From: a virus
Length of the DNA: 64,000 bases
Virus record (IMG/VR): IMGVR_UViG_3300021405_000007
Span: 1 to 64,000 of that record
Direction: 5' to 3' (one strand)
Of this stretch, positions 1 to 64,000 are shown one piece after another (position 1 is the stretch's first letter; each line of letters opens with the position of its first letter). The position numbers and the translations under genes were made by a program. The notes beneath the pieces are model-generated. The model was given only the letters and a program-made list of their open reading frames with translations. It was not told where the DNA came from and did not search any database.

Positions 1-113
1 GTTAGTTCTAACCAAAGAAATAGTCTTTGAATCCACATTCAAAAGTTGAGAAAATGAATTTTTTATATGAATATTAATCATATAACAAGTTTATAATAAA
101 ATTGATATAAAAG

Positions 114-141
114 TAAAGGTTTATATAAAAAATACCGATAG
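114..141 (+). promoter_or_regulatory. sigma-28-type promoter
   Basis: TAAAGGTT-N12-ACCGATAG, intergenic, upstream of the CYTH gene. Confidence 0.65.
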
Positions 142-203
142 AGTAAATAGACTGGATTTTCTTGCTTGATCTTGCTAAGGTATAAAAAATATATGAAAGT
201 GAA

Positions 204-800
204 TTGATGCATTTTCTAGAATTAGAATTTAAACATAAAGCAAAGGGGATCTCTCTTAGAGATTTCAAAAAAGCTTTAAGTAATCTCATGAAAACTAGAA
301 AATTTGAAGTAATCACCGGAAAAAGTCCTGATTTTTATTATTCTAAGAGATTTTCAGCAGAAGAGTTTTATAGATATAGGGCAGGAGATAACCCAGAACT
401 CACAAAAAAAATAAAGTTACGAAAAAAAAATAACTGGGTTAGAATAGAAGTAGATCTACCTTTAGATGAAAAAAGGATTTCAAAAGAAATAGTAGAAAGT
501 CTAATGAATATAGAAGGTTATAAGTTCAATTTCTCTATAATAAAAACCTTTCATGTGATCAAGTTTAAAGAAGTTAACTATGTTTTTTACACAGTATATG
601 GGCCAAAAAACAATAAACTTGGCGCGTTTATAGAGGTAGAAATCAATAAAGAAAAAATTAAAGGTAAATTGAGTAGAGGTAAGCTTTTGAAGAAATATAT
701 GAAAATTCTAAATAAATCTGAAAAAGTCCTAAATTCTTTGAATTTGAATGAATCAACTAGACTCAATGAATCCATTTTCGAAATGTACAGGAAGTTTTAA
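204..800 (+). CDS. CYTH-domain (triphosphate tunnel metalloenzyme / class IV adenylate cyclase-like) protein
   Basis: N-terminal ExExK motif (LELEFK), DxYY, RxR..ELTxK, late FIEVE motif. Confidence 0.7.
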   Translation: MMHFLELEFKHKAKGISLRDFKKALSNLMKTRKFEVITGKSPDFYYSKRFSAEEFYRYRAGDNPELTKKIKLRKKNNWVRIEVDLPLDEKRISKEIVESLMNIEGYKFNFSIIKTFHVIKFKEVNYVFYTVYGPKNNKLGAFIEVEINKEKIKGKLSRGKLLKKYMKILNKSEKVLNSLNLNESTRLNESIFEMYRKF

Positions 801-801
801 T

Positions 802-1083
802 ATGTTCAAAGTGAAAATACTGTGGTTAGGTTCAGAAGGTAAGGCTATGAGTATTATTGGAACTTGCCCTAAAATACCTAAAGTAGGTTCCGAACTCAAA
901 CTTGTTATTGATGATTTAAGTAAAATAGAGGTTATATTTGGCTCGATTAAAGAGATTAGAAATGATTGTAAAGGGTTATTAGATTTTTACACAACTTTCG
1001 GCAATTTTGAATTCTTAATTTTGGAGAAGGTGGATAAATATGAAGTTATTGATTTTTCCAAGTACCAAAAAAGAAGAGTCTAA
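802..1083 (+). CDS. hypothetical protein
   Basis: ORF; ATG at 802 directly after the previous stop. Confidence 0.6.
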   Translation: MFKVKILWLGSEGKAMSIIGTCPKIPKVGSELKLVIDDLSKIEVIFGSIKEIRNDCKGLLDFYTTFGNFEFLILEKVDKYEVIDFSKYQKRRV

Positions 1084-1175
1084 ATTGGAAAAACTCTTAA
1101 AGAGGTCGTTATTAGCGCAAATACCGAAAATTCATAAACTATTTTTAAATGAAGAAAAACAAAAAGGGAAAAATA

Positions 1176-2774
1176 ATGATAAAACGTAAAATTCTAAGCA
1201 AAGAAGAAATGAAGAAGCCAATTTTAGAAGGTTTTACTAAAATGGCTGATATAGTGGCTCAAACCCTTGGGCCAGGGGGACTACCAATCTTAATTCAACG
1301 CCAAGGTCAAATGCCAAATGGAGACCCCTTAGGCCCAATGATAACAAAAGACGGTGTAACTGTAGCTAATGAGTGTTATGACTCTAATGCTGAGGTAGAT
1401 GTAGTACTTCAAGCCATCAAAGATATATGTCGCAAGACCAACAGAATGGTTGGAGACGGCACAACTACAGCAATCGTTCTAGGTCACGCAATTCTTAAAG
1501 AAGCCCTTTTATTGATAGAAGCAAAGCATGCAAACCCACAAGTAGTGAGAAATCAATTAGAAGAAACCTTAAAAGAAGTCTCTAAAAAACTAGAAGAAAT
1601 GTCAATTCCATGCACCTCCATGGATATGGTGGAGCATGTGGCCTCTATATCAGCCAATGGTGATAAGGCTATAGGAAAACTCATTAGACAGGCTTTTGAA
1701 TCAGTCGGAGTAGAGGGGGTTGTAACAGTTGACGAAGGTACCGGCAAAGACCATACATTAGATATAGTAGCAGGTTATCAGTTTCAACGTGGTGCAGAAG
1801 CTCAAGAACGGTTTTTTAACGACTCTACTAATACCAAATTTGAAGCAGAAAATGCCTATATCCTACTTTATGATGGTAGACTAGAAGATCCTAAAGGAGT
1901 AGCGGATCTTCTAGATAAACTTCAAAAGAAATTAGGACAAACAATGCCACCTATAGTCCTAGTGGCTAATGATTTTACTCCCGATATAATTCAAACGCTT
2001 CTTATATGGAAGGCAGAACTTGGGTTAAGAGTTTGTGCGGTGAAAGGGCCACACACAACCACGGTGAGAACTCAGTTTTATGAGGATATGGCTGTTTTCT
2101 TGGGTGGTTATAGATTCGGCAATGGTAATAGAAACTTAGCTAGTGCTGAATTCGATGATTTAGGACTCACAGATAAAGTGGTAATCACCAAATATACAGC
2201 AACGCTTTATGGCGGCCAAGGAACTGAAGAAGCAGTTTTAGCTAGAATAGAACAACTTAAAGTTCAAAAAACTCAAGCAGAAAGTAGTTATGACGCCAGT
2301 ATTATAGCAGATAGAATTTCTTACTTAGGTGAGGGAATAGCCAAAATAGGGGTAGGGGGATTAACAGACTTAGAAATAAAAGAAGCTTATCACCGTATTG
2401 AAGATGCTGTTAATGCTGCTAAAGTAGCCATTGAAGGTGGTATCGTAGCTGGAGGAGGTTCGGCATTACTTAGAATTTCTAAAGGTCTAAATGAGGACAC
2501 TTTTGGGAATATGATTCTTAAAAAAGCTTTAAGGGCTCCTTTTCAACAAATATTGAAGAACTTAGGTGTTGATGAAACTTCTATAGCAGCGTATGCAGAA
2601 GGTTTTATCGATGAGCGTGGATTGGTCTATGACGGCACTAAAGGATTGATAGTGCCCGGAATAGAATCTGGAGTTATAGATCCGGTAAAGGTTACTAAAA
2701 CTGCTCTGTCAGCCGCCATATCAATAGCAGGATTGATGTGCACAGCTGGGGGAGCCATTATATTTCATGAATAA
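1176..2774 (+). CDS. groEL: chaperonin GroEL (phage-encoded)
   Basis: TLGPGG, ITKDGVTVA, GDGTTTA, ISANGD, IEDAVNA, GIVAGGG, GVIDPVKV motifs; no GGM tail; start 1176 (SD AAGGG) or 1149. Confidence 0.97.
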   Translation: MIKRKILSKEEMKKPILEGFTKMADIVAQTLGPGGLPILIQRQGQMPNGDPLGPMITKDGVTVANECYDSNAEVDVVLQAIKDICRKTNRMVGDGTTTAIVLGHAILKEALLLIEAKHANPQVVRNQLEETLKEVSKKLEEMSIPCTSMDMVEHVASISANGDKAIGKLIRQAFESVGVEGVVTVDEGTGKDHTLDIVAGYQFQRGAEAQERFFNDSTNTKFEAENAYILLYDGRLEDPKGVADLLDKLQKKLGQTMPPIVLVANDFTPDIIQTLLIWKAELGLRVCAVKGPHTTTVRTQFYEDMAVFLGGYRFGNGNRNLASAEFDDLGLTDKVVITKYTATLYGGQGTEEAVLARIEQLKVQKTQAESSYDASIIADRISYLGEGIAKIGVGGLTDLEIKEAYHRIEDAVNAAKVAIEGGIVAGGGSALLRISKGLNEDTFGNMILKKALRAPFQQILKNLGVDETSIAAYAEGFIDERGLVYDGTKGLIVPGIESGVIDPVKVTKTALSAAISIAGLMCTAGGAIIFHE

Positions 2775-3153
2775 AGAAAAACCACCACTAGCTAAAGTGA
2801 AGAAAAAAACTTCTTTGATGAGGCAAAATGTGGGTAAAAGAAAAATAAATAATTCAGATAAAAATGATAAAAAAGAAGCTTTTAATGAGCTCAGGTCTGA
2901 AAATAATAAACTTAGAAAGGAAGCTGCACGACTAAGAAAAGAATTGCGAAAATACATCGAACAAGAGTATATTGAGGTTGATACAGAGTTTGAAGTAGTA
3001 GAGAAGAAGGAACCAAGAGAGTTTAAAAAGCATTGCCCTAAATGTGGAAGTCAATCAGTAAAAGAAATAGCTTTGGGGTCATATAAACTAGATATATGCG
3101 AAGATTGCACTTATAAAAAAACCAAGTTGAATAAGGGTGAGCGATGGAAATAA
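2767..3153 (+). CDS. coiled-coil plus Zn-ribbon protein
   Basis: CPKC...CEDC. Confidence 0.6.
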   Translation: MNKEKPPLAKVKKKTSLMRQNVGKRKINNSDKNDKKEAFNELRSENNKLRKEAARLRKELRKYIEQEYIEVDTEFEVVEKKEPREFKKHCPKCGSQSVKEIALGSYKLDICEDCTYKKTKLNKGERWK

Positions 3154-3698
3154 AAATCAAAGATTTGGTAACTATCGATCTTGGAAGGTATTCAACAGCG
3201 GCCAATACCTATGAGGTAGTAGGATTTTCAGAAGATAAAACAGAAGCTTTTTTAACCCATCCTATCGTAGATAAAAAATTTTTTATTAGTGCCCCACTTA
3301 AATCTTTTAATCATGTTCAGGCTAGCCTACAAAGTGCGACAGAAAGATGTCTTCTATTCGCAAAACAAAATAAAGAATTGTTAGGTTATAAACTCCAAGC
3401 AGAGTTAGAGGCTTTAATTCTTTATTTTTTTGTCAATAAAGTTTTGGCACCTACCCAGAAAGAAAGTTTATCAGCTATCTGTGCAAAAATAGGCTCAATC
3501 ATACTCAAAAATGATCTTCAACAAGCTATTGATTTGGTTAATAGTAATGAAATGGTTTTAGATGATTTTAATCGAGTGTGGTATGAAAATGCTAAAGCCC
3601 TTTTTACCGACGTTAAAAAAATATCCAATAAAAATAAGCGATTGATAGTTTGGAAAATTTCAGGATTCATAATGGCTCAAATACAAGGAGATTATTAA
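3144..3698 (+). CDS. hypothetical protein
   Basis: 184 aa ORF overlapping both neighbours. Confidence 0.6.
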   Translation: MEIKIKDLVTIDLGRYSTAANTYEVVGFSEDKTEAFLTHPIVDKKFFISAPLKSFNHVQASLQSATERCLLFAKQNKELLGYKLQAELEALILYFFVNKVLAPTQKESLSAICAKIGSIILKNDLQQAIDLVNSNEMVLDDFNRVWYENAKALFTDVKKISNKNKRLIVWKISGFIMAQIQGDY

Positions 3699-4984
3699 TG
3701 AAAAAAGTGGAAAAAGACACTGTACAGAAACTTTTCTGTAAATCTCTTAAGAAAACTGCAAAACTTTTAAAAAAGGAACCCTCGGAGGTTTCCAAGATTG
3801 AATTTTATGCAAATGATGAAGAAGATGTGACAGATTGGGCTATTAGAAAATTTGGAAGTTTCGCCGCATTAAAGGATCTATACTTTCCATCCCAAGTTGA
3901 TGCAACCGTGAAGCAGGGTTCCAAGATAGTAAGAAACTTTAGAAAAAAATTAGAAAAGGAATATGGACAACGTGATTTTATTCAAGATGAGATTCTAGGA
4001 ACTTTAAAAGAGGTTCTTGAAAAAAACCCCATAAAAATGCATAAACCAATAAAAAGTTCTTCCAAGAAAAAAGTTAAAAAGAGTAGAACTATAGTAGCTC
4101 ATATTTCAGATACACACTTTGGAACTAATATAGATACCAAAGAACTAGGTGGGGTAAATGAATATAACTGGACAATTGCTTCTCGTAGAATGGCTCTTTT
4201 TTCCGAGCAGATCGCTAAATATAAACGTCATTATCGTAATGAGACGGATCTAGTTTTAGTAGTTAATGGCGATCTAATAGGTGGTTTGATTCATAACCAA
4301 GAATGGGCGGTAGATCTCTGGACTATACAATTCGCTGGCGCGGTAGATATTATGGTTCAGGCCATATCCTACCTAGCTAATAACTTCAGTAAGGTAGTGA
4401 TAGAGTGGGGAACCGGGAATCATGGTCGTTTGGTTTCAAAAGCTGATAAGGGTAGAGCTAGTGCCCAAAAATGGGACTCCCTCGAATCTACTATAGGTTT
4501 AGCTGTTAAATTGATTATAGAAAAAACCTGCAAGAACGTTAAAATTAACATCCCCATGACACCCTATAATATTTTTGAGGTTCAAGGCCACATGTTGTTT
4601 TCTACTCATGGCGATACGGTATTTTCCACCGGCAATGTAGGAAGTTCTCTTAATATGAAAAGTATAAACACTCAAATAGCTAAGTTAAACGCTTCTGAAT
4701 TAGGAGGTGATAGGAAGTTTGCAGCCGTAATGTGCGGTCACGTACATACTCCATTAGCCACACTCACTGAGTCTGGAGCAATGATGATTATTAACGGGAC
4801 ACTGTCAGGTACCGACAGTTTTGCGCAATCCATAGGTATTTTTAGAAATAACCCAACCCAACAACTTTTTGAAGTCACGGAAGCACATGCGGTGGGAGAT
4901 ATGCGTTTTATTCAAGTTGGAACAGCAGATAAAGAAACTAGATTTGATGAGATAATTAAACCTTTTAAAGGTTTTTTAGAATAA
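3698..4984 (+). CDS. calcineurin-like metallophosphoesterase
   Basis: SDTH, NGD, GNH, HGD, GHVH motifs. Confidence 0.85.
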   Translation: MKKVEKDTVQKLFCKSLKKTAKLLKKEPSEVSKIEFYANDEEDVTDWAIRKFGSFAALKDLYFPSQVDATVKQGSKIVRNFRKKLEKEYGQRDFIQDEILGTLKEVLEKNPIKMHKPIKSSSKKKVKKSRTIVAHISDTHFGTNIDTKELGGVNEYNWTIASRRMALFSEQIAKYKRHYRNETDLVLVVNGDLIGGLIHNQEWAVDLWTIQFAGAVDIMVQAISYLANNFSKVVIEWGTGNHGRLVSKADKGRASAQKWDSLESTIGLAVKLIIEKTCKNVKINIPMTPYNIFEVQGHMLFSTHGDTVFSTGNVGSSLNMKSINTQIAKLNASELGGDRKFAAVMCGHVHTPLATLTESGAMMIINGTLSGTDSFAQSIGIFRNNPTQQLFEVTEAHAVGDMRFIQVGTADKETRFDEIIKPFKGFLE

Positions 4985-5056
4985 ACTCTTGACTAATTAA
5001 GAAGAGTGATTCAAATTAGTAAACAGTAAACTATTAAACTACGGAGCGTAAACAAA

Positions 5057-5623
5057 ATGGCTTACAAATCAGTTACCGCAAGTTACAAGTATCCAAAACT
5101 TCCCGATCCACGAGGTGTTCGTGAAGCAACAAGCGATGAAGCGAAACCCGGGGATGTGATTGCAGAAGGTACTTATCGAGGGCGGAATCGCACTCCAAGT
5201 AAATTTGGAAAATATTCTATCTTGGTAGCAGAAGAAGCAGGACAAACCGTCTCTCTCAACCCTTCTGGCCAATTAGAACGACTTTTAGAAGTTGGTCAAG
5301 TACGAGTGGGTGACCAAATACGAATTACATATGTAGGTATGGAACGTATTCAAAAAGGAGACTTCAAAGGCCAAAAAGCACACCAATTCAAGTTGGAAGT
5401 AGATGAAGAACGAAGAACAGATGCAGCAAGTCTTCCAGAATTGCCCTCAGAAGAAGATTCTTCTTTTTCAGAACTTCCAGAAGACCCTCTTTATGAACAA
5501 GATGATATTCCAGCTTCGCAGCCTCGAAAAATTGCTCATGCTGCATCAGATACTACAGTCGATACGAGTAAAAAAAGCTCTAATCAAGAATTACTAGATC
5601 GCTGGCGCAGTAAGATCAAATAA
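5057..5623 (+). CDS. putative single-stranded DNA-binding (OB-fold) protein
   Basis: beta-rich core (GDQIRITYVG...AHQFKLEV) with long acidic tail, at the head of the replication block. Confidence 0.5.
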   Translation: MAYKSVTASYKYPKLPDPRGVREATSDEAKPGDVIAEGTYRGRNRTPSKFGKYSILVAEEAGQTVSLNPSGQLERLLEVGQVRVGDQIRITYVGMERIQKGDFKGQKAHQFKLEVDEERRTDAASLPELPSEEDSSFSELPEDPLYEQDDIPASQPRKIAHAASDTTVDTSKKSSNQELLDRWRSKIK

Positions 5624-5625
5624 AA

Positions 5626-5853
5626 ATGAGCTTCAAAGAAATAACAACTTCAGAAAAAAATTGCAGGAAGATAGGAACTATAGTCGAATCCGATAAGGGT
5701 GAGGTTGAGTTCCACTTCTCTGCAGAATTAGCACTTTATGATAAAGTAACTGGAAAATATTTTAAACTAAAGAAAGCTATAAATAAAGCCGATAACTTAT
5801 TTATAGTGGATTTAGAAGATGAAAATCAGGTAAAATATTTAGGCCAAGATTAA
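5626..5853 (+). CDS. hypothetical protein
   Basis: 75 aa ORF packed in the operon. Confidence 0.55.
   Translation: MSFKEITTSEKNCRKIGTIVESDKGEVEFHFSAELALYDKVTGKYFKLKKAINKADNLFIVDLEDENQVKYLGQD
5768..5795 (+). promoter_or_regulatory. sigma-28-type promoter
   Basis: TAAAGAAA-N12-GCCGATAA in the 3' end of an ORF, upstream of the GIY-YIG/ParB/PAPS/replication genes. Confidence 0.55.
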
Positions 5854-5856
5854 AAT

Positions 5857-6672
5857 ATGATAGAACATAAAGTTATAAATGTAGGTTCGGAATCAATTTC
5901 TTATTTATCAACTAGTATGGAGGATATATCAGGGGTATATTTTATCATTAACAGCAAAAGTGGTAAGTTTTATATAGGTTCGTCTAAAAATTGCCGTAAA
6001 CGAAAAAATAATCATCTGGCTTATCTCCGAAATAATAAACACGCTTGTAAATATCTACAGTATGCCTTCAATAAAGAAGGAGAGAATTTATTTAAATTTT
6101 TCTGCATAGAAAAAACTGATAGATTAGAGGAGCGAGAGCAATTTTTTCTAGATTTATTTCGCGATTCTAACTTACTATATAATAGTCTCAAAAGTGCTTA
6201 CAGGGTAACGGGAGAACAGCATCCCATGTTCGGAAAAACTCATACAATAGAAGCAAGGGCTAAGATTAAACAGGCTAGAGAGCGGCAGATAATTAAACAT
6301 TCTAAAGAAACTCGAGCAAAAATAGGAATGGGTAATGTTGATAAACACCTTTCACAAGAAACGATCGCAAAGATTTCTAGAACTAAGAAATTGCAAAAGT
6401 TATCTCCTTGGAATAAGGGTTTAACTGCACAAACTGATAAAAGATTGGAGAGGGTGAGTTTAAATAGCTCTAAAAAATTGGATGATGAAGCTCTTATTAC
6501 TACTTTATACATTGAAGGACAAAGTATTAGTGAGATATCTCAAAAACTAAATCATGGATGGAATCAAATCAGAAAGTCTCTGGTAAGAAATGGTATTAAA
6601 ATTCGTTCAATTTCCGAACAAAGAAAATTATGGTTTCTTTTACGAGGAGATAAACATGAAAAAAGAGATTGA
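5857..6672 (+). CDS. GIY-YIG homing endonuclease with NUMOD3 repeats, free-standing
   Basis: GVY..FYIGSS..R..H; HPMFGKTHT, HSKETRAKI, PWNKG. Confidence 0.93.
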   Translation: MIEHKVINVGSESISYLSTSMEDISGVYFIINSKSGKFYIGSSKNCRKRKNNHLAYLRNNKHACKYLQYAFNKEGENLFKFFCIEKTDRLEEREQFFLDLFRDSNLLYNSLKSAYRVTGEQHPMFGKTHTIEARAKIKQARERQIIKHSKETRAKIGMGNVDKHLSQETIAKISRTKKLQKLSPWNKGLTAQTDKRLERVSLNSSKKLDDEALITTLYIEGQSISEISQKLNHGWNQIRKSLVRNGIKIRSISEQRKLWFLLRGDKHEKRD

Positions 6673-7768
6673 AGGTTTAACTAGTTTTTTGAGTTCTAAT
6701 TATTCTGGCGATGAATTAGTAGAAGCTATTAACCAAGTCAAAATTGCATTAAATAAAATATCACCGATGAAAAATCATCCTATCGACTTAGTTTTATGGG
6801 TTCCAATTAAAGAAGTTCATAAGAATGAATATAATCCCAACGCCGTAGCCCCTCTAGAATTGAAATTATTGGAACAATCAATTATTTCTGATGGTTATAC
6901 CCAACCAATCGTAACATGGGTAAGTGAAGAAAAAGGCCGAGAGATTATCGACGGTTTCCATAGATCAAAAGTAGCCAAACAATCTGAAAAAGTAGCCGAA
7001 ACACTCAATGGTTTTTTGCCGGTCACAACCGTTAGGGATACTCAAACAGATAAATCTAATCGTATGGCATCCACTATTAGGCACAATAGAGCACGTGGCA
7101 CACATGCAATCGACGCTATGTCAGAAATAGTGTTAGAGTTAAAAGCTAGAAATTGGAAAACAGAAAGAATATGCAAAGAGTTAGGTATGGAGGAAGATGA
7201 AGTATTAAGACTTTGCCAAATAACTGGTTTATCTGGGTTATTTTCAGACGTGGAATTCTCTCTTGCTTGGGAAAGTGATACAGCCTCTAATGATGACGAA
7301 CTTGATTTTTCGGCTGATTTTGAGGCTATTACTCAAAATACTAATGATAAGACTAGAATATTTCACACTTTTGATAAATGGGAAGCAGTCCCGGCTGGAT
7401 TTTTTGCACCCGGCATTAAAGGTAGATCAAAAGAAGATTGCGAAAATGAATGCTGTGCTTTTTTAGGTGATCTAGAAGCCTTTGGAAAAGGTATGGAACG
7501 GGTATTCAAAGAGTGGCCTAATTCCAGTGAGCACAACCTTACAAATAGTTCAATGAACCGAATAGCATGGCTAGGACAAGCTGCTGCTTGCATTAGCATA
7601 GGGCTACCTTCAACTTTTAGGGGCGGTTTCGCTCTTCTCCCACAGGAAAAACAAGATGCTGCTAATGCTTTGGCGTTAAAATATTTAAATAAATGGATGA
7701 TAGAAAGAGGTTTAAAACCAGTTGAAATGGAAGTGGCAGTCAGCCATAGAGAGGCGGATTTATTCTAA
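6656..7768 (+). CDS. IbrB/YbdM-like ParB/Srx protein fused to an extra C-terminal domain
   Basis: NEYNPN, DGYTQPIV, IIDGFHR, ASTIRHNRARG, LGMEEDEVLRL. Confidence 0.88.
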   Translation: MKKEIEGLTSFLSSNYSGDELVEAINQVKIALNKISPMKNHPIDLVLWVPIKEVHKNEYNPNAVAPLELKLLEQSIISDGYTQPIVTWVSEEKGREIIDGFHRSKVAKQSEKVAETLNGFLPVTTVRDTQTDKSNRMASTIRHNRARGTHAIDAMSEIVLELKARNWKTERICKELGMEEDEVLRLCQITGLSGLFSDVEFSLAWESDTASNDDELDFSADFEAITQNTNDKTRIFHTFDKWEAVPAGFFAPGIKGRSKEDCENECCAFLGDLEAFGKGMERVFKEWPNSSEHNLTNSSMNRIAWLGQAAACISIGLPSTFRGGFALLPQEKQDAANALALKYLNKWMIERGLKPVEMEVAVSHREADLF

Positions 7769-7769
7769 T

Positions 7770-9014
7770 ATGATAATACCATTAAACATATCGGTTTTAG
7801 AAGCCGCTAGAGATCGAATAAGTAAAACTTTTGACAAAATTGATCATCTATATGTTTCTTTGTCGGGAGGTAAAGATAGTACTTTAATGCTTCACTTAGT
7901 CATGGAAGAAGCAATTAAGAGAAATAAGAAAGTTGGAGTACTGATCATAGACCTAGAAGCCCAATACAAAGATACTATCGCCAATCTAGAAACTCTGGTA
8001 GAAATGTACAAAGATCATATAAACTTACACTGGGTTTGTGCTGAACTAAGATTACGAAATGCTACATCGGTATTTGAACCTTTCTGGGTATGCTGGGATG
8101 AAAAAGCAAAGGATAAATGGGTTCGCCCAAAACCTAAACTAGCAGCTGATTTAACTCAATATGATTTTTACCAACCCGAAATGGAATTTGAGGAGTTCGT
8201 ACCTCTTTTTGGAGAGTGGTATGGAGGTAATGAAACCTCAGCCGCTTTTGTTGGAATTAGAGCGGATGAATCTTTAAATCGATATAAAACGATTGCTGTT
8301 TTCAAAAAAGAAAACACTCTATACGGAAAATCTTGGTCAACTAAAATGTCGCCAACATGCTATAATATATATCCAATTTATGACTGGAAGGCTTCTGATT
8401 TATGGAAGTATCATTCAGTTTATCCAAATAAACCTCATAATAAAGTTTATGATAAAATGCAGATGGCCGGCGTACCTTTGAAACATCAAAGACTTTGCCA
8501 ACCATATGGAGATACTCAAAGACGTGGATTATGGTTATATTCCATTTTAGAAGCTGATACTTGGAGTAAATTGATAGCAAGAGTGATAGGTGCCAATTCA
8601 TATGCACTGTATGCAAAAGAAACTAACAAATATAATGGGGATGGAAGCATATCAAAACCAGAAAATTTGACTTGGGAACAATACTCAAAGGTTCTTCTTA
8701 AGAGTCTACCTAGAAAAACCGCCGAACATTACGCAGAACGTATAAGAAGATTTTTTGGTGGCTGGTCTAAAAGAGGGTACACACATATGCCGGATGAAGC
8801 AGATCACAACGTGGAAAATCTGCATTTCGCACCATCTTGGAGACGAGTCTGCAAGACTCTTTTACGGAATGATATCAATTGTAAAGGTCTTGGTTTTTCT
8901 CAACCTAAATCAGAAGCATATGGTAAATATTTAGAAATGAAGGGTAAGTTAAGAACTAAAGCAAAACCCATTAAATGGGGTGAAAAGAAAAATAAAAGTG
9001 AATCAAATAAATAA
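7770..9014 (+). CDS. IbrA/YbdN-like PAPS reductase family protein (DUF3440-type C-terminus)
   Basis: SLSGGKDS PP-loop, IDLEAQY, VGIRADESLNR, YPIYDW, QRLCQPYG, PSWRRVC..LLRND. Confidence 0.9.
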   Translation: MIIPLNISVLEAARDRISKTFDKIDHLYVSLSGGKDSTLMLHLVMEEAIKRNKKVGVLIIDLEAQYKDTIANLETLVEMYKDHINLHWVCAELRLRNATSVFEPFWVCWDEKAKDKWVRPKPKLAADLTQYDFYQPEMEFEEFVPLFGEWYGGNETSAAFVGIRADESLNRYKTIAVFKKENTLYGKSWSTKMSPTCYNIYPIYDWKASDLWKYHSVYPNKPHNKVYDKMQMAGVPLKHQRLCQPYGDTQRRGLWLYSILEADTWSKLIARVIGANSYALYAKETNKYNGDGSISKPENLTWEQYSKVLLKSLPRKTAEHYAERIRRFFGGWSKRGYTHMPDEADHNVENLHFAPSWRRVCKTLLRNDINCKGLGFSQPKSEAYGKYLEMKGKLRTKAKPIKWGEKKNKSESNK

Positions 9015-9342
9015 ACTTCAAAATAGAGTTAAACATGAATGGTTGGAAGTACCCAGAACACAAGATCTAAAAACTTGGGCGCTTCTAGGTTTAGTCAGTG
9101 AAGTTGGGGAAGTTTCCGGAGAGATAAAAAAAGCCTTCAGAGGCGAACAGTTAAACACCGAGAACTTAAAAGAAGAGCTAGGAGATACTCTTCATTATTT
9201 AATTGCTCTAGGAAACTTATACGGTTGGGATTTAGAAAGTTTAGCAGAAAGTAATAATAGTAAATTAGACAAAAGATTCCCAAAAGGATACTCTCTAGAG
9301 GACGCAATTCTTAAGAGGGATAAAAGATGCGCTACAGATTAA
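8980..9342 (+). CDS. MazG-like nucleotide pyrophosphohydrolase
   Basis: GLVSEVGEV, EELGDTLHY, N..KL..RFP. Confidence 0.88.
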   Translation: MKRKIKVNQINKLQNRVKHEWLEVPRTQDLKTWALLGLVSEVGEVSGEIKKAFRGEQLNTENLKEELGDTLHYLIALGNLYGWDLESLAESNNSKLDKRFPKGYSLEDAILKRDKRCATD

Positions 9343-11255
9343 TAAAACCTGATTGGGCCAAAGACGGTCTAATTGTTGGCCCCAATGTTATAGAAGATGA
9401 CAATTTCTCAGAAGCTTTTCTTAAGGGAAAAAATGAACAAGGCTATAATATCTATTATTTTCCTAATCATAACTCTACCCCACTAGATAAACCCTTTCTA
9501 AGTGGCAAAGATGTAAATATATTCAATTATTGTTTTGTTGACATGGATCTTAAAGACGGCATCTATCAATCAGTAGAAACTTTTGTTGATCTTGTTCTAA
9601 CTGAATCTCCTAAACCTAATAGAGTAGTTTTTTCTGGTAATGGAGTACACGCCTATTGGGAGGTTGCTAATCTATCAGTTGAGTCTTACGTGGAATTACA
9701 ACTGAGGCTAATAAAAAAATACAAAACCGATAAGTCTATTTGGACAGTTCTTCAACTTATGCGTTTACCTGGATTTTATAATACAAAAGATCAAAATAAT
9801 TTTAAATTCGTAGAAGAACTAAAAGTTCATAGTGACAAATATTCAGTTTTAGATTTAAAATCAGTTTTACCGGAATTGAATAATGAGGACAAAAGAAAAA
9901 TGGAGACTCATTTGAATAAAGTAAAAGGTTTAGAAGAGTTCGCTGATTTTGATGAAACAGAAGTTGAGATACCAGAAAAATTTATTGAAATGCTCAATAA
10001 AAGTAAAGTGGTTCAGGATTTATGGGGGGCAGAACAGGGTGAACGCTCCGAAGCTGATTATAAATTGGCCAAAGTTCTTTTTGATCTAGATTATAGAAGA
10101 GATGAAGCTTTGGCAGTTATTATGAATACCAATAAAGCTTTGGCTAAAGGTGCACATAAGAAATCCTATGCCCTTACAGTTGTGGGTACGGCTTATGCTA
10201 ATAAGGCCAAAAACTATGTCCCTTCTGCAGCTCAAATGCTTAGAGATGGTCTATTAACCAAGAAAAGAGGCACTCAAGTGAGGGGACCTGCATATTTGGA
10301 TTGCTTATACCATGGTTGGAGAACAGGCCAATTATTAGGTTTAATTGGTTCCCCAGGAGTAGGGAAAACAACCACTACACTTGATATGTTTTATGGAATG
10401 ATCAAAAATAATCCACAAGAAGATGATATCTTTATATTTTTTAGTCTTGAAATGCCGGCTAGTGAAATAATTGAAAAATGGCAAAACTTGACACAGGGGG
10501 AAGATCATTTAAGTGAAAAACTTTACGTAGTATCCAATGAATCAGATGGAGGAGAAGGAAAATTTTTAAGTCTCCAAGATATTTATAGTTATACAAAAGA
10601 TATCAGCAAAGTCTCTGGAAAAAAAGTTAAAGCTATTGCCATAGATCATGGAGGTTTGATCAATCCAACTATAGATGTTAGTCGTGAACCTTCTTTTGGT
10701 TTAAAAGGACGAGAAGATCTTGGTTACGGCACTAAAAAGACTATGTCAGATAGAGATAAACCAACCTTTGTTAAAGCTTTAGCAAAAGAATTAGATATAT
10801 TCGTGATCCTTCAAAGTCAAACTACGAAAGATAAGGCCGGAGATGGAGATGTTCCTCTAGGTTTAGGTGCAGCTTTCGGCGCCAGTCAATATGAACAAGC
10901 TATGGACTTCATAATTACAATTTGGAGACCCCTGAAGCGTGTAAGTCATAAAAGCACTTTAGCAGTAACAGCTTGGCAATTATGTAAAAATCGCCACCAA
11001 CACAAACTCGATAAAGTTAAACCTTTCGAACCTTGCGTTTTATTTGTAGACTTAGATAATGGAAAATTTAGAGATTTGACGGATCTAGAATTCGAGCAAT
11101 TTCTTCACTTAAATGGTGAAGCTACCCAATTGAGAAAAATGAGTGAAAAAGAGAAAGGCGTCTTCTATAGTCACAATGGTGACTTTGAACTGAGTTCTGC
11201 AAACTTAGAAGGAGAGCAAGATGAATCACACGAAGTACAAGATAATAACCAATAA
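9327..11255 (+). CDS. primase-helicase (RepB/AEP-like primase plus DnaB-like helicase)
   Basis: FVDMD, SGNGVHAYW, MRLPG; Walker A GSPGVGKT, FSLEM, IDH, QSQ. Confidence 0.88.
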   Translation: MRYRLIKPDWAKDGLIVGPNVIEDDNFSEAFLKGKNEQGYNIYYFPNHNSTPLDKPFLSGKDVNIFNYCFVDMDLKDGIYQSVETFVDLVLTESPKPNRVVFSGNGVHAYWEVANLSVESYVELQLRLIKKYKTDKSIWTVLQLMRLPGFYNTKDQNNFKFVEELKVHSDKYSVLDLKSVLPELNNEDKRKMETHLNKVKGLEEFADFDETEVEIPEKFIEMLNKSKVVQDLWGAEQGERSEADYKLAKVLFDLDYRRDEALAVIMNTNKALAKGAHKKSYALTVVGTAYANKAKNYVPSAAQMLRDGLLTKKRGTQVRGPAYLDCLYHGWRTGQLLGLIGSPGVGKTTTTLDMFYGMIKNNPQEDDIFIFFSLEMPASEIIEKWQNLTQGEDHLSEKLYVVSNESDGGEGKFLSLQDIYSYTKDISKVSGKKVKAIAIDHGGLINPTIDVSREPSFGLKGREDLGYGTKKTMSDRDKPTFVKALAKELDIFVILQSQTTKDKAGDGDVPLGLGAAFGASQYEQAMDFIITIWRPLKRVSHKSTLAVTAWQLCKNRHQHKLDKVKPFEPCVLFVDLDNGKFRDLTDLEFEQFLHLNGEATQLRKMSEKEKGVFYSHNGDFELSSANLEGEQDESHEVQDNNQ

Positions 11256-13851
11256 ATGGGACTTAGCTTCATTAAAAGAACAATTGCTACAAGATGATGG
11301 TGAAATTCCTGCTCACCCTTTACTAGCCTTTGATACAGAAACCAACGGTTTAGCTCACTGGAAAAATGTTGTTATAGGTTTCTCTATATCTACAAGTTCA
11401 AAAGATGGCTACTATATCCCCCTTCTTGATTGGAAGGATGGTCAATTTCAAGATTTTTGGAATCCCGAAAAGAAATATCCCGAATCTATAACTCAAGAAG
11501 GATACAAACCTCCTGATTTTATTATAGATTTTATGAAAATGCTCTATAACTCACAGTTTCAACTTATTATGCATAATGCTCCTTTTGACGTACTTATGGT
11601 TCGAGCTAATTTTGGAGTGGATCTAACAGATAACCTTTTTTGTGACACGCTGTTACTTAAGCATATTTTAGATGAGAACACTTCTTGTGGCCTAAAAGAA
11701 ACGGCTCTTTTATGGCAAAAAGACCTTAAAATTCCAGTAGATGAGGTAGCTAATCAAGAACAAATAGATATGGCTAAATCAGTCATAAAAAATGGGGGAA
11801 AATTTAATAAAAAAGGTCGAAAAGATATATGGAGGGCTGACCTAGAAGTTTTGGGACATTACGCCGCAGCTGACACTGCTTTGACTTTCGGTCTCTTTGA
11901 AGTTGGTATGACTAAACTTGAAAAAGAATATGAACCTAAACACTTTAAATGGTTTTTCGAAGATGAAGTTATGCCCCTCTGTAAAGAGGTGGTCATTCCC
12001 ATGAAGAGACAGGGAATGCAGATAGATGTTGACTATTTCAATAAACTGAATATTGAAACCGATGCCAAATTAATTGAACTAGAAGATGAAATTATAAACG
12101 CCTTACAAAAAGATAATTATCTTTCAGACTTTAAAAAAGGTAAATCAGTAGAAGAAGTCGCAAATAAAAAGAAGTTAATAGAAGTTTTTCTTGAAATTGA
12201 AGGTTTAGAGATCCCAATAAATGTTAAAGGTAAAAAATCTCTATCAAAAGATTTAGTCGCAAAAAAATATGCAGAAACAGGTCATTGGATTTGGGGCTAT
12301 ATATTAGGGGAAGTAGAATGTCCTTACTCAGAGGAACAAGTAAATGAATTAAAAGCCTATATATTCAAACTGAAGACTAAACATAGATATGCCTTCAATA
12401 TAAACTCAGTTTTCCATCTTAGGTGGCTATTTTGTGAAAAATTAAAACATGATCCCAAGAAACTTCCTCAAACTGACTCAGCTACTGAACTTAAACCCAT
12501 TCCTAGCATGGACGCTGAAGTAATTGAACAGTTTTTTGCTCCAAAGTATGATTTCGCTAAGAAATTGCTAACTTATAAAAAACTTCAGAAGTTGAGTGGA
12601 ACCTATATAAAAGGTGCCTTAAATTTACACCACAATGGAACCCTTTATGTAGATATGTTTCAAAATGGTACGATATCGGGAAGATTTTCCTGTGGTGGCG
12701 GATATAATCTTCAAACCCTTCCAAGAGCGGAAGATTTAACTAGCTGCAGATCTTGTGGAAGTAAAAATGTCGAAGTTACCAATAAGATAGAAATCTTAGC
12801 CACAGTTTCCTGTAAAGATTGTAAGAAAGTTCATACAGATATAGTATGCCCTTCAGTCATAAAGAAAGGTATTATAGCTCCAAAAGGTAAAAAAATTATC
12901 GCAGCTGATTATTCTAGCTTGGAGCCTAGAATTTTCTGCGAAATTTCAACTGATTCTAGACTTAAAGCCATATTTTTGAATGGTTGGGATTTCTATTCTG
13001 CTTTGTATTGTGATACAGAAGGTAAAAATAGCGGATACTCCAAAGATCCAAACCATCCTAGATACCTTAAAAAGGTTGCCAAAAACATTCGAGATGAGTT
13101 CAAAGCTTGTGCTCTTGCGATTCCTTATGGAGCTAGAAGAGGGCAAGTAGCCAACCTTAGAGGGTACAAAAAGACTATTTATAATTTTGACGGATCTAAA
13201 AAAGAAGTTCTAGATTTTGACAAAGGTCAAAAATTCATAGATGAATATTTAGGCGCTTATCCAGACCTCCATGCTTTTATGCTTAAGCAAATAGAGAAAG
13301 CTCACAAAGACGGATGGGTGGAAACTTTTATTGCTCGAAGACGACATTTCATGTGGACTCAAGAAGTCTATAAAGTTTTAAAAAAAGCAGGAATAAGTTA
13401 TGAAAAATTCTTGGATGAGAGTTCTAAAAATCTAAAAACTTTTTATTATGAAAAACAGATGGGAAAAACTGAACTAACTGAATTGTTAGAGAAAGTCGGA
13501 GTAAGTTCTTGGGATCAAAAGAAGAAAAGAGCCAGAGACTGGTTATTTGTAAGGAATGTTTATAAAAATGAGGTCAATAACGCCATAAATGTAGCTATAC
13601 AAGGAGCTGCAGCCCATGTATGCAATAGAGCGATGCTTGAGATAAATCGTAGGTTTAAAAAAGAAAAACTCGATAGTTGGATATGCTTGCAAGTCCACGA
13701 TGAGGTTGTAACCTATGCAAATGCTTCAGAAATTTCAGAAAGTGAAAGAATAATTCAAGATTGCATGGAACACAATGAGTATGCTAAGTTAATTAGTGTG
13801 CCTTTGATTGCTGAACCTAAAGTAGCCTTAAATATGCGAGATGCAAAATGA
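11221..13851 (+). CDS. polA: family A DNA polymerase with 3'-5' exonuclease
   Basis: FDTETNG, HNAPFD, YAAAD, TISGRFS, NLQTLP, ADYSSLEPR, R...K...L...YG, IQG, QVHDE. Confidence 0.95.
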   Translation: MNHTKYKIITNKWDLASLKEQLLQDDGEIPAHPLLAFDTETNGLAHWKNVVIGFSISTSSKDGYYIPLLDWKDGQFQDFWNPEKKYPESITQEGYKPPDFIIDFMKMLYNSQFQLIMHNAPFDVLMVRANFGVDLTDNLFCDTLLLKHILDENTSCGLKETALLWQKDLKIPVDEVANQEQIDMAKSVIKNGGKFNKKGRKDIWRADLEVLGHYAAADTALTFGLFEVGMTKLEKEYEPKHFKWFFEDEVMPLCKEVVIPMKRQGMQIDVDYFNKLNIETDAKLIELEDEIINALQKDNYLSDFKKGKSVEEVANKKKLIEVFLEIEGLEIPINVKGKKSLSKDLVAKKYAETGHWIWGYILGEVECPYSEEQVNELKAYIFKLKTKHRYAFNINSVFHLRWLFCEKLKHDPKKLPQTDSATELKPIPSMDAEVIEQFFAPKYDFAKKLLTYKKLQKLSGTYIKGALNLHHNGTLYVDMFQNGTISGRFSCGGGYNLQTLPRAEDLTSCRSCGSKNVEVTNKIEILATVSCKDCKKVHTDIVCPSVIKKGIIAPKGKKIIAADYSSLEPRIFCEISTDSRLKAIFLNGWDFYSALYCDTEGKNSGYSKDPNHPRYLKKVAKNIRDEFKACALAIPYGARRGQVANLRGYKKTIYNFDGSKKEVLDFDKGQKFIDEYLGAYPDLHAFMLKQIEKAHKDGWVETFIARRRHFMWTQEVYKVLKKAGISYEKFLDESSKNLKTFYYEKQMGKTELTELLEKVGVSSWDQKKKRARDWLFVRNVYKNEVNNAINVAIQGAAAHVCNRAMLEINRRFKKEKLDSWICLQVHDEVVTYANASEISESERIIQDCMEHNEYAKLISVPLIAEPKVALNMRDAK

Positions 13852-14501
13852 TAGTTTTTGGTTTAATCGGAGCTAAAGGTGCTGGTAAAACAACAGCCTT
13901 TAAAATTATGAAGGAGTTAAATCCAGAAATAGTAGAAATCACTCTCGCTAAAAAGCTGAAAGAAACTTGTGCCAATATATTTGAGTTACCATTTGAAATA
14001 TTTGATGATCCTAAACTTAAAGAAAAAACATTAGATATCCCAATCTACCTATCTAGAGATTCAATTGAGGCTATTTTAATCTCATTTGGTCAAGTGCTTA
14101 ATTTTAATGCTTATATTAGACACCATATTGGCAAAATATTCACTACTCCTAGAAAAGCCATGCAATACATAGGTACTGAAATACTCAGAAGTATAGACGA
14201 AAATATTCATTGCGAACAAGCATCTGAGAATATTAATGGCAAAAAGTCTGCTGTGGTTACAGATATCAGATTCCCAAGTGAAGCAAAATTTTTTCAAAAA
14301 AATTATAATGATTTTCTAATGTTATATATAAAAAATACCCATGCTGAAATGGCTGCTCAAGTAGACAATCATGCTTCAGAACGACATTTAGAAACCCTCA
14401 AAAAGGGAGCATTAATAATAGAAAACGAAACATCTATAGATGCTTTTGAAAAAAATATTAAATCAACATTAAAAATTTTTCTAGATTCTAAGGGAGTTTA
14501 A
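13848..14501 (+). CDS. deoxynucleoside monophosphate kinase
   Basis: GAKGAGKTT, PRKAMQYIGTE, VTDIRFPSE, HASE. Confidence 0.88.
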   Translation: MIVFGLIGAKGAGKTTAFKIMKELNPEIVEITLAKKLKETCANIFELPFEIFDDPKLKEKTLDIPIYLSRDSIEAILISFGQVLNFNAYIRHHIGKIFTTPRKAMQYIGTEILRSIDENIHCEQASENINGKKSAVVTDIRFPSEAKFFQKNYNDFLMLYIKNTHAEMAAQVDNHASERHLETLKKGALIIENETSIDAFEKNIKSTLKIFLDSKGV

Positions 14502-14502
14502 C

Positions 14503-14682
14503 TTGGATAAAGTTCAAATATATACTGCATTTGCTCTTTTTCTAGAGATACTTTGGACTGGTATTCGCGCTGCACGAACTAATGAAACCTCAGTAATAAC
14601 TTTCTTATCTGCTTTAATTTCTGGATTGACTTTAGTCATACTATATTTACCAATTTTAGGAAGGATATTCAATTTATGGTGA
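14503..14682 (+). CDS. small membrane protein (not in ORF track)
   Basis: TTG start after GGGAG; MDKVQIYTAFALFLEILW...LPILGRIFNLW, two hydrophobic segments. Confidence 0.55.
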   Translation: MDKVQIYTAFALFLEILWTGIRAARTNETSVITFLSALISGLTLVILYLPILGRIFNLW

Positions 14683-15068
14683 AACAAACAAATGATGAAA
14701 TCTTGAAACAAAAAATTTGGGAGCATTTAGAATTAATAAAATATTCCACTAAAAGTATCTCTGAATCTCCTGATAGAGCTACTAAATTCTTGATTATGCA
14801 AGCTATTTTAGTGGATGAAAAACGAAAAAGTGAAGAAGATAAAGTTAAATTAACGACTCTAGTAGAAGCTTCATTTTCGGAAGCTGTTGGAAAAGCTTCT
14901 GGTGGAATAACTGAAAAAAAGCTTTCTGCAGAGCGGGATTTATCGTATATTGAAGCTAGGGAAGCTTTAGGGGAGTGCGAAGCAAAGATTAGTTGGCTCA
15001 AGTCTTATGTTGAAATTTTTAATAACGGACACATCTGCTATCGCGGATTAATGAGGGAGTCTCTATGA
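14676..15068 (+). CDS. UvsY-like recombination mediator (putative)
   Basis: helical 130 aa protein immediately upstream of the recombinase. Confidence 0.5.
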   Translation: MVKQTNDEILKQKIWEHLELIKYSTKSISESPDRATKFLIMQAILVDEKRKSEEDKVKLTTLVEASFSEAVGKASGGITEKKLSAERDLSYIEAREALGECEAKISWLKSYVEIFNNGHICYRGLMRESL

Positions 15069-15970
15069 GTAAATTTAATTTTTCAGATGTGATAACAGAT
15101 ATTAAGGATTCTTTGAAAAAAGACAAAAAATCTGAACTTTTAGATGGAGTAGCTTTAGGTTCAGATATGGTAGAAGCATCAAAAGATCCAAAAGACTACG
15201 TAGTTATGCCTTCTTGGTTTGAAGAGTCTTATGGAGTTCTTGGCTTGCCCTTCGGTAAAATGTTTCAGATAGCGGGACTTAGCGACAGTGGAAAAACTTC
15301 CACAGCCATTACAGCCATGAAAGCAGCACAACAGCAAGGTTTTGGAATCGTCTACATCGAAACCGAGAGCAAAACTTCTCCTCAGGATTTGTTAGATTGG
15401 GGAGTTGATCCTGACGACGTAATGTTAATTAAAACCAATATTACAGAAAGAGCTTTTGAACTTGCCTTTAGATCAATCGAAGCTTTTTTTGCCTCTTACC
15501 CTAAAGAAAAACTCCTATTTATTTATGATAGTTTTGGAAACACCACATCCCTTCACGACCAAGCTGTGGATTTACTTGAAGGTCATCAAAAGGTTGGTGG
15601 TGCAGCAAAAACTAATAGATTAGGTTTGGGTAGGCTGGTAACTTTGATGGATAAATACCCTATTGCAGTTTTGATTGTTAATTATCATTATGCTAATATG
15701 GGATCTCCGGGTAATACCCAAGCGGGAGGAAACGCGCTGAAATTTTATTCAATGATCATTGTGGAGTCTTCTCGAACCGGAGATTGGATTAGAACTATAG
15801 ATAAACAAAAGGTCAAAGCTGGAGCCTTTGTTAAGTTTAAAACTATTAAGAATCATTTTCAAAAAATCGCTACTGATGCTGAGGGAAAACGACGCATGCT
15901 ACCAAAAGAACTTAACCTAAGAATTTCAGCATCAGGCATGGAAAAAGTTGATGGGAATTCAGATGAGTAG
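15065..15970 (+). CDS. RecA/UvsX-like recombinase
   Basis: GLPFG, GLSDSGKT, YIETE, IYDS, GGNALKFYS. Confidence 0.92.
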   Translation: MSKFNFSDVITDIKDSLKKDKKSELLDGVALGSDMVEASKDPKDYVVMPSWFEESYGVLGLPFGKMFQIAGLSDSGKTSTAITAMKAAQQQGFGIVYIETESKTSPQDLLDWGVDPDDVMLIKTNITERAFELAFRSIEAFFASYPKEKLLFIYDSFGNTTSLHDQAVDLLEGHQKVGGAAKTNRLGLGRLVTLMDKYPIAVLIVNYHYANMGSPGNTQAGGNALKFYSMIIVESSRTGDWIRTIDKQKVKAGAFVKFKTIKNHFQKIATDAEGKRRMLPKELNLRISASGMEKVDGNSDE

Positions 15971-16265
15971 CTACGCAGCTTGTAATATGAGTAGTTACGC
16001 CATTTGTAATAAGTGCCATTGGATTCATTATAAAGTCTCCAGACAACAAGCGGAAGAGCAAGTCATTAAATTTAATGAATATTTTGATAAACTTTCTTTA
16101 AAAGAACAAGAAAAGTTTTTTGGTGAGGAAAGGCCACACATCAAAAAATACGAAAGTTGCCATTTATGTGCTGGTTCTTACAAGAATTTTCGGGAAGGAA
16201 CAGAAGAGGATGATAAAAGGGCTTACGGCTGTACCATCAGTCCTATAATAGGGAAAGAGGAGTAA
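15963..16265 (+). CDS. Cys-rich hypothetical protein
   Basis: CNKC...CHLC. Confidence 0.55.
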   Translation: MSSYAACNMSSYAICNKCHWIHYKVSRQQAEEQVIKFNEYFDKLSLKEQEKFFGEERPHIKKYESCHLCAGSYKNFREGTEEDDKRAYGCTISPIIGKEE

Positions 16266-16541
16266 ATGAAAGCAAGCCTTAATTTTGATTTACCAGAAGA
16301 AAAAGAAGCGTTTGAAGCTGCTTTAAATGGTGAAAAAGCTTTAATTGCTCTCCATGAGATAAGACAAAAGATCTTTAGACCCGCCCGTAAGAGTGGGTAT
16401 TCTAACAGAAAGATAGAAGAGTTGTTGGAAAAGCTTGATACTCTGGTAGGATCTACAGAGGGGGGTGCTACGGAACTAATAAGTATGCTTGAAACAGAGT
16501 TTTTAGAAATTTTAAAGGACTTCGAAATTACAGGAATTTAA
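16266..16541 (+). CDS. hypothetical protein
   Basis: ORF with SD GAGGAG. Confidence 0.6.
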   Translation: MKASLNFDLPEEKEAFEAALNGEKALIALHEIRQKIFRPARKSGYSNRKIEELLEKLDTLVGSTEGGATELISMLETEFLEILKDFEITGI

Positions 16542-16542
16542 A

Positions 16543-17514
16543 ATGTCTAAATTTACAGTAGTTGGGGATATACATTGCAAACTTGAAAATTTGGATAAAG
16601 TTAAACTTTTATTCGAAATAATCGAGAGTTTAGGTAACCCGACTATTCTACTTGGGGATCTTTTAGATACGAAGGATTTAGTTAGAGCTAGATGCCTCAA
16701 TCTTTACTATGAGTGTTTTTCTAAATCTAAATTGGAATTCACTGTGTTAGTTGGGAACCACGATTTGATAAATATCGATAGGAAAGATCATGCCCTCACC
16801 CCTCTCTGTGCTCTAAAAAATGTCACAATAGTCGATGAACCTTATATATCTACCAACTACCTTTTTCTACCCTATAATAAGAGTTTATCAGAACTTTCAG
16901 AAAGTGTGATTCATGCTAAAGAATCAGAAATAAAATTTATATTCGGTCATCTAGATATTCAAAATTTTAATTATGGGAATGGAATAATTTCTCAAGAGGG
17001 CTTTAAATTAGAAGACTTTAAAGGTTTTAAAAGAGTACTATTAGGACATTACCATTGTTTCCAAACAAAGGATAATCTTACTTACCTAGGAACCCCTTTT
17101 TCTCACTCTTTTGGCGAATCAGATCAGACTAAATACATAGGAATCTTAGATATCGAAATAAATCAACTAGAATTATTAGAAACACCTTTCCCTAAACATA
17201 GAACTTTTGAAATAAATTGTGATGCAGTAACTCCAAACTCATTAGAATTCAAAGATTTAATGGAAAACTCCTTTAAGATAAATATGAATGATTACAATAG
17301 GATAATTCTTAGCGGAAGTTCTTATAATATCAGTCAAGTTCAAAGACAAGCAGGAATCAAATATATCGAGAAACCCACTATTTCGAAAGTCCAAAAATTC
17401 AATATTGACGAAACTCTCACCCATGAGCAACAATTTAGAAAATGGTCAGAATTGATCAAAAAATATGATGGTAAGACCCTAGAACTTGGAATGGAGATTT
17501 TAAAAAATGTTTGA
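16543..17514 (+). CDS. SbcD/Mre11-like nuclease
   Basis: GDIH, LGD, GNHD, GHYH, YLGTP...FGE. Confidence 0.9.
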   Translation: MSKFTVVGDIHCKLENLDKVKLLFEIIESLGNPTILLGDLLDTKDLVRARCLNLYYECFSKSKLEFTVLVGNHDLINIDRKDHALTPLCALKNVTIVDEPYISTNYLFLPYNKSLSELSESVIHAKESEIKFIFGHLDIQNFNYGNGIISQEGFKLEDFKGFKRVLLGHYHCFQTKDNLTYLGTPFSHSFGESDQTKYIGILDIEINQLELLETPFPKHRTFEINCDAVTPNSLEFKDLMENSFKINMNDYNRIILSGSSYNISQVQRQAGIKYIEKPTISKVQKFNIDETLTHEQQFRKWSELIKKYDGKTLELGMEILKNV

Positions 17515-19228
17515 GCGAATTTCTGCAGAAAACATTTTTTCATGGAAAAGTCTCAATTATGAAGTAAAATCAGGACTGTCTCAAATATCTGGAATCAATT
17601 TGGATGATGGTACTAGAGAAGGTGCCGGAAAATCCAGTATTTTCAATATTCTTTGTTGGACTTTATTTGGAAAAATCCCCAAAGATGTAAGAATTGATGA
17701 AGTTATAAAACAAGGAGAAAAGTATTGTGCGGGTAGAGTTGATCTACTAAATGGTTGGTCTGTTTATCGATCTAGAAATCCTAATAGATTTACTGTACTT
17801 GATGAAAATGAGAAAGAGCTACAAGGAAAAGATTCCAAGGAAACCCAAGAACTATTGGAAAAAAAGTTAGGGCTAACATTCGACCTTTTCTGTCAATCGA
17901 TATATTTTTCTCAAAATCATGATAAAAAGTTCATAACAGCAAATGAAACGGAAAAAGCTAAAATTTTATCAGATATTCAAGGTTTAAGCATATATGATAA
18001 GGCTAGAGATTCGGCGGTAAAACAGATAAAAGCCGCTCAAGTTGAGATTATCAGCCTCAATAATCAAAAATTAACCAATAATTCTGATTTAGAAGCAACT
18101 AATAAACTTATTCAATTTTTACAGATGGTTATCTTAGACACTGAAATAAAGAATCAGCAAATTCTTAAGAAATCTAAGGAAACTAAGGAAGGTCTTCAAG
18201 TTCAAATTAAAGCATTTGGAGAAGTAAGTTCTCAAAAGAGTGAAGTCTTAATAGCTCTTGAAAATGCTAAGAAAGAGAAAAAGTCTCTAGAAGACTCTAG
18301 AAAACAATATTTTAAGCTTCAAACTAGTATTAGGCAAAAAGAGCTTCATGAAAACAATCTTCCGAATGCCTGCACCAAGTGTGGGCATTACCCGAAAGGC
18401 TCTGACGAAGATTATAAAGCCCTCAATAGCTATAGGACGGAGATTATCAGACTGGAGAAGAGTGGCGCCCCACGTATTGATCCTCTTCAAAATATTGAAC
18501 AACTAGAAAATGATATTGAAAGCTTGCGTGGAATTCTAGAAAGTTTAGATATTCAAGAACGAGAAAAACTCCGTTTAGAACAGAAATTGGAGACTTTCTC
18601 AGAAGAGGCTGAAGTTAGGCTTAAAGGAGTAGAGAAAGAACACATTAAACTTGAAGAAGAAGAACTCCGTTTTGGAGAACTTCGTGAAAAAATACGAATG
18701 TTGAATCATAAAATAGATCTTAAACAAGAATTAGTAAAACATTTGGAACTTTTGAAAGATGGTTTCAAAGAAATAAAATCTTACATTTTTGCTTCCATAT
18801 TAGTAGATTTATCAATAAAAGCAACAGATTATGCCTTAGAACTCTTTGAAACTCCTATAATAATTAACTTTACAAATATTTCAGAAGATAGTAATCTATC
18901 AAAGATAGAAACTAGGATCACTCTTGATGGAGCTGAGAGATCACTTGGATTGCTAAGTGGCGGACAATCTCGGAGAGTTCAGTTAGCTACAGATCTAGCA
19001 CTATCCGAAATAGTTTCAAAGCGAGCTATCAGCCCAATTTTATTTAGAATTTTTGATGAAGCTAGCAAAGATCTCTCAACTGTTTCTATTGAACGTTTTA
19101 TGAAAATCTTGGAGAGATTGCCTGGATCAACAATCGTAGTTGATCATTCTGAATTAATTCAACCGATGATTCAGCAAAATTTTATGATAAAATTAGAGAA
19201 CGGTATAAGTACTGAAGATTCAAACTAA
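17507..19228 (+). CDS. SbcC/Rad50-like ATPase
   Basis: GAGKSS, coiled coil with CTKC hook, LSGGQ, IFDE, DH. Confidence 0.92.
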   Translation: MFERISAENIFSWKSLNYEVKSGLSQISGINLDDGTREGAGKSSIFNILCWTLFGKIPKDVRIDEVIKQGEKYCAGRVDLLNGWSVYRSRNPNRFTVLDENEKELQGKDSKETQELLEKKLGLTFDLFCQSIYFSQNHDKKFITANETEKAKILSDIQGLSIYDKARDSAVKQIKAAQVEIISLNNQKLTNNSDLEATNKLIQFLQMVILDTEIKNQQILKKSKETKEGLQVQIKAFGEVSSQKSEVLIALENAKKEKKSLEDSRKQYFKLQTSIRQKELHENNLPNACTKCGHYPKGSDEDYKALNSYRTEIIRLEKSGAPRIDPLQNIEQLENDIESLRGILESLDIQEREKLRLEQKLETFSEEAEVRLKGVEKEHIKLEEEELRFGELREKIRMLNHKIDLKQELVKHLELLKDGFKEIKSYIFASILVDLSIKATDYALELFETPIIINFTNISEDSNLSKIETRITLDGAERSLGLLSGGQSRRVQLATDLALSEIVSKRAISPILFRIFDEASKDLSTVSIERFMKILERLPGSTIVVDHSELIQPMIQQNFMIKLENGISTEDSN

Positions 19229-19237
19229 AAGGTTATT

Positions 19238-19549
19238 ATGGCTATTTGGTGCTATTTCTGCAAAATTTGTGGAGAGTCCTTTAAGACCAAGAAAACCATG
19301 CCCAAACATTGTGGAGTTGAATCCAATCGCCTTTTAACAAGTCCAGCAACCAAGTTTATGGAGAAAGAAGCTGGATCGGATAAGTCTACTTTGGTAAATG
19401 CAGATAAGATCTACCTAGAAAGAAGCAGGGCATATTCAAGAGACCATGAAATGGGAGATTTGGTAGAAATGAATAAAGAACATACCAATGCTGAAACACA
19501 GGGTTGGATTGTGGATGGTCGATTAAGGAAAAAAATAGATGATTTATAA
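19238..19549 (+). CDS. FmdB-like Zn-ribbon protein
   Basis: YFCKICG..F...HCG...RLL. Confidence 0.55.
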   Translation: MAIWCYFCKICGESFKTKKTMPKHCGVESNRLLTSPATKFMEKEAGSDKSTLVNADKIYLERSRAYSRDHEMGDLVEMNKEHTNAETQGWIVDGRLRKKIDDL

Positions 19550-19563
19550 AAAGAATCAAAAAA

Positions 19564-20193
19564 ATGGATAAAATCCTTCTATCCCTAGATTACTCGACCT
19601 CGTGCACTGGTTGGGCAAAATTTAATTTGGAAACTGGAAAATTGGTCTCTTTTGGGGAGATATATCCGGATTTTAAAAATAAAAAAATAAAAGGTAAATT
19701 TGAATTTGAATACCCAGAGTATCAGACTTTAAAATTAGAACGCTTAGCAGAACAAATAATAGAAAGTCTGATAGAAGATTCTATACAAATAATAGTGATA
19801 GAAGAAATAAATAAAGGTTCTGGAAGTGGTAGAATCGGGCAAAAAGTACTTGATGGCGGTCATTTTCTTTTACTTAGTTCACTTCCGAGAAATTTCTTAA
19901 AAAAAACAGTATATTGTGATTCAGACGGAAAAAAGGGTTGGAGATCAGCATCAGGACTGAAGCTTCAATTATCGGAAGTAGATCGCTTGAACAACAAAAA
20001 TATAAGGAAACTCAACAATAAACTTAAAAAAGGCAAAAAGTTACCTTTGTTAGATATTAAACAACTAGCTTGTAATTTCGTTAATAAACAATTTAGTCTA
20101 CATTTAGATATATCACAAAATGATATATGTGATGCAATTGGTATGGGTTGGCATTATTTGACTAATGTTTTGGGTGAAAAAAATGAAAGTTGA
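19564..20193 (+). CDS. RuvC-like Holliday junction resolvase
   Basis: LSLDYSTSCTGWA, IVIEE, NDICDAIGMG. Confidence 0.8.
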   Translation: MDKILLSLDYSTSCTGWAKFNLETGKLVSFGEIYPDFKNKKIKGKFEFEYPEYQTLKLERLAEQIIESLIEDSIQIIVIEEINKGSGSGRIGQKVLDGGHFLLLSSLPRNFLKKTVYCDSDGKKGWRSASGLKLQLSEVDRLNNKNIRKLNNKLKKGKKLPLLDIKQLACNFVNKQFSLHLDISQNDICDAIGMGWHYLTNVLGEKNES

Positions 20194-20554
20194 AGATTTA
20201 GGAGCAGCATATGGTGAGGGTTTGTCTTGGCTTTTGGAATTGCAATTATTGCAAAATCCGGAACTCCTAAATGCCATTGTTTTAAACATCTTTAAGCTCT
20301 CTAACAGGGTAAAGAATCTTGAGTTTTTAGCAGATCAAAATAACAAAAGATTGCTAATTTGGTTGGAATTAGATTGGCTCGGAAAAAATTTTCATAAGAA
20401 AAACATCGAAAGATCCGTAATGGAGATGTTAGTATCTGTAATCCCCAATTTTAAAATTAGAGTCTGTTATGACCGGGTTTTATTTGATAAAGCTGTGAAA
20501 ACAGTAGAGGAACTAAAAAGTGGCAAGAAGAATCCAACAACAACAAATAAGTGA
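20183..20554 (+). CDS. hypothetical protein
   Basis: ORF in operon. Confidence 0.55.
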   Translation: MKVEDLGAAYGEGLSWLLELQLLQNPELLNAIVLNIFKLSNRVKNLEFLADQNNKRLLIWLELDWLGKNFHKKNIERSVMEMLVSVIPNFKIRVCYDRVLFDKAVKTVEELKSGKKNPTTTNK

Positions 20555-21161
20555 ATCTGACATTATTCAGTCAGAAGTCGCGGGTAGAAACTACCCAGTA
20601 GACGTTCTTAAAGATTTATTTGTAAAATCGGGAATGACTCCGAAACGCATCTCCCAAAAGTTCTTCATTTCTTTACCTAAACTTATGGAATATGCTGAAA
20701 CTTTCGAATGGTTTAGATTGAAGAAAGAGCATGATCGACTTCGACTTTTCACGGCACTCAATATACGTGCTGACAGCTTTTTAGATCATATGACGGCTGA
20801 TCAACGGGAACAAAGTCTAAAAATGGATCAAAGAAATCAAGAACTTGAGGAAGTAGAGAAACACTATGCTCAGCATCATCATCTTTTCTGTGTAGATGAG
20901 TACGGTAATGTTTTGAGAAACAAGATAACGGGACTTCCTATAAAAATGGAATTTGGATCTTCTAAAGAAGAACTACAAGAACGGCGGGAACTACAAGCAA
21001 GCGTAGAACTTAATGTAAAACTATTATCTGAAGCTATAAAACGCCTTCCTATAGATATTTCCGATGAAATAATTAACATTGACTCTAATAGTAGTATTAA
21101 AAAGGTTAAGAGTTTGGAACAAGCAGCAGACGCTATTTTTGAGGATGCTGAGAAAAAATGA
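20520..21161 (+). CDS. possible terminase small subunit
   Basis: HTH-like N-terminus, helical, overlaps the TerL start; positional inference. Confidence 0.4.
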   Translation: MARRIQQQQISESDIIQSEVAGRNYPVDVLKDLFVKSGMTPKRISQKFFISLPKLMEYAETFEWFRLKKEHDRLRLFTALNIRADSFLDHMTADQREQSLKMDQRNQELEEVEKHYAQHHHLFCVDEYGNVLRNKITGLPIKMEFGSSKEELQERRELQASVELNVKLLSEAIKRLPIDISDEIINIDSNSSIKKVKSLEQAADAIFEDAEKK

Positions 21162-22996
21162 AGTTCGATCCAGAATTCGTAGAAAAAATGAATGAATTAG
21201 AGTTCGCTCGTTTTTTTAAACGAATAAGAGAAAATATTCTTAAAGATCCCCTTAATAATTTTGTAAAGAATGAGCATCTTATAAATTTTCAACCGGGGCC
21301 GGGACAATCTGTATTTTTTAAGGTAATATTTGGTCAAAAACTAGATTATATAACTAAACATCCGGTCTTAACAGAAACCTCTGAAGGACTGAGATCTGAA
21401 GACTTTAAGCTGGAATATAGGAATTATACAGAGGTTGAACTCTATGAATTGTTCTCAGGATTAGTATATAGATATACCCCAGAACCTAGAAATCGTATAA
21501 ATAATATTTTGGGAAGACGTGCAGGAAAAACAATTACAGCCTCGATACTTTCTTTATTTCAAGCTATAAGAGTAAACTGGAAACCCTTTTTGACAAAAAC
21601 CCCCGTCGCATCGGTAGTCGTACTCTCTCACTCCGTTGAATTTTCCCAAGAAGTACTCGATGTTATCAAAGGTTTAATAGATGACTCTCCTATTTTTACT
21701 AGATTGCGAGATCTTCAACGTAAAAATACCCAATCAGTATTTCATTTAGCCGTTCCTTTTCTGCAAGATGATGGAAAAACTATAGAATACTCTAGAGTAG
21801 CTATCAAGGTTGGTGCAGCTTCTAAAAGAACAACCCGTGGTCGTGCCGTATGTACTTATATCGCAGACGAAATCGCTCACTGGGGTGCAGGAGACGAAAG
21901 TAAAGAGACAGATGTAGATATCATTAGAGCACTTCGTCCCTCTCTTTTGCAGTTTGGAAAACATGCTGCTCAATTTAAACTCTCTTCTCCTTGGGCAAAA
22001 GTTGGAATTTTATATGAGGAGTGGATGCGTAGAGAAGAGCTTCAAGAAGATTATATTCAGTTGAAGGCACCCTCTTGGATGATGAATCCGATACTTCCTG
22101 AACAGGAGTTTGCCAAAGAATTTAGAGATGATCCTGAGGGTTTTGATACCGAATTTAGAGCAAACTTTTCCGACTCTGTATCAAATTTCATCCAATCCGA
22201 ATTCGTGGATACTTGTGTTCTCAAAGACACCATTTTCTTACCTCCCGCTGAAAAACGGCAAGGAGTGAGGTATGAAGCCGCTATTGATGCCGCCTTTAAA
22301 TCAGATAGGTTTGCTTTTGTTCTAGTCGGCAATAATGGACACAGAATTACCCAATACGTATCCAAAAAGTGGGAAGGATCCAAGGGTGATCCAGTAAAAG
22401 CCTTCGAAGTGGCTAAATTTATTAGTAATATTTGTAAAGACTATGGAGTAAACCAAGTATCTGCTGATCAATATGCTTTTCAGCCATTAAAAGAGATTTT
22501 TCAACAATTTAATATTTCTCTTGTAGAACAAACCTTTACGATCACTTTCAAAAAGAAGATCTTTTTTACTTTAAGAAGAGCCATACACAACAATACTTTA
22601 GATTTACTTGATGATAGAACTCTGATAAAAGAGATAAAGGAGCTTCAAGTTGAACAAACTGGAATGGGACAGATTCGAATAGGTCACTTAAGGGGTGGTC
22701 ACGATGACATCGCATGTGCTTTAGCTATAGCAGTTCATACGGTTATGGAAAAATCAGGAACTGGAGAGATGACTTCCGCAGGAACTACAACTTATTCAGA
22801 GCAACCTACTGATATGTTTGGGAGAACCTTTACAGCTCCTAATCCAGAGTTATTGGGTGCATATAAAGGCTTTGAAGGGGTAGTTGATAACACTAAAGAT
22901 TGGATTAGGGATTCCCAAACTGGCAAAATGAGAAGGGTATCAGAAATAGAACAAGAAAATGAAGGGGATAACGACGGCTTCAATTTTGCAATTTAA
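21158..22996 (+). CDS. terminase large subunit
   Basis: GRRAGKT, IADEIAH, LSSP, AAIDAA, HDDIACALA. Confidence 0.93.
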   Translation: MKFDPEFVEKMNELEFARFFKRIRENILKDPLNNFVKNEHLINFQPGPGQSVFFKVIFGQKLDYITKHPVLTETSEGLRSEDFKLEYRNYTEVELYELFSGLVYRYTPEPRNRINNILGRRAGKTITASILSLFQAIRVNWKPFLTKTPVASVVVLSHSVEFSQEVLDVIKGLIDDSPIFTRLRDLQRKNTQSVFHLAVPFLQDDGKTIEYSRVAIKVGAASKRTTRGRAVCTYIADEIAHWGAGDESKETDVDIIRALRPSLLQFGKHAAQFKLSSPWAKVGILYEEWMRREELQEDYIQLKAPSWMMNPILPEQEFAKEFRDDPEGFDTEFRANFSDSVSNFIQSEFVDTCVLKDTIFLPPAEKRQGVRYEAAIDAAFKSDRFAFVLVGNNGHRITQYVSKKWEGSKGDPVKAFEVAKFISNICKDYGVNQVSADQYAFQPLKEIFQQFNISLVEQTFTITFKKKIFFTLRRAIHNNTLDLLDDRTLIKEIKELQVEQTGMGQIRIGHLRGGHDDIACALAIAVHTVMEKSGTGEMTSAGTTTYSEQPTDMFGRTFTAPNPELLGAYKGFEGVVDNTKDWIRDSQTGKMRRVSEIEQENEGDNDGFNFAI

Positions 22997-23005
22997 CCCT
23001 TCTAA

Positions 23006-23014
23006 TGGTATAAT
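23006..23014 (+). promoter_or_regulatory. extended -10 promoter
   Basis: TGGTATAAT, intergenic, upstream of the portal operon. Confidence 0.55.
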
Positions 23015-23047
23015 TTTATTGAAATTTTTTAAAATTGGGATAAATCT

Positions 23048-23419
23048 ATGTTAGATCTTTTATTGAAGCTCACGCAATATGACGGCCAGTTATTTTTGAA
23101 TGATCCCCCAGACAGTATTCGTTTTCAAAATAGAATCCAAGAAAAAGTAATTTCGGACATCTCCAGAATTCAAATCCCTTTAGCCAATTCAGCGACCAAT
23201 GCTACATTGATTCCTGCTAGTGTTGATTATTTGATTATAGCAGTTGATCAACAAGTTACAGCTTTATTAAATGGTTCAGTTACTCCAGTAACATTAACCC
23301 CACAAATGCCGGGAACTAAAGCAATCGTATTCTTAAATAAAGGTACGGTTAGCTCTTTATCAATAACTAATAATTCTGGTTCTATTGCTAATTTGGATGT
23401 CATAACAATAATCCTTTAA
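23048..23419 (+). CDS. hypothetical beta-rich, probably virion protein
   Basis: ORF between TerL and portal. Confidence 0.5.
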   Translation: MLDLLLKLTQYDGQLFLNDPPDSIRFQNRIQEKVISDISRIQIPLANSATNATLIPASVDYLIIAVDQQVTALLNGSVTPVTLTPQMPGTKAIVFLNKGTVSSLSITNNSGSIANLDVITIIL

Positions 23420-23439
23420 TCGTTTGAGACAAATGCAAA

Positions 23440-25347
23440 ATGGCTGATGAAAAAAAATCTAATATTTTTAAAAAAGCTCTAGAGGCAGGAGAAGCTCTTC
23501 TAGATGTGCAGATAGCAAAAGCTAGAAGTAGTGCCATTATGCAAATACCTGAGCAAGGTGATTTTGATTTTGGGACGGCCGTAACCAAAGATAGATATCA
23601 GATAGTCAATTCTCAAGGCTACCAAGACAAGATAGGTTCTGTAGGATACGAATTTCTTAAAATGATGGCTTTTAGATCATCCGTAGTTTCAGGCATTGTA
23701 AGAACTCGCCAAAATTTAGTCGCATCCTACGCCCTACTATGTAGAGAAGGTATCGATAGAGGTTGGAGGATTAGTATAAGGGATGAAGGGGAGAAAATTG
23801 CCGCTCTAGTCGAAGCTAAAATGGGTAAAGATGGAGAAAAAAAGGGACTAGATGAACGACAACTTAAAATTGAAGCCAAAAAAGAACTAGAAATAAAAGC
23901 TAAAGCTAAAAGACGGTACGTAGAAGATTTTATAGCCAATTGCGGTGAAAAAGAACATAAACCATTTGAAGCAAAAAGATGGAATTTTGATAGATATTTG
24001 AGAGCTTTAGTCTATGATTCCCTAGTGTATGATCAAATGGTAACAGAGTTTATAGAAAAAGAAGCGGCGATAAAAGGTGCCTCCACTTTATCCTATATAA
24101 GGCCTATTGATGCTTCTACGATTCGGTTTGCATCCTATCAATTGAGCTCTTCAATAAATAGTACTGCAATTGGTGACTACAACATTCTTTACCCGGAAGA
24201 AGAGCTTAGACAATTAGAGGAAGAAGGCGGAAAACTTGAATTAGATCAAAAACTTCTAGATGAAGGCGCCTATAAATATGTTCAGCTTATAAGAGGTAAA
24301 GTAGAAAGAGCTTTTACAGAAGAACAACTAGCATTGGGGGTTAGAAATCCCATCACCGATATAGCTTTCAATGGTTACGGGTTATCGGAGTTGGAAGTAA
24401 TACTAAGTTTGGTAACTTCCCACATGCAAACCGAACACTTTAATATCCTTTTTTTCCGTCAAGGTTTCTCTGCAAAAGGCATCCTGCATATAAAAGCTAA
24501 TCTAAATAGAAGCAAACTCGAAGAAATTAGAACTCATTGGAAACATTTGATTTCTGGTAATAGAAATACGTTTCAAACCCCAATATTTTCTGGTGCAGAT
24601 GATATTCAATGGATACCACTCACACAAAATCATTCAGAAATGGAATTCAGTCTTTGGATGAATTATTTGATTAAAATGATCTGTTCTACCTATCAAATAG
24701 ATCCTTTAGAAATTGGATTCGGTATTCAAGACGCTGGCGGTAGTAGTGGGGGAATGGGTCGTGACAACTCTGCAGAAAAATTAGAAAATTCCAGAGATAA
24801 GGGTTTCATTCCTTTAATGCGCTTCATGGAAAACTATATAAACGACAATATAATCTCTAGATTAGATCCTGAATTCAAGTTTGAATGGGTAGGATTAGTG
24901 GAAGATGATCCAGTTCAGCAAGTGCAACAGGAAGCACAGGAAGTCATCTACAAAAAAACTGTTAATGAAATTCGAGCAGAAAGTGGCTTAGAACCACTAG
25001 AACTTGGTGATATGATTCTAAGTCCGGTTTACTTCCAAGCTTGGTCTCAATTCAGCGAAGAAGCTCGTAATCTTAAAATGGAAGATCAGCAAGCACAAAT
25101 GGAGATGCAAAGCCAGTTTGCTCCACCGGAGCAAGAAGCTGATGAAGGACAATTTGAGGAAAATCCGGATGAACAGTTTGCTCGAGAAGAAGAAAGTAAA
25201 CAAAACGATCATGAACGAGATTTGGAATTAAAAGATAAAGATCATGAGAATAAACTCGAACAGATCAAAACTGAAGCGAAGGCTAGACCTGCTTTAAAAA
25301 AATCTATTAAACCAATTAAAATAGAGTATTATAAAATTAATGAGTAG
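23440..25347 (+). CDS. portal protein (Twort/SPO1-like)
   Basis: IDASTIR, NP..D...GYGLSELE, FFRQG..AKGIL, MEF..W..YLI...C..YQIDP.EIGF, KTVNEIRAE. Confidence 0.92.
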   Translation: MADEKKSNIFKKALEAGEALLDVQIAKARSSAIMQIPEQGDFDFGTAVTKDRYQIVNSQGYQDKIGSVGYEFLKMMAFRSSVVSGIVRTRQNLVASYALLCREGIDRGWRISIRDEGEKIAALVEAKMGKDGEKKGLDERQLKIEAKKELEIKAKAKRRYVEDFIANCGEKEHKPFEAKRWNFDRYLRALVYDSLVYDQMVTEFIEKEAAIKGASTLSYIRPIDASTIRFASYQLSSSINSTAIGDYNILYPEEELRQLEEEGGKLELDQKLLDEGAYKYVQLIRGKVERAFTEEQLALGVRNPITDIAFNGYGLSELEVILSLVTSHMQTEHFNILFFRQGFSAKGILHIKANLNRSKLEEIRTHWKHLISGNRNTFQTPIFSGADDIQWIPLTQNHSEMEFSLWMNYLIKMICSTYQIDPLEIGFGIQDAGGSSGGMGRDNSAEKLENSRDKGFIPLMRFMENYINDNIISRLDPEFKFEWVGLVEDDPVQQVQQEAQEVIYKKTVNEIRAESGLEPLELGDMILSPVYFQAWSQFSEEARNLKMEDQQAQMEMQSQFAPPEQEADEGQFEENPDEQFAREEESKQNDHERDLELKDKDHENKLEQIKTEAKARPALKKSIKPIKIEYYKINE

Positions 25348-25552
25348 AATAAAGATTTTTCTAGACAAAGATCAAACTCCAGAGCAAGCTAAAGAAGACC
25401 TTAAGAAAGCTATTGAAGCGTCTTCACCAGAAGCTGTTCATACTGAAAAATTTCATGATTCTGCAGCAGAAGATATCCTAGCTAAGATGGAAGACCTGCA
25501 CCGAAAGACTCTTAATAAGATACTAGAAGAAGTATACACCGTTATAAGGTAA
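25340..25552 (+). CDS. small head-associated hypothetical protein
   Basis: overlaps the portal stop; has an LKKA motif. Confidence 0.5.
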   Translation: MSRIKIFLDKDQTPEQAKEDLKKAIEASSPEAVHTEKFHDSAAEDILAKMEDLHRKTLNKILEEVYTVIR

Positions 25553-25559
25553 TAATTAC

Positions 25560-26450
25560 GTGCTCTTATCTAAAGAACAAATTTCTAAAATTCGAAAGAT
25601 AATAGAGCTAAATTACACTCGTTTACTACTTGAAATTTCTGGTAAAGGATCGCTTACTACTGATCAAATTGAACTTCTTGAAGAGTCCGATATCGATATA
25701 TCTAAATATTCCGATTCATTATTAAAACTAATATACATAAATCATTTTTTGAATAAAGTAGATGGAAAACATCAAACTCCCACTTCTGAAGAGTGGCTTC
25801 GAGCTCAACAAAATGGAGAACCTGATGGGCAACAGGCTAGGTTCATAGAGCATCTTAACGATAATTTGGCTAACTATATTAACAAGATAAAATCAAATGC
25901 CGTCTCAAAATTCGATGAGATTATAAGAGCCGCAAACCTTAACTACTATCACAAAGATTTGATAGAAGAAGATGTGGGCAAAATCTTTAAAGAAGAAACA
26001 ATTGCTCAAATAAAACAAAGTTTAAGAGACGCTTCAAAAGATTTATCTAAAGATTGGCAAAGAGTCGCTACTACTGAAATATCGAATGCCATCAGTCTAG
26101 GCGGTTTGCATAGGATAGCTTCCGAGAACGAAAACAATGATCTCGGAGAAGTATACGTTTACAGATTGGTTGTACCCGACACTAAAGCTTGCGACAAATG
26201 CAAGGAATTCTTTCTAGACTATGATGGAAGTCCAGTTCTTTATCGACTTAGTACACTTCTGTCTAATGGTTCAAATGTGGGTAAAAAGCAAGTGGATTGG
26301 TTACCGGGCATAGGTGCAATACACCCAAATGAACGGTGTTCTACTATATTGCAATTACCTAGAGGTTGGCGGCTTGGATTGAATGGAAACAACACTTATA
26401 TGGGAAAAGGGGAATGGGATGATTATATCAAACAAAAACTCCGCGGGTAG
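25560..26450 (+). CDS. MuF/gp7-like head morphogenesis protein
   Basis: WQRVATTE, ACDKC, HPNERC. Confidence 0.75.
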   Translation: MLLSKEQISKIRKIIELNYTRLLLEISGKGSLTTDQIELLEESDIDISKYSDSLLKLIYINHFLNKVDGKHQTPTSEEWLRAQQNGEPDGQQARFIEHLNDNLANYINKIKSNAVSKFDEIIRAANLNYYHKDLIEEDVGKIFKEETIAQIKQSLRDASKDLSKDWQRVATTEISNAISLGGLHRIASENENNDLGEVYVYRLVVPDTKACDKCKEFFLDYDGSPVLYRLSTLLSNGSNVGKKQVDWLPGIGAIHPNERCSTILQLPRGWRLGLNGNNTYMGKGEWDDYIKQKLRG

Positions 26451-27147
26451 ACTTAATAAGGATGAAAATCAAGAGTATATGGATATAATCCTACCCCCTA
26501 ACAGGTCTAATGATGAAATTTGGATCACTTCTTTTGACTTAGAAGCAGCTATTCAATTTAAAAAAGATGTTTTTAGAAAATTTGAAGAAGATCCTAAAAA
26601 ACCCATAGTGATAAATATTAACTCCTACGGCGGATCTGCTACAGGGTTATTTATGATGCTTGATACTATGGGTTCTATACTCGCAATAGCTGATACCCAA
26701 CATTTCTGTTTCGTTACTGCTTGCATGGGTGCAGCCATGTCGGCCGGCGCAGTTCTTTTATCGGCGGGCGGTATACGTTTTGCAACCCCCCTATCCTCAA
26801 TTATGCTTCACCAAGTTTCTAGCGATATTTATGGGCCAATGCCAGACGCAAGTGTTGAGTATGAAGAAATGAAAAGAATAAATGAAACAGTCTTGACTTT
26901 TCTTAATGAGAAATGCAAAATAAAAGGTGGAGTTGAAGAGTTAAAGGGTTTATTAGCAAGAAATAAATATTTGTCTCCGTGGGAAGCAAAAGAACTTGGA
27001 ATTATTGATCACGTAGGATACCCTAAACTCATAGCACATACTATCTATGAAATTGGAATAATGGGGTTAGTACAAGATGAGCCAAGAGAATTACCTAAAT
27101 CAAATAAAGTCTCTGGAAAAAAAGCTAAATCTCGTAAAGGCTTATAA
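26419..27147 (+). CDS. ClpP-family protease
   Basis: INSYGG, AAMSAGAVLL, IMLHQ, YLSPWEAKELGIID; start uncertain (26383/26419/26479). Confidence 0.9.
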   Translation: MIISNKNSAGRLNKDENQEYMDIILPPNRSNDEIWITSFDLEAAIQFKKDVFRKFEEDPKKPIVININSYGGSATGLFMMLDTMGSILAIADTQHFCFVTACMGAAMSAGAVLLSAGGIRFATPLSSIMLHQVSSDIYGPMPDASVEYEEMKRINETVLTFLNEKCKIKGGVEELKGLLARNKYLSPWEAKELGIIDHVGYPKLIAHTIYEIGIMGLVQDEPRELPKSNKVSGKKAKSRKGL

Positions 27148-27559
27148 AACTATAATAAATGATTCCTTAATTCTAGTTCAAAGCCTTAAACTGGAAGATA
27201 AAGAGTTAGAAACTGAAATAGTAGCTTCCCTAGCAAACTTTGCTCAAAGTAAAATCTCTGAACAGTTTGAAACTGCAACACCTAAAATATTAATACAACC
27301 AAACTCGCAACCTACTGAACAATCAGCGGCTAGCCGCTCTATTCAATTGCCAGAACCAGACTTTATGAAAGATCCCTTAAAGTTTGTAACTAAATTTAAA
27401 CATTGGTGTAATAAAGTAGGTAAATTTAAAGATGGACAAGGAAACGAAATTCAAGGTATCATAACAGGGTTAACATACCCTACACTTCAAGTATCGGTAG
27501 GAGATATGGATTTTTCAGTATCCCCAGCAGAAATACAGCTTATATTGGAGAAAAAATAA
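27077..27559 (+). CDS. hypothetical protein
   Basis: 160 aa ORF in operon. Confidence 0.55.
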   Translation: MSQENYLNQIKSLEKKLNLVKAYKTIINDSLILVQSLKLEDKELETEIVASLANFAQSKISEQFETATPKILIQPNSQPTEQSAASRSIQLPEPDFMKDPLKFVTKFKHWCNKVGKFKDGQGNEIQGIITGLTYPTLQVSVGDMDFSVSPAEIQLILEKK

Positions 27560-27560
27560 A

Positions 27561-28100
27561 ATGGGCGAGAAAAAAAGTAAACCACATGCAACACGTTCTT
27601 TTGAAGATATGATGGCTAGTGCTCAACTTAAAGCACTTCAACCATTTATACAACAACAAGTTTTGATTTCTGGTCGCGAGAATTTGATGCAACTTTCTCA
27701 ACTACTGCTTCAACATTTAGCAGAGTTTAGATTGAGAAATTTTGCTATTGAAGCAATTTTAAAAGAAAAACTTGGAGTTACTGATGAAGACATCGCTGAA
27801 AAAGTAAGTTCTGAAGAGGATAAAATTTTCAACTATTCAGAAGTAACTTATGGAGCATCGCAAGGAGATTTAGTTCGATTTGAGATTACAACTACTCTTG
27901 GAAAAGATTCAAAAAGACAGCCTTTAAATGGAAAAGTGGCTATTCAAGCTTTAAATTCAAAAAATGAATCTGGACAAGTTCAAACAATGTCTGAGTTAGA
28001 AGAAGCTCTTATCGGTATGACAAAAGGGGAATCTAAAACTTTAACATTAGATTCAGATGCTTATCATTTTACAGTTAAGAGAGTATCCAAAAAATTATAA
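27561..28100 (+). CDS. trigger-factor/FKBP-like domain protein
   Basis: GASQGDLVRFE...ELEEALIGMTKGESKT...FTVKRV resembles the trigger factor PPIase domain. Confidence 0.6.
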   Translation: MGEKKSKPHATRSFEDMMASAQLKALQPFIQQQVLISGRENLMQLSQLLLQHLAEFRLRNFAIEAILKEKLGVTDEDIAEKVSSEEDKIFNYSEVTYGASQGDLVRFEITTTLGKDSKRQPLNGKVAIQALNSKNESGQVQTMSELEEALIGMTKGESKTLTLDSDAYHFTVKRVSKKL

Positions 28101-28106
28101 AGGGCA

Positions 28107-28403
28107 TTGAAAATGATAGAAGTAGTAAATGGAAAACTTTTTGTAGAGAAATTAGCCAAACGTAAAAAAGAGGAAACAACAAATTCATTTTCTTCTTTTG
28201 GTCAGTTTTTAGATGCCGACAATAATATGGGTACTATTTTGATGCTTGAGGAAACTGCCACAGCCCTGAAGTATGGTATCAAAGAAGGCTGCACTGTTTA
28301 CTTTGGTAATAAAGTCGAGAAAATTTTTCTAGGTGGTAGAGAAGTTTTAGTAATGGAATTTGACAATGTTTTGGCCGTCGTTCGTTCCGATGAAAACGCA
28401 TGA
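28107..28403 (+). CDS. GroES-like co-chaperonin
   Basis: 98 aa; GKLFVE, G.I, IKEGCTVYF, GREVLVMEFDNVLAVV follow the cpn10 pattern. Confidence 0.7.
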   Translation: MKMIEVVNGKLFVEKLAKRKKEETTNSFSSFGQFLDADNNMGTILMLEETATALKYGIKEGCTVYFGNKVEKIFLGGREVLVMEFDNVLAVVRSDENA

Positions 28404-29188
28404 ATTTGGAACGCTTAAAAACTCTTCTTAATCCACAACCTTCTGTTATAGAAGTTATAAATCAATTTCTAAAACAAGAAGCCGCCAATAAACCTAAATC
28501 CGCAAAACAAGGTCACAGACCTTCTTCTCTAGGTTCTCCATGCCTAAGAAAGATTTATTATTCTTATTTTAGGGTAGAAGAAGAACCTATAAGTCCTGAA
28601 ACAGCTAAAATATTCAAAATGGGGATTTATGTAGAAAAGATGATGATGGAATTCCTTAAAGGAGTAAAACTTCATATTCCTTTCAGAGAAAAGAGTGGGA
28701 GTATTCCCACAGAAGATGGTGAACCTGATCCTCAATTTAGGGTTGGATCACCTAGATGGCGTATACGAATGGGAAAAATTGACAATGTAGCTCATTTCAA
28801 TGAAAAATTATGGATTTTTGAAATAAAATCAAAGAAATCAACCACTTTCAATAAAATGAAAACTCCTGATGAAGAGCATATAGTCCAAGTAGCTTTATAC
28901 TTTCAAATGTTTAATGATTATTATTTAGCAGGTAATTTTGCGCATATTCCAGAAATAACAGGTAAAGCTGAAGGTGCACGCCTTGTTTATGTAAATAAAG
29001 ATACAGCTGAACTCAAGGAGTTCGTACTAGATAAAACGGTGCTCCATGCAGCAGTCTATGAAATAGATAAAAAAGTAACCCTGGTTAATTCTTTTGCAGA
29101 TAAAAAGGTGTTGCCACCTAAAACCGCTCACTTTTGTCAGAATTGCCCATTTAAAGCAAAATGTGATAAAAATGCAAACGTAATCTAA
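28400..29188 (+). CDS. Cas4-like PD-(D/E)xK exonuclease
   Basis: PSSLG..CLRK, GKID, EIKS, QVALY, CQNCPF...C. Confidence 0.85.
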   Translation: MNLERLKTLLNPQPSVIEVINQFLKQEAANKPKSAKQGHRPSSLGSPCLRKIYYSYFRVEEEPISPETAKIFKMGIYVEKMMMEFLKGVKLHIPFREKSGSIPTEDGEPDPQFRVGSPRWRIRMGKIDNVAHFNEKLWIFEIKSKKSTTFNKMKTPDEEHIVQVALYFQMFNDYYLAGNFAHIPEITGKAEGARLVYVNKDTAELKEFVLDKTVLHAAVYEIDKKVTLVNSFADKKVLPPKTAHFCQNCPFKAKCDKNANVI

Positions 29189-29196
29189 ATTAAAGT

Positions 29197-29225
29197 TTGA
29201 CCATTTAGCCAAAAAGTGTTAAAAC
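29197..29225 (+). promoter_or_regulatory. sigma-70-type promoter
   Basis: TTGACC-N17-TAAAAC with TG extension. Confidence 0.55.
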
Positions 29226-29271
29226 TTTACTATAAGAATGGAAAAAGTCTTAAATTATAGGAAAAGTCAAA

Positions 29272-30234
29272 ATGAAAAATCAATTCTTAACCACTGCTTT
29301 GATAGGTTTACTTTCTGGCCAAATTGGAGCAGCCCCTATTCCAGTGCCAGCAAACACCAAACATGTTGCTTCAACGGCTGAAGTCGCTAAACCTAAAAAA
29401 ACCTATAAAACTGATATTGTACTTACTGATTCAAATACTATAGTATTCAGAGACGTCTTCATGGAAAATACGGTCGCAGTAGCTACGGTGAAAGCAAGAG
29501 AATTTGATGCTAAATTACCCAAAGACGCTGTGATCTACTTGATCATCAATTCTCCGGGCGGGGATATCGATGCTGGCATTGAATTCATTGAAAATATGAA
29601 TTCTTTGAATCATAAAGTGGTTACTTTAACTCAATTTTCAGCCTCTATGGGTTTTCAAACAGTACAAGGAGTAAACGGAGAACGTTTGATTCTAGCCAAT
29701 GGAACACTTATGAGCCATAAAGCTAAAGGTGGATTCAGTGGGGAGTTTGGACCAAATGGCGGTCAAATGAACACTAGATTTGAATATTATCTTAAAAGAG
29801 TCAAACGCTTAGATGAAAGAGCGGTTCAACGCACCAATGGCAAAATGGACTTAAAACAATATGAAGAACTTATTCGGGATGAATACTGGTGTGATGGTCA
29901 AGATTGTGTGAATAAAGGCTTCGCAGATAAAGTTGTTACTGCTACTTGCGATGATTCTTTATCTGGAACCCAAAATCTAGCAGTATCATTACCTTTCATG
30001 GGCATGATGATTCAAGCAAAAGCAGAAGTGGCCAAATGCCCCTTGATTACAGGGCCTTTGGGAATCGAAGCCGGAATGAAATTTTACGTCGATGGCAAAG
30101 AATATACTTCTGATACATTTAATGACATTAAATCAGAAAAATTGAAACAATACATTCTTGCCGAGTTTGAAAAAGCTACTGATAAACTCTCTCAAATTGC
30201 TGCTGGAACTTACAGAAATGCCGAAAGATACTAA
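29272..30234 (+). CDS. ClpP-family protease with putative signal peptide
   Basis: INSPGG, SASMG, LMSH, RDEYW; hydrophobic N-terminus. Confidence 0.8.
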   Translation: MKNQFLTTALIGLLSGQIGAAPIPVPANTKHVASTAEVAKPKKTYKTDIVLTDSNTIVFRDVFMENTVAVATVKAREFDAKLPKDAVIYLIINSPGGDIDAGIEFIENMNSLNHKVVTLTQFSASMGFQTVQGVNGERLILANGTLMSHKAKGGFSGEFGPNGGQMNTRFEYYLKRVKRLDERAVQRTNGKMDLKQYEELIRDEYWCDGQDCVNKGFADKVVTATCDDSLSGTQNLAVSLPFMGMMIQAKAEVAKCPLITGPLGIEAGMKFYVDGKEYTSDTFNDIKSEKLKQYILAEFEKATDKLSQIAAGTYRNAERY

Positions 30235-30529
30235 AAAATCAAGCAAAACTCGTTTAATCTCTTCCAAACCAAGCGAACAAATCTCAAAATTAGAAGATTT
30301 GGCCGATCTAAAAAATCGGCCTTGGTTTATTAATAGTGAGGAGGATTTTTATTATTTCTGGAAGTATATACAAAGAAAGAGTGATGTTGGAGGCGATATG
30401 CCTCCTTTGGAAGCTCTAGAAATATCTAGACTTTTAGCTTTGCCAAAAGAAGATCTTCAAACCCACTTAGATCATTTACTTCTCAATTTAAAAAAATCAA
30501 AAAAAATCAAAGACTTATTCTTTAAATAA
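30218..30529 (+). CDS. hypothetical protein, possible C-terminal HTH
   Basis: ORF; EISRLLAL segment. Confidence 0.5.
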   Translation: MPKDTKKSSKTRLISSKPSEQISKLEDLADLKNRPWFINSEEDFYYFWKYIQRKSDVGGDMPPLEALEISRLLALPKEDLQTHLDHLLLNLKKSKKIKDLFFK

Positions 30530-30542
30530 GCAAAACTAGGCG

Positions 30543-30551
30543 TGCTATACT
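30543..30551 (+). promoter_or_regulatory. extended -10 promoter
   Basis: TGCTATACT upstream of the prohead protease. Confidence 0.55.
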
Positions 30552-30611
30552 TTATAGGTGTCTTAGTTTAGATCCTAAATGGTCTTCTTGGTACATTTCT
30601 AAGGATGCATA

Positions 30612-31505
30612 ATGGAAAATTTTCAGTTTAATATGCCTGCTATTCTCGAAAAGTCAGATGATGGAGAATACCGGGTTAAAGGATTAGCTAGTACCGAAGA
30701 CATTGATCTTCAAGGAGAAATAATTAAAGCTGCGGGAGCAGATCTTTCACCAATAGATGAAAAAAAAGGTTGGTTAAATTTTGAACATCGTCAAGGAGTG
30801 GAAGATTTAGTTGGAGTTCTAGAAGGTTATAATAAAACTCCTAATGGGATTTTCGTTTCTGGAAGAATGTTTAAAGATCATGATAGGGCCAAAGCTATCA
30901 TTCAGGTGATGCAAGGACTTTCAGAAAAAGATGGTCCCAGAATCGGCCTAAGTGTTGAAGGAAGCGTTCTTGAACGTGATCCGAATAATGAAAAAGTAAT
31001 CACTAAATGTATCATAAAAAATGTAGCCATAACTATGAGTCCAGTAAACCCAAAAACTCATTTAAGTTTGGTAAAATCATTAGCAGCTTCTAATGTGGAA
31101 TTTAGTTCCACTTTACCCGTTGCGAATAATATAGAAAAAGTTAACGCAACAGAAACACCTATCTTTACAGCGAATCAAGTTGTCGATCTGATTCAAAAGA
31201 CTTTAGGAGTTGGTGGAGGATATGCAACCCAAACACCAGCACAGATGAGTGGCGGAACTGCTTTATCTCAAGAATCTTTAGATTCCAAACCTTCCGATGT
31301 TTCTTCTTCTGAAGAAGAAAAAAAGAAGAAAAAAGAGCAAGAAGAAACTCAAAAAGCGTTGCAACGCATGCCTAAATCACTTTATAAAGCTACTTTGCAG
31401 GAAATTCTTAGTAAAATAGGCACTTTATATCCTGAGTATACTAAAGAACAACTCTTTGCATGCATGAAAGAAAGATTGGAAACAAAATTTCCTGATTTAA
31501 AATAA
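30612..31505 (+). CDS. prohead protease
   Basis: GLASTEDIDLQGEII, NFEH, GLSVEG, VAITMSPVNP. Confidence 0.9.
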   Translation: MENFQFNMPAILEKSDDGEYRVKGLASTEDIDLQGEIIKAAGADLSPIDEKKGWLNFEHRQGVEDLVGVLEGYNKTPNGIFVSGRMFKDHDRAKAIIQVMQGLSEKDGPRIGLSVEGSVLERDPNNEKVITKCIIKNVAITMSPVNPKTHLSLVKSLAASNVEFSSTLPVANNIEKVNATETPIFTANQVVDLIQKTLGVGGGYATQTPAQMSGGTALSQESLDSKPSDVSSSEEEKKKKKEQEETQKALQRMPKSLYKATLQEILSKIGTLYPEYTKEQLFACMKERLETKFPDLK

Positions 31506-31520
31506 ACAATATAAATCTCA

Positions 31521-31529
31521 TGTTAAAAT
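31521..31529 (+). promoter_or_regulatory. extended -10 promoter
   Basis: TGTTAAAAT upstream of the scaffold/capsid operon. Confidence 0.55.
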
Positions 31530-31568
31530 TCTTATGAATTCGAACTTATTTTTTCGGAGTTTAATTTA

Positions 31569-32123
31569 ATGGCACAAGCAGCATTATCAAAATTGGCAGC
31601 TGAACGCTTAAGCGTGGCTATAGGTCACACCGCTGAAGCTAATGAATTAGTTGGCAATATCAACAACTTAAGCGCTTCTGTAGATGTTAGCGCTCAACAA
31701 AACCTTGCAATTGGCTCTTTAAGCCAAGCACAAATTCAAACCCTCCATTCAGTGGGTGCTGTTTTGGTGGCTGCTCCAGCAGCTGGCACAGCTATCATAG
31801 TAGATGAAGTTCACTTTAAATACAACTATAGCACTGCTGCTTTCACTGGCGGGGGCGTAATATCTTTGGCATACACCAGCGGTGCAACCATTATGGAACT
31901 TGCAGCAAGTCTTTTGACTGGCGGCTCCTCAATTGGTCGTTTCGCAAAACCTTCAGTTTATAACCTAGATGCATCAACTGGTACTGCTACTGGTTTTGAT
32001 CTTCTTTCTGCAGCAGCTGAAGGACTTTCTTTGTCAGCAGCTAGTGCAGATTTTGCAGCTGGCAATGCAGCTTCTACTTTGGACTATAGAATTAAATACC
32101 GTGTAGTAACGGTATTAACCTAA
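31569..32123 (+). CDS. putative capsid decoration/structural protein
   Basis: Ala/Ser-rich, between protease and scaffold. Confidence 0.5.
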   Translation: MAQAALSKLAAERLSVAIGHTAEANELVGNINNLSASVDVSAQQNLAIGSLSQAQIQTLHSVGAVLVAAPAAGTAIIVDEVHFKYNYSTAAFTGGGVISLAYTSGATIMELAASLLTGGSSIGRFAKPSVYNLDASTGTATGFDLLSAAAEGLSLSAASADFAAGNAASTLDYRIKYRVVTVLT

Positions 32124-32131
32124 TATAACGA

Positions 32132-33061
32132 TTGGATTTAACGATGAAGCCAACTGATAAACTTAAAAAATCTATCGATCAGCTTATTGATGAGCTTTTT
32201 GCTCCTGAAGTAAAGAAATCAATGGATCATTTCGCTGCAGCTACTACAGCGGATGAAGCCATTAAAAATGCTCCAAGTGGAGAAATGGATGAAGCTCGTG
32301 GAGCAGGTCGCCCAAAACAAATCTCAGAAATTCCACAAGTCGATGTAGACGGCAAACGTGCTGGTCGCTATGACACCGACATTGTAGAAGATGAAAATAA
32401 AGAAGAAGCTCCAGCAGAAGGCGAACAGGTAAAATCCGGTAAACGTAAAAAAGAAGAAGAATCAGAAGCAGCCCCAGCAAAACTCCCAGGCATGCCTGAA
32501 TCCCCAGTAGCCCCAGTCGAAGCTCCAGCAGAAGGCGAACATGATTCTGTGCCAGAACATGAAGCAGAAGATGAAGACGATAGTATTGAAGAAAAAGGTA
32601 TCAAAAAATCTTTTGCCATTTCTAAAGCTCAATATGCTGAATACGTAGCTCTTAAAAAAGCTCGCGAAGCGACTATTAAAGCTGAAGTTTTGAGAAAAGC
32701 AAAAGCAGAACACACCTCTTTGATTAAATCAGCGGTTGTTGAAGCTACTGCTGATATCCGTAGAGAAAATGAAAATCTTAGAAAATCTCTTTCAGAACAA
32801 AGTGAATTGATCAAAGCCATGGCTAATAAGCCTAAAGCAGCAACCGCAATTACTTCAATGTCAGCCCTTGAAAAAGGTGGATCAGCTGCTAGATCAAACA
32901 ACGGTCTTTCTAAAGCGGATCTAGTTGATATTGCAGAGAGATTGGTTAAATCCAACGAACTAATGCTTGATTCAGCAATCGAATTGGATCAAACCGGTTT
33001 TATTGTAGATCCAAATGAAAGAGCGACTTTAGAAAAAGCAATTAGAAGTATTAGAAGATAA
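32132..33061 (+). CDS. putative capsid scaffold protein
   Basis: acidic and coiled-coil, many LxK(S/A) sites, directly upstream of the major capsid gene. Confidence 0.65.
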   Translation: MDLTMKPTDKLKKSIDQLIDELFAPEVKKSMDHFAAATTADEAIKNAPSGEMDEARGAGRPKQISEIPQVDVDGKRAGRYDTDIVEDENKEEAPAEGEQVKSGKRKKEEESEAAPAKLPGMPESPVAPVEAPAEGEHDSVPEHEAEDEDDSIEEKGIKKSFAISKAQYAEYVALKKAREATIKAEVLRKAKAEHTSLIKSAVVEATADIRRENENLRKSLSEQSELIKAMANKPKAATAITSMSALEKGGSAARSNNGLSKADLVDIAERLVKSNELMLDSAIELDQTGFIVDPNERATLEKAIRSIRR

Positions 33062-33178
33062 TAAAATGGCGTGATAAATGTTCGTGATCAACGCCTTAAA
33101 GAAAGATCGCCGGCCTTATTTAAGCCAAAACGTTAATTTAACAAAGTTTTTTTCAAAACAACGAAAGAAGGAACAGCA

Positions 33179-34588
33179 ATGAACGTCCAGTCACAAACTC
33201 AAGAACTTACCGGTTTCGGTTACCATACCGCCGAAGAAGTTCAAGAACTCCAAAAAGCATTGTCCATTGGTGGACAATATGCTACGACCACCCCAGGTAA
33301 CTTGTCTGGCGGTCCAGCATTAGCAGTCGAAGATCTAGATCGTACTTTGAAACTGGTAACAGCTTCACTAGAAGATTTAGTACTTTGGAAAGATGTTATT
33401 AAACAAAAAGTTATGCAAACTGTTGGTCAGTACAACGTACAAAACCAATACGGTAATGAAGTAAGCCCCTTCTTTACTATGGGTTCAACTCCTACCTCAA
33501 CAGATGCTGGCTATAACCGCGATGTATTCATAGTTAAATACTTGGGTACCCAAGGTTCAGTACAGCATAACTTAACCCTCATCCAAGCTGCACACGGCCC
33601 AGTCGTTGCACGTGAGGTAAAAAACAAAACTGTTGAATTGCTCGAAAGAAATGAAAGAGCAATGTTTGATGCAGATTCTACAATCAATTCATTAGAATAC
33701 GATGGTATTGATTCACAGATCCGCGTTAAAGGCGTACAATCAAAATATATCCCACAAGGTTGGGTTGGTTATAATAAAGTTGGCGTAGATGACACTCCTG
33801 TTTTGGATACCCGTTCAGCAGGCGCAACTTCACAACTTAGCCAAGATTTCAATGAAGAAGCAGCTCTACGTGCTTTGAACAACTTCGGTCGCCCAAAACA
33901 AATGTACTTAGCTACTGACATTCATAGTGAATACAGCAGAAGCTTTTACTTATCCCAACGTACGATGCCTGGTATGATGCAACCATCCGGTTGGTATACT
34001 CCAGACTTCCGTGGGACTTTGAAATTCGACTTCCGCCCTTCAGTTTTCCTACGTGCACGTCAAGGTGTTTTATCTAGCGCAGTAAGTGCTGGATCAGCTC
34101 CTACCTTCACTTTAAGCCACACTGCTGGCGCTGGCTCTATGTTTGCTGCAAGCGATGCTGGTACTTATAGCTACCAAATCAGTGCAGTATATGCTGACGG
34201 CGAAACCCTTCCAGCCGCTGCTTCTTCAGTATCCGTTGTTGCTGGTGATGTTGTTAGTGCAGCTATTACTTATAGCGGTAGCCCACTTTACTTCAACATC
34301 TTCCGCGCCCCAATCAACACCACCGTTGGTCAACTGTTCATCGGTCGTATTGCTCCTGCAGGTACAGGCGTAAGTACTCCTATTGATTCTAACGTAAGAC
34401 TTCCAGGTTCTTCAAGAGCATATTTGCTTATGAATGATCCTGATGTTTTAGCTTGGAAACAACTTGGTTCACTTATAAAATACGATTTAGCAGTAACTAA
34501 TACCTCTTATCAATGGTTGCAATTGCTTTACGGTTCCATGTTAGTGACTGGCCCAAGAAAGAACGTAATAATTGATAACCTCGGGTAA
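33179..34588 (+). CDS. major capsid protein (Twort/SPO1-like)
   Basis: ELQKA, GG.AL.VEDLD.TLK, LWKD, E.AMF..DS....LEYDG, C-terminal LLYG...P.K. Confidence 0.9.
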   Translation: MNVQSQTQELTGFGYHTAEEVQELQKALSIGGQYATTTPGNLSGGPALAVEDLDRTLKLVTASLEDLVLWKDVIKQKVMQTVGQYNVQNQYGNEVSPFFTMGSTPTSTDAGYNRDVFIVKYLGTQGSVQHNLTLIQAAHGPVVAREVKNKTVELLERNERAMFDADSTINSLEYDGIDSQIRVKGVQSKYIPQGWVGYNKVGVDDTPVLDTRSAGATSQLSQDFNEEAALRALNNFGRPKQMYLATDIHSEYSRSFYLSQRTMPGMMQPSGWYTPDFRGTLKFDFRPSVFLRARQGVLSSAVSAGSAPTFTLSHTAGAGSMFAASDAGTYSYQISAVYADGETLPAAASSVSVVAGDVVSAAITYSGSPLYFNIFRAPINTTVGQLFIGRIAPAGTGVSTPIDSNVRLPGSSRAYLLMNDPDVLAWKQLGSLIKYDLAVTNTSYQWLQLLYGSMLVTGPRKNVIIDNLG

Positions 34589-34609
34589 TTCTTTTCCTTT
34601 TTAAAAACT

Positions 34610-34647
34610 AAAAGCTGCTTGGGAAAACTACTAAGCAGCTTTTTTTT
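34610..34647 (+). terminator. intrinsic terminator after the major capsid gene
   Basis: AAAAGCTGCTTGG / CTAAGCAGCTTTT stem plus T-run. Confidence 0.85.
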
Positions 34648-34706
34648 ATTATCTAAATATAAAGTGTGATATAACATTATCATAGATAATCTTAAGGTTT
34701 TTTAAG

Positions 34707-35456
34707 ATGAAACTTTGTTATATTTGCAAAATAAATGAAAGTCTTAATTCTAGTAGGTGCAAAACTTGCAATACTGAGTATTTCAAAAAATACAGAGAAA
34801 AGAATGAAAAGAAAATAAAAACCTACAAGAAAGAATATTATTATTTGGAATTTAAAGAATCGATTAATGATAAAAATCATAGATACTATGAAAAAAATAA
34901 AGAATCAGTTAACAAAAGAAATAAAGAATATTATACCAATAACAAAGAAAAAGTTAGAAAAATCAATGATCTTTGGATGGAAGAGAATAAAGAAAAAGTG
35001 ACTATTTATCAGGCGGCCTACCGAAAAGAAAATTCAGATAAAACAGCTTCTTATAATAAAAAATATAAAATTAAAAACAAAAAAGATTTAACTTTAAAAA
35101 GAAGAAATTATGAGAATAATAGACTTGCAAATGATCCTTTTTATCGAGTTAAAAAAAATATAAGGCGCTCGATCAATAGAGCTATTAAAACTTCGAATTG
35201 GCGTAAAACAAAAATTACAGAAATTATTTTGGGGTGCACCTTTTCAGCATTAGTCACCCATTTAAAAGTTACTTGGGAGAAAAACTACCCAGGAGAGATT
35301 TTAAACTGGAGTAAAAATGTTCATATAGATCATATAATTCCATTAGTTACTGCTAAGACTTTAAATGATGTTTATTTGTTGAACCATCATTCGAACCTTC
35401 AATTATTGAAAGCTTTTGATAATATTAAGAAAGGTGGCAAAGTTTTAAACCCCTAA
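34707..35456 (+). CDS. HNH-type homing endonuclease
   Basis: CYIC/CKTC, basic repeats, ILGC, HIDHIIP...HHSNLQLL...N..K. Confidence 0.85.
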   Translation: MKLCYICKINESLNSSRCKTCNTEYFKKYREKNEKKIKTYKKEYYYLEFKESINDKNHRYYEKNKESVNKRNKEYYTNNKEKVRKINDLWMEENKEKVTIYQAAYRKENSDKTASYNKKYKIKNKKDLTLKRRNYENNRLANDPFYRVKKNIRRSINRAIKTSNWRKTKITEIILGCTFSALVTHLKVTWEKNYPGEILNWSKNVHIDHIIPLVTAKTLNDVYLLNHHSNLQLLKAFDNIKKGGKVLNP

Positions 35457-35481
35457 AGTTTCTTACACTCCCTACCGATAT
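35454..35481 (+). promoter_or_regulatory. sigma-28-type promoter
   Basis: TAAAGTTT-N12-ACCGATAT at the start of the accessory region. Confidence 0.75.
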
Positions 35482-35511
35482 ATCTAATATAAGTTAGAAA
35501 GGGAATAAAAC

Positions 35512-35754
35512 ATGAATAACAACAATACAATAGCAAAAATCCAAAAAGTAACAGTTTCAGGTTTAGAAATGTTTGAATACGTAGTTCTCCAATACCGAGA
35601 AATCGAAGTCCAATTGGAAGAGGCCGGTTTGATCATAGAACCAAGCGCAGGTTGGAAGGTATTAGGTGAGGGCAAACGATGGTCTATTGAAGCAGCTAGA
35701 GCGGTTGTGCAGAACTTAGCAAATAGTAATGTTTATTCCTTAATCATAAGGTAA
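35512..35754 (+). CDS. hypothetical protein
   Basis: SD AAGGG, first gene after a sigma-28 promoter. Confidence 0.6.
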   Translation: MNNNNTIAKIQKVTVSGLEMFEYVVLQYREIEVQLEEAGLIIEPSAGWKVLGEGKRWSIEAARAVVQNLANSNVYSLIIR

Positions 35755-35758
35755 ATTT

Positions 35759-36031
35759 ATGTACAAAATAACAGAAAAAGTATACAAGTCTGAAACAATT
35801 AAAAAATTCTTAAAAGAAACAAAGGATGATAAAACCATGCAAAACATAGACTTGGAAGTAGGAAGCTTGGAAACATTAGAAGTAGAAGAACTAAGGGATT
35901 TAGCAATCAGTCTCTTTCACAAGACTTTTGGGACTGGGAGATTAGACTGGGATGCTAGAACGTATCTTCATGAAATTAAAGAGTATTATTCTAGACAAGA
36001 TTTGATTGATTTTATTTACGCAGAAGGCTAA
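35759..36031 (+). CDS. hypothetical protein
   Basis: 90 aa ORF. Confidence 0.55.
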   Translation: MYKITEKVYKSETIKKFLKETKDDKTMQNIDLEVGSLETLEVEELRDLAISLFHKTFGTGRLDWDARTYLHEIKEYYSRQDLIDFIYAEG

Positions 36032-36055
36032 AGTTTAATTAGAATATGCCGATAA
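36029..36055 (+). promoter_or_regulatory. sigma-28 (FliA) promoter, perfect consensus
   Basis: TAAAGTTT-N11-GCCGATAA. Confidence 0.88.
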
Positions 36056-36092
36056 AGAACTAAAGTGAGTTCTAAAAACTAAGGAGATAAAA

Positions 36093-36665
36093 ATGGATAA
36101 ATTAGTACCGATCATTGAAAAGTTAATCGAGGTATCTTCAAGTTCAGTAAACCTTTTAATGGATGAGTTACTCAGATACTACTTAATCACTACGGGGCTA
36201 CATTTACTATTAGTATTTGTAATTACAGGGATTATCTATAGATTTCTGAGTCTAGGGAAGAAATTTCTTGATTTGTGTGAGCCGAGTCAATCTAGAACTT
36301 TGTTTAAGTTTTTGTATTCGACTGTGATGGGTCTAGTATTGATTGTAGGTTTGGTATATGCTTATACTGAAGCCAAAGACACAATTAAACTGGCAGCAGC
36401 TCCACATATTTTCTTGATCGAAAAAGTTAAGGAATTGTTGCCACATAAAGAAGTGGAAAATAAGCAAACATCTCTGGGAGGTTTTTCCGTCGGCGATTGT
36501 ATACTTAGCAATGAGAAGACTGATGTGGAAGGAAAAGTTATTGCAGTAACCACAGAGGGCGCTATAATACACTTCAATTACACTGATTCAGATTCGGCGG
36601 ATTTTCTTTATAAAAAGAATCTAAAAGAATATACAAAAGCAGATGATTCAAAGTGTCGAGGATAA
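36093..36665 (+). CDS. membrane protein, two TM segments plus small beta domain
   Basis: SD AAGGAG; two hydrophobic helices. Confidence 0.65.
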   Translation: MDKLVPIIEKLIEVSSSSVNLLMDELLRYYLITTGLHLLLVFVITGIIYRFLSLGKKFLDLCEPSQSRTLFKFLYSTVMGLVLIVGLVYAYTEAKDTIKLAAAPHIFLIEKVKELLPHKEVENKQTSLGGFSVGDCILSNEKTDVEGKVIAVTTEGAIIHFNYTDSDSADFLYKKNLKEYTKADDSKCRG

Positions 36666-36742
36666 GGGCATTTTTTGTGGAATTGAGATTACTTTTATGT
36701 TTGTTTTACTTAGCTAGGATGATTTCCAAATAAGGAAATAAA

Positions 36743-36904
36743 ATGAGAGACATATTAGATGTGTTAATAGTTTGTTTCCTTGTTCCAATTGGAATTATAG
36801 GTTGTGCCGCATTAGCACTCTTAATATACACAAGTATTGTGATAGGACTATTATTCATGTTTCGCATCAGATTGCCTAGGGAGAAATCTAATGGACGAAG
36901 ATGA
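36743..36904 (+). CDS. small membrane protein (not in ORF track)
   Basis: SD TAAGGA; MRDILDVLIVCFLVPIGIIG... Confidence 0.5.
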   Translation: MRDILDVLIVCFLVPIGIIGCAALALLIYTSIVIGLLFMFRIRLPREKSNGRR

Positions 36905-37034
36905 ATTTATGTTTGCAGTATATATATTTATTATGACATTAGGAGGGATATTAATATTAATAAGAATCTACTTTATAGATGTAAATTTAACTTCCTTATT
37001 CTTGAAACTTATTCCTAAGGAGAAAGATAAATGA
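36891..37034 (+). CDS. small membrane protein (not in ORF track)
   Basis: SD GGGAG; MDEDEFMFAVYIFIMTLGG... Confidence 0.5.
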   Translation: MDEDEFMFAVYIFIMTLGGILILIRIYFIDVNLTSLFLKLIPKEKDK

Positions 37035-37306
37035 AATATAAATTAAGACAGTCTGTAAGAATTGTAAATTATAATCGATTAACTGAGAGTGAAATTTGTT
37101 ATATATTCCGCAAAATCCCCTTGAATTCTGTAGGAATTATAAGAGATTTTAATTTAACTCATAATAGGTATAGAGTTGAGTTTAAGAGATGTCCTATAAC
37201 CTACTATAGTAGTCCCAATTATATGGTTGAGTTATACGAAGAAAATCTTACAGATGCTGCATTTAAGTTTCCTAAATTAATTCCTATTGAGAAATCAGAG
37301 AGGTAA
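37031..37306 (+). CDS. small SH3-like hypothetical protein
   Basis: MKYKLRQSVRIV...GII...YRVEF. Confidence 0.55.
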   Translation: MKYKLRQSVRIVNYNRLTESEICYIFRKIPLNSVGIIRDFNLTHNRYRVEFKRCPITYYSSPNYMVELYEENLTDAAFKFPKLIPIEKSER

Positions 37307-37310
37307 AGAA

Positions 37311-37517
37311 ATGTCTAACCTACTTCCAGCTATTCTTTGTTTATATGGGATAGGTATTATGCCTGCAGTAGCCCTTTTACATGAGTCTTATTCGCCTGAT
37401 GATAAGTCCTTATTTTTGGGTATGGTATGGCCCATAACACTGTTATTGCTATTATTAAAACCAAGAATCAAATTAGGACAAATTGTAAGAGTCAAAATAC
37501 ATTCATTCTTCTTCTAG
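37311..37517 (+). CDS. small membrane protein; coding appears to continue in another frame to 37758
   Basis: two hydrophobic segments then KPRIKLGQIVRV. Confidence 0.45.
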   Translation: MSNLLPAILCLYGIGIMPAVALLHESYSPDDKSLFLGMVWPITLLLLLLKPRIKLGQIVRVKIHSFFF

Positions 37518-37827
37518 TAGAGAAGTCCTTATAAGAGGAAAAATTATATACATTACTCGTTTCGAACATGAAAATTATTATAGAGTAGAGTTAATTAGGC
37601 CACTAGAACCAGGAATACATGGAACTAAAATCACTGTTACAGACACAAACATTTTTCCTTATAAGCGAAGATTAATAAAGCATTATATTCGGCAACTTAT
37701 AAAAATCTTCAACAAGGTGTCTAAAAGTAACACCTTTCCAATAGAAAGAAAATTATGAGTTTACCTGATTTCATCCTCGCTTATTTAGTCGGGATTTTGG
37801 AATAACTATATTTTTAAAGAAACTCTA

Positions 37828-38274
37828 ATGAAAAAAGTAACCAAAGCCTTGAAACAGAAAATGATTGATATAGCTCATGCCAATGGCTTAAAATTACATT
37901 TTATAAAAAGAAAAAGTTATGGTGGTATGTATGATGATACCAAAAAACTGATCACAGTCAGTCTAGTCACCCAGAAAGGGTATATGTTAAATGCCCTTAA
38001 TCTAGTTTCTTGTTTTTGTCATGAATTAGGGCACGCTGCTCAAGATAAGCTACAGACAAAATTGACAAAAATAGTAAACAATAGGCTAAGACCAGAAACT
38101 AGATATTTTATCTCAAAATTTAGACTTCAATATGAATACGAAGCTGATAAATTTGGGTCTAAATTTAAAACTTGGGCTTTCCCTGAAATAAAAGGTGAAT
38201 ATTTAAGTGGTTATCCAATCGAAAACAAGAAAGAAACAATCGAATATTTACTGAAACATTACGAAGGAAGATAA
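37828..38274 (+). CDS. HExxH zinc metallopeptidase-like protein
   Basis: HELGH...EYEAD. Confidence 0.7.
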   Translation: MKKVTKALKQKMIDIAHANGLKLHFIKRKSYGGMYDDTKKLITVSLVTQKGYMLNALNLVSCFCHELGHAAQDKLQTKLTKIVNNRLRPETRYFISKFRLQYEYEADKFGSKFKTWAFPEIKGEYLSGYPIENKKETIEYLLKHYEGR

Positions 38275-38419
38275 TTTATGTTTGTTATTGTTGCGTATTA
38301 TATAGTAATTGCTGTCATTCTAGGTAATGGAGCAGCGAAGGAAACTCCAAAACAAGATTGGTCAGTTACTCAAAATCACGGAACAAGAGATATTCCGAAA
38401 GAATAAAGGTAAAAAAATA

Positions 38420-39011
38420 ATGAACAAAACCTATTACAAATTTACCAATCTAATAAACAGATTGTTTTAAAAGTGATTTATATTTTGAAGACCAAAATAA
38501 TTATACCAATAGAAAGAAAGCTAAAATAATAAATTTCTTACATAAATTTTTTTATTGGCTCAAAGCATTATTTGAATATAGTATATTCTTATGGGATAAC
38601 TTATATGATTTCGATTATGTTTTTATATTAACTCTTCTAAAATATAAACTCTCTAGAACTCGTAAAGCGATCGTCAAAGCAAATGTTATAGTTGATTCAA
38701 AAAGAGTAGAGAAGCAGATAAAATATGCCGAGTTCTTATTAGAGGCGATCATAAAAGATGATTTTGCATACAAAGAATATCTTGCACATGATCAAAAATG
38801 GGGAGAGTTGGAATTTATCTTAGACTCTAAGAAAAGAACTAATCCTAGTCAGTCCGCTCTTAATAGAGCTAAAATTCTTACAGAAGAGGATAAAAAATTG
38901 GAAGCTGCAGAGTTTATAAAAATATTGGAATTGGAGGCAGCAAGAAAGAAAGGTGCTTATAAACGTTTGTGGCGACACTTAGATAAATATATCCAAGGAT
39001 GGTGGGATTAA
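38420..39011 (+). pseudogene. frameshifted phage protein (ends ...GWWD)
   Basis: ATG 38420 frame stops at TTG TTT TAA; +1 frame is open 38469-39011 with no start codon until 38808. Confidence 0.55.
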
Positions 39012-39208
39012 TGAATTTTAAAAAAAGAAATGTTTTAGAAATAAAAAATGAGGATCTTATGACCGAAGAAAAAGTAAAAGAATTTATGAAATTACTTGAG
39101 GAGGCCTTTGAACAAATGGGGAAAAAAATTCAAACGGCTGTTCTCATAGATGCTTCTAATGAGCCCAAACTTCTAATTGACAATCGAGAAGAAAAAGATA
39201 TAAATTGA
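38999..39208 (+). CDS. hypothetical protein
   Basis: ORF. Confidence 0.5.
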   Translation: MVGLMNFKKRNVLEIKNEDLMTEEKVKEFMKLLEEAFEQMGKKIQTAVLIDASNEPKLLIDNREEKDIN

Positions 39209-39334
39209 AAGAAAAGGGATTAAGATGCTGTTTTCTGCATTGTTTATAGTGACCACCATTTATGTGTTATTTTTTCTAGTAGCTGGAATTTTAGCAATTT
39301 TAGAGAATAAAAAGTAGTTAATAAAAGGGGTTAA

Positions 39335-39583
39335 ATGTTTTCAACTAAACAACTAATATTCCTATGGGGTTCAATTGGAGTATCTTTGGGTTTCTTAGGT
39401 CTAATAACCTACCTTAAAGCTCCCAAAACTCCAATGGAGCAGTGCCGTAAAGAATTCGAGAAACTCTCAGGAGAGCAAACACAAACTATAAATATAGTGG
39501 CAAAATTAAGTGGACACAAAAATATTGAAGGGTTTATAAAAGACTATTGTGAATCTGCAATCAAAAAAGGAGAGTATAAGTGA
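39335..39583 (+). CDS. membrane-anchored small protein
   Basis: N-terminal TM segment, Cys pair. Confidence 0.6.
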   Translation: MFSTKQLIFLWGSIGVSLGFLGLITYLKAPKTPMEQCRKEFEKLSGEQTQTINIVAKLSGHKNIEGFIKDYCESAIKKGEYK

Positions 39584-39840
39584 AAGTATTATTGATAAGT
39601 TCATTATTGTTGAATACAGGTCTAATTTATTTAGCTATATCCCTTCATCAAGGAGCAGTCGAACTACACAATGATTTAGTATATTGTACTTCAAAGGATG
39701 ATTACGGTTCAAAACCGGGATATGTGAATGAGCTTATCAGTGATCTTAGATTAGAGTGCATTGCGCAAAAGCATAAATTTCACGGTCTCTTTAAAAGAGA
39801 CAATACATTTTTTGTAGGGTGTGTGAATGATAAAGAGTAG
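39580..39840 (+). CDS. membrane-anchored small protein
   Basis: N-terminal TM segment, Cys residues, SD GGAG. Confidence 0.55.
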   Translation: MKVLLISSLLLNTGLIYLAISLHQGAVELHNDLVYCTSKDDYGSKPGYVNELISDLRLECIAQKHKFHGLFKRDNTFFVGCVNDKE

Positions 39841-40182
39841 CAAAATAATCAAACTGACCAAAGAACAGTTTTGTACAGCTTTAACCCTTGGTTATCATTT
39901 AGCTTTTATAGGCGGTGCATTTTTAGGAATTGGAAACTATATTGATAGGATTGAAAAGTTAGAAAAGCTGCCATTACTCAAGTAGATCGAGTAGAAACCC
40001 TTTCTAAAGATATCAAGACTACTATAGCTAATGCAGAACTAGATGCTAAGAAAACTGCTTCCGAAGTTCAAGAATCTCTCCAAAAAGCAAGCGCATTGGA
40101 AGATAATGCTCTAAAAAGCCTAGATGCTGTGAAAAAAGAACTAGATTCAGTTAAATCTACTTGCGGAAAACTTAAAATTTAA
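39827..40182 (+). pseudogene. frameshifted TM plus coiled-coil protein
   Basis: ATG 39827 frame stops at 39985; coiled-coil continues in another frame from the A-run near 39963 to TAA 40182. Confidence 0.5.
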
Positions 40183-40287
40183 ATAAAATACTCCTTTTCA
40201 TAAATGCGTGCTATATGGTATAACTAAGTGATAACTCACTAGGAAACTACCTATAGAACATTAAAATTTGTGGAAAAGGAGAACCTC

Positions 40288-41529
40288 ATGCTGAGGGGGT
40301 TTTTACAAAAAATACAGCGCTTTCTTCTGGTTTTTGGCCCCGGCTTGATTGTGCTTGAATGCGATAACGATTTCGGCGCAGTTTCCACATATACCCAGCT
40401 TGGTGCTCAATATGGTACCAACTTTCTTTGGATTCTACTTCTTTTACTACCTATATGCTACCTTTGCCAAGAAATGGTTGTTAGGTTAGGAATAGCCACC
40501 GGTAAAGGTCACGCCGTTCTTATATATGAAAAATTTGGAAAATGGTGGGGAAGGTATTCTTTCGGAACTCTTCAAATAGTCAACTTCTTGACAGTATTGA
40601 CCGAATTTATAGGAATAAAACTAGCCTCGGAAACTCTAGGTTTTGACCCTAAACTAGCAGTAGGTCTTTTTGCTATATGTTTAATAGCTTTAGTATTGAG
40701 CGGGAGTTATTTTGTATGGGAAAAGCTCACTATTCTTTTATGTCTCGCAGATGGGGTTTGGTTTTACTTAAGCAGCGAAATAGGCCCTCCAACCCATGAG
40801 AGCATAACAAACTCTTTCATCCCAAGTATGCCAATTGGAGGGATAACCCTCCCCCTCATATTTCTTTTAATAGCTACTGTAGGGACAACTATAGCTCCAT
40901 GGCAATTATTTTTCCAACAAAGTTGTGTAATAGATAAGAACTTGAAAGCTTCTGATCTGAATCATGAAAGGCTTGATACATTTTTGGCTAGTATTTTCAC
41001 TATATTAGTAGCCGGAGCTATGGTTTGCGTAGGGGTCGTCCTTTTTAGCAAAGGAATAACCTACGTCGATCCAGCACAAATGGCCGAGGTTTTGAAACCT
41101 CTAGCAGGGGATTTTATAAAGAAGCTTATTTTAATCATGATTATAAATGCCTCTGTTCTCGGAGCGATGGCGGTAACCCTTTCTAGTTCTTGGGCTTATT
41201 CTGAAGTAGTAAATTCGGCATCGGGATTAGGTAAAAAAATAACTGAAGCACCCCAGTTTTACGGGATGTATATCTTTGGGGTTTTGCTCGCAGCAGGAAT
41301 AGTGCTAATCCCACAATTACCATTACAGCTGGTGACCATAAGCGTGCAAGTCTTAGCGGGATTACTATTGCCCCCAGCTTTAATATTTTTGCATTTACTA
41401 TTGAATGATGAAAAATTTGTTCCCAAAGAGTTTTTAAATAAACGGTGGAACAATATCGCTAATATAATCGTGATTGGTTTGATGATTGTTTTATCTTTAG
41501 CTTTAATAGCAATACCCTTTTTCTCTTAA
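40288..41529 (+). CDS. NRAMP-related Mg2+ transporter (NRMT-like, SLC11 family)
   Basis: GPGLI...DND.G.V.TY...GA.YG, QEM..RLG..TG, GTTIAPWQLFFQQS, ~11 TM; SD AAGGAG before ATG 40288. Confidence 0.9.
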   Translation: MLRGFLQKIQRFLLVFGPGLIVLECDNDFGAVSTYTQLGAQYGTNFLWILLLLLPICYLCQEMVVRLGIATGKGHAVLIYEKFGKWWGRYSFGTLQIVNFLTVLTEFIGIKLASETLGFDPKLAVGLFAICLIALVLSGSYFVWEKLTILLCLADGVWFYLSSEIGPPTHESITNSFIPSMPIGGITLPLIFLLIATVGTTIAPWQLFFQQSCVIDKNLKASDLNHERLDTFLASIFTILVAGAMVCVGVVLFSKGITYVDPAQMAEVLKPLAGDFIKKLILIMIINASVLGAMAVTLSSSWAYSEVVNSASGLGKKITEAPQFYGMYIFGVLLAAGIVLIPQLPLQLVTISVQVLAGLLLPPALIFLHLLLNDEKFVPKEFLNKRWNNIANIIVIGLMIVLSLALIAIPFFS

Positions 41530-41544
41530 AAAAGAAGATTTTTT

Positions 41545-41712
41545 ATGTTTATACCACTTTTAATAGCTTTTTTTGTAGGAACAGCTTCTGGCTTTACAGC
41601 ACAAGTAATAGCTGATAGAATCAAACCAGCAGACCCAACGACCATAGTCTGTGTAGCGACTTCCAAAGACGCTAAACCCAAGTGTGAAGAGGTTGAAAAT
41701 AAGGGGAAGTAA
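41545..41712 (+). CDS. small exported/membrane protein (not in ORF track)
   Basis: MFIPLLIAFFVGTASG...; stop abuts the next ATG. Confidence 0.55.
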   Translation: MFIPLLIAFFVGTASGFTAQVIADRIKPADPTTIVCVATSKDAKPKCEEVENKGK

Positions 41713-42189
41713 ATGGGTAAATATATTAAAGGTTTTGCCAAATATATATCTCAAGCTTTAATATTTACTATCCTTAATACGGCTTTATCAATCTTAATGG
41801 GCGCCCTAATAACTTTTGCAGCCCCAAAGCTAGGTCTACGCTTAGAACCTTACAGCGTCGGAATAAATCCTGATGCGTTTCATAAATTAGCTCTTATTCC
41901 TATGTGGAAGTTTGCATTAGCAGGTTTTGAAGATGTAGCTTTTGTACTCCCTTCTCTAATTTTGGCAAAAAGAGACTATCCAATATTGACTGGTATGGTT
42001 TTAGCAATTTGCTCAATTTGTTTTGTGGTTGGTCACCTCTACCAAGGTCTTGGAGCAGCACTCTGCAAGCTTCATTACGTGCCTCTCGCATTCTTATATG
42101 CACGTAGATTTGGTATATCTCGAACGATTACAGGGCATTCTATTCAAGATGTTTTGATAATGGCTTCGATTAGGTTAGGAATAGGTTGA
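41713..42189 (+). CDS. CPBP (CAAX/Abi) intramembrane metalloprotease-like protein
   Basis: FEDVAF, FVVGHLYQG, HSIQD motifs within TM helices. Confidence 0.7.
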   Translation: MGKYIKGFAKYISQALIFTILNTALSILMGALITFAAPKLGLRLEPYSVGINPDAFHKLALIPMWKFALAGFEDVAFVLPSLILAKRDYPILTGMVLAICSICFVVGHLYQGLGAALCKLHYVPLAFLYARRFGISRTITGHSIQDVLIMASIRLGIG

Positions 42190-42251
42190 CTAGTATAATA
42201 ACCTCAAAGGTATTTTAAGACTGTTAAAATGATCAAAATTGGAGACCAAAA

Positions 42252-42857
42252 ATGCGTATAGCAGTAGTAGACTTAGAAAATAACACTCCCCAAAATGAAT
42301 GGCAAAAATCATTAACTGAACGAGTAGAATGGGCGCCCATAATTGAGATAGGCGCTGTAATGCTTGATATTAGATCAGGTAAAATAATTTCTTCTTTTGA
42401 AACCTTTGTAAATCCCAATGAAGCAATTTTTCCAGAAATCACTGCTTTAACAGGAATAAGTGATGTAGAAACAACGGGACCAAATTCGGGGTCTCTCGAT
42501 GTAGCTTTAGATAACTTTTATCAGTGGATGGCAGATAATAACTGTAAATTAATGGCTGCTTGGGGTAGAGATTGTGATGAAATTGAGAAGCAAGCTATTA
42601 AATCAGGAATAATCAATAAGTTTAAGAAATTAGACATTAAAAGTATGTTTGATGTTTTAAAAGGTGGTTTATCCGGAAAAAAAATGAAGGGCGGTTTAAA
42701 AGGGACTTTGGAAACCTTTGGTTTAACCTTTGAAGGGAAACAGCATAGAGCCAAAGTAGATGCTTTAAATACAGCAAAACTATTATTTCACGCTAAAGAA
42801 ATTTCACTTTACGCCGATAAGATTAAGGAACATAAGTTTAGAGGATTGCAGGAGTGA
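42252..42857 (+). CDS. DEDDh 3'-5' exonuclease (ERI-1/KapD-like)
   Basis: VVDLE, IIEIGAV, LTGI, WG.D, HRAKVDA. Confidence 0.9.
   Translation: MRIAVVDLENNTPQNEWQKSLTERVEWAPIIEIGAVMLDIRSGKIISSFETFVNPNEAIFPEITALTGISDVETTGPNSGSLDVALDNFYQWMADNNCKLMAAWGRDCDEIEKQAIKSGIINKFKKLDIKSMFDVLKGGLSGKKMKGGLKGTLETFGLTFEGKQHRAKVDALNTAKLLFHAKEISLYADKIKEHKFRGLQE
42794..42820 (+). promoter_or_regulatory. sigma-28-type promoter
   Basis: TAAAGAAA-N11-GCCGATAA upstream of the Zn-finger and def genes. Confidence 0.6.
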
Positions 42858-42875
42858 GAACATTGGAGACATACT

Positions 42876-43073
42876 ATGAAAGTATACTGGAAGTGTTCAT
42901 GTGGCAAAGAAGGAAGTGAAATAGAAAAATCTTCTATCATAGGTATTACTGAATTTGGAGTTTGGTTCAACTGTGAATGTAAGTCTACTCATCTAATCCG
43001 ACCAGAAGCTATTGAAAAATCAGACTTTGATTGCCCTTTGATAAATAAAGTTAATAATGCAAATGACTTATAA
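42876..43073 (+). CDS. small Zn-finger protein
   Basis: CSCG...WFNCECKST. Confidence 0.55.
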   Translation: MKVYWKCSCGKEGSEIEKSSIIGITEFGVWFNCECKSTHLIRPEAIEKSDFDCPLINKVNNANDL

Positions 43074-43536
43074 ACTTCAAAAACTTGGCGCACCCATCCT
43101 TCGAAAAAAAGTAGATAGAGTTTTAAAGTTCAAACCTAAAGAACTCGAACAACTTTTCGAAGAGATGGTTTATATTATGATCTTAAATCAAGGTATTGGG
43201 TTAGCCGCTAACCAAATAGGCCTTAATAAACAGATCTTTATAGCAGCTTTAGAAACTTCACAAGGTATAATAACTCCTCGAATGTTCATAAATCCAACAA
43301 TGTTCACACTCAGCGAACAAAAATATGAGGCTTTCGAAGAAGGTTGTTTATCAGTAAATAAAGATAAAAGAATTTCAGACTTCCGTTCTAACTCCTTATC
43401 TCTGCACTATCAAGATACTCACGGTTTAGTCAAAACAGAATCTTTTTCAGGATTCAATGCAGTTATTATCCAACATGAATGCGATCACCTAGAAGGTAAG
43501 CTCTTCATAGATTACACTAATCCACATAAATGTTAG
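43057..43536 (+). CDS. def: peptide deformylase
   Basis: GIGLAANQIG, EGCLS, QHECDHLEG. Confidence 0.96.
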   Translation: MQMTYKLQKLGAPILRKKVDRVLKFKPKELEQLFEEMVYIMILNQGIGLAANQIGLNKQIFIAALETSQGIITPRMFINPTMFTLSEQKYEAFEEGCLSVNKDKRISDFRSNSLSLHYQDTHGLVKTESFSGFNAVIIQHECDHLEGKLFIDYTNPHKC

Positions 43537-43579
43537 AATTTTCTTAGATTAATAAATATCATATTTAAAGAAATAATAA

Positions 43580-43888
43580 ATGATTACAGTACATTGCAAA
43601 TGCAAAAAATCTATAATGAAATTTCAGCATCTTAAAGAAGGTCATATCACTGAATACGAAGGTAGTTGTTGCAAAGACCTACAAAAACAACAACTTATGG
43701 AAGAGGCTCCAGTTTCTCAACCAACCAAACTATCTGAAAAAGATGCTGAAGTTTTTATGAAGGTTTTAGAAAATCCTCCAGAACCTAGCGAAGCTTTAAA
43801 AGCGCTCATGGCAGATCAAGAAAAAGTTGATACAGAAAAAACCAAGAAAAAATTCACTTACTTCGAACCTAAAGGAAGTAAGAAATGA
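43580..43888 (+). CDS. Cys-rich protein with a DUF1778 (TacA/AtaR antitoxin)-like C-terminal segment
   Basis: LSEKDAEVFMKVLENPPEPSEALKALM. Confidence 0.55.
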   Translation: MITVHCKCKKSIMKFQHLKEGHITEYEGSCCKDLQKQQLMEEAPVSQPTKLSEKDAEVFMKVLENPPEPSEALKALMADQEKVDTEKTKKKFTYFEPKGSKK

Positions 43889-44142
43889 TACCTGAAATAA
43901 AGCAATTTTATACTTATGATGTTGATCTTGCAGCTTTTTTAATGGTTCAAGGTCTAAAATTTTACGAATGCAAGTCAGACCCAATTGATAAATCTAGAGC
44001 TCTTTTTTGCTTTTTTGATGAGAGAGATATAGGACGGGATTTAGAGCGAAATTGGATGTCTAGTGATACTAAGAGATTCTCTGATTTCCGAAAATACCTT
44101 TTAAGAGAAGTACATAGGGTAGTTAAGCAAGGTATAAAATAA
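43885..44142 (+). CDS. DUF5659-like small phage protein
   Basis: YT.D..LAAFL...G....F.F pattern. Confidence 0.55.
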   Translation: MIPEIKQFYTYDVDLAAFLMVQGLKFYECKSDPIDKSRALFCFFDERDIGRDLERNWMSSDTKRFSDFRKYLLREVHRVVKQGIK

Positions 44143-44188
44143 GCTTACGGATGTTATAATTGTTTGGATTCTATATAAGGAGTTTAAG

Positions 44189-44611
44189 ATGATTGAGGGA
44201 TCGTGGCTAGCAGTAGCTCCTCAGGCATTCACTGCTAATGGCACTCAATATGGTCTGATCACCCTCGCCTCAACTGCAGGGTTTTATACAAGACAGATCG
44301 TCACTATTCAAGCTACTGCTTTACCTGATTTACAAGTTCAGGTTAAACGCGTAAACGCAGACGGCGCTACAATGATTGTGGGTCCTACTGATGGAAACAT
44401 TGGAACTTGGAGCAATATTGCCCTTTACACTACAGCTGCAACCTCTACAGTTAGGGCAGCGGAACAACGTAGAGCAGCTTTGGCAATAGATGCTATATCT
44501 AGAGCAGTCTTCCAAGAAGATCCGGTTGTTGCTTTAAGGGTGGTTCTAGTGGATGGTTCCGGCAATGTTTTAGGGGTAGAAGGCAACCCGCTTCACACAA
44601 CTACTACCTAG
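44189..44611 (+). CDS. virion structural protein (paralog of 58482-59306)
   Basis: V.PQAFTA.GT..G, RAV..E.P.VA.R..LVD..GN. Confidence 0.6.
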   Translation: MIEGSWLAVAPQAFTANGTQYGLITLASTAGFYTRQIVTIQATALPDLQVQVKRVNADGATMIVGPTDGNIGTWSNIALYTTAATSTVRAAEQRRAALAIDAISRAVFQEDPVVALRVVLVDGSGNVLGVEGNPLHTTTT

Positions 44612-44621
44612 TCTTTTAAAT

Positions 44622-44677
44622 TAAAGATTTACAAAATAAACTCCGATAAGTATATTGTTCTTATCGGAGTTTATTTT
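44622..44677 (+). promoter_or_regulatory. sigma-28-like promoter overlapping an 18-bp perfect inverted repeat (possible terminator)
   Basis: TAAAGATT-N12-TCCGATAA; arms 44633-44650 and 44660-44677. Confidence 0.55.
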
Positions 44678-44693
44678 TATAGGAATGGTTTAT

Positions 44694-45080
44694 ATGAAGC
44701 TTGGCCAATTAGTAGATAATCCTCTTTTCTTGAAAGCCTTAAAGGATCTTTCATCACAACCCCTCCCCGTTCTTGCAGCCTATAAACTTGTAACTATTAT
44801 GGAGATTAGAGACCGAGAAGTCGGAAGATGGCAAAAGGTTCGAAATGCCCTTTTACAAAGTTATGGAAAAAAAGATGAAAAAGGAGAGTTAGTTATATCA
44901 GAGGATGGTACTCAGTATGTTTTGGAAAAAACAACCGCTTTTAATGAAGATTATAATCATTTGATATCTTTACCAGTAGATATACCAAAACTCTCCATTG
45001 AGGAGTTAAAAGATGTTAAACTCTCCGCCGAATCTCTTCTGATTTTGCGACCAATACTCGCTTTAGAAACCTCGGATTAG
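44694..45080 (+). CDS. hypothetical phage protein
   Basis: LPV.AAYKL...L...YG.KDE.G. Confidence 0.55.
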   Translation: MKLGQLVDNPLFLKALKDLSSQPLPVLAAYKLVTIMEIRDREVGRWQKVRNALLQSYGKKDEKGELVISEDGTQYVLEKTTAFNEDYNHLISLPVDIPKLSIEELKDVKLSAESLLILRPILALETSD

Positions 45081-45222
45081 GTTCTCCCCCGCCGAGTTCA
45101 ATGGGATCCAAACTAGGATCCCATACCCCTCCCTCTAGCAGTTTGAATACATGTTAAAATTTTGTAAGTTCTATAATAATAGACACTTATAATAATCTTT
45201 ACTTTCAGTGAGTTATATTTCT

Positions 45223-45567
45223 ATGACCCCAGAATTCATGGATAAAATCAGTGAATTGCAAGCCGCTCAAAGAGAAATGGCACTTCTTCAAAAAATTCAT
45301 ACTGAAACTCTTGATAAACAGTTAAAACTTCTTGAAAGTCAAAGAGATATATTAACAACCAATACTGTAATAGTAAAAGATCATGAACGTAGAAGCACGC
45401 AATTGGAAGGACGGATGGGTATTTTAGAAGAAAAGTTATCGCCCATTGAAAAATACTTAGCTGAGTTAGCAGCAGTAAATAAAGTTATGAAGATTCTTGG
45501 AACAACCTTTACCTTTCTAGCCTCTGCAGCCACAATAATAGAACTAATCAAAATGTTTGCCAAATAA
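45223..45567 (+). CDS. coiled-coil protein with C-terminal TM (holin/hemolysin-like architecture)
   Basis: coiled coil, HERRS, single C-terminal hydrophobic helix. Confidence 0.45.
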   Translation: MTPEFMDKISELQAAQREMALLQKIHTETLDKQLKLLESQRDILTTNTVIVKDHERRSTQLEGRMGILEEKLSPIEKYLAELAAVNKVMKILGTTFTFLASAATIIELIKMFAK

Positions 45568-45577
45568 GGAATTTTCG

Positions 45578-45982
45578 ATGCTGATAGGTAAACTTTTAAA
45601 TAGCGATGCAACTATCAATAATTATTACGAAATTGGTAGTTTACAATTTGTTTCGGGTGAAGCTTTCACCGTAGTAATGCAGGTTTTTGGAGCTCAAAGC
45701 GGTCTTAGAAAGATGCTAATAGCTCAAGATAACAATCCTTCCCATATAGCTGTTACTTTAACCCTACCCAATTTAGATGGTTCTGATTTATCACTAACAA
45801 TGACTCAAATGACCAATGACGCTAGTATATGGTCGGCAGCCGTTAACTCCACTCAATCAGCACTTTTAGCTATGGGTAATGCTCAATTTTCAGTAGTAGA
45901 TTCAAGTATGGGAGCGCCCGGACCAGTTATGGGTTTTATTCCTAGTGCTCTAAGTTTAGTTATAACCGGGGATGTTCCTTAA
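45578..45982 (+). CDS. hypothetical beta-rich structural protein
   Basis: ORF composition. Confidence 0.5.
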   Translation: MLIGKLLNSDATINNYYEIGSLQFVSGEAFTVVMQVFGAQSGLRKMLIAQDNNPSHIAVTLTLPNLDGSDLSLTMTQMTNDASIWSAAVNSTQSALLAMGNAQFSVVDSSMGAPGPVMGFIPSALSLVITGDVP

Positions 45983-46045
45983 ATATGAGCCGATTAAACT
46001 ACTGAATCGGCTCACACTTTGACCTAATTAGGAAAAAAAACAATA

Positions 46046-46882
46046 ATGACAAGAACTTATGGTAAGTCTAACAGGGGCGAGTCCCAATTGCAACCATTGA
46101 TGACCGTTGCACGTCTAAAAGCGGAATACCTCTTCGGCGCTGTAGACGTGACTGATTCTAATGGTAATACTATTTCTGATTCTGCTCTCCAATCCTATAT
46201 TGATTCAGCTATAAACATGCTTGAATTAGACTTAGATATGGCTTTTACTCCTCGTCAAGAATTAGAAGAGAGAGACTTCTTTGGTAATGACTATTTTAAC
46301 TGGGGGTATAACCAGCTTAATCGATACCCTGTAATTTCTATTCAAGACGTATTCTTTGCTTTTTTAAGAAACGATGATGGTACGTACGATGAAACTATTG
46401 ACATCCCACAAGCTTGGTGGCGTTTGAAGAAAGAAACCGGACTCTTTCGAATGATACCAAATAACAAATTCCCAGCTAACCTTCAAATTGATCAAACGGG
46501 CACCTTTTTCCCTGAATTATTTCGTAGGGAAGGTCACGTCCCTCAATTATTTGTTATATCTTATACTTGGGGATTACAAGAAGGTCAGATACCACCATTA
46601 ATAAATCATGCCATAGGCATGTTAGCGGCAATATTCGCTTTATCACCTCTTGGTAACTTAATTTTAGGCCCTGGCATAGCTAGTTCTAGTTTAGGTATTG
46701 ACGGACTCTCCCAATCGTTGTCTACTACCAATAGCGGTGCAGATGGGGGCGCCTTTGCAAGCCAAGTTAGAGACTACAAAAATCAACTTTGGGGTCAACG
46801 AGGCGATGCTACTGATAACACCAGTATCGTTCATATTTTAAGAAACTACTACAAGGGTGCCCCACTAATGTCCATGATATAA
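46046..46882 (+). CDS. head-tail adaptor/neck protein
   Basis: YLFG, I..A...LE..L, PV.S, Y.WG...IP, SLGIDGLSQS. Confidence 0.75.
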   Translation: MTRTYGKSNRGESQLQPLMTVARLKAEYLFGAVDVTDSNGNTISDSALQSYIDSAINMLELDLDMAFTPRQELEERDFFGNDYFNWGYNQLNRYPVISIQDVFFAFLRNDDGTYDETIDIPQAWWRLKKETGLFRMIPNNKFPANLQIDQTGTFFPELFRREGHVPQLFVISYTWGLQEGQIPPLINHAIGMLAAIFALSPLGNLILGPGIASSSLGIDGLSQSLSTTNSGADGGAFASQVRDYKNQLWGQRGDATDNTSIVHILRNYYKGAPLMSMI

Positions 46883-46891
46883 GGGGAAGCA

Positions 46892-47170
46892 ATGAAAGAA
46901 GAAACTCCTCAAGATAAGATCGTGGGATATACTAAATCAAAAAAGCCTATCTATGACGTGGATGCGCATCACCCGGATCCTGAATGGAAGCATCTTTACT
47001 CCGACTTCACTAGAAATGATCACGCTGATGCGGCGATTGTTTTGCTGGCTCAAGGACACAACCCTGAAACAGAGTTAAACAAGAAAAAAGCTTATGGTTT
47101 CGCGGCCTCATGCCATGAAAGACATGTAGTGAATTGTGATTGGATCGAAGCGCATCCTAAAGGTAGGTAA
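46892..47170 (+). CDS. stand-alone copy of the G(H/Y)TKSGKPIY His-rich module
   Basis: KIVGYTKSKKPIY...DF...DHADA. Confidence 0.6.
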   Translation: MKEETPQDKIVGYTKSKKPIYDVDAHHPDPEWKHLYSDFTRNDHADAAIVLLAQGHNPETELNKKKAYGFAASCHERHVVNCDWIEAHPKGR

Positions 47171-47231
47171 GGTATAATTTTCACGTAACAAGTTTGTTTA
47201 TATTGATAAATTTTTTAGATTAGGCTTATAA

Positions 47232-49943
47232 ATGTCAAAACCTTTTGATATTAATGAAGAAATTGATCAACTATCTGAAAAAATGGTTAAAGCTCAAAAA
47301 ATCACCTTTTTTGAGTTAGCTTCTGAATTAGGCCTGGAAGGTCTAAAAAAAGCAAGCTCTAAAATGTCAGAAGCACAACTCACTGCTTTTAAAGAAGAAT
47401 TACAAAAACATATACCAAAAAGTGTAACTAAATCTGATTCTACTCCTGATGGTATGAGTGAAGAAATGGCTGGAGTTTCAATGGCTCCTAGAGATGAAAA
47501 TGAAACTGAACAAAAAAAAGAAGAACGAGAAAAAGCCGCTAAAAGAGTCGAAGATGCCGAAGGTTTGAATAAAGATGAAAATGCTTTAGGAGAAATGCTA
47601 ATGGCCTCTGAAAAAGCTCCAATGAAAAAGTCTGAAGGTGCTAGAGGGGGACATGTGATAGGTCATACCAAGAGTGGTAAGCCTATATATGCTTCTGGTG
47701 ATGGCCAATCTTATTGGAAAACATTTAACTCAGATGAGCATTTGACAGCTGCTGCAATCCATGCTAAAGAAGCAGATAAATATAAAAAAAATGTTAATGA
47801 AATACGTGCAAAGTATAAAGAAAATGAAGCACCAATGAGTGATCAGGATCAACGTTTGCATAGTTATAATTGGAATAAATGGGATCACCATCACCATGAA
47901 GCTCAACAACATCAAGAAATAGGTCGGGTTTTAAGGGACAGAGAGGAGCGTAAGAAAAAAACTCTAGAAAAATCTAAAGGTGCTAGAGGAGGCCACGTAA
48001 TAGGGTACACCCAATCAGGCAAACCAATCTATGAAGCAGCTAATCACTCCAGCCATAAAGATTTTTCCAAAAAAGATCATGCTGATGCACTTCAAGCCCA
48101 CAAAGAATTAACTCCTACAGCCGGTAATCTTAAAGCTTTGATGGAAGCGAAATACCATGCTGAGCAACAAAAAACTCATTTAAATGCTATGGAAAACAAT
48201 AAAATGAAAAAAAGTGTAGTAGAAAAATCAATTATAAACAATACCATGAGTCTTGAGCCTTTTATCGAAACTGATAGAGGCGGTAAATTTGAAATGAATA
48301 TGGACGATATGAACCGTCAAGCATTGCTTGATGAACTTATTGCTATGGATGCAATGGCTTCAGAAGAGATGAGAGACGTACTGCACCAAGGCGGCCCCGA
48401 AATGTCAGAATCTTGGACTGGACAAACAATAGACGATCCACAACCCCATATGGACTATGAGTTGGGTGCGGAAGATCTTAAAACTCCAAAATCTGAAAAC
48501 AAAAATGATCAAATTGCTGATAAGATTATAGAATTAAACAAATTAGGCGAAATGTCTCACGAGGAAAGAATGGAAATGCGCGAAAAAATAATGATGATTC
48601 TTGAGGCTTTAATGGAGCGTCAACTAGAAAAAGCTGTTATTTCTAAAGCTCTTGACACTTTATCTGTGAAATTGAATCTACCAAATGGTAAATTGCATAC
48701 TCTTTACGACAAAGTAGTTGAATTGAAAAAGTCTGAAGGCGCCAGAGGTGGGAAAATTATAGGCCATACTAAATCGGGTAAACCTATTTACGAACATGCC
48801 GAACATAAAGGGCATGAAGGCTTTCATTATGAAGATCATTTCGATGCTATGAAAGTTCATCATAAATTGGCGCATTCCCATGAAGATAAAGCTAAAGGCA
48901 TGATTGCCGCTGATGGAATGAAAGACTTTAAAGAGCTGAAAGGTCACGCTGAAGGCATAAAACACCACCTCAATGAGGCTTCCAAACATGAAAAAATGTT
49001 CCGTAAAATGACGCCAGGCATTAAAAAAGCCCTAGATCCTTTTTATGATAACATCGAAACTAACGAAGATTTCTATAAATCTGATGCTTTAAATCCTTTC
49101 GAATATAGAAAGATTGGACAAAACTACCATGCAGATGTCGACGCTTATATTGAAGCAGAAGAAAAAGCAACAAAAGAAAATCTAGATAAATCAACTTTCT
49201 TTTACCCAGACCAAAAAGCTTTGACCAAGTCATCAGGCATCCAAGAGTTGATCGAAAAGGGCGCTCACATGGACGAGCTGGAGCTTGAAACTGCTTTAAT
49301 TAATAAAGGTATTTCTGCTACCTATCGTGGAGTTAACATAGTAAAATCATTCACAGACTCTTCTATGGAAGACCTTTTTGTACAACGAGATACTTGGGGT
49401 CAACCAATTAAAAAGTCATACGATGATATTCATCGCGAAGGTAGCGGTTCTGCAGAAGACCATGATGACGTAATGCATCAAGATGCCGGCGAAGCAATGG
49501 AAGAATCCGGAGAGCCGATCCGTAAAGATGAGTCAGAAGAGTCTGATGAAGAAAAGAAAAAAAGAGAAGAAGCTAAAGAAAAACTCATGGAGATGGAAGA
49601 ACGCGAACATGCAACCAAAGATCCAGAAGAGTTGATTGAAGCTGAAAAAGAAGAGCATATGGAAAAAGCTGAAGATGACCACAAAGAAAGCGACAATTGT
49701 GAAGATGTTGACTTGGAAAAATGTGGTGGCTATGATATGCTTTCTAAAGAGTTAGATGATATGAAAGAAGATGCTAAAGATGAAGAGATTGAAAAAGCCT
49801 ATATCGGCTTTAAAAAACTTGAAAGCAAAATAGCTCATCGTGGTGGAGTTAAAAACCCAGCTGCAGTCGCCGCTTCGATAGGTAGAAAAAAGTATGGAAA
49901 ACAAGGATTTGCAAAATTAAGTGCTGCAGGACGTCGTAAGTAG
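47232..49943 (+). CDS. putative internal head polyprotein with three His-rich repeat modules
   Basis: 3x KS.GARGG..IG.T.SGKPIY; about 20 [LIMVF]xK[SAGD] sites. Confidence 0.65.
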   Translation: MSKPFDINEEIDQLSEKMVKAQKITFFELASELGLEGLKKASSKMSEAQLTAFKEELQKHIPKSVTKSDSTPDGMSEEMAGVSMAPRDENETEQKKEEREKAAKRVEDAEGLNKDENALGEMLMASEKAPMKKSEGARGGHVIGHTKSGKPIYASGDGQSYWKTFNSDEHLTAAAIHAKEADKYKKNVNEIRAKYKENEAPMSDQDQRLHSYNWNKWDHHHHEAQQHQEIGRVLRDREERKKKTLEKSKGARGGHVIGYTQSGKPIYEAANHSSHKDFSKKDHADALQAHKELTPTAGNLKALMEAKYHAEQQKTHLNAMENNKMKKSVVEKSIINNTMSLEPFIETDRGGKFEMNMDDMNRQALLDELIAMDAMASEEMRDVLHQGGPEMSESWTGQTIDDPQPHMDYELGAEDLKTPKSENKNDQIADKIIELNKLGEMSHEERMEMREKIMMILEALMERQLEKAVISKALDTLSVKLNLPNGKLHTLYDKVVELKKSEGARGGKIIGHTKSGKPIYEHAEHKGHEGFHYEDHFDAMKVHHKLAHSHEDKAKGMIAADGMKDFKELKGHAEGIKHHLNEASKHEKMFRKMTPGIKKALDPFYDNIETNEDFYKSDALNPFEYRKIGQNYHADVDAYIEAEEKATKENLDKSTFFYPDQKALTKSSGIQELIEKGAHMDELELETALINKGISATYRGVNIVKSFTDSSMEDLFVQRDTWGQPIKKSYDDIHREGSGSAEDHDDVMHQDAGEAMEESGEPIRKDESEESDEEKKKREEAKEKLMEMEEREHATKDPEELIEAEKEEHMEKAEDDHKESDNCEDVDLEKCGGYDMLSKELDDMKEDAKDEEIEKAYIGFKKLESKIAHRGGVKNPAAVAASIGRKKYGKQGFAKLSAAGRRK

Positions 49944-50346
49944 TAAATGGAGTTTGGATGTGGATAGCAACAATAAATCTATTGATTTTTGGGTTCAATT
50001 TGGAATTGATGTTCCTTTGGATGAAATTTTCCAAAAAGCGACGCTCACGACGCCCAAAGCTCCACGCCTCCCTCACCCCGGGGAAGGCGCAAAAGCCAAA
50101 CAACCAGAAAGCTATAAACCACCTAAAGGTACTATAACTAAACCTGAATCTTTGCAACCACACTATTCTGATAAGCCTAATATGAGTAAATTCAAAAAGA
50201 TTTTGAGTCACCCAGAATTAGGTCCAAAACTTCAAGGACGTATTGGATATCATCCTAAAACCGATACTATTCACGTATTGCATCCCTCAGCACATAAAAT
50301 AATCAGTGAGCATGTTTCACAACAGAAAGAGATGGCTCATGGTTAG
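49921..50346 (+). CDS. hypothetical basic His/Pro-rich protein
   Basis: ORF; start uncertain. Confidence 0.5.
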   Translation: MLQDVVSSKWSLDVDSNNKSIDFWVQFGIDVPLDEIFQKATLTTPKAPRLPHPGEGAKAKQPESYKPPKGTITKPESLQPHYSDKPNMSKFKKILSHPELGPKLQGRIGYHPKTDTIHVLHPSAHKIISEHVSQQKEMAHG

Positions 50347-50378
50347 TTCTTTTTCCACTAGAGTTTCGGAAAAATATT

Positions 50379-51185
50379 ATGACGTCCATTAAAAAGGGTT
50401 GGAATGTAGAAGTAGCTAAACCTACAAAACGTCAATCCACTCTCCCTAAAGTAAATTTAAAAAAAGAACAATTTGACCAACTTATACTTGACCAAGGTGT
50501 AAATGTAAGAGTCTTTAGAACAGTTCCATGCCCTAATGTTAAGTCTATTGAAGCTGGGGAGCATGAGATTGATTGTCCACTTTGCCGTGGTTCTCAATTC
50601 GTGGATCGATACCCATTAGAAACTAGAGTTGTGATTCAATCCGTACAAACAGAAGTAGCTCACTTAGTTGAAGGTCTTTACGACGGTAATACGGTCACTA
50701 TTACCCTCCCAAGCGGTGTAGAATGCCAATATTACACCATGATTGAATTAGTTAACTATACCGAAATTTATATTGAACGTGTGTCCCGGCAATTAGGACA
50801 AGTAGATGTTCTAAAATTCCCAGCTACTAGGGTCAATTTGTTAATTGATCAACACGGCAAGGAATACCTTGAAGGTGCAGACTTTAGCGTAGATCTTAAC
50901 AGCAATATAAAATGGGGAACTAATAGAGGCCCGGTAGAAGGCACTATTTACTCAATTCATTATGAAACCAAAGTACGGTACCGTACTGTACGGGCACTGC
51001 ACACCAATCGTTATGGCAATATAACCGAAAACGGTGTGGATGATATGACTAAGATGGCGGAATCATGGTTAGGCTTCAAAATTTTCTTAGTTGACAGAAA
51101 AGATCAACTGGGCAATCTAGTTAGGAGTAATAAACTCCCACTTCATGAGATTTCTGATGATTCCGATTATTACACTACAACTTAA
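50379..51185 (+). CDS. head closure/neck protein
   Basis: F..LI...G, CP....CPLCRG, SIHY. Confidence 0.7.
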   Translation: MTSIKKGWNVEVAKPTKRQSTLPKVNLKKEQFDQLILDQGVNVRVFRTVPCPNVKSIEAGEHEIDCPLCRGSQFVDRYPLETRVVIQSVQTEVAHLVEGLYDGNTVTITLPSGVECQYYTMIELVNYTEIYIERVSRQLGQVDVLKFPATRVNLLIDQHGKEYLEGADFSVDLNSNIKWGTNRGPVEGTIYSIHYETKVRYRTVRALHTNRYGNITENGVDDMTKMAESWLGFKIFLVDRKDQLGNLVRSNKLPLHEISDDSDYYTTT

Positions 51186-51355
51186 ATAGTGGATTCTAAG
51201 TCTTCTACTTCTAATATTTCAAAAGATCCGACTGCATAACCCTCGATTACTAGGTGCCTAGCCTCTTTATCTACTTCTCTTCTTGTTGAGAAGATTCCTG
51301 AGTGGATCGCATCTTCCATGGATTCATCCTTGAATTTAATTACGTATTTTTTCAT
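51182..51355 (-). CDS. small hypothetical protein (57 aa, not in ORF track)
   Basis: SD AAGGAG; MKKYVIKFKDESMEDAIHSG... Confidence 0.65.
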   Translation of the reverse strand: MKKYVIKFKDESMEDAIHSGIFSTRREVDKEARHLVIEGYAVGSFEILEVEDLESTI

Positions 51356-51419
51356 AGTTTTTTACTCCTTTAATTTTTTAGAAGTCAAAGCCGTCATTAT
51401 CTAGCTCTTCGTCATCTTC

Positions 51420-51587
51420 CTAATAATTTTCAGTTTCTAGAAAGTCTTCATCATCAAAGTCTTCTTCTAATAGATCATCTGATTCTTTATCTTCGTGAAA
51501 TCCACCATCTTCGTATTCTTTTTCTAAGTTTCCAAAGGCTAACTCATTCATTTCTTTACTTAATTTTATCATTTCTTCTATTCTCAT
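51420..51587 (-). CDS. small highly acidic protein (55 aa, not in ORF track)
   Basis: SD AAGGAG; MRIEEMIKLSKEMNELAFGNLEKEYEDGGFHEDKESDDLLEEDFDDEDFLETENY. Confidence 0.7.
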   Translation of the reverse strand: MRIEEMIKLSKEMNELAFGNLEKEYEDGGFHEDKESDDLLEEDFDDEDFLETENY

Positions 51588-51624
51588 GATCGTTACTCCT
51601 TTATGGTTACTTTTTACAATACAC

Positions 51625-51651
51625 TCTTCGGTAGATTTTTAAAAAACTTTA
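51625..51651 (-). promoter_or_regulatory. sigma-28-type promoter
   Basis: TAAAGTTT-N11-ACCGAAGA on the minus strand, upstream of the acidic ORF. Confidence 0.7.
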
Positions 51652-51659
51652 GAAAAAAG

Positions 51660-51688
51660 TTGCATCTTTTGACAATAATCAGTAAACT
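51660..51688 (+). promoter_or_regulatory. sigma-70-type promoter for the sigma factor gene
   Basis: TTGCAT-N17-TAAACT. Confidence 0.5.
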
Positions 51689-51785
51689 ATAATTAACTCA
51701 TTGAGGGTAGTATAGCTAACTCTTCAAGATTCTTACCAAATTTGGTAAAATAATTAAAAAATTTTTATTAAATTTGGATTCAATC

Positions 51786-52976
51786 ATGCAAGATGACTTA
51801 GATATCGTCAACGAGAATGATATTCTTGTTATAGAGACGATAGTTTACAATGACAACTCTTCTTACGCTGAAGACAATTCTTCACCTTCCCTTAAAACCT
51901 ATATAAGACAACTATCTAAATTTCCACTTCTTACCCGAGAACAAGAACTTTCGCTCACGAGAAACCTCAAAAAGAACCGTGAGATCCTTTATTCAGCCTT
52001 TATGAAAACCCCAGAATGTCGTCTAGAACTTATGCAAATGCTCAACGCTAAGGTAGGTAGAGCTCGTAGAATGTTTGATCATATAGCAGAAGCTACCGAT
52101 GACGATGAGAAGGTTCTGAATCTTCAAGAAGAGCTAGCCAATGCCATAAAAGATAATAACTTCTCCAAGAAAAATCACAAGAATTTTCAGAACTTAGTTA
52201 TCCCTTTTAATGATTTTTATAGACTAGTTAATATTCTAAAAGCAAAAGAACTCACTCCTGAAGTCTCTAAAGCCCTCAATGAATACAACCAAATGAAGAA
52301 AAGGTTGTCAGAGTGTAATCTTCGTTTAGTCTTCGCTAGGGCTAAGAGATTTATGAATAGAGGCATGTCTTTAGAGGATCTTATCCAAGAGGGTAACGTG
52401 GGATTACTTAAGGCAATTGAGAAGTATAATCCAGAAAAAGGAAACAAATTCAGCACTTATGCTACTTGGTGGATTGATCAAGCTTTTGGCCGCGCTTTAG
52501 TGGACAAAAGTAAACTTGTACGTATCCCTGTACATATGGTTGATTCCATCAATAAAGTCAATAAAGCTTTTCAGACTCTTTCTGAGACTCTGACACATGA
52601 ACCTAGCAATGAAGAAATAGCAAAACTTACGGGACTAACTCTAGAGAAAGTTCGAAAAGTCAGAAACTCCATTATTCTAAAAGCTAAGTACCTTCAAGAA
52701 TTTCAAAATGATAAAGCTCTTCCTAAAATTATGGATTTTCCCGACGAGTCTAAAAATCCCGAAGAGCAACTCGAAGAGAAAGAATTAAGTGTTAAAGTAC
52801 GGGAATTTTTAGCAACTCTTTCGCCGCAAGAAGAAAAGATTTTAAGACTCAGGTTCGGAATTGGTGAAGCGAGAAGCTATGAAGTACAAGAAATAGCGAA
52901 CACTGTAAAATTAACACGTCAAAGAGTTTCTCAAATTCTCAATAAGACTAAGAAATTATGGGAATTTAAGGTATAA
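51786..52976 (+). CDS. RpoD-like sigma-70 family sigma factor
   Basis: region 1.2 (Y.RQ....PLLTREQE), NLRLV..AK, DLIQEGNVGLLKAIEKY, KFSTYATWWI, RIPVHM, LRFG, TRQRVSQI. Confidence 0.95.
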   Translation: MQDDLDIVNENDILVIETIVYNDNSSYAEDNSSPSLKTYIRQLSKFPLLTREQELSLTRNLKKNREILYSAFMKTPECRLELMQMLNAKVGRARRMFDHIAEATDDDEKVLNLQEELANAIKDNNFSKKNHKNFQNLVIPFNDFYRLVNILKAKELTPEVSKALNEYNQMKKRLSECNLRLVFARAKRFMNRGMSLEDLIQEGNVGLLKAIEKYNPEKGNKFSTYATWWIDQAFGRALVDKSKLVRIPVHMVDSINKVNKAFQTLSETLTHEPSNEEIAKLTGLTLEKVRKVRNSIILKAKYLQEFQNDKALPKIMDFPDESKNPEEQLEEKELSVKVREFLATLSPQEEKILRLRFGIGEARSYEVQEIANTVKLTRQRVSQILNKTKKLWEFKV

Positions 52977-52982
52977 TTTAGA

Positions 52983-53747
52983 ATGGCCTCGAATGAAATT
53001 ACATTCAAAATTAGTGATGAAATCAAGAAGTTAGGTCAAGACTTAGAAGCCTTAGCACCTAGAATTCGTGATGAGCTAAATGGCATTGTTGGAGATTTAG
53101 CAAAAGCTACCTACAATCAAATAGTGGCAAAAGCTCAAATGGAGCTTCATAGCACCAGATTAGACTACCTTAGAGGTTTACAATTTCAACAAGTTGGCCC
53201 TAATGACTATATGATAAGTTTGGATGGTTTTTTTGCTAATTCATTAGAAGATGGTCGGCCACCTTATTCTTTGAATGAGGCGCTGCTCAAGTCAGCCAAA
53301 GAGGTAAGCACGGGTAGTAGAGCGGGTGAACCTTGGGTTCGAAAGAACAAACAAGGGAAGCGTTATGCGGCTGTACCATTTGAACAGTCTCAAATGAGAG
53401 TAGAAATGGGTTTGCCTACTTTGAGAGTTACAAACCCTTTTACCGATAAAAAACAAAAGATAAATCAACTATTTAAAGATTTTGATAAAAATATAATTCA
53501 AGGAAAAGTAGGTAGTTTTAACATCCCTAGTGCACCTAACGAACTGCAAGGATTGACTAAATACCAACACACAAATAAAGAAACCGGCAAAACTAGAAGT
53601 ACTTACGTGACTTTTAGAATGATCAGTGAAAATGGTAAACAATGGACTCACCCCGGTTTTTCTGGACTTCATGCTTTCGAAGAAGCCATGAAAATGGTAG
53701 ACGTCCAATTTGAAAAAATGCTAAATGAATTATTTGATAAAATATAA
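52983..53747 (+). CDS. neck/tail completion protein
   Basis: L.STR..Y, LE.G, Y.TFR.IS....W.HPG. Confidence 0.7.
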   Translation: MASNEITFKISDEIKKLGQDLEALAPRIRDELNGIVGDLAKATYNQIVAKAQMELHSTRLDYLRGLQFQQVGPNDYMISLDGFFANSLEDGRPPYSLNEALLKSAKEVSTGSRAGEPWVRKNKQGKRYAAVPFEQSQMRVEMGLPTLRVTNPFTDKKQKINQLFKDFDKNIIQGKVGSFNIPSAPNELQGLTKYQHTNKETGKTRSTYVTFRMISENGKQWTHPGFSGLHAFEEAMKMVDVQFEKMLNELFDKI

Positions 53748-53756
53748 GGTATTGAT

Positions 53757-54710
53757 ATGGCAATGATAATTCCAGAAATTATTTTACAAAGTATTATCGA
53801 TGATGGTTTTACTGATATCAGAAATAACCCTGATACTTTTAGTGATGTTTTCGGTAGTTTAACTCGCGGTTTTGCAACAAGAAGATATGGTAATTCTGAA
53901 ATTGCAAAAATTACCAAAATGGTACAAAATACTCAAATTCCAGTAGTTTTTAGCTACGGAATAGTTGAAGCGAATATCCCCTGTATAAGTATCCTTATTA
54001 ATTCAGATTTAGAAGATACTAATCGGTCTGGTATGTCTGACCATCTTGGATTCGCTGATATACCTTTTATAGACCCTTCTCAGTTAGCTGCTTTAGTCTA
54101 TGCTGGCCCTTTTCAACCCACTTCCTATAATCCTTTATCCGGTCAAATTGTCATCCCAGACTCAGTAGATTTATCTCAGGTTTATGCCAACCTTTTGTTC
54201 GTAGATAGCACCGGTACCGAATTCCCAATCTTAGGAGGTATTTCTGACACTGTTGGGAGTAAGCAGATCGTAATAGCCAAACAAGCTACTGTTAGCCTTA
54301 ATCCCGGAGCGGTCATAAAATCTTCAATAGACTTTAGTCGAGTTGAAGTTAAAGCCAACACTGAGAATGTTTCTCTAATGGTGGGAGTGCACAGCAAAGA
54401 CCCTTTAACCACTAAGTGGTTGTATACACTAGTAAAATACTTTCTTCTTTCTAGAAAAGAATCTTTAATTAAACGTGATTTCAATTTAGCTACTTATTCA
54501 GGTTCAGATTTTGCTAGGGACATGAATTACTCTGGAGATGCCGTTTTTACAAGATTTTTAACTGTTTCCGGCGTCATTCAGAATCAATGGAATTCTGAAA
54601 ACATCGATCTATTTGATAATGTTGAGATTAATCTACAAATTCCAAAAGATGTTTATGATAGCCAACAATTAGGAATAGAAGCCGACGAAACTATAAAAAC
54701 AATTCTATAA
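53757..54710 (+). CDS. putative tail terminator/completion protein
   Basis: position before the sheath; LY..VKY.LL, FTR.L.V. Confidence 0.55.
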   Translation: MAMIIPEIILQSIIDDGFTDIRNNPDTFSDVFGSLTRGFATRRYGNSEIAKITKMVQNTQIPVVFSYGIVEANIPCISILINSDLEDTNRSGMSDHLGFADIPFIDPSQLAALVYAGPFQPTSYNPLSGQIVIPDSVDLSQVYANLLFVDSTGTEFPILGGISDTVGSKQIVIAKQATVSLNPGAVIKSSIDFSRVEVKANTENVSLMVGVHSKDPLTTKWLYTLVKYFLLSRKESLIKRDFNLATYSGSDFARDMNYSGDAVFTRFLTVSGVIQNQWNSENIDLFDNVEINLQIPKDVYDSQQLGIEADETIKTIL

Positions 54711-54779
54711 GACACGGGCATGATATAATTATTATGTTCTTGTCCCATATTATGTTAATAAATCCAAGAGATTGAATTA

Positions 54780-55025
54780 ATGGGAAAGAAATTGAAAAAA
54801 ATAAATCTAGATTCAAATGTTCTGGAATCTGAAGCGGTTGAGATTGTTCCTCAAATGATCAAAGTCTCTCCAATGATGACTTTTGAAGCTTGGTTCCAGA
54901 AAAAGGTTAAAGAAGGCAAACTTCAGGAATGGCAAACAAAAGCTGTGAGCATTTTCTTTAAGAAGCGAGGCTTAAAGGAAATAGAGTCTGAAGATCAATT
55001 CGATGAAATTTTCAAAATTTTTTAG
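54780..55025 (+). CDS. small hypothetical protein
   Basis: 81 aa ORF immediately upstream of the sheath. Confidence 0.55.
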   Translation: MGKKLKKINLDSNVLESEAVEIVPQMIKVSPMMTFEAWFQKKVKEGKLQEWQTKAVSIFFKKRGLKEIESEDQFDEIFKIF

Positions 55026-55042
55026 ATTAAGGTATCAACAAA

Positions 55043-57190
55043 ATGGCTATTAAAACAAATTTCGGTGGAAGCACTATTTATCATCCAGGTGCTTATTCAA
55101 AATCGATCACCAACCCAACTCCCGGCTCTAATGTTGTATCAACCGATACCCTATTTCTTATTGGTGAGGCCTCTGGTGGCCAACCAGGTTCAAGCGCTGG
55201 TATAGTGTTTTACCCAGCTTCAGCTGCTTCCCAAATTCAATCTATTTATCAATCCGGCCCTATTGTAGACGCAATCATGAATTGTTTAGCTCCCCTGAAA
55301 CTATCAGGCGGTGGTGGTCCGGGTTTAATTGGTATATATAAAACCAACGCATCTGTGCAAGCATCTCTATCATTAGCTAGTTCTTACGCTACCTTAAAAG
55401 CTTTAGATTACGGCGTAAATGGAAACAGGATCACTGCTAAAATTATTGTTTCTGCAGAAGTATCTCCAGCAGTAACTGGTTCAGCAGCAGTAACTAACTT
55501 TGGTGGTTTAAACACTGAAACTTTAGTAATTAGAACAAATGGTGCAGCTTCAGTCACAGTTACATTCTCTTCTCCTGCAAGTATTGCTGATGTGATTTCT
55601 CAAATCAATTCTCAAGACACCCAAGTAACAGCGAGTCAAGTTGGTGGAATTCTTACGATTACCAAAAATACATCGGCTAATCATAATAGGGATGGTTTTG
55701 GTTCTACTATTGAAATTGTTAGCGGTTCTGCCTTAGGCCTTTTGTTTCTAACAGCTGGTCAATTTGGAGTAGCCGCTTCAGAACAAACCGCAACCGTAAC
55801 CTTAGCAAGTTCTGCTATTAATGTAACTGAAACTGATGTAGAAGGCGGAGCAATCGCTCTATCTATCGGTAGAACTAATGCTAGTTCTTGTACAGCTGCA
55901 ACAGTTCAAGTCAGTTCAACTAGTTTGGTGCTTACCGCAACGGGTTCAACTTCTTATAACTTTACCTTAAGCCAATACCCTTTAATTAAAGATTTAGTAG
56001 CAGCTATTAATAACGTAGCTGGAGGTTGGTCTGTAACTGCTAATGCAACCTTACAAAGTCTACCGTCATCAGCACTTGATGAAATGACCATTGGAGCATT
56101 TTCTGAAGCTGGTAACCAACCTGCTAGGATTAAAATTGATGCTTATTCAATGTCTCACGCTTTTGATTCATCCCAATTAGTTTCTATTGCCATGACTGCA
56201 GTAGCTGGTTTACCAGACCAACTTTCTCCTGCTGCTAGTTTAGCTGGTGGATTGTTGGGTGCAAGCGCTTCTTCTGACTTCGAAAATGCTTTAACTTTAT
56301 CTTTATCCGAAGACGTAAATGTTATCGTTCCTTTAATTAGCCAAGATGCTTCGGCTGACATCAGTATGGGTGTAACTGACTCTAGTTCTACTTACGATGT
56401 AGAAGCTGTTCAAGCAGCCCTTTCTTCTAACTTGGCATTACGCGGCAATATTAAAAATCGTCGCGAAGCTCAAGGGGTTGTAGGATACAGAGTTAATACT
56501 GCAGCTGCTATGTATGCCCAAGCAGCTTTGTTAGCCGATTCCAATACTCAATTAGTTGGACAGGATGTTTTAGTAGTAGATTCAACTGGTAATCTAAATT
56601 ATAAACAACCACACATCTTAGCTGCAATGATTGCAGGTGCTCGTTTAGGTGTTGATATCGGTGAACCTTTAACTTACAAATTCATTGCAGTTTCAGCAGT
56701 GGGTCATTTTGTTAATCCATCTACTGGTGTTTCTGGTGGTGATTTCAACCCAGTAATCGATGGTGATGCAGCTATCCAAGCCGGGGTTACTTATTTGGAA
56801 CCAGCTCAAGGAGCTTTCCGAATAGCAGTAGACAATACTACTTACGGTGCAGATGCTAATTTTGTTTACAATCGTGGTTCAGTGGTACAAGCTGCTCAAT
56901 ACATTGCTAAAACGATCCGTAATGATGCTGAACTTACTTTCGTAGGTAAGAAAACTTCAATCGTTGATGCTAATGCCATTAAATCAAGAATTTCAACAAT
57001 ATTACGTCAATTATTAGTAGCTCAAATTATAGTCCCTTCAACTGGTTATCCTTTGGGTTATAATACTGACACTTTTACCGTACAAGTTGTTGGAAACACA
57101 GCTAGCGTTCAACTCGAAGTATTCCCAGTACTTGGCCTCGACTTTGTGCTGATTACTTTTACGTTATCGGAAGCTACTTCTAACGCTTAA
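55043..57190 (+). CDS. tail sheath protein
   Basis: F.G..IY.PG.YS, IGEA.GG.P, GEPLTYK, D.TTY, FVGKK. Confidence 0.92.
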   Translation: MAIKTNFGGSTIYHPGAYSKSITNPTPGSNVVSTDTLFLIGEASGGQPGSSAGIVFYPASAASQIQSIYQSGPIVDAIMNCLAPLKLSGGGGPGLIGIYKTNASVQASLSLASSYATLKALDYGVNGNRITAKIIVSAEVSPAVTGSAAVTNFGGLNTETLVIRTNGAASVTVTFSSPASIADVISQINSQDTQVTASQVGGILTITKNTSANHNRDGFGSTIEIVSGSALGLLFLTAGQFGVAASEQTATVTLASSAINVTETDVEGGAIALSIGRTNASSCTAATVQVSSTSLVLTATGSTSYNFTLSQYPLIKDLVAAINNVAGGWSVTANATLQSLPSSALDEMTIGAFSEAGNQPARIKIDAYSMSHAFDSSQLVSIAMTAVAGLPDQLSPAASLAGGLLGASASSDFENALTLSLSEDVNVIVPLISQDASADISMGVTDSSSTYDVEAVQAALSSNLALRGNIKNRREAQGVVGYRVNTAAAMYAQAALLADSNTQLVGQDVLVVDSTGNLNYKQPHILAAMIAGARLGVDIGEPLTYKFIAVSAVGHFVNPSTGVSGGDFNPVIDGDAAIQAGVTYLEPAQGAFRIAVDNTTYGADANFVYNRGSVVQAAQYIAKTIRNDAELTFVGKKTSIVDANAIKSRISTILRQLLVAQIIVPSTGYPLGYNTDTFTVQVVGNTASVQLEVFPVLGLDFVLITFTLSEATSNA

Positions 57191-57201
57191 GGAATTGTTG
57201 A

Positions 57202-57744
57202 ATGAGCGATAAACTCATAGATTGGGATGCGATACGAGTACCTCTAGACTTTAATAAAGCTAAAAAAGCTAGAGGTGAATACTCTTCTTACAGAGAGTTA
57301 GTAGCAAAATCTCAAGAAATGATGGTAAAAGCTCAACAAGCACAAGAACTTAGAAAAGCTCAAGAATTAGAACTGAAACCAAAGTTGATAGATAGATTGG
57401 TTAACCGCACTCCAATCACTGTTATGAGATCTTTTCAAAATCCCACTGAGACCGCTAACGGTATGGTGAACGATGAAGAAGATGACGGATTTTATACAGT
57501 AGTTAAAAGTAGTAATAATGGTAGTGGAATTAGATTTCAAGAAGTGATGGAAACGATTCCAGCTGGAGAAGTGCTCCAATTTAAAACGTTAGAAAAGACT
57601 CTAGGACAATTAATATTTAAAAGTAAGTCAGGTCGAGAATATTGCATATATAAAGATCCAACAGTTATGTTTCAGGGACAAACGATAGATAATCCAGCAT
57701 ACTGGGGACTTATTTTTAACTGTGATTTGAATAAAGAAATTTAA
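57202..57744 (+). CDS. hypothetical protein carrying LxK(A/S) sites
   Basis: FNKA, VAKS, MVKA, LRKA, VVKS. Confidence 0.55.
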   Translation: MSDKLIDWDAIRVPLDFNKAKKARGEYSSYRELVAKSQEMMVKAQQAQELRKAQELELKPKLIDRLVNRTPITVMRSFQNPTETANGMVNDEEDDGFYTVVKSSNNGSGIRFQEVMETIPAGEVLQFKTLEKTLGQLIFKSKSGREYCIYKDPTVMFQGQTIDNPAYWGLIFNCDLNKEI

Positions 57745-57755
57745 GGAGATAAAAA

Positions 57756-58196
57756 ATGGCAAGAATTTTAACGGGTTCCAAAGCGCAGATTAGAATCAAT
57801 GGAAACATCGTTGCATTCGCATCAAACGTTTCTGTTGACTATGATTATGCATTGGCTAATGCAGATATCTTAGGACAATTGGAAACAGGCGATCTTGCGG
57901 AAGTTGGACATACTGCGAGGGCTACTTGCGATCACTTCATGCTCGTAGATCAAAGTTTTGCTTCTACTGCAGTAGAACTTGGTTTTGAAAATGCAATTCT
58001 TTCAGCAATGAGAGACCAAGCATACTTCGATATCGAAATCTTTGATACCACCAATAACAATGAAATTCGCATGAAATTAGGTGACTGCAAATTTGCTGGC
58101 GGTAGTGGTAGAATGGCTTCTCGTGACATGTTTACTGGTACTTGGAACTTCACAGCTAGGTTCGTCGAACACACTAGTGCTCGCGCTGGTTTATAA
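57756..58196 (+). CDS. tail tube protein
   Basis: TG..A.I.ING..V.FA..V, LG..E, F.IEIFD, CKF, F.A; follows the sheath. Confidence 0.8.
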   Translation: MARILTGSKAQIRINGNIVAFASNVSVDYDYALANADILGQLETGDLAEVGHTARATCDHFMLVDQSFASTAVELGFENAILSAMRDQAYFDIEIFDTTNNNEIRMKLGDCKFAGGSGRMASRDMFTGTWNFTARFVEHTSARAGL

Positions 58197-58244
58197 CCTA
58201 AATACTTGAAATAATTAGTCATTTAACTTTTGAAGGAGGGCTTT

Positions 58245-58478
58245 ATGCCAGACCAAAAACCTACTAAGCTTAAGATCTACAATAAAAAACCAGGTCAGAT
58301 CTCTTCTGGCTCAAACACTGCTATAGAAGTTGACGGTAAATTATTACCTCACGTAACTTTCATTAAAATTGAACTAAAACCCAATAAATTAGCAAAAGTT
58401 ACCATGGAACTACTTCTAGATATGGAGAGCGTAGATCTAGAAGTAGAGTCATCTACTTTGAAGTGTTTAAGGTCATAA
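58245..58478 (+). CDS. hypothetical protein
   Basis: SD AAGGAGG. Confidence 0.6.
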   Translation: MPDQKPTKLKIYNKKPGQISSGSNTAIEVDGKLLPHVTFIKIELKPNKLAKVTMELLLDMESVDLEVESSTLKCLRS

Positions 58479-58481
58479 GAA

Positions 58482-59306
58482 GTGGCTCTTGAAAAAACAT
58501 TTAGGAGTGTCCCACCCCAAGCGTTCACTGCAGATGGTACTTCCAATGGTATTGTAAAAATTGCTGATACTACATCTTTTAAGATTGGTCAGCATGTTAG
58601 AGTTCAAGCTGTTGGTCAATCTGATCTTATAGTTAAAATTACTGATATCACAGATATAAACACGATTATGGTAGATGCTAATATAAGCCTCTACACTTTA
58701 ATTGATTCTGCTAGTATTAGTGCAGCAGCTCAAAGACGCTCGATAGTTGGCTCTATAGATGTGCTAAGAGCGGTATATTCGGAAGCCCCAACAGTAGCAT
58801 TTAGAACTACTTTGGTTGATCAATTAGGTAATAGCTATAATGATAGTAATCCCTTACCGATGGCCTTCGATGGCACTATCAATATAGGCGATGTAACGAT
58901 CACCGATGGGACAAATGATTTAAAGGTAAACTCTGATGGTTCCATAAATGTAGTAACCGAGTCTATAGCGGGCGCAGTTACCAATATTTTTTCTCAGATT
59001 TCTTCCCTAGTAGCTAACTCTCAAACTCAAATTTTAAGTTATACCGTACCTATATCTCAGACTTTTCTTTTGGCTGAAGTAGAAGTAAGCGGGACTAATA
59101 TTGCCGTTTACGAGGTCTATATAGGCGGGGTTTTGCAAGCTCGGAGAAGAACCTATTTTGGGGGTTCTTTATCCGATGAGTTTAATTTTACTGCCGGTAG
59201 TGGCCCTTTAATGATTGCCTCGGGAGGTATAATTAGTGTGAAAGTAACACACATGCGTCCTGACGTTGGTGATTTTGAGGCTAGATTATTAGGCGTACTT
59301 CAATAA
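58482..59306 (+). CDS. virion structural/fibre-associated protein
   Basis: beta-rich; N-terminal half paralogous to 44189-44611. Confidence 0.6.
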   Translation: MALEKTFRSVPPQAFTADGTSNGIVKIADTTSFKIGQHVRVQAVGQSDLIVKITDITDINTIMVDANISLYTLIDSASISAAAQRRSIVGSIDVLRAVYSEAPTVAFRTTLVDQLGNSYNDSNPLPMAFDGTINIGDVTITDGTNDLKVNSDGSINVVTESIAGAVTNIFSQISSLVANSQTQILSYTVPISQTFLLAEVEVSGTNIAVYEVYIGGVLQARRRTYFGGSLSDEFNFTAGSGPLMIASGGIISVKVTHMRPDVGDFEARLLGVLQ

Positions 59307-59321
59307 CAATTAAGGTATCTT

Positions 59322-59504
59322 ATGCTTCCTCTAGATTTAAAAAGAATAAAACTTGAATTAGTTAAGGTGGCGGCTGCAAGAGCTGAACTTGAGTTCAGAA
59401 TTGAAGAGCGCTTAGACGATATCGAAAGAATAAAAGCTAACATTCAAATTCAATTAGATAAAGAATCAGAATTACAAAAAAAGATAGCAGAAGCTTCAGT
59501 TTAA
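59322..59504 (+). CDS. small coiled-coil protein
   Basis: heptad pattern. Confidence 0.55.
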   Translation: MLPLDLKRIKLELVKVAAARAELEFRIEERLDDIERIKANIQIQLDKESELQKKIAEASV

Positions 59505-59530
59505 ACAAATGTTTTTTATAAGGTATCGAT

Positions 59531-60613
59531 ATGTCAGACTTTAATAGTAGCCTTCCGGTACGCACCCAAAGCGCCGGCGACGTAATTGCCAAAATCTCAG
59601 ACGCTACAACCCCATCACAGCAATTAGCTGTCGATGTTACCGGTAAGATAACAGTAAAAATAGACGACGCTTCTGGCTCTGGTTTAACTTCACAAGTAAA
59701 TGGTACTCAACAAGCTTTAGATGTTGGTATCAACGTTTCCGGTGTCCAAATTGATCCGCGAAATCAAGGCTCTGCTGCTGCAACCCATGCTAGTCCTTGG
59801 TGGGTTCGACTAACAGATGGTACTAATGACTCTTCTTTATTAGCTACTGGCGAACTCAAGGTATCGGTGACTCAGTTACTAACTGAAGATCATAACTATG
59901 GAGCAGTTGGTGCAAGCACGCTTAGAGTAGCTGCTCAAATTGGTAATGCTACTGGAGCAGCCAGTTTTGGGGGAGGTGCCACTAGTGCTCAAACTCTTAG
60001 AACTTCAGCCAATTTAAGTGATGGTGCCGGTACAGCTTTGACCTCTTCTTTGGTCAACTCTAAACAACGATTAGATGTTGGCTTAGCTGCTGAGGGAGTA
60101 ACTGGTGCTGCTGTTCCTTTTGATTCAGTTCAAATTGGTGGTTCAGATGGAACAGACCTAAGAACGTGGTCAATGTTTTCCTCTGGTATTGGTAAAGTTG
60201 GCATTTTTGACTCCCTAGGGAATGCTTTTAGCATAAGTAACCCGTTACCTGTAACTGTTGATACGGTTATTGGTAGCTCAGTTAATGACTTCAAGGATGC
60301 TTCTTCAATCGCTGCAAGTTCTAGTGACAACCACGACTACACCGTAACTGCTGGCAAAACTCTAACTTTAGATCAAATTGAATCAGCAGCTTCTGGTAAA
60401 GCTAAAATGCAAGTTCAAATTGAAACCGGAGTTGCGACAGGGGTATTCAATGCTAAATTTACCCAATTTAACTCAACTGCAACCCCTAGCATGAGTGTAA
60501 AACTGTCTGACCCTATTCAAGTAGCAGCAGGCGTAAGAGTTCGAATTGTAATGACAAACTTAGATGTTAATGCAATGGATTTATATTCAACTGTATCGGG
60601 TACAGAAAATTAA
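59531..60613 (+). CDS. virion fibre-like structural protein
   Basis: Gly/Ser/Thr/Ala-rich with internal DG.G..LTS..VN..Q.LDV repeats. Confidence 0.6.
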   Translation: MSDFNSSLPVRTQSAGDVIAKISDATTPSQQLAVDVTGKITVKIDDASGSGLTSQVNGTQQALDVGINVSGVQIDPRNQGSAAATHASPWWVRLTDGTNDSSLLATGELKVSVTQLLTEDHNYGAVGASTLRVAAQIGNATGAASFGGGATSAQTLRTSANLSDGAGTALTSSLVNSKQRLDVGLAAEGVTGAAVPFDSVQIGGSDGTDLRTWSMFSSGIGKVGIFDSLGNAFSISNPLPVTVDTVIGSSVNDFKDASSIAASSSDNHDYTVTAGKTLTLDQIESAASGKAKMQVQIETGVATGVFNAKFTQFNSTATPSMSVKLSDPIQVAAGVRVRIVMTNLDVNAMDLYSTVSGTEN

Positions 60614-60623
60614 AGGGTAAATC

Positions 60624-62975
60624 TTGGCTGATCTATCTTACATTCAATCTACTCAAGAAGTTAAAATTGCTGGACAAGATGCAACTGGCCATAATGTTAA
60701 CTTCGTTGGTGCCGATACCAATGGCAATATGCTGGTTAAAGATTTTGCTGATGGCACGACTGGCTCTGTAACGCCTGCTACTGCGATACAAATAGGCGTT
60801 AAAAATGTAGCCGGTAATCTACAAGCTCCCTCCTTGGATCGGAATGGCTTTTTAAGTACTACTATAAATACGGATAAATCCGTTTTCGGACCATTGATCA
60901 CTTTATCAAGGGTGCAACAATTATCTGCAGATTTTTCCCAAACAGTTGCTGCTAATAATTTATCACAAACAGTAACGGGAACCGGAGTAATAGCTCTTTC
61001 AAACTCCAATGCAACGATATCTAGTGGAACGGGCGCTACATCCTCAGCACAACTCCAAACGATAGGATCTATAAACTATTCCCCTGGTAGAGAAATTTAT
61101 ACTCAATTCACGGCTGCTTTTACTTCACCTACTAGTGCTGCAAGTACCCAATATACAGGTCTTTATAATGGAACCGATGGTTTATTAATTGGGTATAACG
61201 GTCTTAATTTTGGTATAGCAAGTGTTGCAGGGGGATCTCTAACCTTTGTCTCCTCAGCTTCTTTCAATTTAGATACTTTAGCCGGCGCTGCAACGTCTTT
61301 ATTCACTCGGGCTGGTACTCCAGAGGCGGTGAACTTTACTTTAAAAAATGTTTATAGAATTCGTGCCGGATGGTTAGGTGCCGCCCCAATATATTACGAG
61401 ATTCTTTCTCCTGATGGAAATTGGGTAACTTTTCACATAATACGTCAACCAAATAGCTCAGTAAATCCAGCATTTTTACAGCCATCCTTGCCAATTACGA
61501 TGTTGGTTACAAAAACTGCCTCGGATAGTACGAATTTAGTTATTACGACTACTTCCTGGGATGCGGGCATTGTCGACGTATCTTCAGGTGTTGATATCAG
61601 CAATAATGGCACCATTTCAGTACTAAATGGAGCAGTGTTAATTAACACCGAGGAACGTTCAACTGTAGTTATGGACGTTACCGGTACTTGGTCCGGAACT
61701 TTACAAATTCAAGGAGATGTTGGTGATAGTACTTGGAATGCTATATATGGTATTAACACCAATGCTGTTTCCGCTCAAAATTACACAGCCAATGCAACAA
61801 TAATAGTTCCTTGCGCAGGTTTTGCTTCTATAAGAGTTATAGCCACTGCTTGGAGTTCCGGAACTGCTAATGTTAACTGGGTCGCTACACAAGGTATACA
61901 AGGTGTATTAGCTCAAAGTGTGGGGAATATAGCATCTGGACAGCCGGATATTGGTAATCCTATCAAGATAGGGGGGGTTTACAATTCAACCTTGCCTGTA
62001 GTCTCCACTGGAAGCAGAGTAGACTTGCAGGTTGATGCTAATGGTAGGTTAAAACTAGCAGGATCTAGCTATTTTCATCCTATTTTCTCCGTAAGAGTTC
62101 AAAATGTATCAGCTGTTACGACCATTCTTTCTACCTCCCTAACTGCAACCATTAGTGCCACAAAAGCGGGAAACACCATAATTGTGGCCGCATGCTGCAA
62201 TGCTGGCACCCTAACTATAGCAGATAGTGCGTCACAGACTTACTCAACAGCGACAACGTTAGCTGGAAACGGCACCCAAACTTCTAAAATATTCTATTTT
62301 CCTAATACGGCTGCAGGGGTAACCACGGTAACTATTTCTTCGACCTCTTCTACTGACCTAAACTTAGTAGTAGCTGAATATTCGGGAGTTTTGACTGCTT
62401 CTCCTTTAGATCAGACTTCTACCCACGGTCAAACAGCTTCCACTTCTTGGACTAGTAATTCTACTCCAGCTACGGCTCAAGCTTCAGAATTGCTAATCGG
62501 TAACTGCATGGGGACTTTGCATAATAATACAACCTTCACTCCGGCTACTGGATGGAATTCCATAAGTACAGCATTAAGTACTAGGGGTGGTGCTAATTTA
62601 GAACTATTTATGGCTGATCAATATGTACTAGCAACAGGCACATATGCTTTTACCGGGACGACTAGTCAGAGTGATGATGAGTATGCTGCTATAGCTACTT
62701 TTAAATTCGCTACCCCAAACATGATTGTGCCGGTCAATACAGCCGCACTAATAAAGTCGGGCGCGGGAATACTCAGAAAAATTACTGTTAATACAATCGG
62801 AACAGGCTCTGCAAGTGTAACTATTTATGATAATACCACTAATTCTGGAACTATTGTGGCGACTCTGGCTTTAACATCTGCAATTGGATCAGTGGAATAT
62901 AATTTGAATTATGCAACTGGGCTGACGATAGTAGTCAATTCAACTACAGCTGACCTTACGGTGATATATGACTAA
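60624..62975 (+). CDS. multidomain tail fibre/adhesin-like protein
   Basis: Ser/Thr/Gly-rich beta modules. Confidence 0.6.
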   Translation: MADLSYIQSTQEVKIAGQDATGHNVNFVGADTNGNMLVKDFADGTTGSVTPATAIQIGVKNVAGNLQAPSLDRNGFLSTTINTDKSVFGPLITLSRVQQLSADFSQTVAANNLSQTVTGTGVIALSNSNATISSGTGATSSAQLQTIGSINYSPGREIYTQFTAAFTSPTSAASTQYTGLYNGTDGLLIGYNGLNFGIASVAGGSLTFVSSASFNLDTLAGAATSLFTRAGTPEAVNFTLKNVYRIRAGWLGAAPIYYEILSPDGNWVTFHIIRQPNSSVNPAFLQPSLPITMLVTKTASDSTNLVITTTSWDAGIVDVSSGVDISNNGTISVLNGAVLINTEERSTVVMDVTGTWSGTLQIQGDVGDSTWNAIYGINTNAVSAQNYTANATIIVPCAGFASIRVIATAWSSGTANVNWVATQGIQGVLAQSVGNIASGQPDIGNPIKIGGVYNSTLPVVSTGSRVDLQVDANGRLKLAGSSYFHPIFSVRVQNVSAVTTILSTSLTATISATKAGNTIIVAACCNAGTLTIADSASQTYSTATTLAGNGTQTSKIFYFPNTAAGVTTVTISSTSSTDLNLVVAEYSGVLTASPLDQTSTHGQTASTSWTSNSTPATAQASELLIGNCMGTLHNNTTFTPATGWNSISTALSTRGGANLELFMADQYVLATGTYAFTGTTSQSDDEYAAIATFKFATPNMIVPVNTAALIKSGAGILRKITVNTIGTGSASVTIYDNTTNSGTIVATLALTSAIGSVEYNLNYATGLTIVVNSTTADLTVIYD

Positions 62976-64000
62976 AGTAACATGGACTCAAATAAAACAG
63001 TCAATTATATCAAATAATTCCGATTATAGCTGGCTCCAAGATGACAATTCTTACACGGTTACCACATTTGGAGGTTCTCAAGAACTAACGGCTATTATTC
63101 CTATTACCGTACCAGCTTCTTCCGATCAGACTGATTTTGAGACCAATTATAAAAATTCAAGTTCAATTCCTAGAAGTAGTCTTTTTCCTAAACCCTTCAT
63201 CGATAACAGTGTGGCTACGACCTTTACTGGTGCAGGACAAACTCTTGTAATTGATACTACTGGCTGTTCTACAGTACAGTATGGGACGATAAACCATAGT
63301 TGGATTGGTGATATAAGCACTGAATTAAGTTATGATAATGGAGCTAATTGGTTTCCTTGTGCTACAGCTGATACAGACCCCTCAACCAACCTACTTATGC
63401 TTGAGTGGGGGGGTGCCTTTTCCTCAGCATTCAACGATGATCCGTGGGAAGTTAATAGCTCTGGTAGTACAAATTTCAGACTTAGAGTTTTAGACTATAC
63501 GTCAGGATCTTTAGATGTAACAATGATATCTTCGGCGGCATCTACGGATGTTGCAACACCATCAAATGATAGGTGGAATGTAGGTACTGCTAGTGCTTTG
63601 AATGGCACAATCACAGGAGCAACCGCCGGCTGTAGTTCATGCGGAATAGCCGTATCAGGTACTTGGTCTGGAGTTTTAACTTTTCAAGCCAGTATAGATA
63701 ATGTTAACTTTTTCAATATTTCAGTTATTGACCTATCAACAGGGTTCCAAATCCCAACCGTAAGTGCTAATGGCAATTATATGACTCCTTGTGGGGGGTA
63801 CAATCTTATAAGAGCTTTAGTTACTTCATACTCTTCTGGTTCAATAGTGGTGACCTTTGATGCAGGTACAGGTAGCCAAGAGGGCTTGTATCCAATAGAT
63901 CCTCCTACCAAATATAATCATATAACCGGTAACGCCACGACCACTGTTAAATCGGGTGTAGGAAGACTTCATTCAATTTGCATAAACAATAATACTACTG
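62968..64000 (+). CDS. tail fibre-like protein, partial (runs off the window)
   Basis: ATG 62968 MTKVTWTQIK...; shares GTWSG.L..Q and KSG.G.L..I modules with 60624-62975. Confidence 0.65.
   Translation, partial: MTKVTWTQIKQSIISNNSDYSWLQDDNSYTVTTFGGSQELTAIIPITVPASSDQTDFETNYKNSSSIPRSSLFPKPFIDNSVATTFTGAGQTLVIDTTGCSTVQYGTINHSWIGDISTELSYDNGANWFPCATADTDPSTNLLMLEWGGAFSSAFNDDPWEVNSSGSTNFRLRVLDYTSGSLDVTMISSAASTDVATPSNDRWNVGTASALNGTITGATAGCSSCGIAVSGTWSGVLTFQASIDNVNFFNISVIDLSTGFQIPTVSANGNYMTPCGGYNLIRALVTSYSSGSIVVTFDAGTGSQEGLYPIDPPTKYNHITGNATTTVKSGVGRLHSICINNNTT

Follow-up and report, generated by a model that had tools for sequence, protein, structure and literature searches.

Sites matching the sigma-28 promoter consensus precede replication and accessory genes of an uncultured 108-kb myovirus

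Sigma-28-type sites in a closed phage genome

The DNA analysed here (the window) comprises the first 64 kb (64,000 nucleotides) of a single IMG/VR phage contig of 108,106 bp, which represents an uncultured tailed phage whose genome is labelled G000 below. The terminal 128 nt of the contig (genome 107979-108106) are a copy of window positions 1-128 with one mismatch. This overlap of the ends indicated that the genome is closed at approximately 107,978 bp, despite a database label of linear and 93% complete. By gene content, G000 is a myovirus (Table 1), and its capsid protein is approximately 30% identical to the capsids of SPO1-like Bacillus phages. Megablast searches yielded no near-identical cultured phage and no close cultured relative, and neither tRNA genes nor Rfam families were detected in the genome or the window. 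The genome has a G+C content of 36%, strong GGAGG ribosome-binding sites (RBS) and only 6.6% intergenic DNA.

The two octamers TAAAGTTT-n11-GCCGATAA form the consensus of sigma-28 (FliA), as found in class 3 flagellar and chemotaxis promoters of E. coli and Salmonella (PMC2859248). The whole genome was scored against this published consensus, TAAAGTTT-N11/12-GCCGATAA, with a spacer of 11 or 12 nt and a maximum score of 16. The seven sites listed for the window in the initial annotation were all recovered at the same coordinates and on the same strands (P1 to P7, Table 1), including the perfect copy P4, and their boxes and spacing, which had been taken as those of sigma-28 promoters, agreed with the consensus in PMC2859248. 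Together with seven good sites beyond the window, they make up a class of about fourteen sites in G000.

Table 1. Sigma-28-type sites, the units behind them, and other features of G000. Positions are those of the window unless marked "genome"; + and - attached to a position give its strand.
Feature	Position	Strand	Description
P1	114..141	+	TAAAGGTT-N12-ACCGATAG; -35 7 + -10 6 = 13/16
P1 unit	207-5623	+	Module with 197-aa ORF, GroEL and SbcD-like exonuclease
P2	5768..5795	+	TAAAGAAA-N12-GCCGATAA; 5+8 = 13/16; weak -35
P2 unit	5857-6672		GIY-YIG/NUMOD3 homing endonuclease, 62 nt from site; then ParB-like, PAPS-reductase-like, primase-helicase and DNA polymerase genes
P3	35454..35481	+	TAAAGTTT-N12-ACCGATAT; 8+6 = 14/16
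P3 unit	35512-35754	+	Orphan ORF, 31 nt past site
P4	36029..36055	+	Perfect TAAAGTTT-N11-GCCGATAA; 16/16
P4 unit	36093-36665	+	Orphan membrane-protein ORF, 38 nt past site
P5	42794..42820	+	TAAAGAAA-N11-GCCGATAA; 5+8 = 13/16; weak -35
P5 unit	42876-43073; 43057-43536	+	65-aa ORF; then peptide deformylase
P6	44622..44649	+	7+7 = 14/16; overlaps intrinsic terminator
P6 unit	44694-45080	+	Orphan ORF
P7	51625..51651	-	TAAAGTTT-N11-ACCGAAGA; 8+5 = 13/16
P7 unit	51420-51587; 51182-51355	-	Acidic 55-aa protein; 57-aa protein; divergent from sigma gene
Seven good sites beyond window	genome 69344-, 74007-, 95353-, 97123-, 100441-, 104600-, 105069+		
Weaker site beyond window	genome 67517-		
Unit of 104600-	genome		Small membrane ORF, M15 peptidase, BT1 transporter, dUTPase
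Units of 69344- and 67517-	genome		ThyX, 2OG-Fe(II) oxygenase
Sole phage sigma factor	51786-52976	+	RpoD-like; regions 1.2, 2, 3 and 4
TGTTAWAAT copies	31521..31529, 42222, 44152, 45152	+	
TGTTAWAAT copies	genome 74053, 80552, 87874, 97141, 97200	+	
GroEL	1176-2774		
SbcD-like exonuclease	3698-4984		
Primase-helicase	9327-11255		
DNA polymerase	11221-13851		
SbcC-like subunit	17507-19228		
Large terminase	21158-22996		
Portal	23440-25347		
Major capsid protein	33179-34588		
Tail sheath	55043-57190		

Within this class, TAAAG was present in the -35 box of 14/14 sites, the full TAAAGTTT in 5 and a 7/8 match in 5 more, and the two octamers were separated by 11 or 12 nt in every site. Over 37 sites from G000 and three related viruses (G001, L027 and L008, see below), CCG was invariant in the -10 box and was followed by A in 92% and by TAA in 76-84% of the sites; CCGAAGA, CCGAAAA and CCGTTAA also occurred as variants. 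In an intergenic region at 29189-29271, TAAAGTTT and an inverted copy AAACTTTA, located 29 nt downstream, flank GCCAAAAA, a spacing that is wrong for a sigma-28 site.

Sites scoring at least 14/16 numbered 8 in the whole 108-kb genome, against 0.49 expected from 421 third-order Markov simulations (maximum 5), while 4 sites reached at least 15/16 (0.03 expected in the same simulations). In the window, the pattern TAAAG-N15-CCGA matched 5 times against 0.46 expected, and a count of 5 was reached in 0/100 shuffles. Occurrence of the motif by chance is excluded. All 8 sites at or above 14/16 are in sense orientation and lie in intergenic DNA or at a gene edge. The initial annotation had proposed a check for enrichment over background, in sense and upstream of starts. 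Its placement of the sites, aimed at the downstream gene at approximately 30-65 nt from the start codon, was borne out: in all seven window sites, 31-66 nt separate the -10 box from the following sense start codon, and each of these starts has an AGGAG-type RBS. Across the genome, 14/14 sites are in sense, on both strands, and precede an RBS and start codon by 20-110 nt. From these properties, we interpret the sites as putative promoters belonging to the sigma-28 (FliA/SigD/WhiG) class. The geometry of all units leaves space for a transcript start right before the RBS. Transcription from sigma-28 promoters begins 6-8 nt downstream and, based on the geometry of such promoters (PMC2859248), the P4 transcript is predicted to start at approximately 36061-36064.

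Several sites overlap the preceding gene. At P3 and P4, the TAA of the -35 box doubles as the stop codon of the upstream gene (35759-36031 for P4), and P2 and P5, which have the same weak -35 box, fall within the 3' ends of ORF 5626-5853 and of an RNase T-like gene (42252-42857), respectively. P6 overlaps a terminator located 3' of gene 44189-44611: the P6 -10 box lies in the 5' arm of a perfect 18-bp hairpin (dG -27.3 kcal/mol, z -6.75), whose arms span 44633-44650 and 44660-44677 and precede a T-run. This site is ambiguous and may be a terminator alone or an overlap of terminator and promoter.

Such an embedded site would also fit a reading in which the motif is not a promoter at all, and instead is a binding site for a phage regulator or a repeat that spreads with mobile gene cassettes. 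The location of one site before a homing endonuclease gene, and near-duplicate sites, spacer included, in the related phage G001 (e.g., 90956+ and 94594-), point in the same direction. We consider this reading highly improbable, as the boxes and their distance are kept while the spacers are otherwise unrelated, the sites are strictly in sense at a short, fixed distance from RBS and start codon on both strands, and the bipartite form is identical to that of a known promoter class.

Genes downstream of the sites

Phage genes, rather than members of a flagellar or chemotaxis regulon, were found downstream of the sites: genes for GroEL, exonuclease, homing endonuclease, deformylase, ThyX, transporters and an M15 peptidase, together with orphans. 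The initial annotation had described accessory and replication genes as wired to FliA promoters. The gene content stood, as the sites head a GroEL/exonuclease/replication module and many accessory cassettes; their reading by FliA is putative. The homing endonuclease gene in the replication module has no counterpart in five relatives, and the ORFs downstream of P3, P4 and P6 matched no Pfam family. Downstream of P5, a small protein encoded at 43580-43888 showed a weak C-terminal match to TacA1/DUF1778 antitoxins (Pfam E 1.4e-05).

The P7 unit is the only minus-strand unit of the window. It is pure speculation that its very acidic 55-aa protein might act as a DNA mimic or as a binder of polymerase or sigma. 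Outside the window, the unit behind site 104600- contains a Peptidase_M15_4 (endolysin-type) gene (genome 103324-103839 -) located 3' of the small membrane ORF, and these two genes may form a lysis cassette. Because this pair is lysis-like, the sigma-28-type class is not clearly "early". The designation of these promoters as early in the initial annotation was therefore unsupported, given that one unit contains a lysis-type peptidase and that the phage sigma gene lies behind a sigma-70-type promoter.

Two full-length membrane transporters, Nramp (40288-41529) and BT1 (folate/biopterin family; genome 101176-102558 -), are common only to G000 and G001; in G001, each of the two genes is directly preceded by a sigma-28-type site. 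The last gene of the P1 module (5057-5623) encodes a 188-aa protein whose N-terminal part is beta-rich and OB-fold-like and whose tail is acidic; it resembles a single-strand DNA-binding protein. It is present in G001 and absent from the relatives G002, G003, G005 and G007.

The phage sigma factor and other promoter classes

Searches of the two closed genomes, G000 and G001, with Sigma70_r2, r4, r4_2, ECF and FliA_WhiG profiles revealed no sigma factor beyond one protein in each, RpoD-like in G000 (Table 1), and a FliA-type sigma is absent from both. The G000 protein scored highest on RpoD/MzaA (approximately 240 bits), while its FliA_WhiG (TIGR02479) score was 110-112 bits against a cut-off of 189.6. 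Membership of the FliA/WhiG family was ruled out by this sub-threshold score and by the presence of region 1.2, which the group 3 architecture lacks. In an alignment to solved RpoD/SigA chains, KFSTYATWWIDQA and RIPVHMVD were conserved, and the phage protein retains KFSTYATWW..Q and PVHM, the sigma-70 determinants for -10 and extended -10 elements. Its -35 helix is altered, reading TRQRVSQI where RpoD has TRERIRQI, with the substitutions R588S and E585Q in the -35-reading helix. Serine at the first of these positions is also the FliA state, and the -35 specificity of the phage sigma could conceivably have changed.

Upstream of the sigma gene, a sigma-70-like promoter, TTGCAT-N17-TAAACT, was identified at approximately 51664-51692, and the orthologous gene of G001 is preceded by TTGACA-N17-TAAGGT. 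The sigma-70-type promoter before this gene suggests that the host sigma-70 holoenzyme is probably also used. Canonical TTGACA-N17-TATAAT promoters were not enriched in the genome (37 vs 55.6; 65 vs 64.9 in shuffles) and, accordingly, no conventional early class was found, the promoter of the sigma gene excepted.

A second promoter class, TGTTAWAAT, corresponds to an extended -10 element without a -35 box. Of its 10 copies in the genome, 9 are intergenic and in sense, 22-112 nt before a start codon. In approximately half of the copies, the gene behind the element is a structural or tail gene (31569, 74113, 80600 and 87921, as well as gene 23048, which follows GGTATAAT at 23007), and the remaining copies precede the RNase T-like gene and orphan ORFs. 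TGATAWAAT variants occur in the relatives G002 and G007. The class does not cleanly track the presence of a phage sigma, as the sigma-less relative G005 has many TGnTAnAAT matches. The phage sigma nevertheless most likely serves the TGTTAWAAT class, which fits this protein better than the sigma-28-type sites do.

Many sites of G000, G001 and L027 have a weak element, G followed by TAWTAT, immediately behind the CCGATAA box. Its information content is 0.1-0.7 bits per position, compared with 0.7-2.4 within the CCGATAA box, and it was interpreted either as AT-rich DNA at the start of the transcript or as what is left of nested sigma-70/sigma-28 elements. It could also be a sigma-70-type -10 hexamer, in which case some sites would be dual or differently read.

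This last possibility bears on the question whether the phage sigma itself reads the sites, either through an evolved sigma-28-like specificity or by using TAWTAT as its -10 element with auxiliary contacts to TAAAGTTT and CCGA. Its non-canonical region 4.2 helix and the position of its gene next to P7 are in line with such a role. We regard it as unlikely. The residues of regions 2.3/2.4, which flip -11A and read a TATAAT-type -10 element, are intact and near-identical to those in the sigma of G002, a relative that lacks the sites; the perfect site P4 lacks an in-register TAWTAT; if TAWTAT determined the start, the GGAGG RBS would lie upstream of the transcript in four units; and the TAWTAT element is low in information. 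Further evidence on this point came from the distribution of the motif.

Distribution of the motif, its candidate reader and the host

The capsid protein of G000 has hundreds of relatives, from which 19 IMG/VR records and approximately 50 metagenome loci were collected (completeness as estimated by CheckV, capsid identity relative to G000). Conservation of the sites in related phages, suggested as a check in the initial annotation, was evident in G001 (108,914 bp, complete with terminal repeats; capsid 64%), which has 11 matches of at least 14/16 against 0.32 expected, and in L027 (capsid 61%), an 11-kb locus of a 21-kb metagenome contig with four excellent sites. Approximately 18 sites were listed for G001, all in sense and nearly all intergenic, and 14 of these lie 26-56 nt before a start codon. 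The GroEL module is headed by a site in both G000 (P1) and G001 (37119-), and in both a site is divergent from the sigma gene (P7 and 99113+, respectively). In a capsid tree, the motif-bearing G001/L063/L012, L008 and L027 grouped together in a clade that also includes G000, which has a long branch. Phages with a sigma were found on both sides of the root.

Four other relatives encode a phage sigma and showed no motif: G002 (119 kb, 100% complete; capsid 62%), G007 (complete, terminal repeats; capsid 57%) and, within the limits of their partial records, G008 (63.5 kb, 55% complete; capsid 59%) and G015 (32.5 kb, 29% complete; capsid 58%). Motif and sigma were both missing from G003 and G005 (100% complete; capsid 59-62%) and from G004 (101 kb, 87% complete; capsid 58%). 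The six phage sigmas are orthologous and have TYATWWIDQ in common, and G002 matches G000 in its region 2 and extended -10 residues. The region 4.2 helix differs between the motif-bearing phages (TRQRVSQ in G000, TRENVRQ in G001), although both have the same motif. Orthologous sigmas in motif-less relatives, together with these differing helices, indicated that the sigma does not track the motif. Both complete motif-bearing genomes do carry a sigma, which would suit reading of the sites by the phage protein, and the apparent independence of the motif rests on the motif-less relatives and on unrelated phages.

In IMG/VR, the exact 16-base consensus was present in at least 119 stretches, against 40 for a reversed control pattern. 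Among the matches listed, 14 stretches hold 2-4 copies of the consensus, and the control pattern never occurred more than once per stretch. A Sigma70_r2 gene is absent from eleven of the multi-copy contigs, of which CheckV rates four as complete. The clusters in these sigma-less contigs comprise 2-11 sites, with all 11 on a single strand of a 16-kb segment in one case; unrelated cluster-bearing viral contigs include loci L218, L247, L262, L232, L252, L263 and L294 (records G020-G030). In several of these contigs, TTGACA lies within the sigma-28 spacer, giving nested sigma-70 and sigma-28 elements. The scan of IMG/VR suggests that the phenomenon is widespread, and the presence of the same motif in sigma-less phages argues against reading by the phage sigma. 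A phage-encoded sigma that reads these sites had been named in the initial annotation as a finding that would contradict a link to host FliA. G000 does encode a sigma factor, within the window, but its -10 residues are of the sigma-70 type and the comparative evidence speaks against its reading the sites.

The reader might also be an unrecognised phage factor, for instance a sigma of highly divergent sequence, or an appropriator comparable to T4 MotA/AsiA that redirects the host sigma-70 holoenzyme. In favour of such a factor, general profiles can miss divergent sigmas of phages (e.g., T4 gp55 and SPO1 gp28/gp34), and many orphan genes are common only to G000 and G001. We nonetheless judge this very unlikely: the motif is base for base the consensus of cellular sigma-28, and there is no reason why a new factor should imitate it; neither closed genome yielded a sigma-like profile match to such a factor; the proteins found only in G000 and G001 had no sigma match in Pfam or PHROGs; and the same motif occurs in unrelated phages. 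The best-placed candidate for a cryptic factor, the 5057-5623 protein, was rejected, as it looks OB-fold/SSB-like with an acidic tail.

The RpoD-like nature of the sole phage sigma, the motif-less relatives that carry a sigma and the sigma-less phages that carry the motif make host sigma-28 the likeliest reader. We estimate at roughly 0.6 the probability that the sites are read by a host holoenzyme of the sigma-28 family and not by a phage factor. Under reading by the host, its sigma-28 holoenzyme would transcribe from the approximately 14 phage sites and thereby drive the GroEL/exonuclease/replication module, the homing endonuclease, the peptide deformylase, the ThyX and oxygenase genes, the unit with lysis-type peptidase, BT1 transporter and dUTPase, and many small orphan cassettes. 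The phage RpoD-like sigma, itself expressed from a sigma-70-type promoter, would serve the separate, -35-less TGTTAWAAT promoters, largely before structural genes. Expression of a large part of the genome would then need an infected cell with active sigma-28, meaning one that is motile or building a flagellum. Dependence of replication genes on a minor, FlgM-controlled sigma would be odd for a phage.

Sigma-28 promoters themselves are textbook knowledge; as a genome-wide class in a phage, no published description was found in a full-text literature search. Phage transcription is thought to begin with the host housekeeping sigma and to continue with phage-made factors. Sigma cascades encoded by phages include those of SPO1 (gp28 and gp33/34) and T4 (gp55), and known phage sigmas read phage-specific promoters. 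G000 is comparable to these systems, being a large myovirus whose capsid is SPO1-like and which has a sigma of its own and two or more promoter classes; in contrast to them, one of its classes copies the consensus of a host alternative sigma, and its own sigma is RpoD-derived. The flxA gene of the E. coli Qin cryptic prophage is FliA-dependent and provides a case of a prophage-borne gene under a sigma-28 promoter, but Qin offers a single gene in a defective prophage, whereas G000 has a genome-wide class in a lytic-type phage. The class 3 promoters of E. coli and Salmonella have the same two octamers, 11-12 nt spacing and sense position just upstream of genes (PMC2859248). The phage sites differ in that replication, accessory and lysis-type genes lie behind a set of approximately 14 in a virus without fliA, with FliA dependence putative. 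In Bdellovibrio bacteriovorus, the parallel drawn in the initial annotation, attack-phase genes have FliA-type promoters, and a sigma-28-type factor appears tied to a whole cell state beyond flagella (PMC3627812).

G000 appears to place much of its gene content under an alternative, motility-tied sigma of its host, which would represent a different way of sensing the host state. If so, the outcome of infection would depend on flagellation of the cell, a prediction relevant to flagellotropic phages and to the dynamics of phages and hosts in soil and other structured habitats. The arrangement would suit phages that adsorb to rotating flagella, since the export of FlgM, and with it the release of sigma-28, is assured once a flagellum is complete, and it would also suit hosts with bistable or phase-specific sigma-28 activity. 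More tentatively, and with the odds somewhat against it, a soil-type myovirus clade and, independently, many other uncultured phages may have swapped housekeeping-type promoters for host sigma-28 promoters at their replication, accessory and lysis genes, with productive infection gated by the motility of the host.

Reading by host sigma-28 would require a host that encodes a FliA-type sigma, which would aid host prediction. An attack-phase host among the Bdellovibrionota, named as an example in the initial annotation, found no support: nothing in the search for host signals connected G000 with this group. The GroEL of G000 groups with viral GroELs, no cellular protein is closely related to the BT1 transporter, whose Atlas neighbours are mixed, and the G+C content and GGAGG-type RBS single out none of the phyla matched by Nramp. 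This transporter gave the sole host-like signal, which is not decisive: it shares 52-57% identity with genes from soil members of the Acidobacteriota and Bacteroidota (Chitinophagaceae, Mucilaginibacter) and from Armatimonadota MAGs. Bryocella, which is among the Nramp matches, encodes a FliA-family sigma that scored above the cut-off.

Follow-up and report, generated by a model that had tools for sequence, protein, structure and literature searches.

Phage-encoded sigma factors are a classic means of host takeover, and the ones that have been studied are short and divergent. The sigma factor described here resembles SPO1 gp28 and gp33/34 and T4 gp55 in its proposed redirecting of the host core polymerase to phage-specific later promoters; unlike it, those proteins are short and highly divergent, and no sequence relationship between them and the phage sigma was seen. 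The promoters of the SPO1 and T4 phage sigmas are unlike TGnTATAAT. The middle and late promoters of Thermus phage P23-45 have no -35 element and carry an extended -10. In that phage gp39 switches transcription to phage genes via promoter-class specificity, much as proposed here, but it does so as a small protein that modifies the host sigma-A holoenzyme, whereas the present phage has a sigma of its own (PMC3950348).

Group 2 jumbo phages encode complete RpoD-like sigmas, viewed as secondary acquisitions that recruit the host polymerase (PMC7824862), and records of cyanophages and vibriophages contain annotated RpoD-like sigmas as well (rpoD of Microcystis phage MaAM05 and sigma-70 of Vibrio phage 2.275.O), so that the premise of an earlier, sequence-only reading of this DNA, that phage sigmas are usually small and divergent, was incomplete. 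Like the jumbo phage and cyanophage proteins, the sigma of the present phage is phage-encoded, near full length and thought to recruit the host core polymerase; unlike them, it belongs to a clade found in phages of ~100-120 kb, at a fixed position by neck and sheath genes, and the MaAM05 and 2.275.O sigmas lie outside this clade and do not carry its D/E-G signature. With cellular RpoD/SigA it shares regions 1.2, 2, 3 and 4, an identical region 2.3, an insert and its position in the tree; it differs from them in that the cellular proteins have region 1.1, in carrying D/G/Q/S for R436/T440/E585/R588, in scoring far below the curated cut-off and in being encoded inside a structural gene module. 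A second promoter class of this phage fits the FliA/SigD flagellar pattern TAAAGTTT-N11-GCCGATAA in sequence, spacing and placement but, unlike flagellar promoters, stands in a phage genome ahead of small accessory ORFs. RpoD-like phage sigmas as such are thus already known; what is new is a distinct conserved clade with a fixed region 2.4 substitution pair, a fixed place in the morphogenesis module and a clean -35-less motif, and, in some members, the additional sigma-28-type promoter class.

Genomic setting of the sigma gene

The phage (G000) is an uncultured tailed phage represented by an IMG/VR virus record of 108,106 bp; the window, that is, the whole 64,000-nt stretch presented here, comprises its bases 1-64000. 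CheckV estimates the completeness of the record at 93%, and the genome is probably complete, since its final 126 nt repeat positions 3-128. Its gene order, based on PHROG matches except for the two blocks of small ORFs, is as follows:

1-20 kb: GroEL, exonuclease, primase-helicase, DNA polymerase and SbcC
21-35 kb: terminase, portal, protease and major head protein
35-42 kb: small ORFs of no known function
44-57 kb: adaptor-like and virion proteins, the sigma gene and the tail sheath
65-74 kb, minus strand: block including ribonucleotide reductase
74-95 kb: baseplate and tail proteins
95-108 kb: small ORFs

The capsid is 28-30% identical to those of SPO1-like Bacillus and Listeria phages and of some Bacteroides phages, and no close match to the genome was found among the cultured phages compared at the DNA level. 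The homologue lists of GroEL and Nramp consist of a phage-specific clade or of mixed phyla and give no host taxon, nor do cluster names and the ESM Atlas indicate one; a search of the phage genome for tRNA genes found none, and an Rfam scan of the window and of two related loci (L003 and L022) gave no match. In what we consider, with modest confidence in the whole reading, the best explanation, the lineage is an uncultured, myovirus-like one of roughly 100-120 kb whose members are distant relatives of the Herelleviridae.

The features of the locus itself are these:

50379..51185, plus strand: virion structural protein (PHROG 1004, E 1.4e-18)
51182..51355, minus strand: 57-aa ORF (P0123), the gene that follows P0122 in the minus-strand cassette
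51420..51587, minus strand: 55-aa ORF (P0122), very acidic (22 D/E), first behind the sigma-28-like site
51651->51625, minus strand: predicted sigma-28-like site TAAAGTTT-N11-ACCGAAGA, 38 nt before the 55-aa ORF
51660..51688, plus strand: weak bipartite promoter candidate, TTGCAT-N17-TAAACT
51736-51750 / 51763-51777, plus strand: 15-bp inverted repeat that encloses the extended -10 and stops just before a weak ribosome site
51743..51751, plus strand: extended -10 element TGGTAAAAT of the genome-wide TGnTAwAAT family, 34 nt before the ATG
51774, plus strand: alternative TTG start of the sigma ORF, 400 aa (P0001)
51786..52976, plus strand: sigma factor gene, 396 aa (P0002; ORF list, translation, Pfam, NCBIfam, PHROG 351)
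51888..51968, plus strand: region 1.2 (PF00140, Pfam E 2.4e-5)
52311..52511, plus strand: region 2, core binding and -10 recognition, containing WWIDQAFGR (PF04542, E 9.7e-21)
52548..52667, plus strand: region 3 (PF04539, E 1.8e-11)
52809..52946, plus strand: region 4, recognition helix TRQRVSQ (E. coli TRERIRQ; PF04545, E 1.5e-10)
52983..57190, plus strand: 254-aa, 317-aa and 81-aa proteins and tail sheath (PHROGs 16819, 1000 and 279; synteny)

The sequence-only reading had placed the sigma gene as an insertion among neck genes. A virion protein and the sheath block do flank it, but no neighbouring gene carries a neck annotation, and the gene is a conserved resident of its position rather than a recent insert: the order virion protein, sigma, 254-aa, 317-aa and 81-aa proteins, sheath is the same in five related IMG/VR phages, and L002-L005 and L010 have homologues of the virion protein, 45-51% identical, ahead of their sigma genes. 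The block downstream of sigma has extended -10 sites of its own, at 53735 and 54721, and its proteins have no solved-structure relative by sequence. On the other side, a ribosome site (AAAGGAG) precedes the 55-aa ORF; homologues of this ORF and of the 57-aa ORF were sought in the relatives and not found, and neither has a Pfam, PHROG or PADLOC match.

Relationship of the phage sigma to RpoD

The protein recorded in the database is identical to the 396-aa form that starts at ATG 51786. The same protein is also encoded by a 202,512-bp contig. The ORF and the Pfam matches agree with the earlier description of a sigma of ~396 aa with regions 1.2, 2, 3 and 4, and the presence of PF04542 and PF04545 makes it a member of the sigma-70 family; PHROG 351 (phage RNA polymerase sigma factor) matches it with E 4.9e-63, and its best matches among solved structures (PDB) are RpoD/SigA, with E about 1e-52. 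Region 1.1 (PF03979) gave no Pfam match, ~34 residues standing ahead of region 1.2, and a non-conserved insert lies between regions 1.2 and 2. NCBIfam models rank the protein as RpoD-type (240 bits), followed by RpoS (206), FliA (110) and RpoH (92), each of the cut-offs compared being higher than its score: 240 vs 555 for NF004208 and 220 vs 354 for TIGR02393, both RpoD equivalogs, 206 vs 378.7 for TIGR02394 (RpoS) and 110 vs 189.6 bits for TIGR02479 (FliA/WhiG). To E. coli FliA it is 25% identical, and region 2.4 is different.

The housekeeping-type motifs ascribed to this sigma by the sequence-only reading hold in region 2.3, where KFSTYATWWI is identical to that of E. coli RpoD, and in the core-binding region, but not at the DNA-reading residues. 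In a BLASTP alignment with E. coli RpoD, R436 is replaced by D (D231, codon 52476-52478), T440 by G (G235), E585 by Q and R588 by S, and the canonical group 1 motifs are accordingly altered, with WWIDQAFGR in place of WWIRQAITR and TRQRVSQ in place of RERIRQ. The counterpart of H455 is kept and that of E458 is D; we take these two residues, H250 and D253 of the phage protein, to correspond to the E. coli residues that read the extended -10. The core-binding residues are invariant throughout the phage sigma clade, which argues for a functional sigma.

This clade comprises about 25 proteins of roughly 400 aa, from contigs of up to 120 kb, that are 32-57% identical over near full length. In a quick maximum-likelihood tree, whose deep forks are weak, 21 phage sigmas and P0024, a protein from a 121-kb contig that had initially been grouped among the cellular rows, form a single clade (SH-aLRT 99) inside a larger cluster (SH-aLRT 92) to which E. 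coli RpoD and further cellular sigmas belong; outside this cluster fall E. coli RpoS, RpoH and FliA as well as the annotated sigmas of Microcystis phage MaAM05, Vibrio phage 2.275.O and Synechococcus phage S-N03. An RpoD-derived origin of the protein is supported by the top rank of the RpoD-type models and, in the phylogeny against RpoD, RpoS and RpoH that had been suggested as a check, by the nesting of the clade among cellular primary sigmas.

Members of the clade share the signature WWI[D/E]Q..[G/S]R, as compared with WWIRQAITR in cellular sigmas. Of the representatives obtained in a profile search of 1.8 billion proteins, the 144 best in which the motif can be read were compared. D/E occupies the R436 position in 19 of these, each also having G/S at the T440 position and belonging to the top-scoring proteins of ~400-500 aa; of the others, mostly longer proteins, 103 have R/T. 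In region 4.2, most clade members keep RERxRQ; this phage (TRQRVSQ) and the two relatives closest to it (SKQRVSK and SKQRVAR) have degenerate versions. Profile scans for loci with sigma alignment A2 picked up ordinary RpoD genes. On balance, the best explanation of the gene, judged from its sequence, is that it encodes a functional sigma derived from a primary RpoD, without region 1.1.

A candidate that did not hold is MzaA, the sigma of the MZA defence system, which gives the best NCBIfam and PADLOC alignment of the phage sigma, over the insert and regions 2-4. At 242 bits the alignment stays below the cut-off of 800, it takes in just the C-terminal half of MzaA, the location is a phage genome, and PADLOC found no Mza partner gene among the five neighbour proteins scanned (the 55-aa and 57-aa ORFs, the upstream virion protein and the 254-aa and 317-aa proteins).

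Two promoter-like families

All 8-mers of the genome were ranked, with no prior motif, by their enrichment in sense-strand upstream intergenic DNA. The top word was TGTTAAAA, with 7 of its 16 genome copies upstream (15-fold), joined by TTAAAATT and GTTAAAAT among the most enriched. The corresponding pattern, TGnTAwAAT, has 38 copies in the whole genome vs 10 for the reversed control, and ~15 of these are located 14-55 nt ahead of genes, mostly of morphogenesis:

Extended -10 sites before mostly morphogenesis genes: 23006, 31521, 44152, 45152, 47204, 53735, 54721, 80552, 87874 and 92591
Sites of the TGTTAAAAT type: 45152, 80552 and 87874

The motif also precedes ribonucleotide reductase (71313, minus strand) and a ClpP-like protease (97200). 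In the aligned sites, information is found only at TGnTAAAATT, and a -35 signal was absent in all three genomes compared, this phage included, and also where region 4.2 is canonical. TGnTAwAAT was strand-biased and above its reversed control in five of five sigma-bearing phages tested. The leading words in G003 are GATATAAT, with 10 of its 14 copies upstream (29-fold), and TGATATAA, which take second rank in G002; in both genomes the motif precedes large structural genes as well.

Immediately before the sigma gene, the extended -10 of the sequence-only reading is present as TGGTAAAAT, and since the gene thereby bears the late-class motif, the autoactivation it had suggested is plausible. The inverted repeat around this element (51736..51777) has a predicted RNA fold of -21.1 kcal/mol (z -2.76). 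Less remains of the sigma-70-type promoter that had been claimed: TTGACA (51669) and TATAAT (51688) are only 13 nt apart, too close, and a generic scan for two-hexamer pairs in this region finds about as many as chance would give (18 vs 15.7 expected), which leaves the weak candidate TTGCAT-N17-TAAACT. Better-formed pairs precede the sigma genes of relatives, namely TTGACA-17-TAGTAT in L002, TTGACA-17-TAAGGT in L003 and TTGCAA-17-TAAAAT in L010. This putative bipartite promoter of the sigma gene is of a different class from the late promoters.

The second family has the consensus TAAAGTTT-N11-GCCGATAA, its second half being (G/A)CCGA(T/A)A, and its first half also emerged from the de novo ranking, with 7 of 27 copies of TAAAGTTT upstream (9-fold). 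This genome contains 13 matches to the consensus vs 4.8 in shuffles; 8-10 of the 13 are intergenic and correctly oriented, most of them 30-60 nt before a start codon, and small ORFs without a family or a homologue in the relatives lie downstream of most. One of the sigma-28-like sites is at 36029. The divergent sigma-28 promoter proposed earlier corresponds to the predicted site at 51651->51625, which points away from the sigma gene and toward the 55-aa and 57-aa ORFs, and the claim of two distinct promoter classes is upheld, both motif families being far above chance genome-wide. A literature search found no report of sigma-28-type promoters in phages.

The distribution of this family among relatives is uneven. 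In G002 there are 26 sites vs 5 in shuffles, with the same TAAAGTTT element, and L003 also has a site adjoining its sigma gene. The exact pattern has no match in G003 (118,948 bp, a complete sister) or in the partial genome G004, and a relaxed scan of G003 gave 2 matches vs 4.2 in shuffles. G003 and G004 both have this sigma at the corresponding position, together with extended -10 promoters of the same kind. Since the sigma is retained there without sigma-28-like sites, the two classes do not form an obligatory paired switch, contrary to the sigma28-to-sigma70 switch of the sequence-only reading. The sites look like promoters of accessory cassettes rather than of the main early programme and, going by their consensus, are most likely read by a host FliA.

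Probable readers of the promoters

The reading towards which we lean is a cascade in which host sigma-70 probably makes the phage sigma from a promoter with a -35 element, the phage sigma would drive the extended -10 class and FliA would read the cassettes. Early in infection, a host sigma-70-type holoenzyme would transcribe the sigma gene from that promoter; its product would bind the host core RNA polymerase through the unchanged region 2.1-2.2 and region 4, and the polymerase would then be directed to -35-less TGnTAwAAT(T) ahead of head, neck, sheath, baseplate and fibre genes, the extended -10 before the sigma gene in this phage providing positive feedback. The sigma-28-like class would be separate, serving a host FliA-type sigma at mainly strain-specific accessory cassettes, one of which stands back-to-back with the sigma gene. 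The changed residues that read -12/-13, together with the degenerate -35-reading helix, fit recognition by the extended -10 alone, and the persistence of the sigma in G003 and G004 without the sigma-28-like class counts for the cascade. Counting against it, the motif precedes a few non-structural genes, and no covariation of residues and promoters is seen in the three genomes. In outline, the switch envisaged by the sequence-only reading is plausible as such a cascade.

TGnTATAAT also suits host sigma-70/SigA, and the host sigma might suffice for reading the late class. Host sigma-70 would then read the extended -10, and the phage protein would be an auxiliary primary-like sigma that sustains transcription when the phage has sequestered or inactivated host sigma-70 or when the latter is in short supply, or that also acts on host genes. 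We hold this tentatively, as a possible but rather unlikely alternative. The extended -10 consensus is generic for primary sigmas, region 2.3 of the phage sigma is unchanged, the motif also stands before some non-structural genes, and the RpoD-like sigmas of other phages are usually taken as acquired host-like genes (PMC7824862); yet the -12/-13-reading residues are altered and fixed clade-wide, suggesting a specificity unlike the host's, the place in the morphogenesis module has stayed fixed throughout the divergence of the sigmas of the clade to about 35% identity, and in relatives the sigma gene is itself preceded by a promoter of another class. This alternative is close to the earlier idea of a growth-type programme.

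Two further readings concern the sigma-28-like sites. That the phage sigma reads them, with host sigma-70 reading the extended -10 class, would account for the helix QRVSQ, which equals SRVSQ of E. coli FliA at 4 of 5 positions, including the Ser for R588, and for the sites that adjoin the gene here and in L003. We nevertheless judge it highly improbable, the least probable of the readings: G003 and G004 have the sigma but no exact-pattern site, regions 2.3-2.4 are RpoD-like and unlike FliA, and if the A of CCGA is taken as -11 the sites do not have the -7 T that primary-type sigmas need. Moreover, the phage sigma can be argued not to be the reader of TAAAGTTT because G000, with TRQRVSQ, and G002, with the differing helix TRENVRQ and 26 sites, share the same element. 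Very unlikely, too, is a reading in which an unrecognised phage factor reads these sites or in which they have another role, for example as binding sites. The assignment to FliA is drawn from the consensus, and several genes present in G000 and G002 and missing from G003 belong to no recognised family; against this, the consensus, the 11-12 nt spacer, the orientation and the 30-60 nt to the start codon fit FliA/SigD closely, and neither a second sigma-like gene (PF04542, PF08281) nor a FlgM-like anti-sigma was found in the phage genome. Nramp, a BT1 transporter and a dUTPase are among the genes that G000 and G002 have in common and G003 is missing, and no gene of this set is sigma-like.

A near-complete RpoD derivative with a few clade-fixed changes at its promoter-reading residues, accompanied by a clean motif conserved over several complete genomes, is a tractable natural case of the retuning of primary-sigma specificity, with defined residues for exchange and defined promoters for assays. 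If host FliA reads the cassettes, phage gene expression would be tied to the motility state of the host, a coupling of which the literature search found no description. Carried further, this would give a two-sigma programme, which we regard as speculative and unlikely, with accessory and possibly early cassettes running on host sigma-28, followed by an RpoD-type phage sigma, retuned at its -12/-13-reading residues, that would claim the core polymerase for late promoters independent of a -35 and amplify itself. Were it true, the cassettes would fire only in motile cells, such as an attack-phase predator or cells that have just been infected by way of a rotating flagellum.

Surroundings of the sigma gene

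The region in front of the sigma gene was analyzed both in the window and in two related uncultured phages, G003 and G004, whose sigma loci are designated L004 and L005. The features concerned, among them a protein from the start of the window and its homologues in these loci, are as follows:

Window 51736-51750 / 51763-51777: 15-bp inverted repeat (fold z -2.76)
Window 51420-51587, minus strand: 55-aa protein whose tail is acidic (22 acidic residues overall)
Window 204-800, plus strand: basic 198-aa protein, behind a sigma-28-like site at 114
L004 6719-7339, minus strand: homologue of the 198-aa protein in G003
L005 6869-7489, minus strand: homologue of the 198-aa protein in G004

The inverted repeat surrounds the extended -10 of the sigma gene, and its 3' edge lies at a weak ribosome site. 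The resulting hairpin would be present in sigma transcripts begun upstream and missing from those begun at the extended -10, and because only the former would carry it, translation of sigma could depend on which promoter is used.

The 55-aa acidic ORF is the divergent neighbor of the sigma gene and lies downstream of a sigma-28-like promoter; homologues of its product were sought in the related phages and none were found. This protein might mimic DNA or bind the polymerase or a sigma. In G003 and G004, the homologues of the 198-aa protein were found on the opposite strand, between a virion-protein gene and the sigma gene, and the slot upstream of sigma seems to gather cassettes of opposite orientation.

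Accessory genes and repeated modules

Additional genes were identified across the whole record (G000), including in L020 and L021, two stretches beyond the window:

G000 68683-69129 (L020:4683-5129), minus strand: 148-aa ORF, downstream of a sigma-28-like site (69344->69318)
Window 29272-30234, plus strand: ClpP/prohead-protease-like gene 1 (PHROG 94)
G000 97261-97881 (L021:13261-13881), plus strand: ClpP/prohead-protease-like gene 2 (PHROG 94)
Window 40270-41529, plus strand: Nramp-family metal transporter (Pfam E 7.7e-64)
G000 101176-102558 (L021:17176-18558), minus strand: BT1-family (folate/biopterin) transporter (E 2.3e-28)
G000 99268-99687, minus strand: dUTPase
Window 47232-49943, plus strand: 903-aa protein

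The 148-aa ORF begins with a lipoprotein-type signal, MYKFLLLTLFIVSCG, and with this predicted signal it would fit a surface-modifying accessory gene. G000 harbors two ClpP/prohead-protease-like genes, the second located outside the head module and preceded by its own TGTTAAAAT site at 97200. A gene comparison of G000, G002 and G003 found both transporters in G000 and the related phage G002 and neither in G003; membrane transporters seem to be rare among phage cargo. Against relatives, the 903-aa protein aligns not end to end but in several short repeated segments of 38-114 aa at 37-79% identity, a pattern consistent with repeated modules.

Genome ends and the phage group

The terminal 126 nt of G000 (107981-108106) are a copy of window 3-128, though the record entry describes the sequence as linear and without end repeats. 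G000 probably represents a complete genome that is either terminally redundant or circularly permuted. One sigma-28-like site, at 114-141, straddles the end of the 126-nt repeat. The record further encodes a GroEL chaperonin:

Window 1149-2774, plus strand: GroEL chaperonin

This GroEL falls in a large phage-specific clade, and since the clade's members lie on many contigs of 100-125 kb, it suggests a widespread group of uncultured phages.
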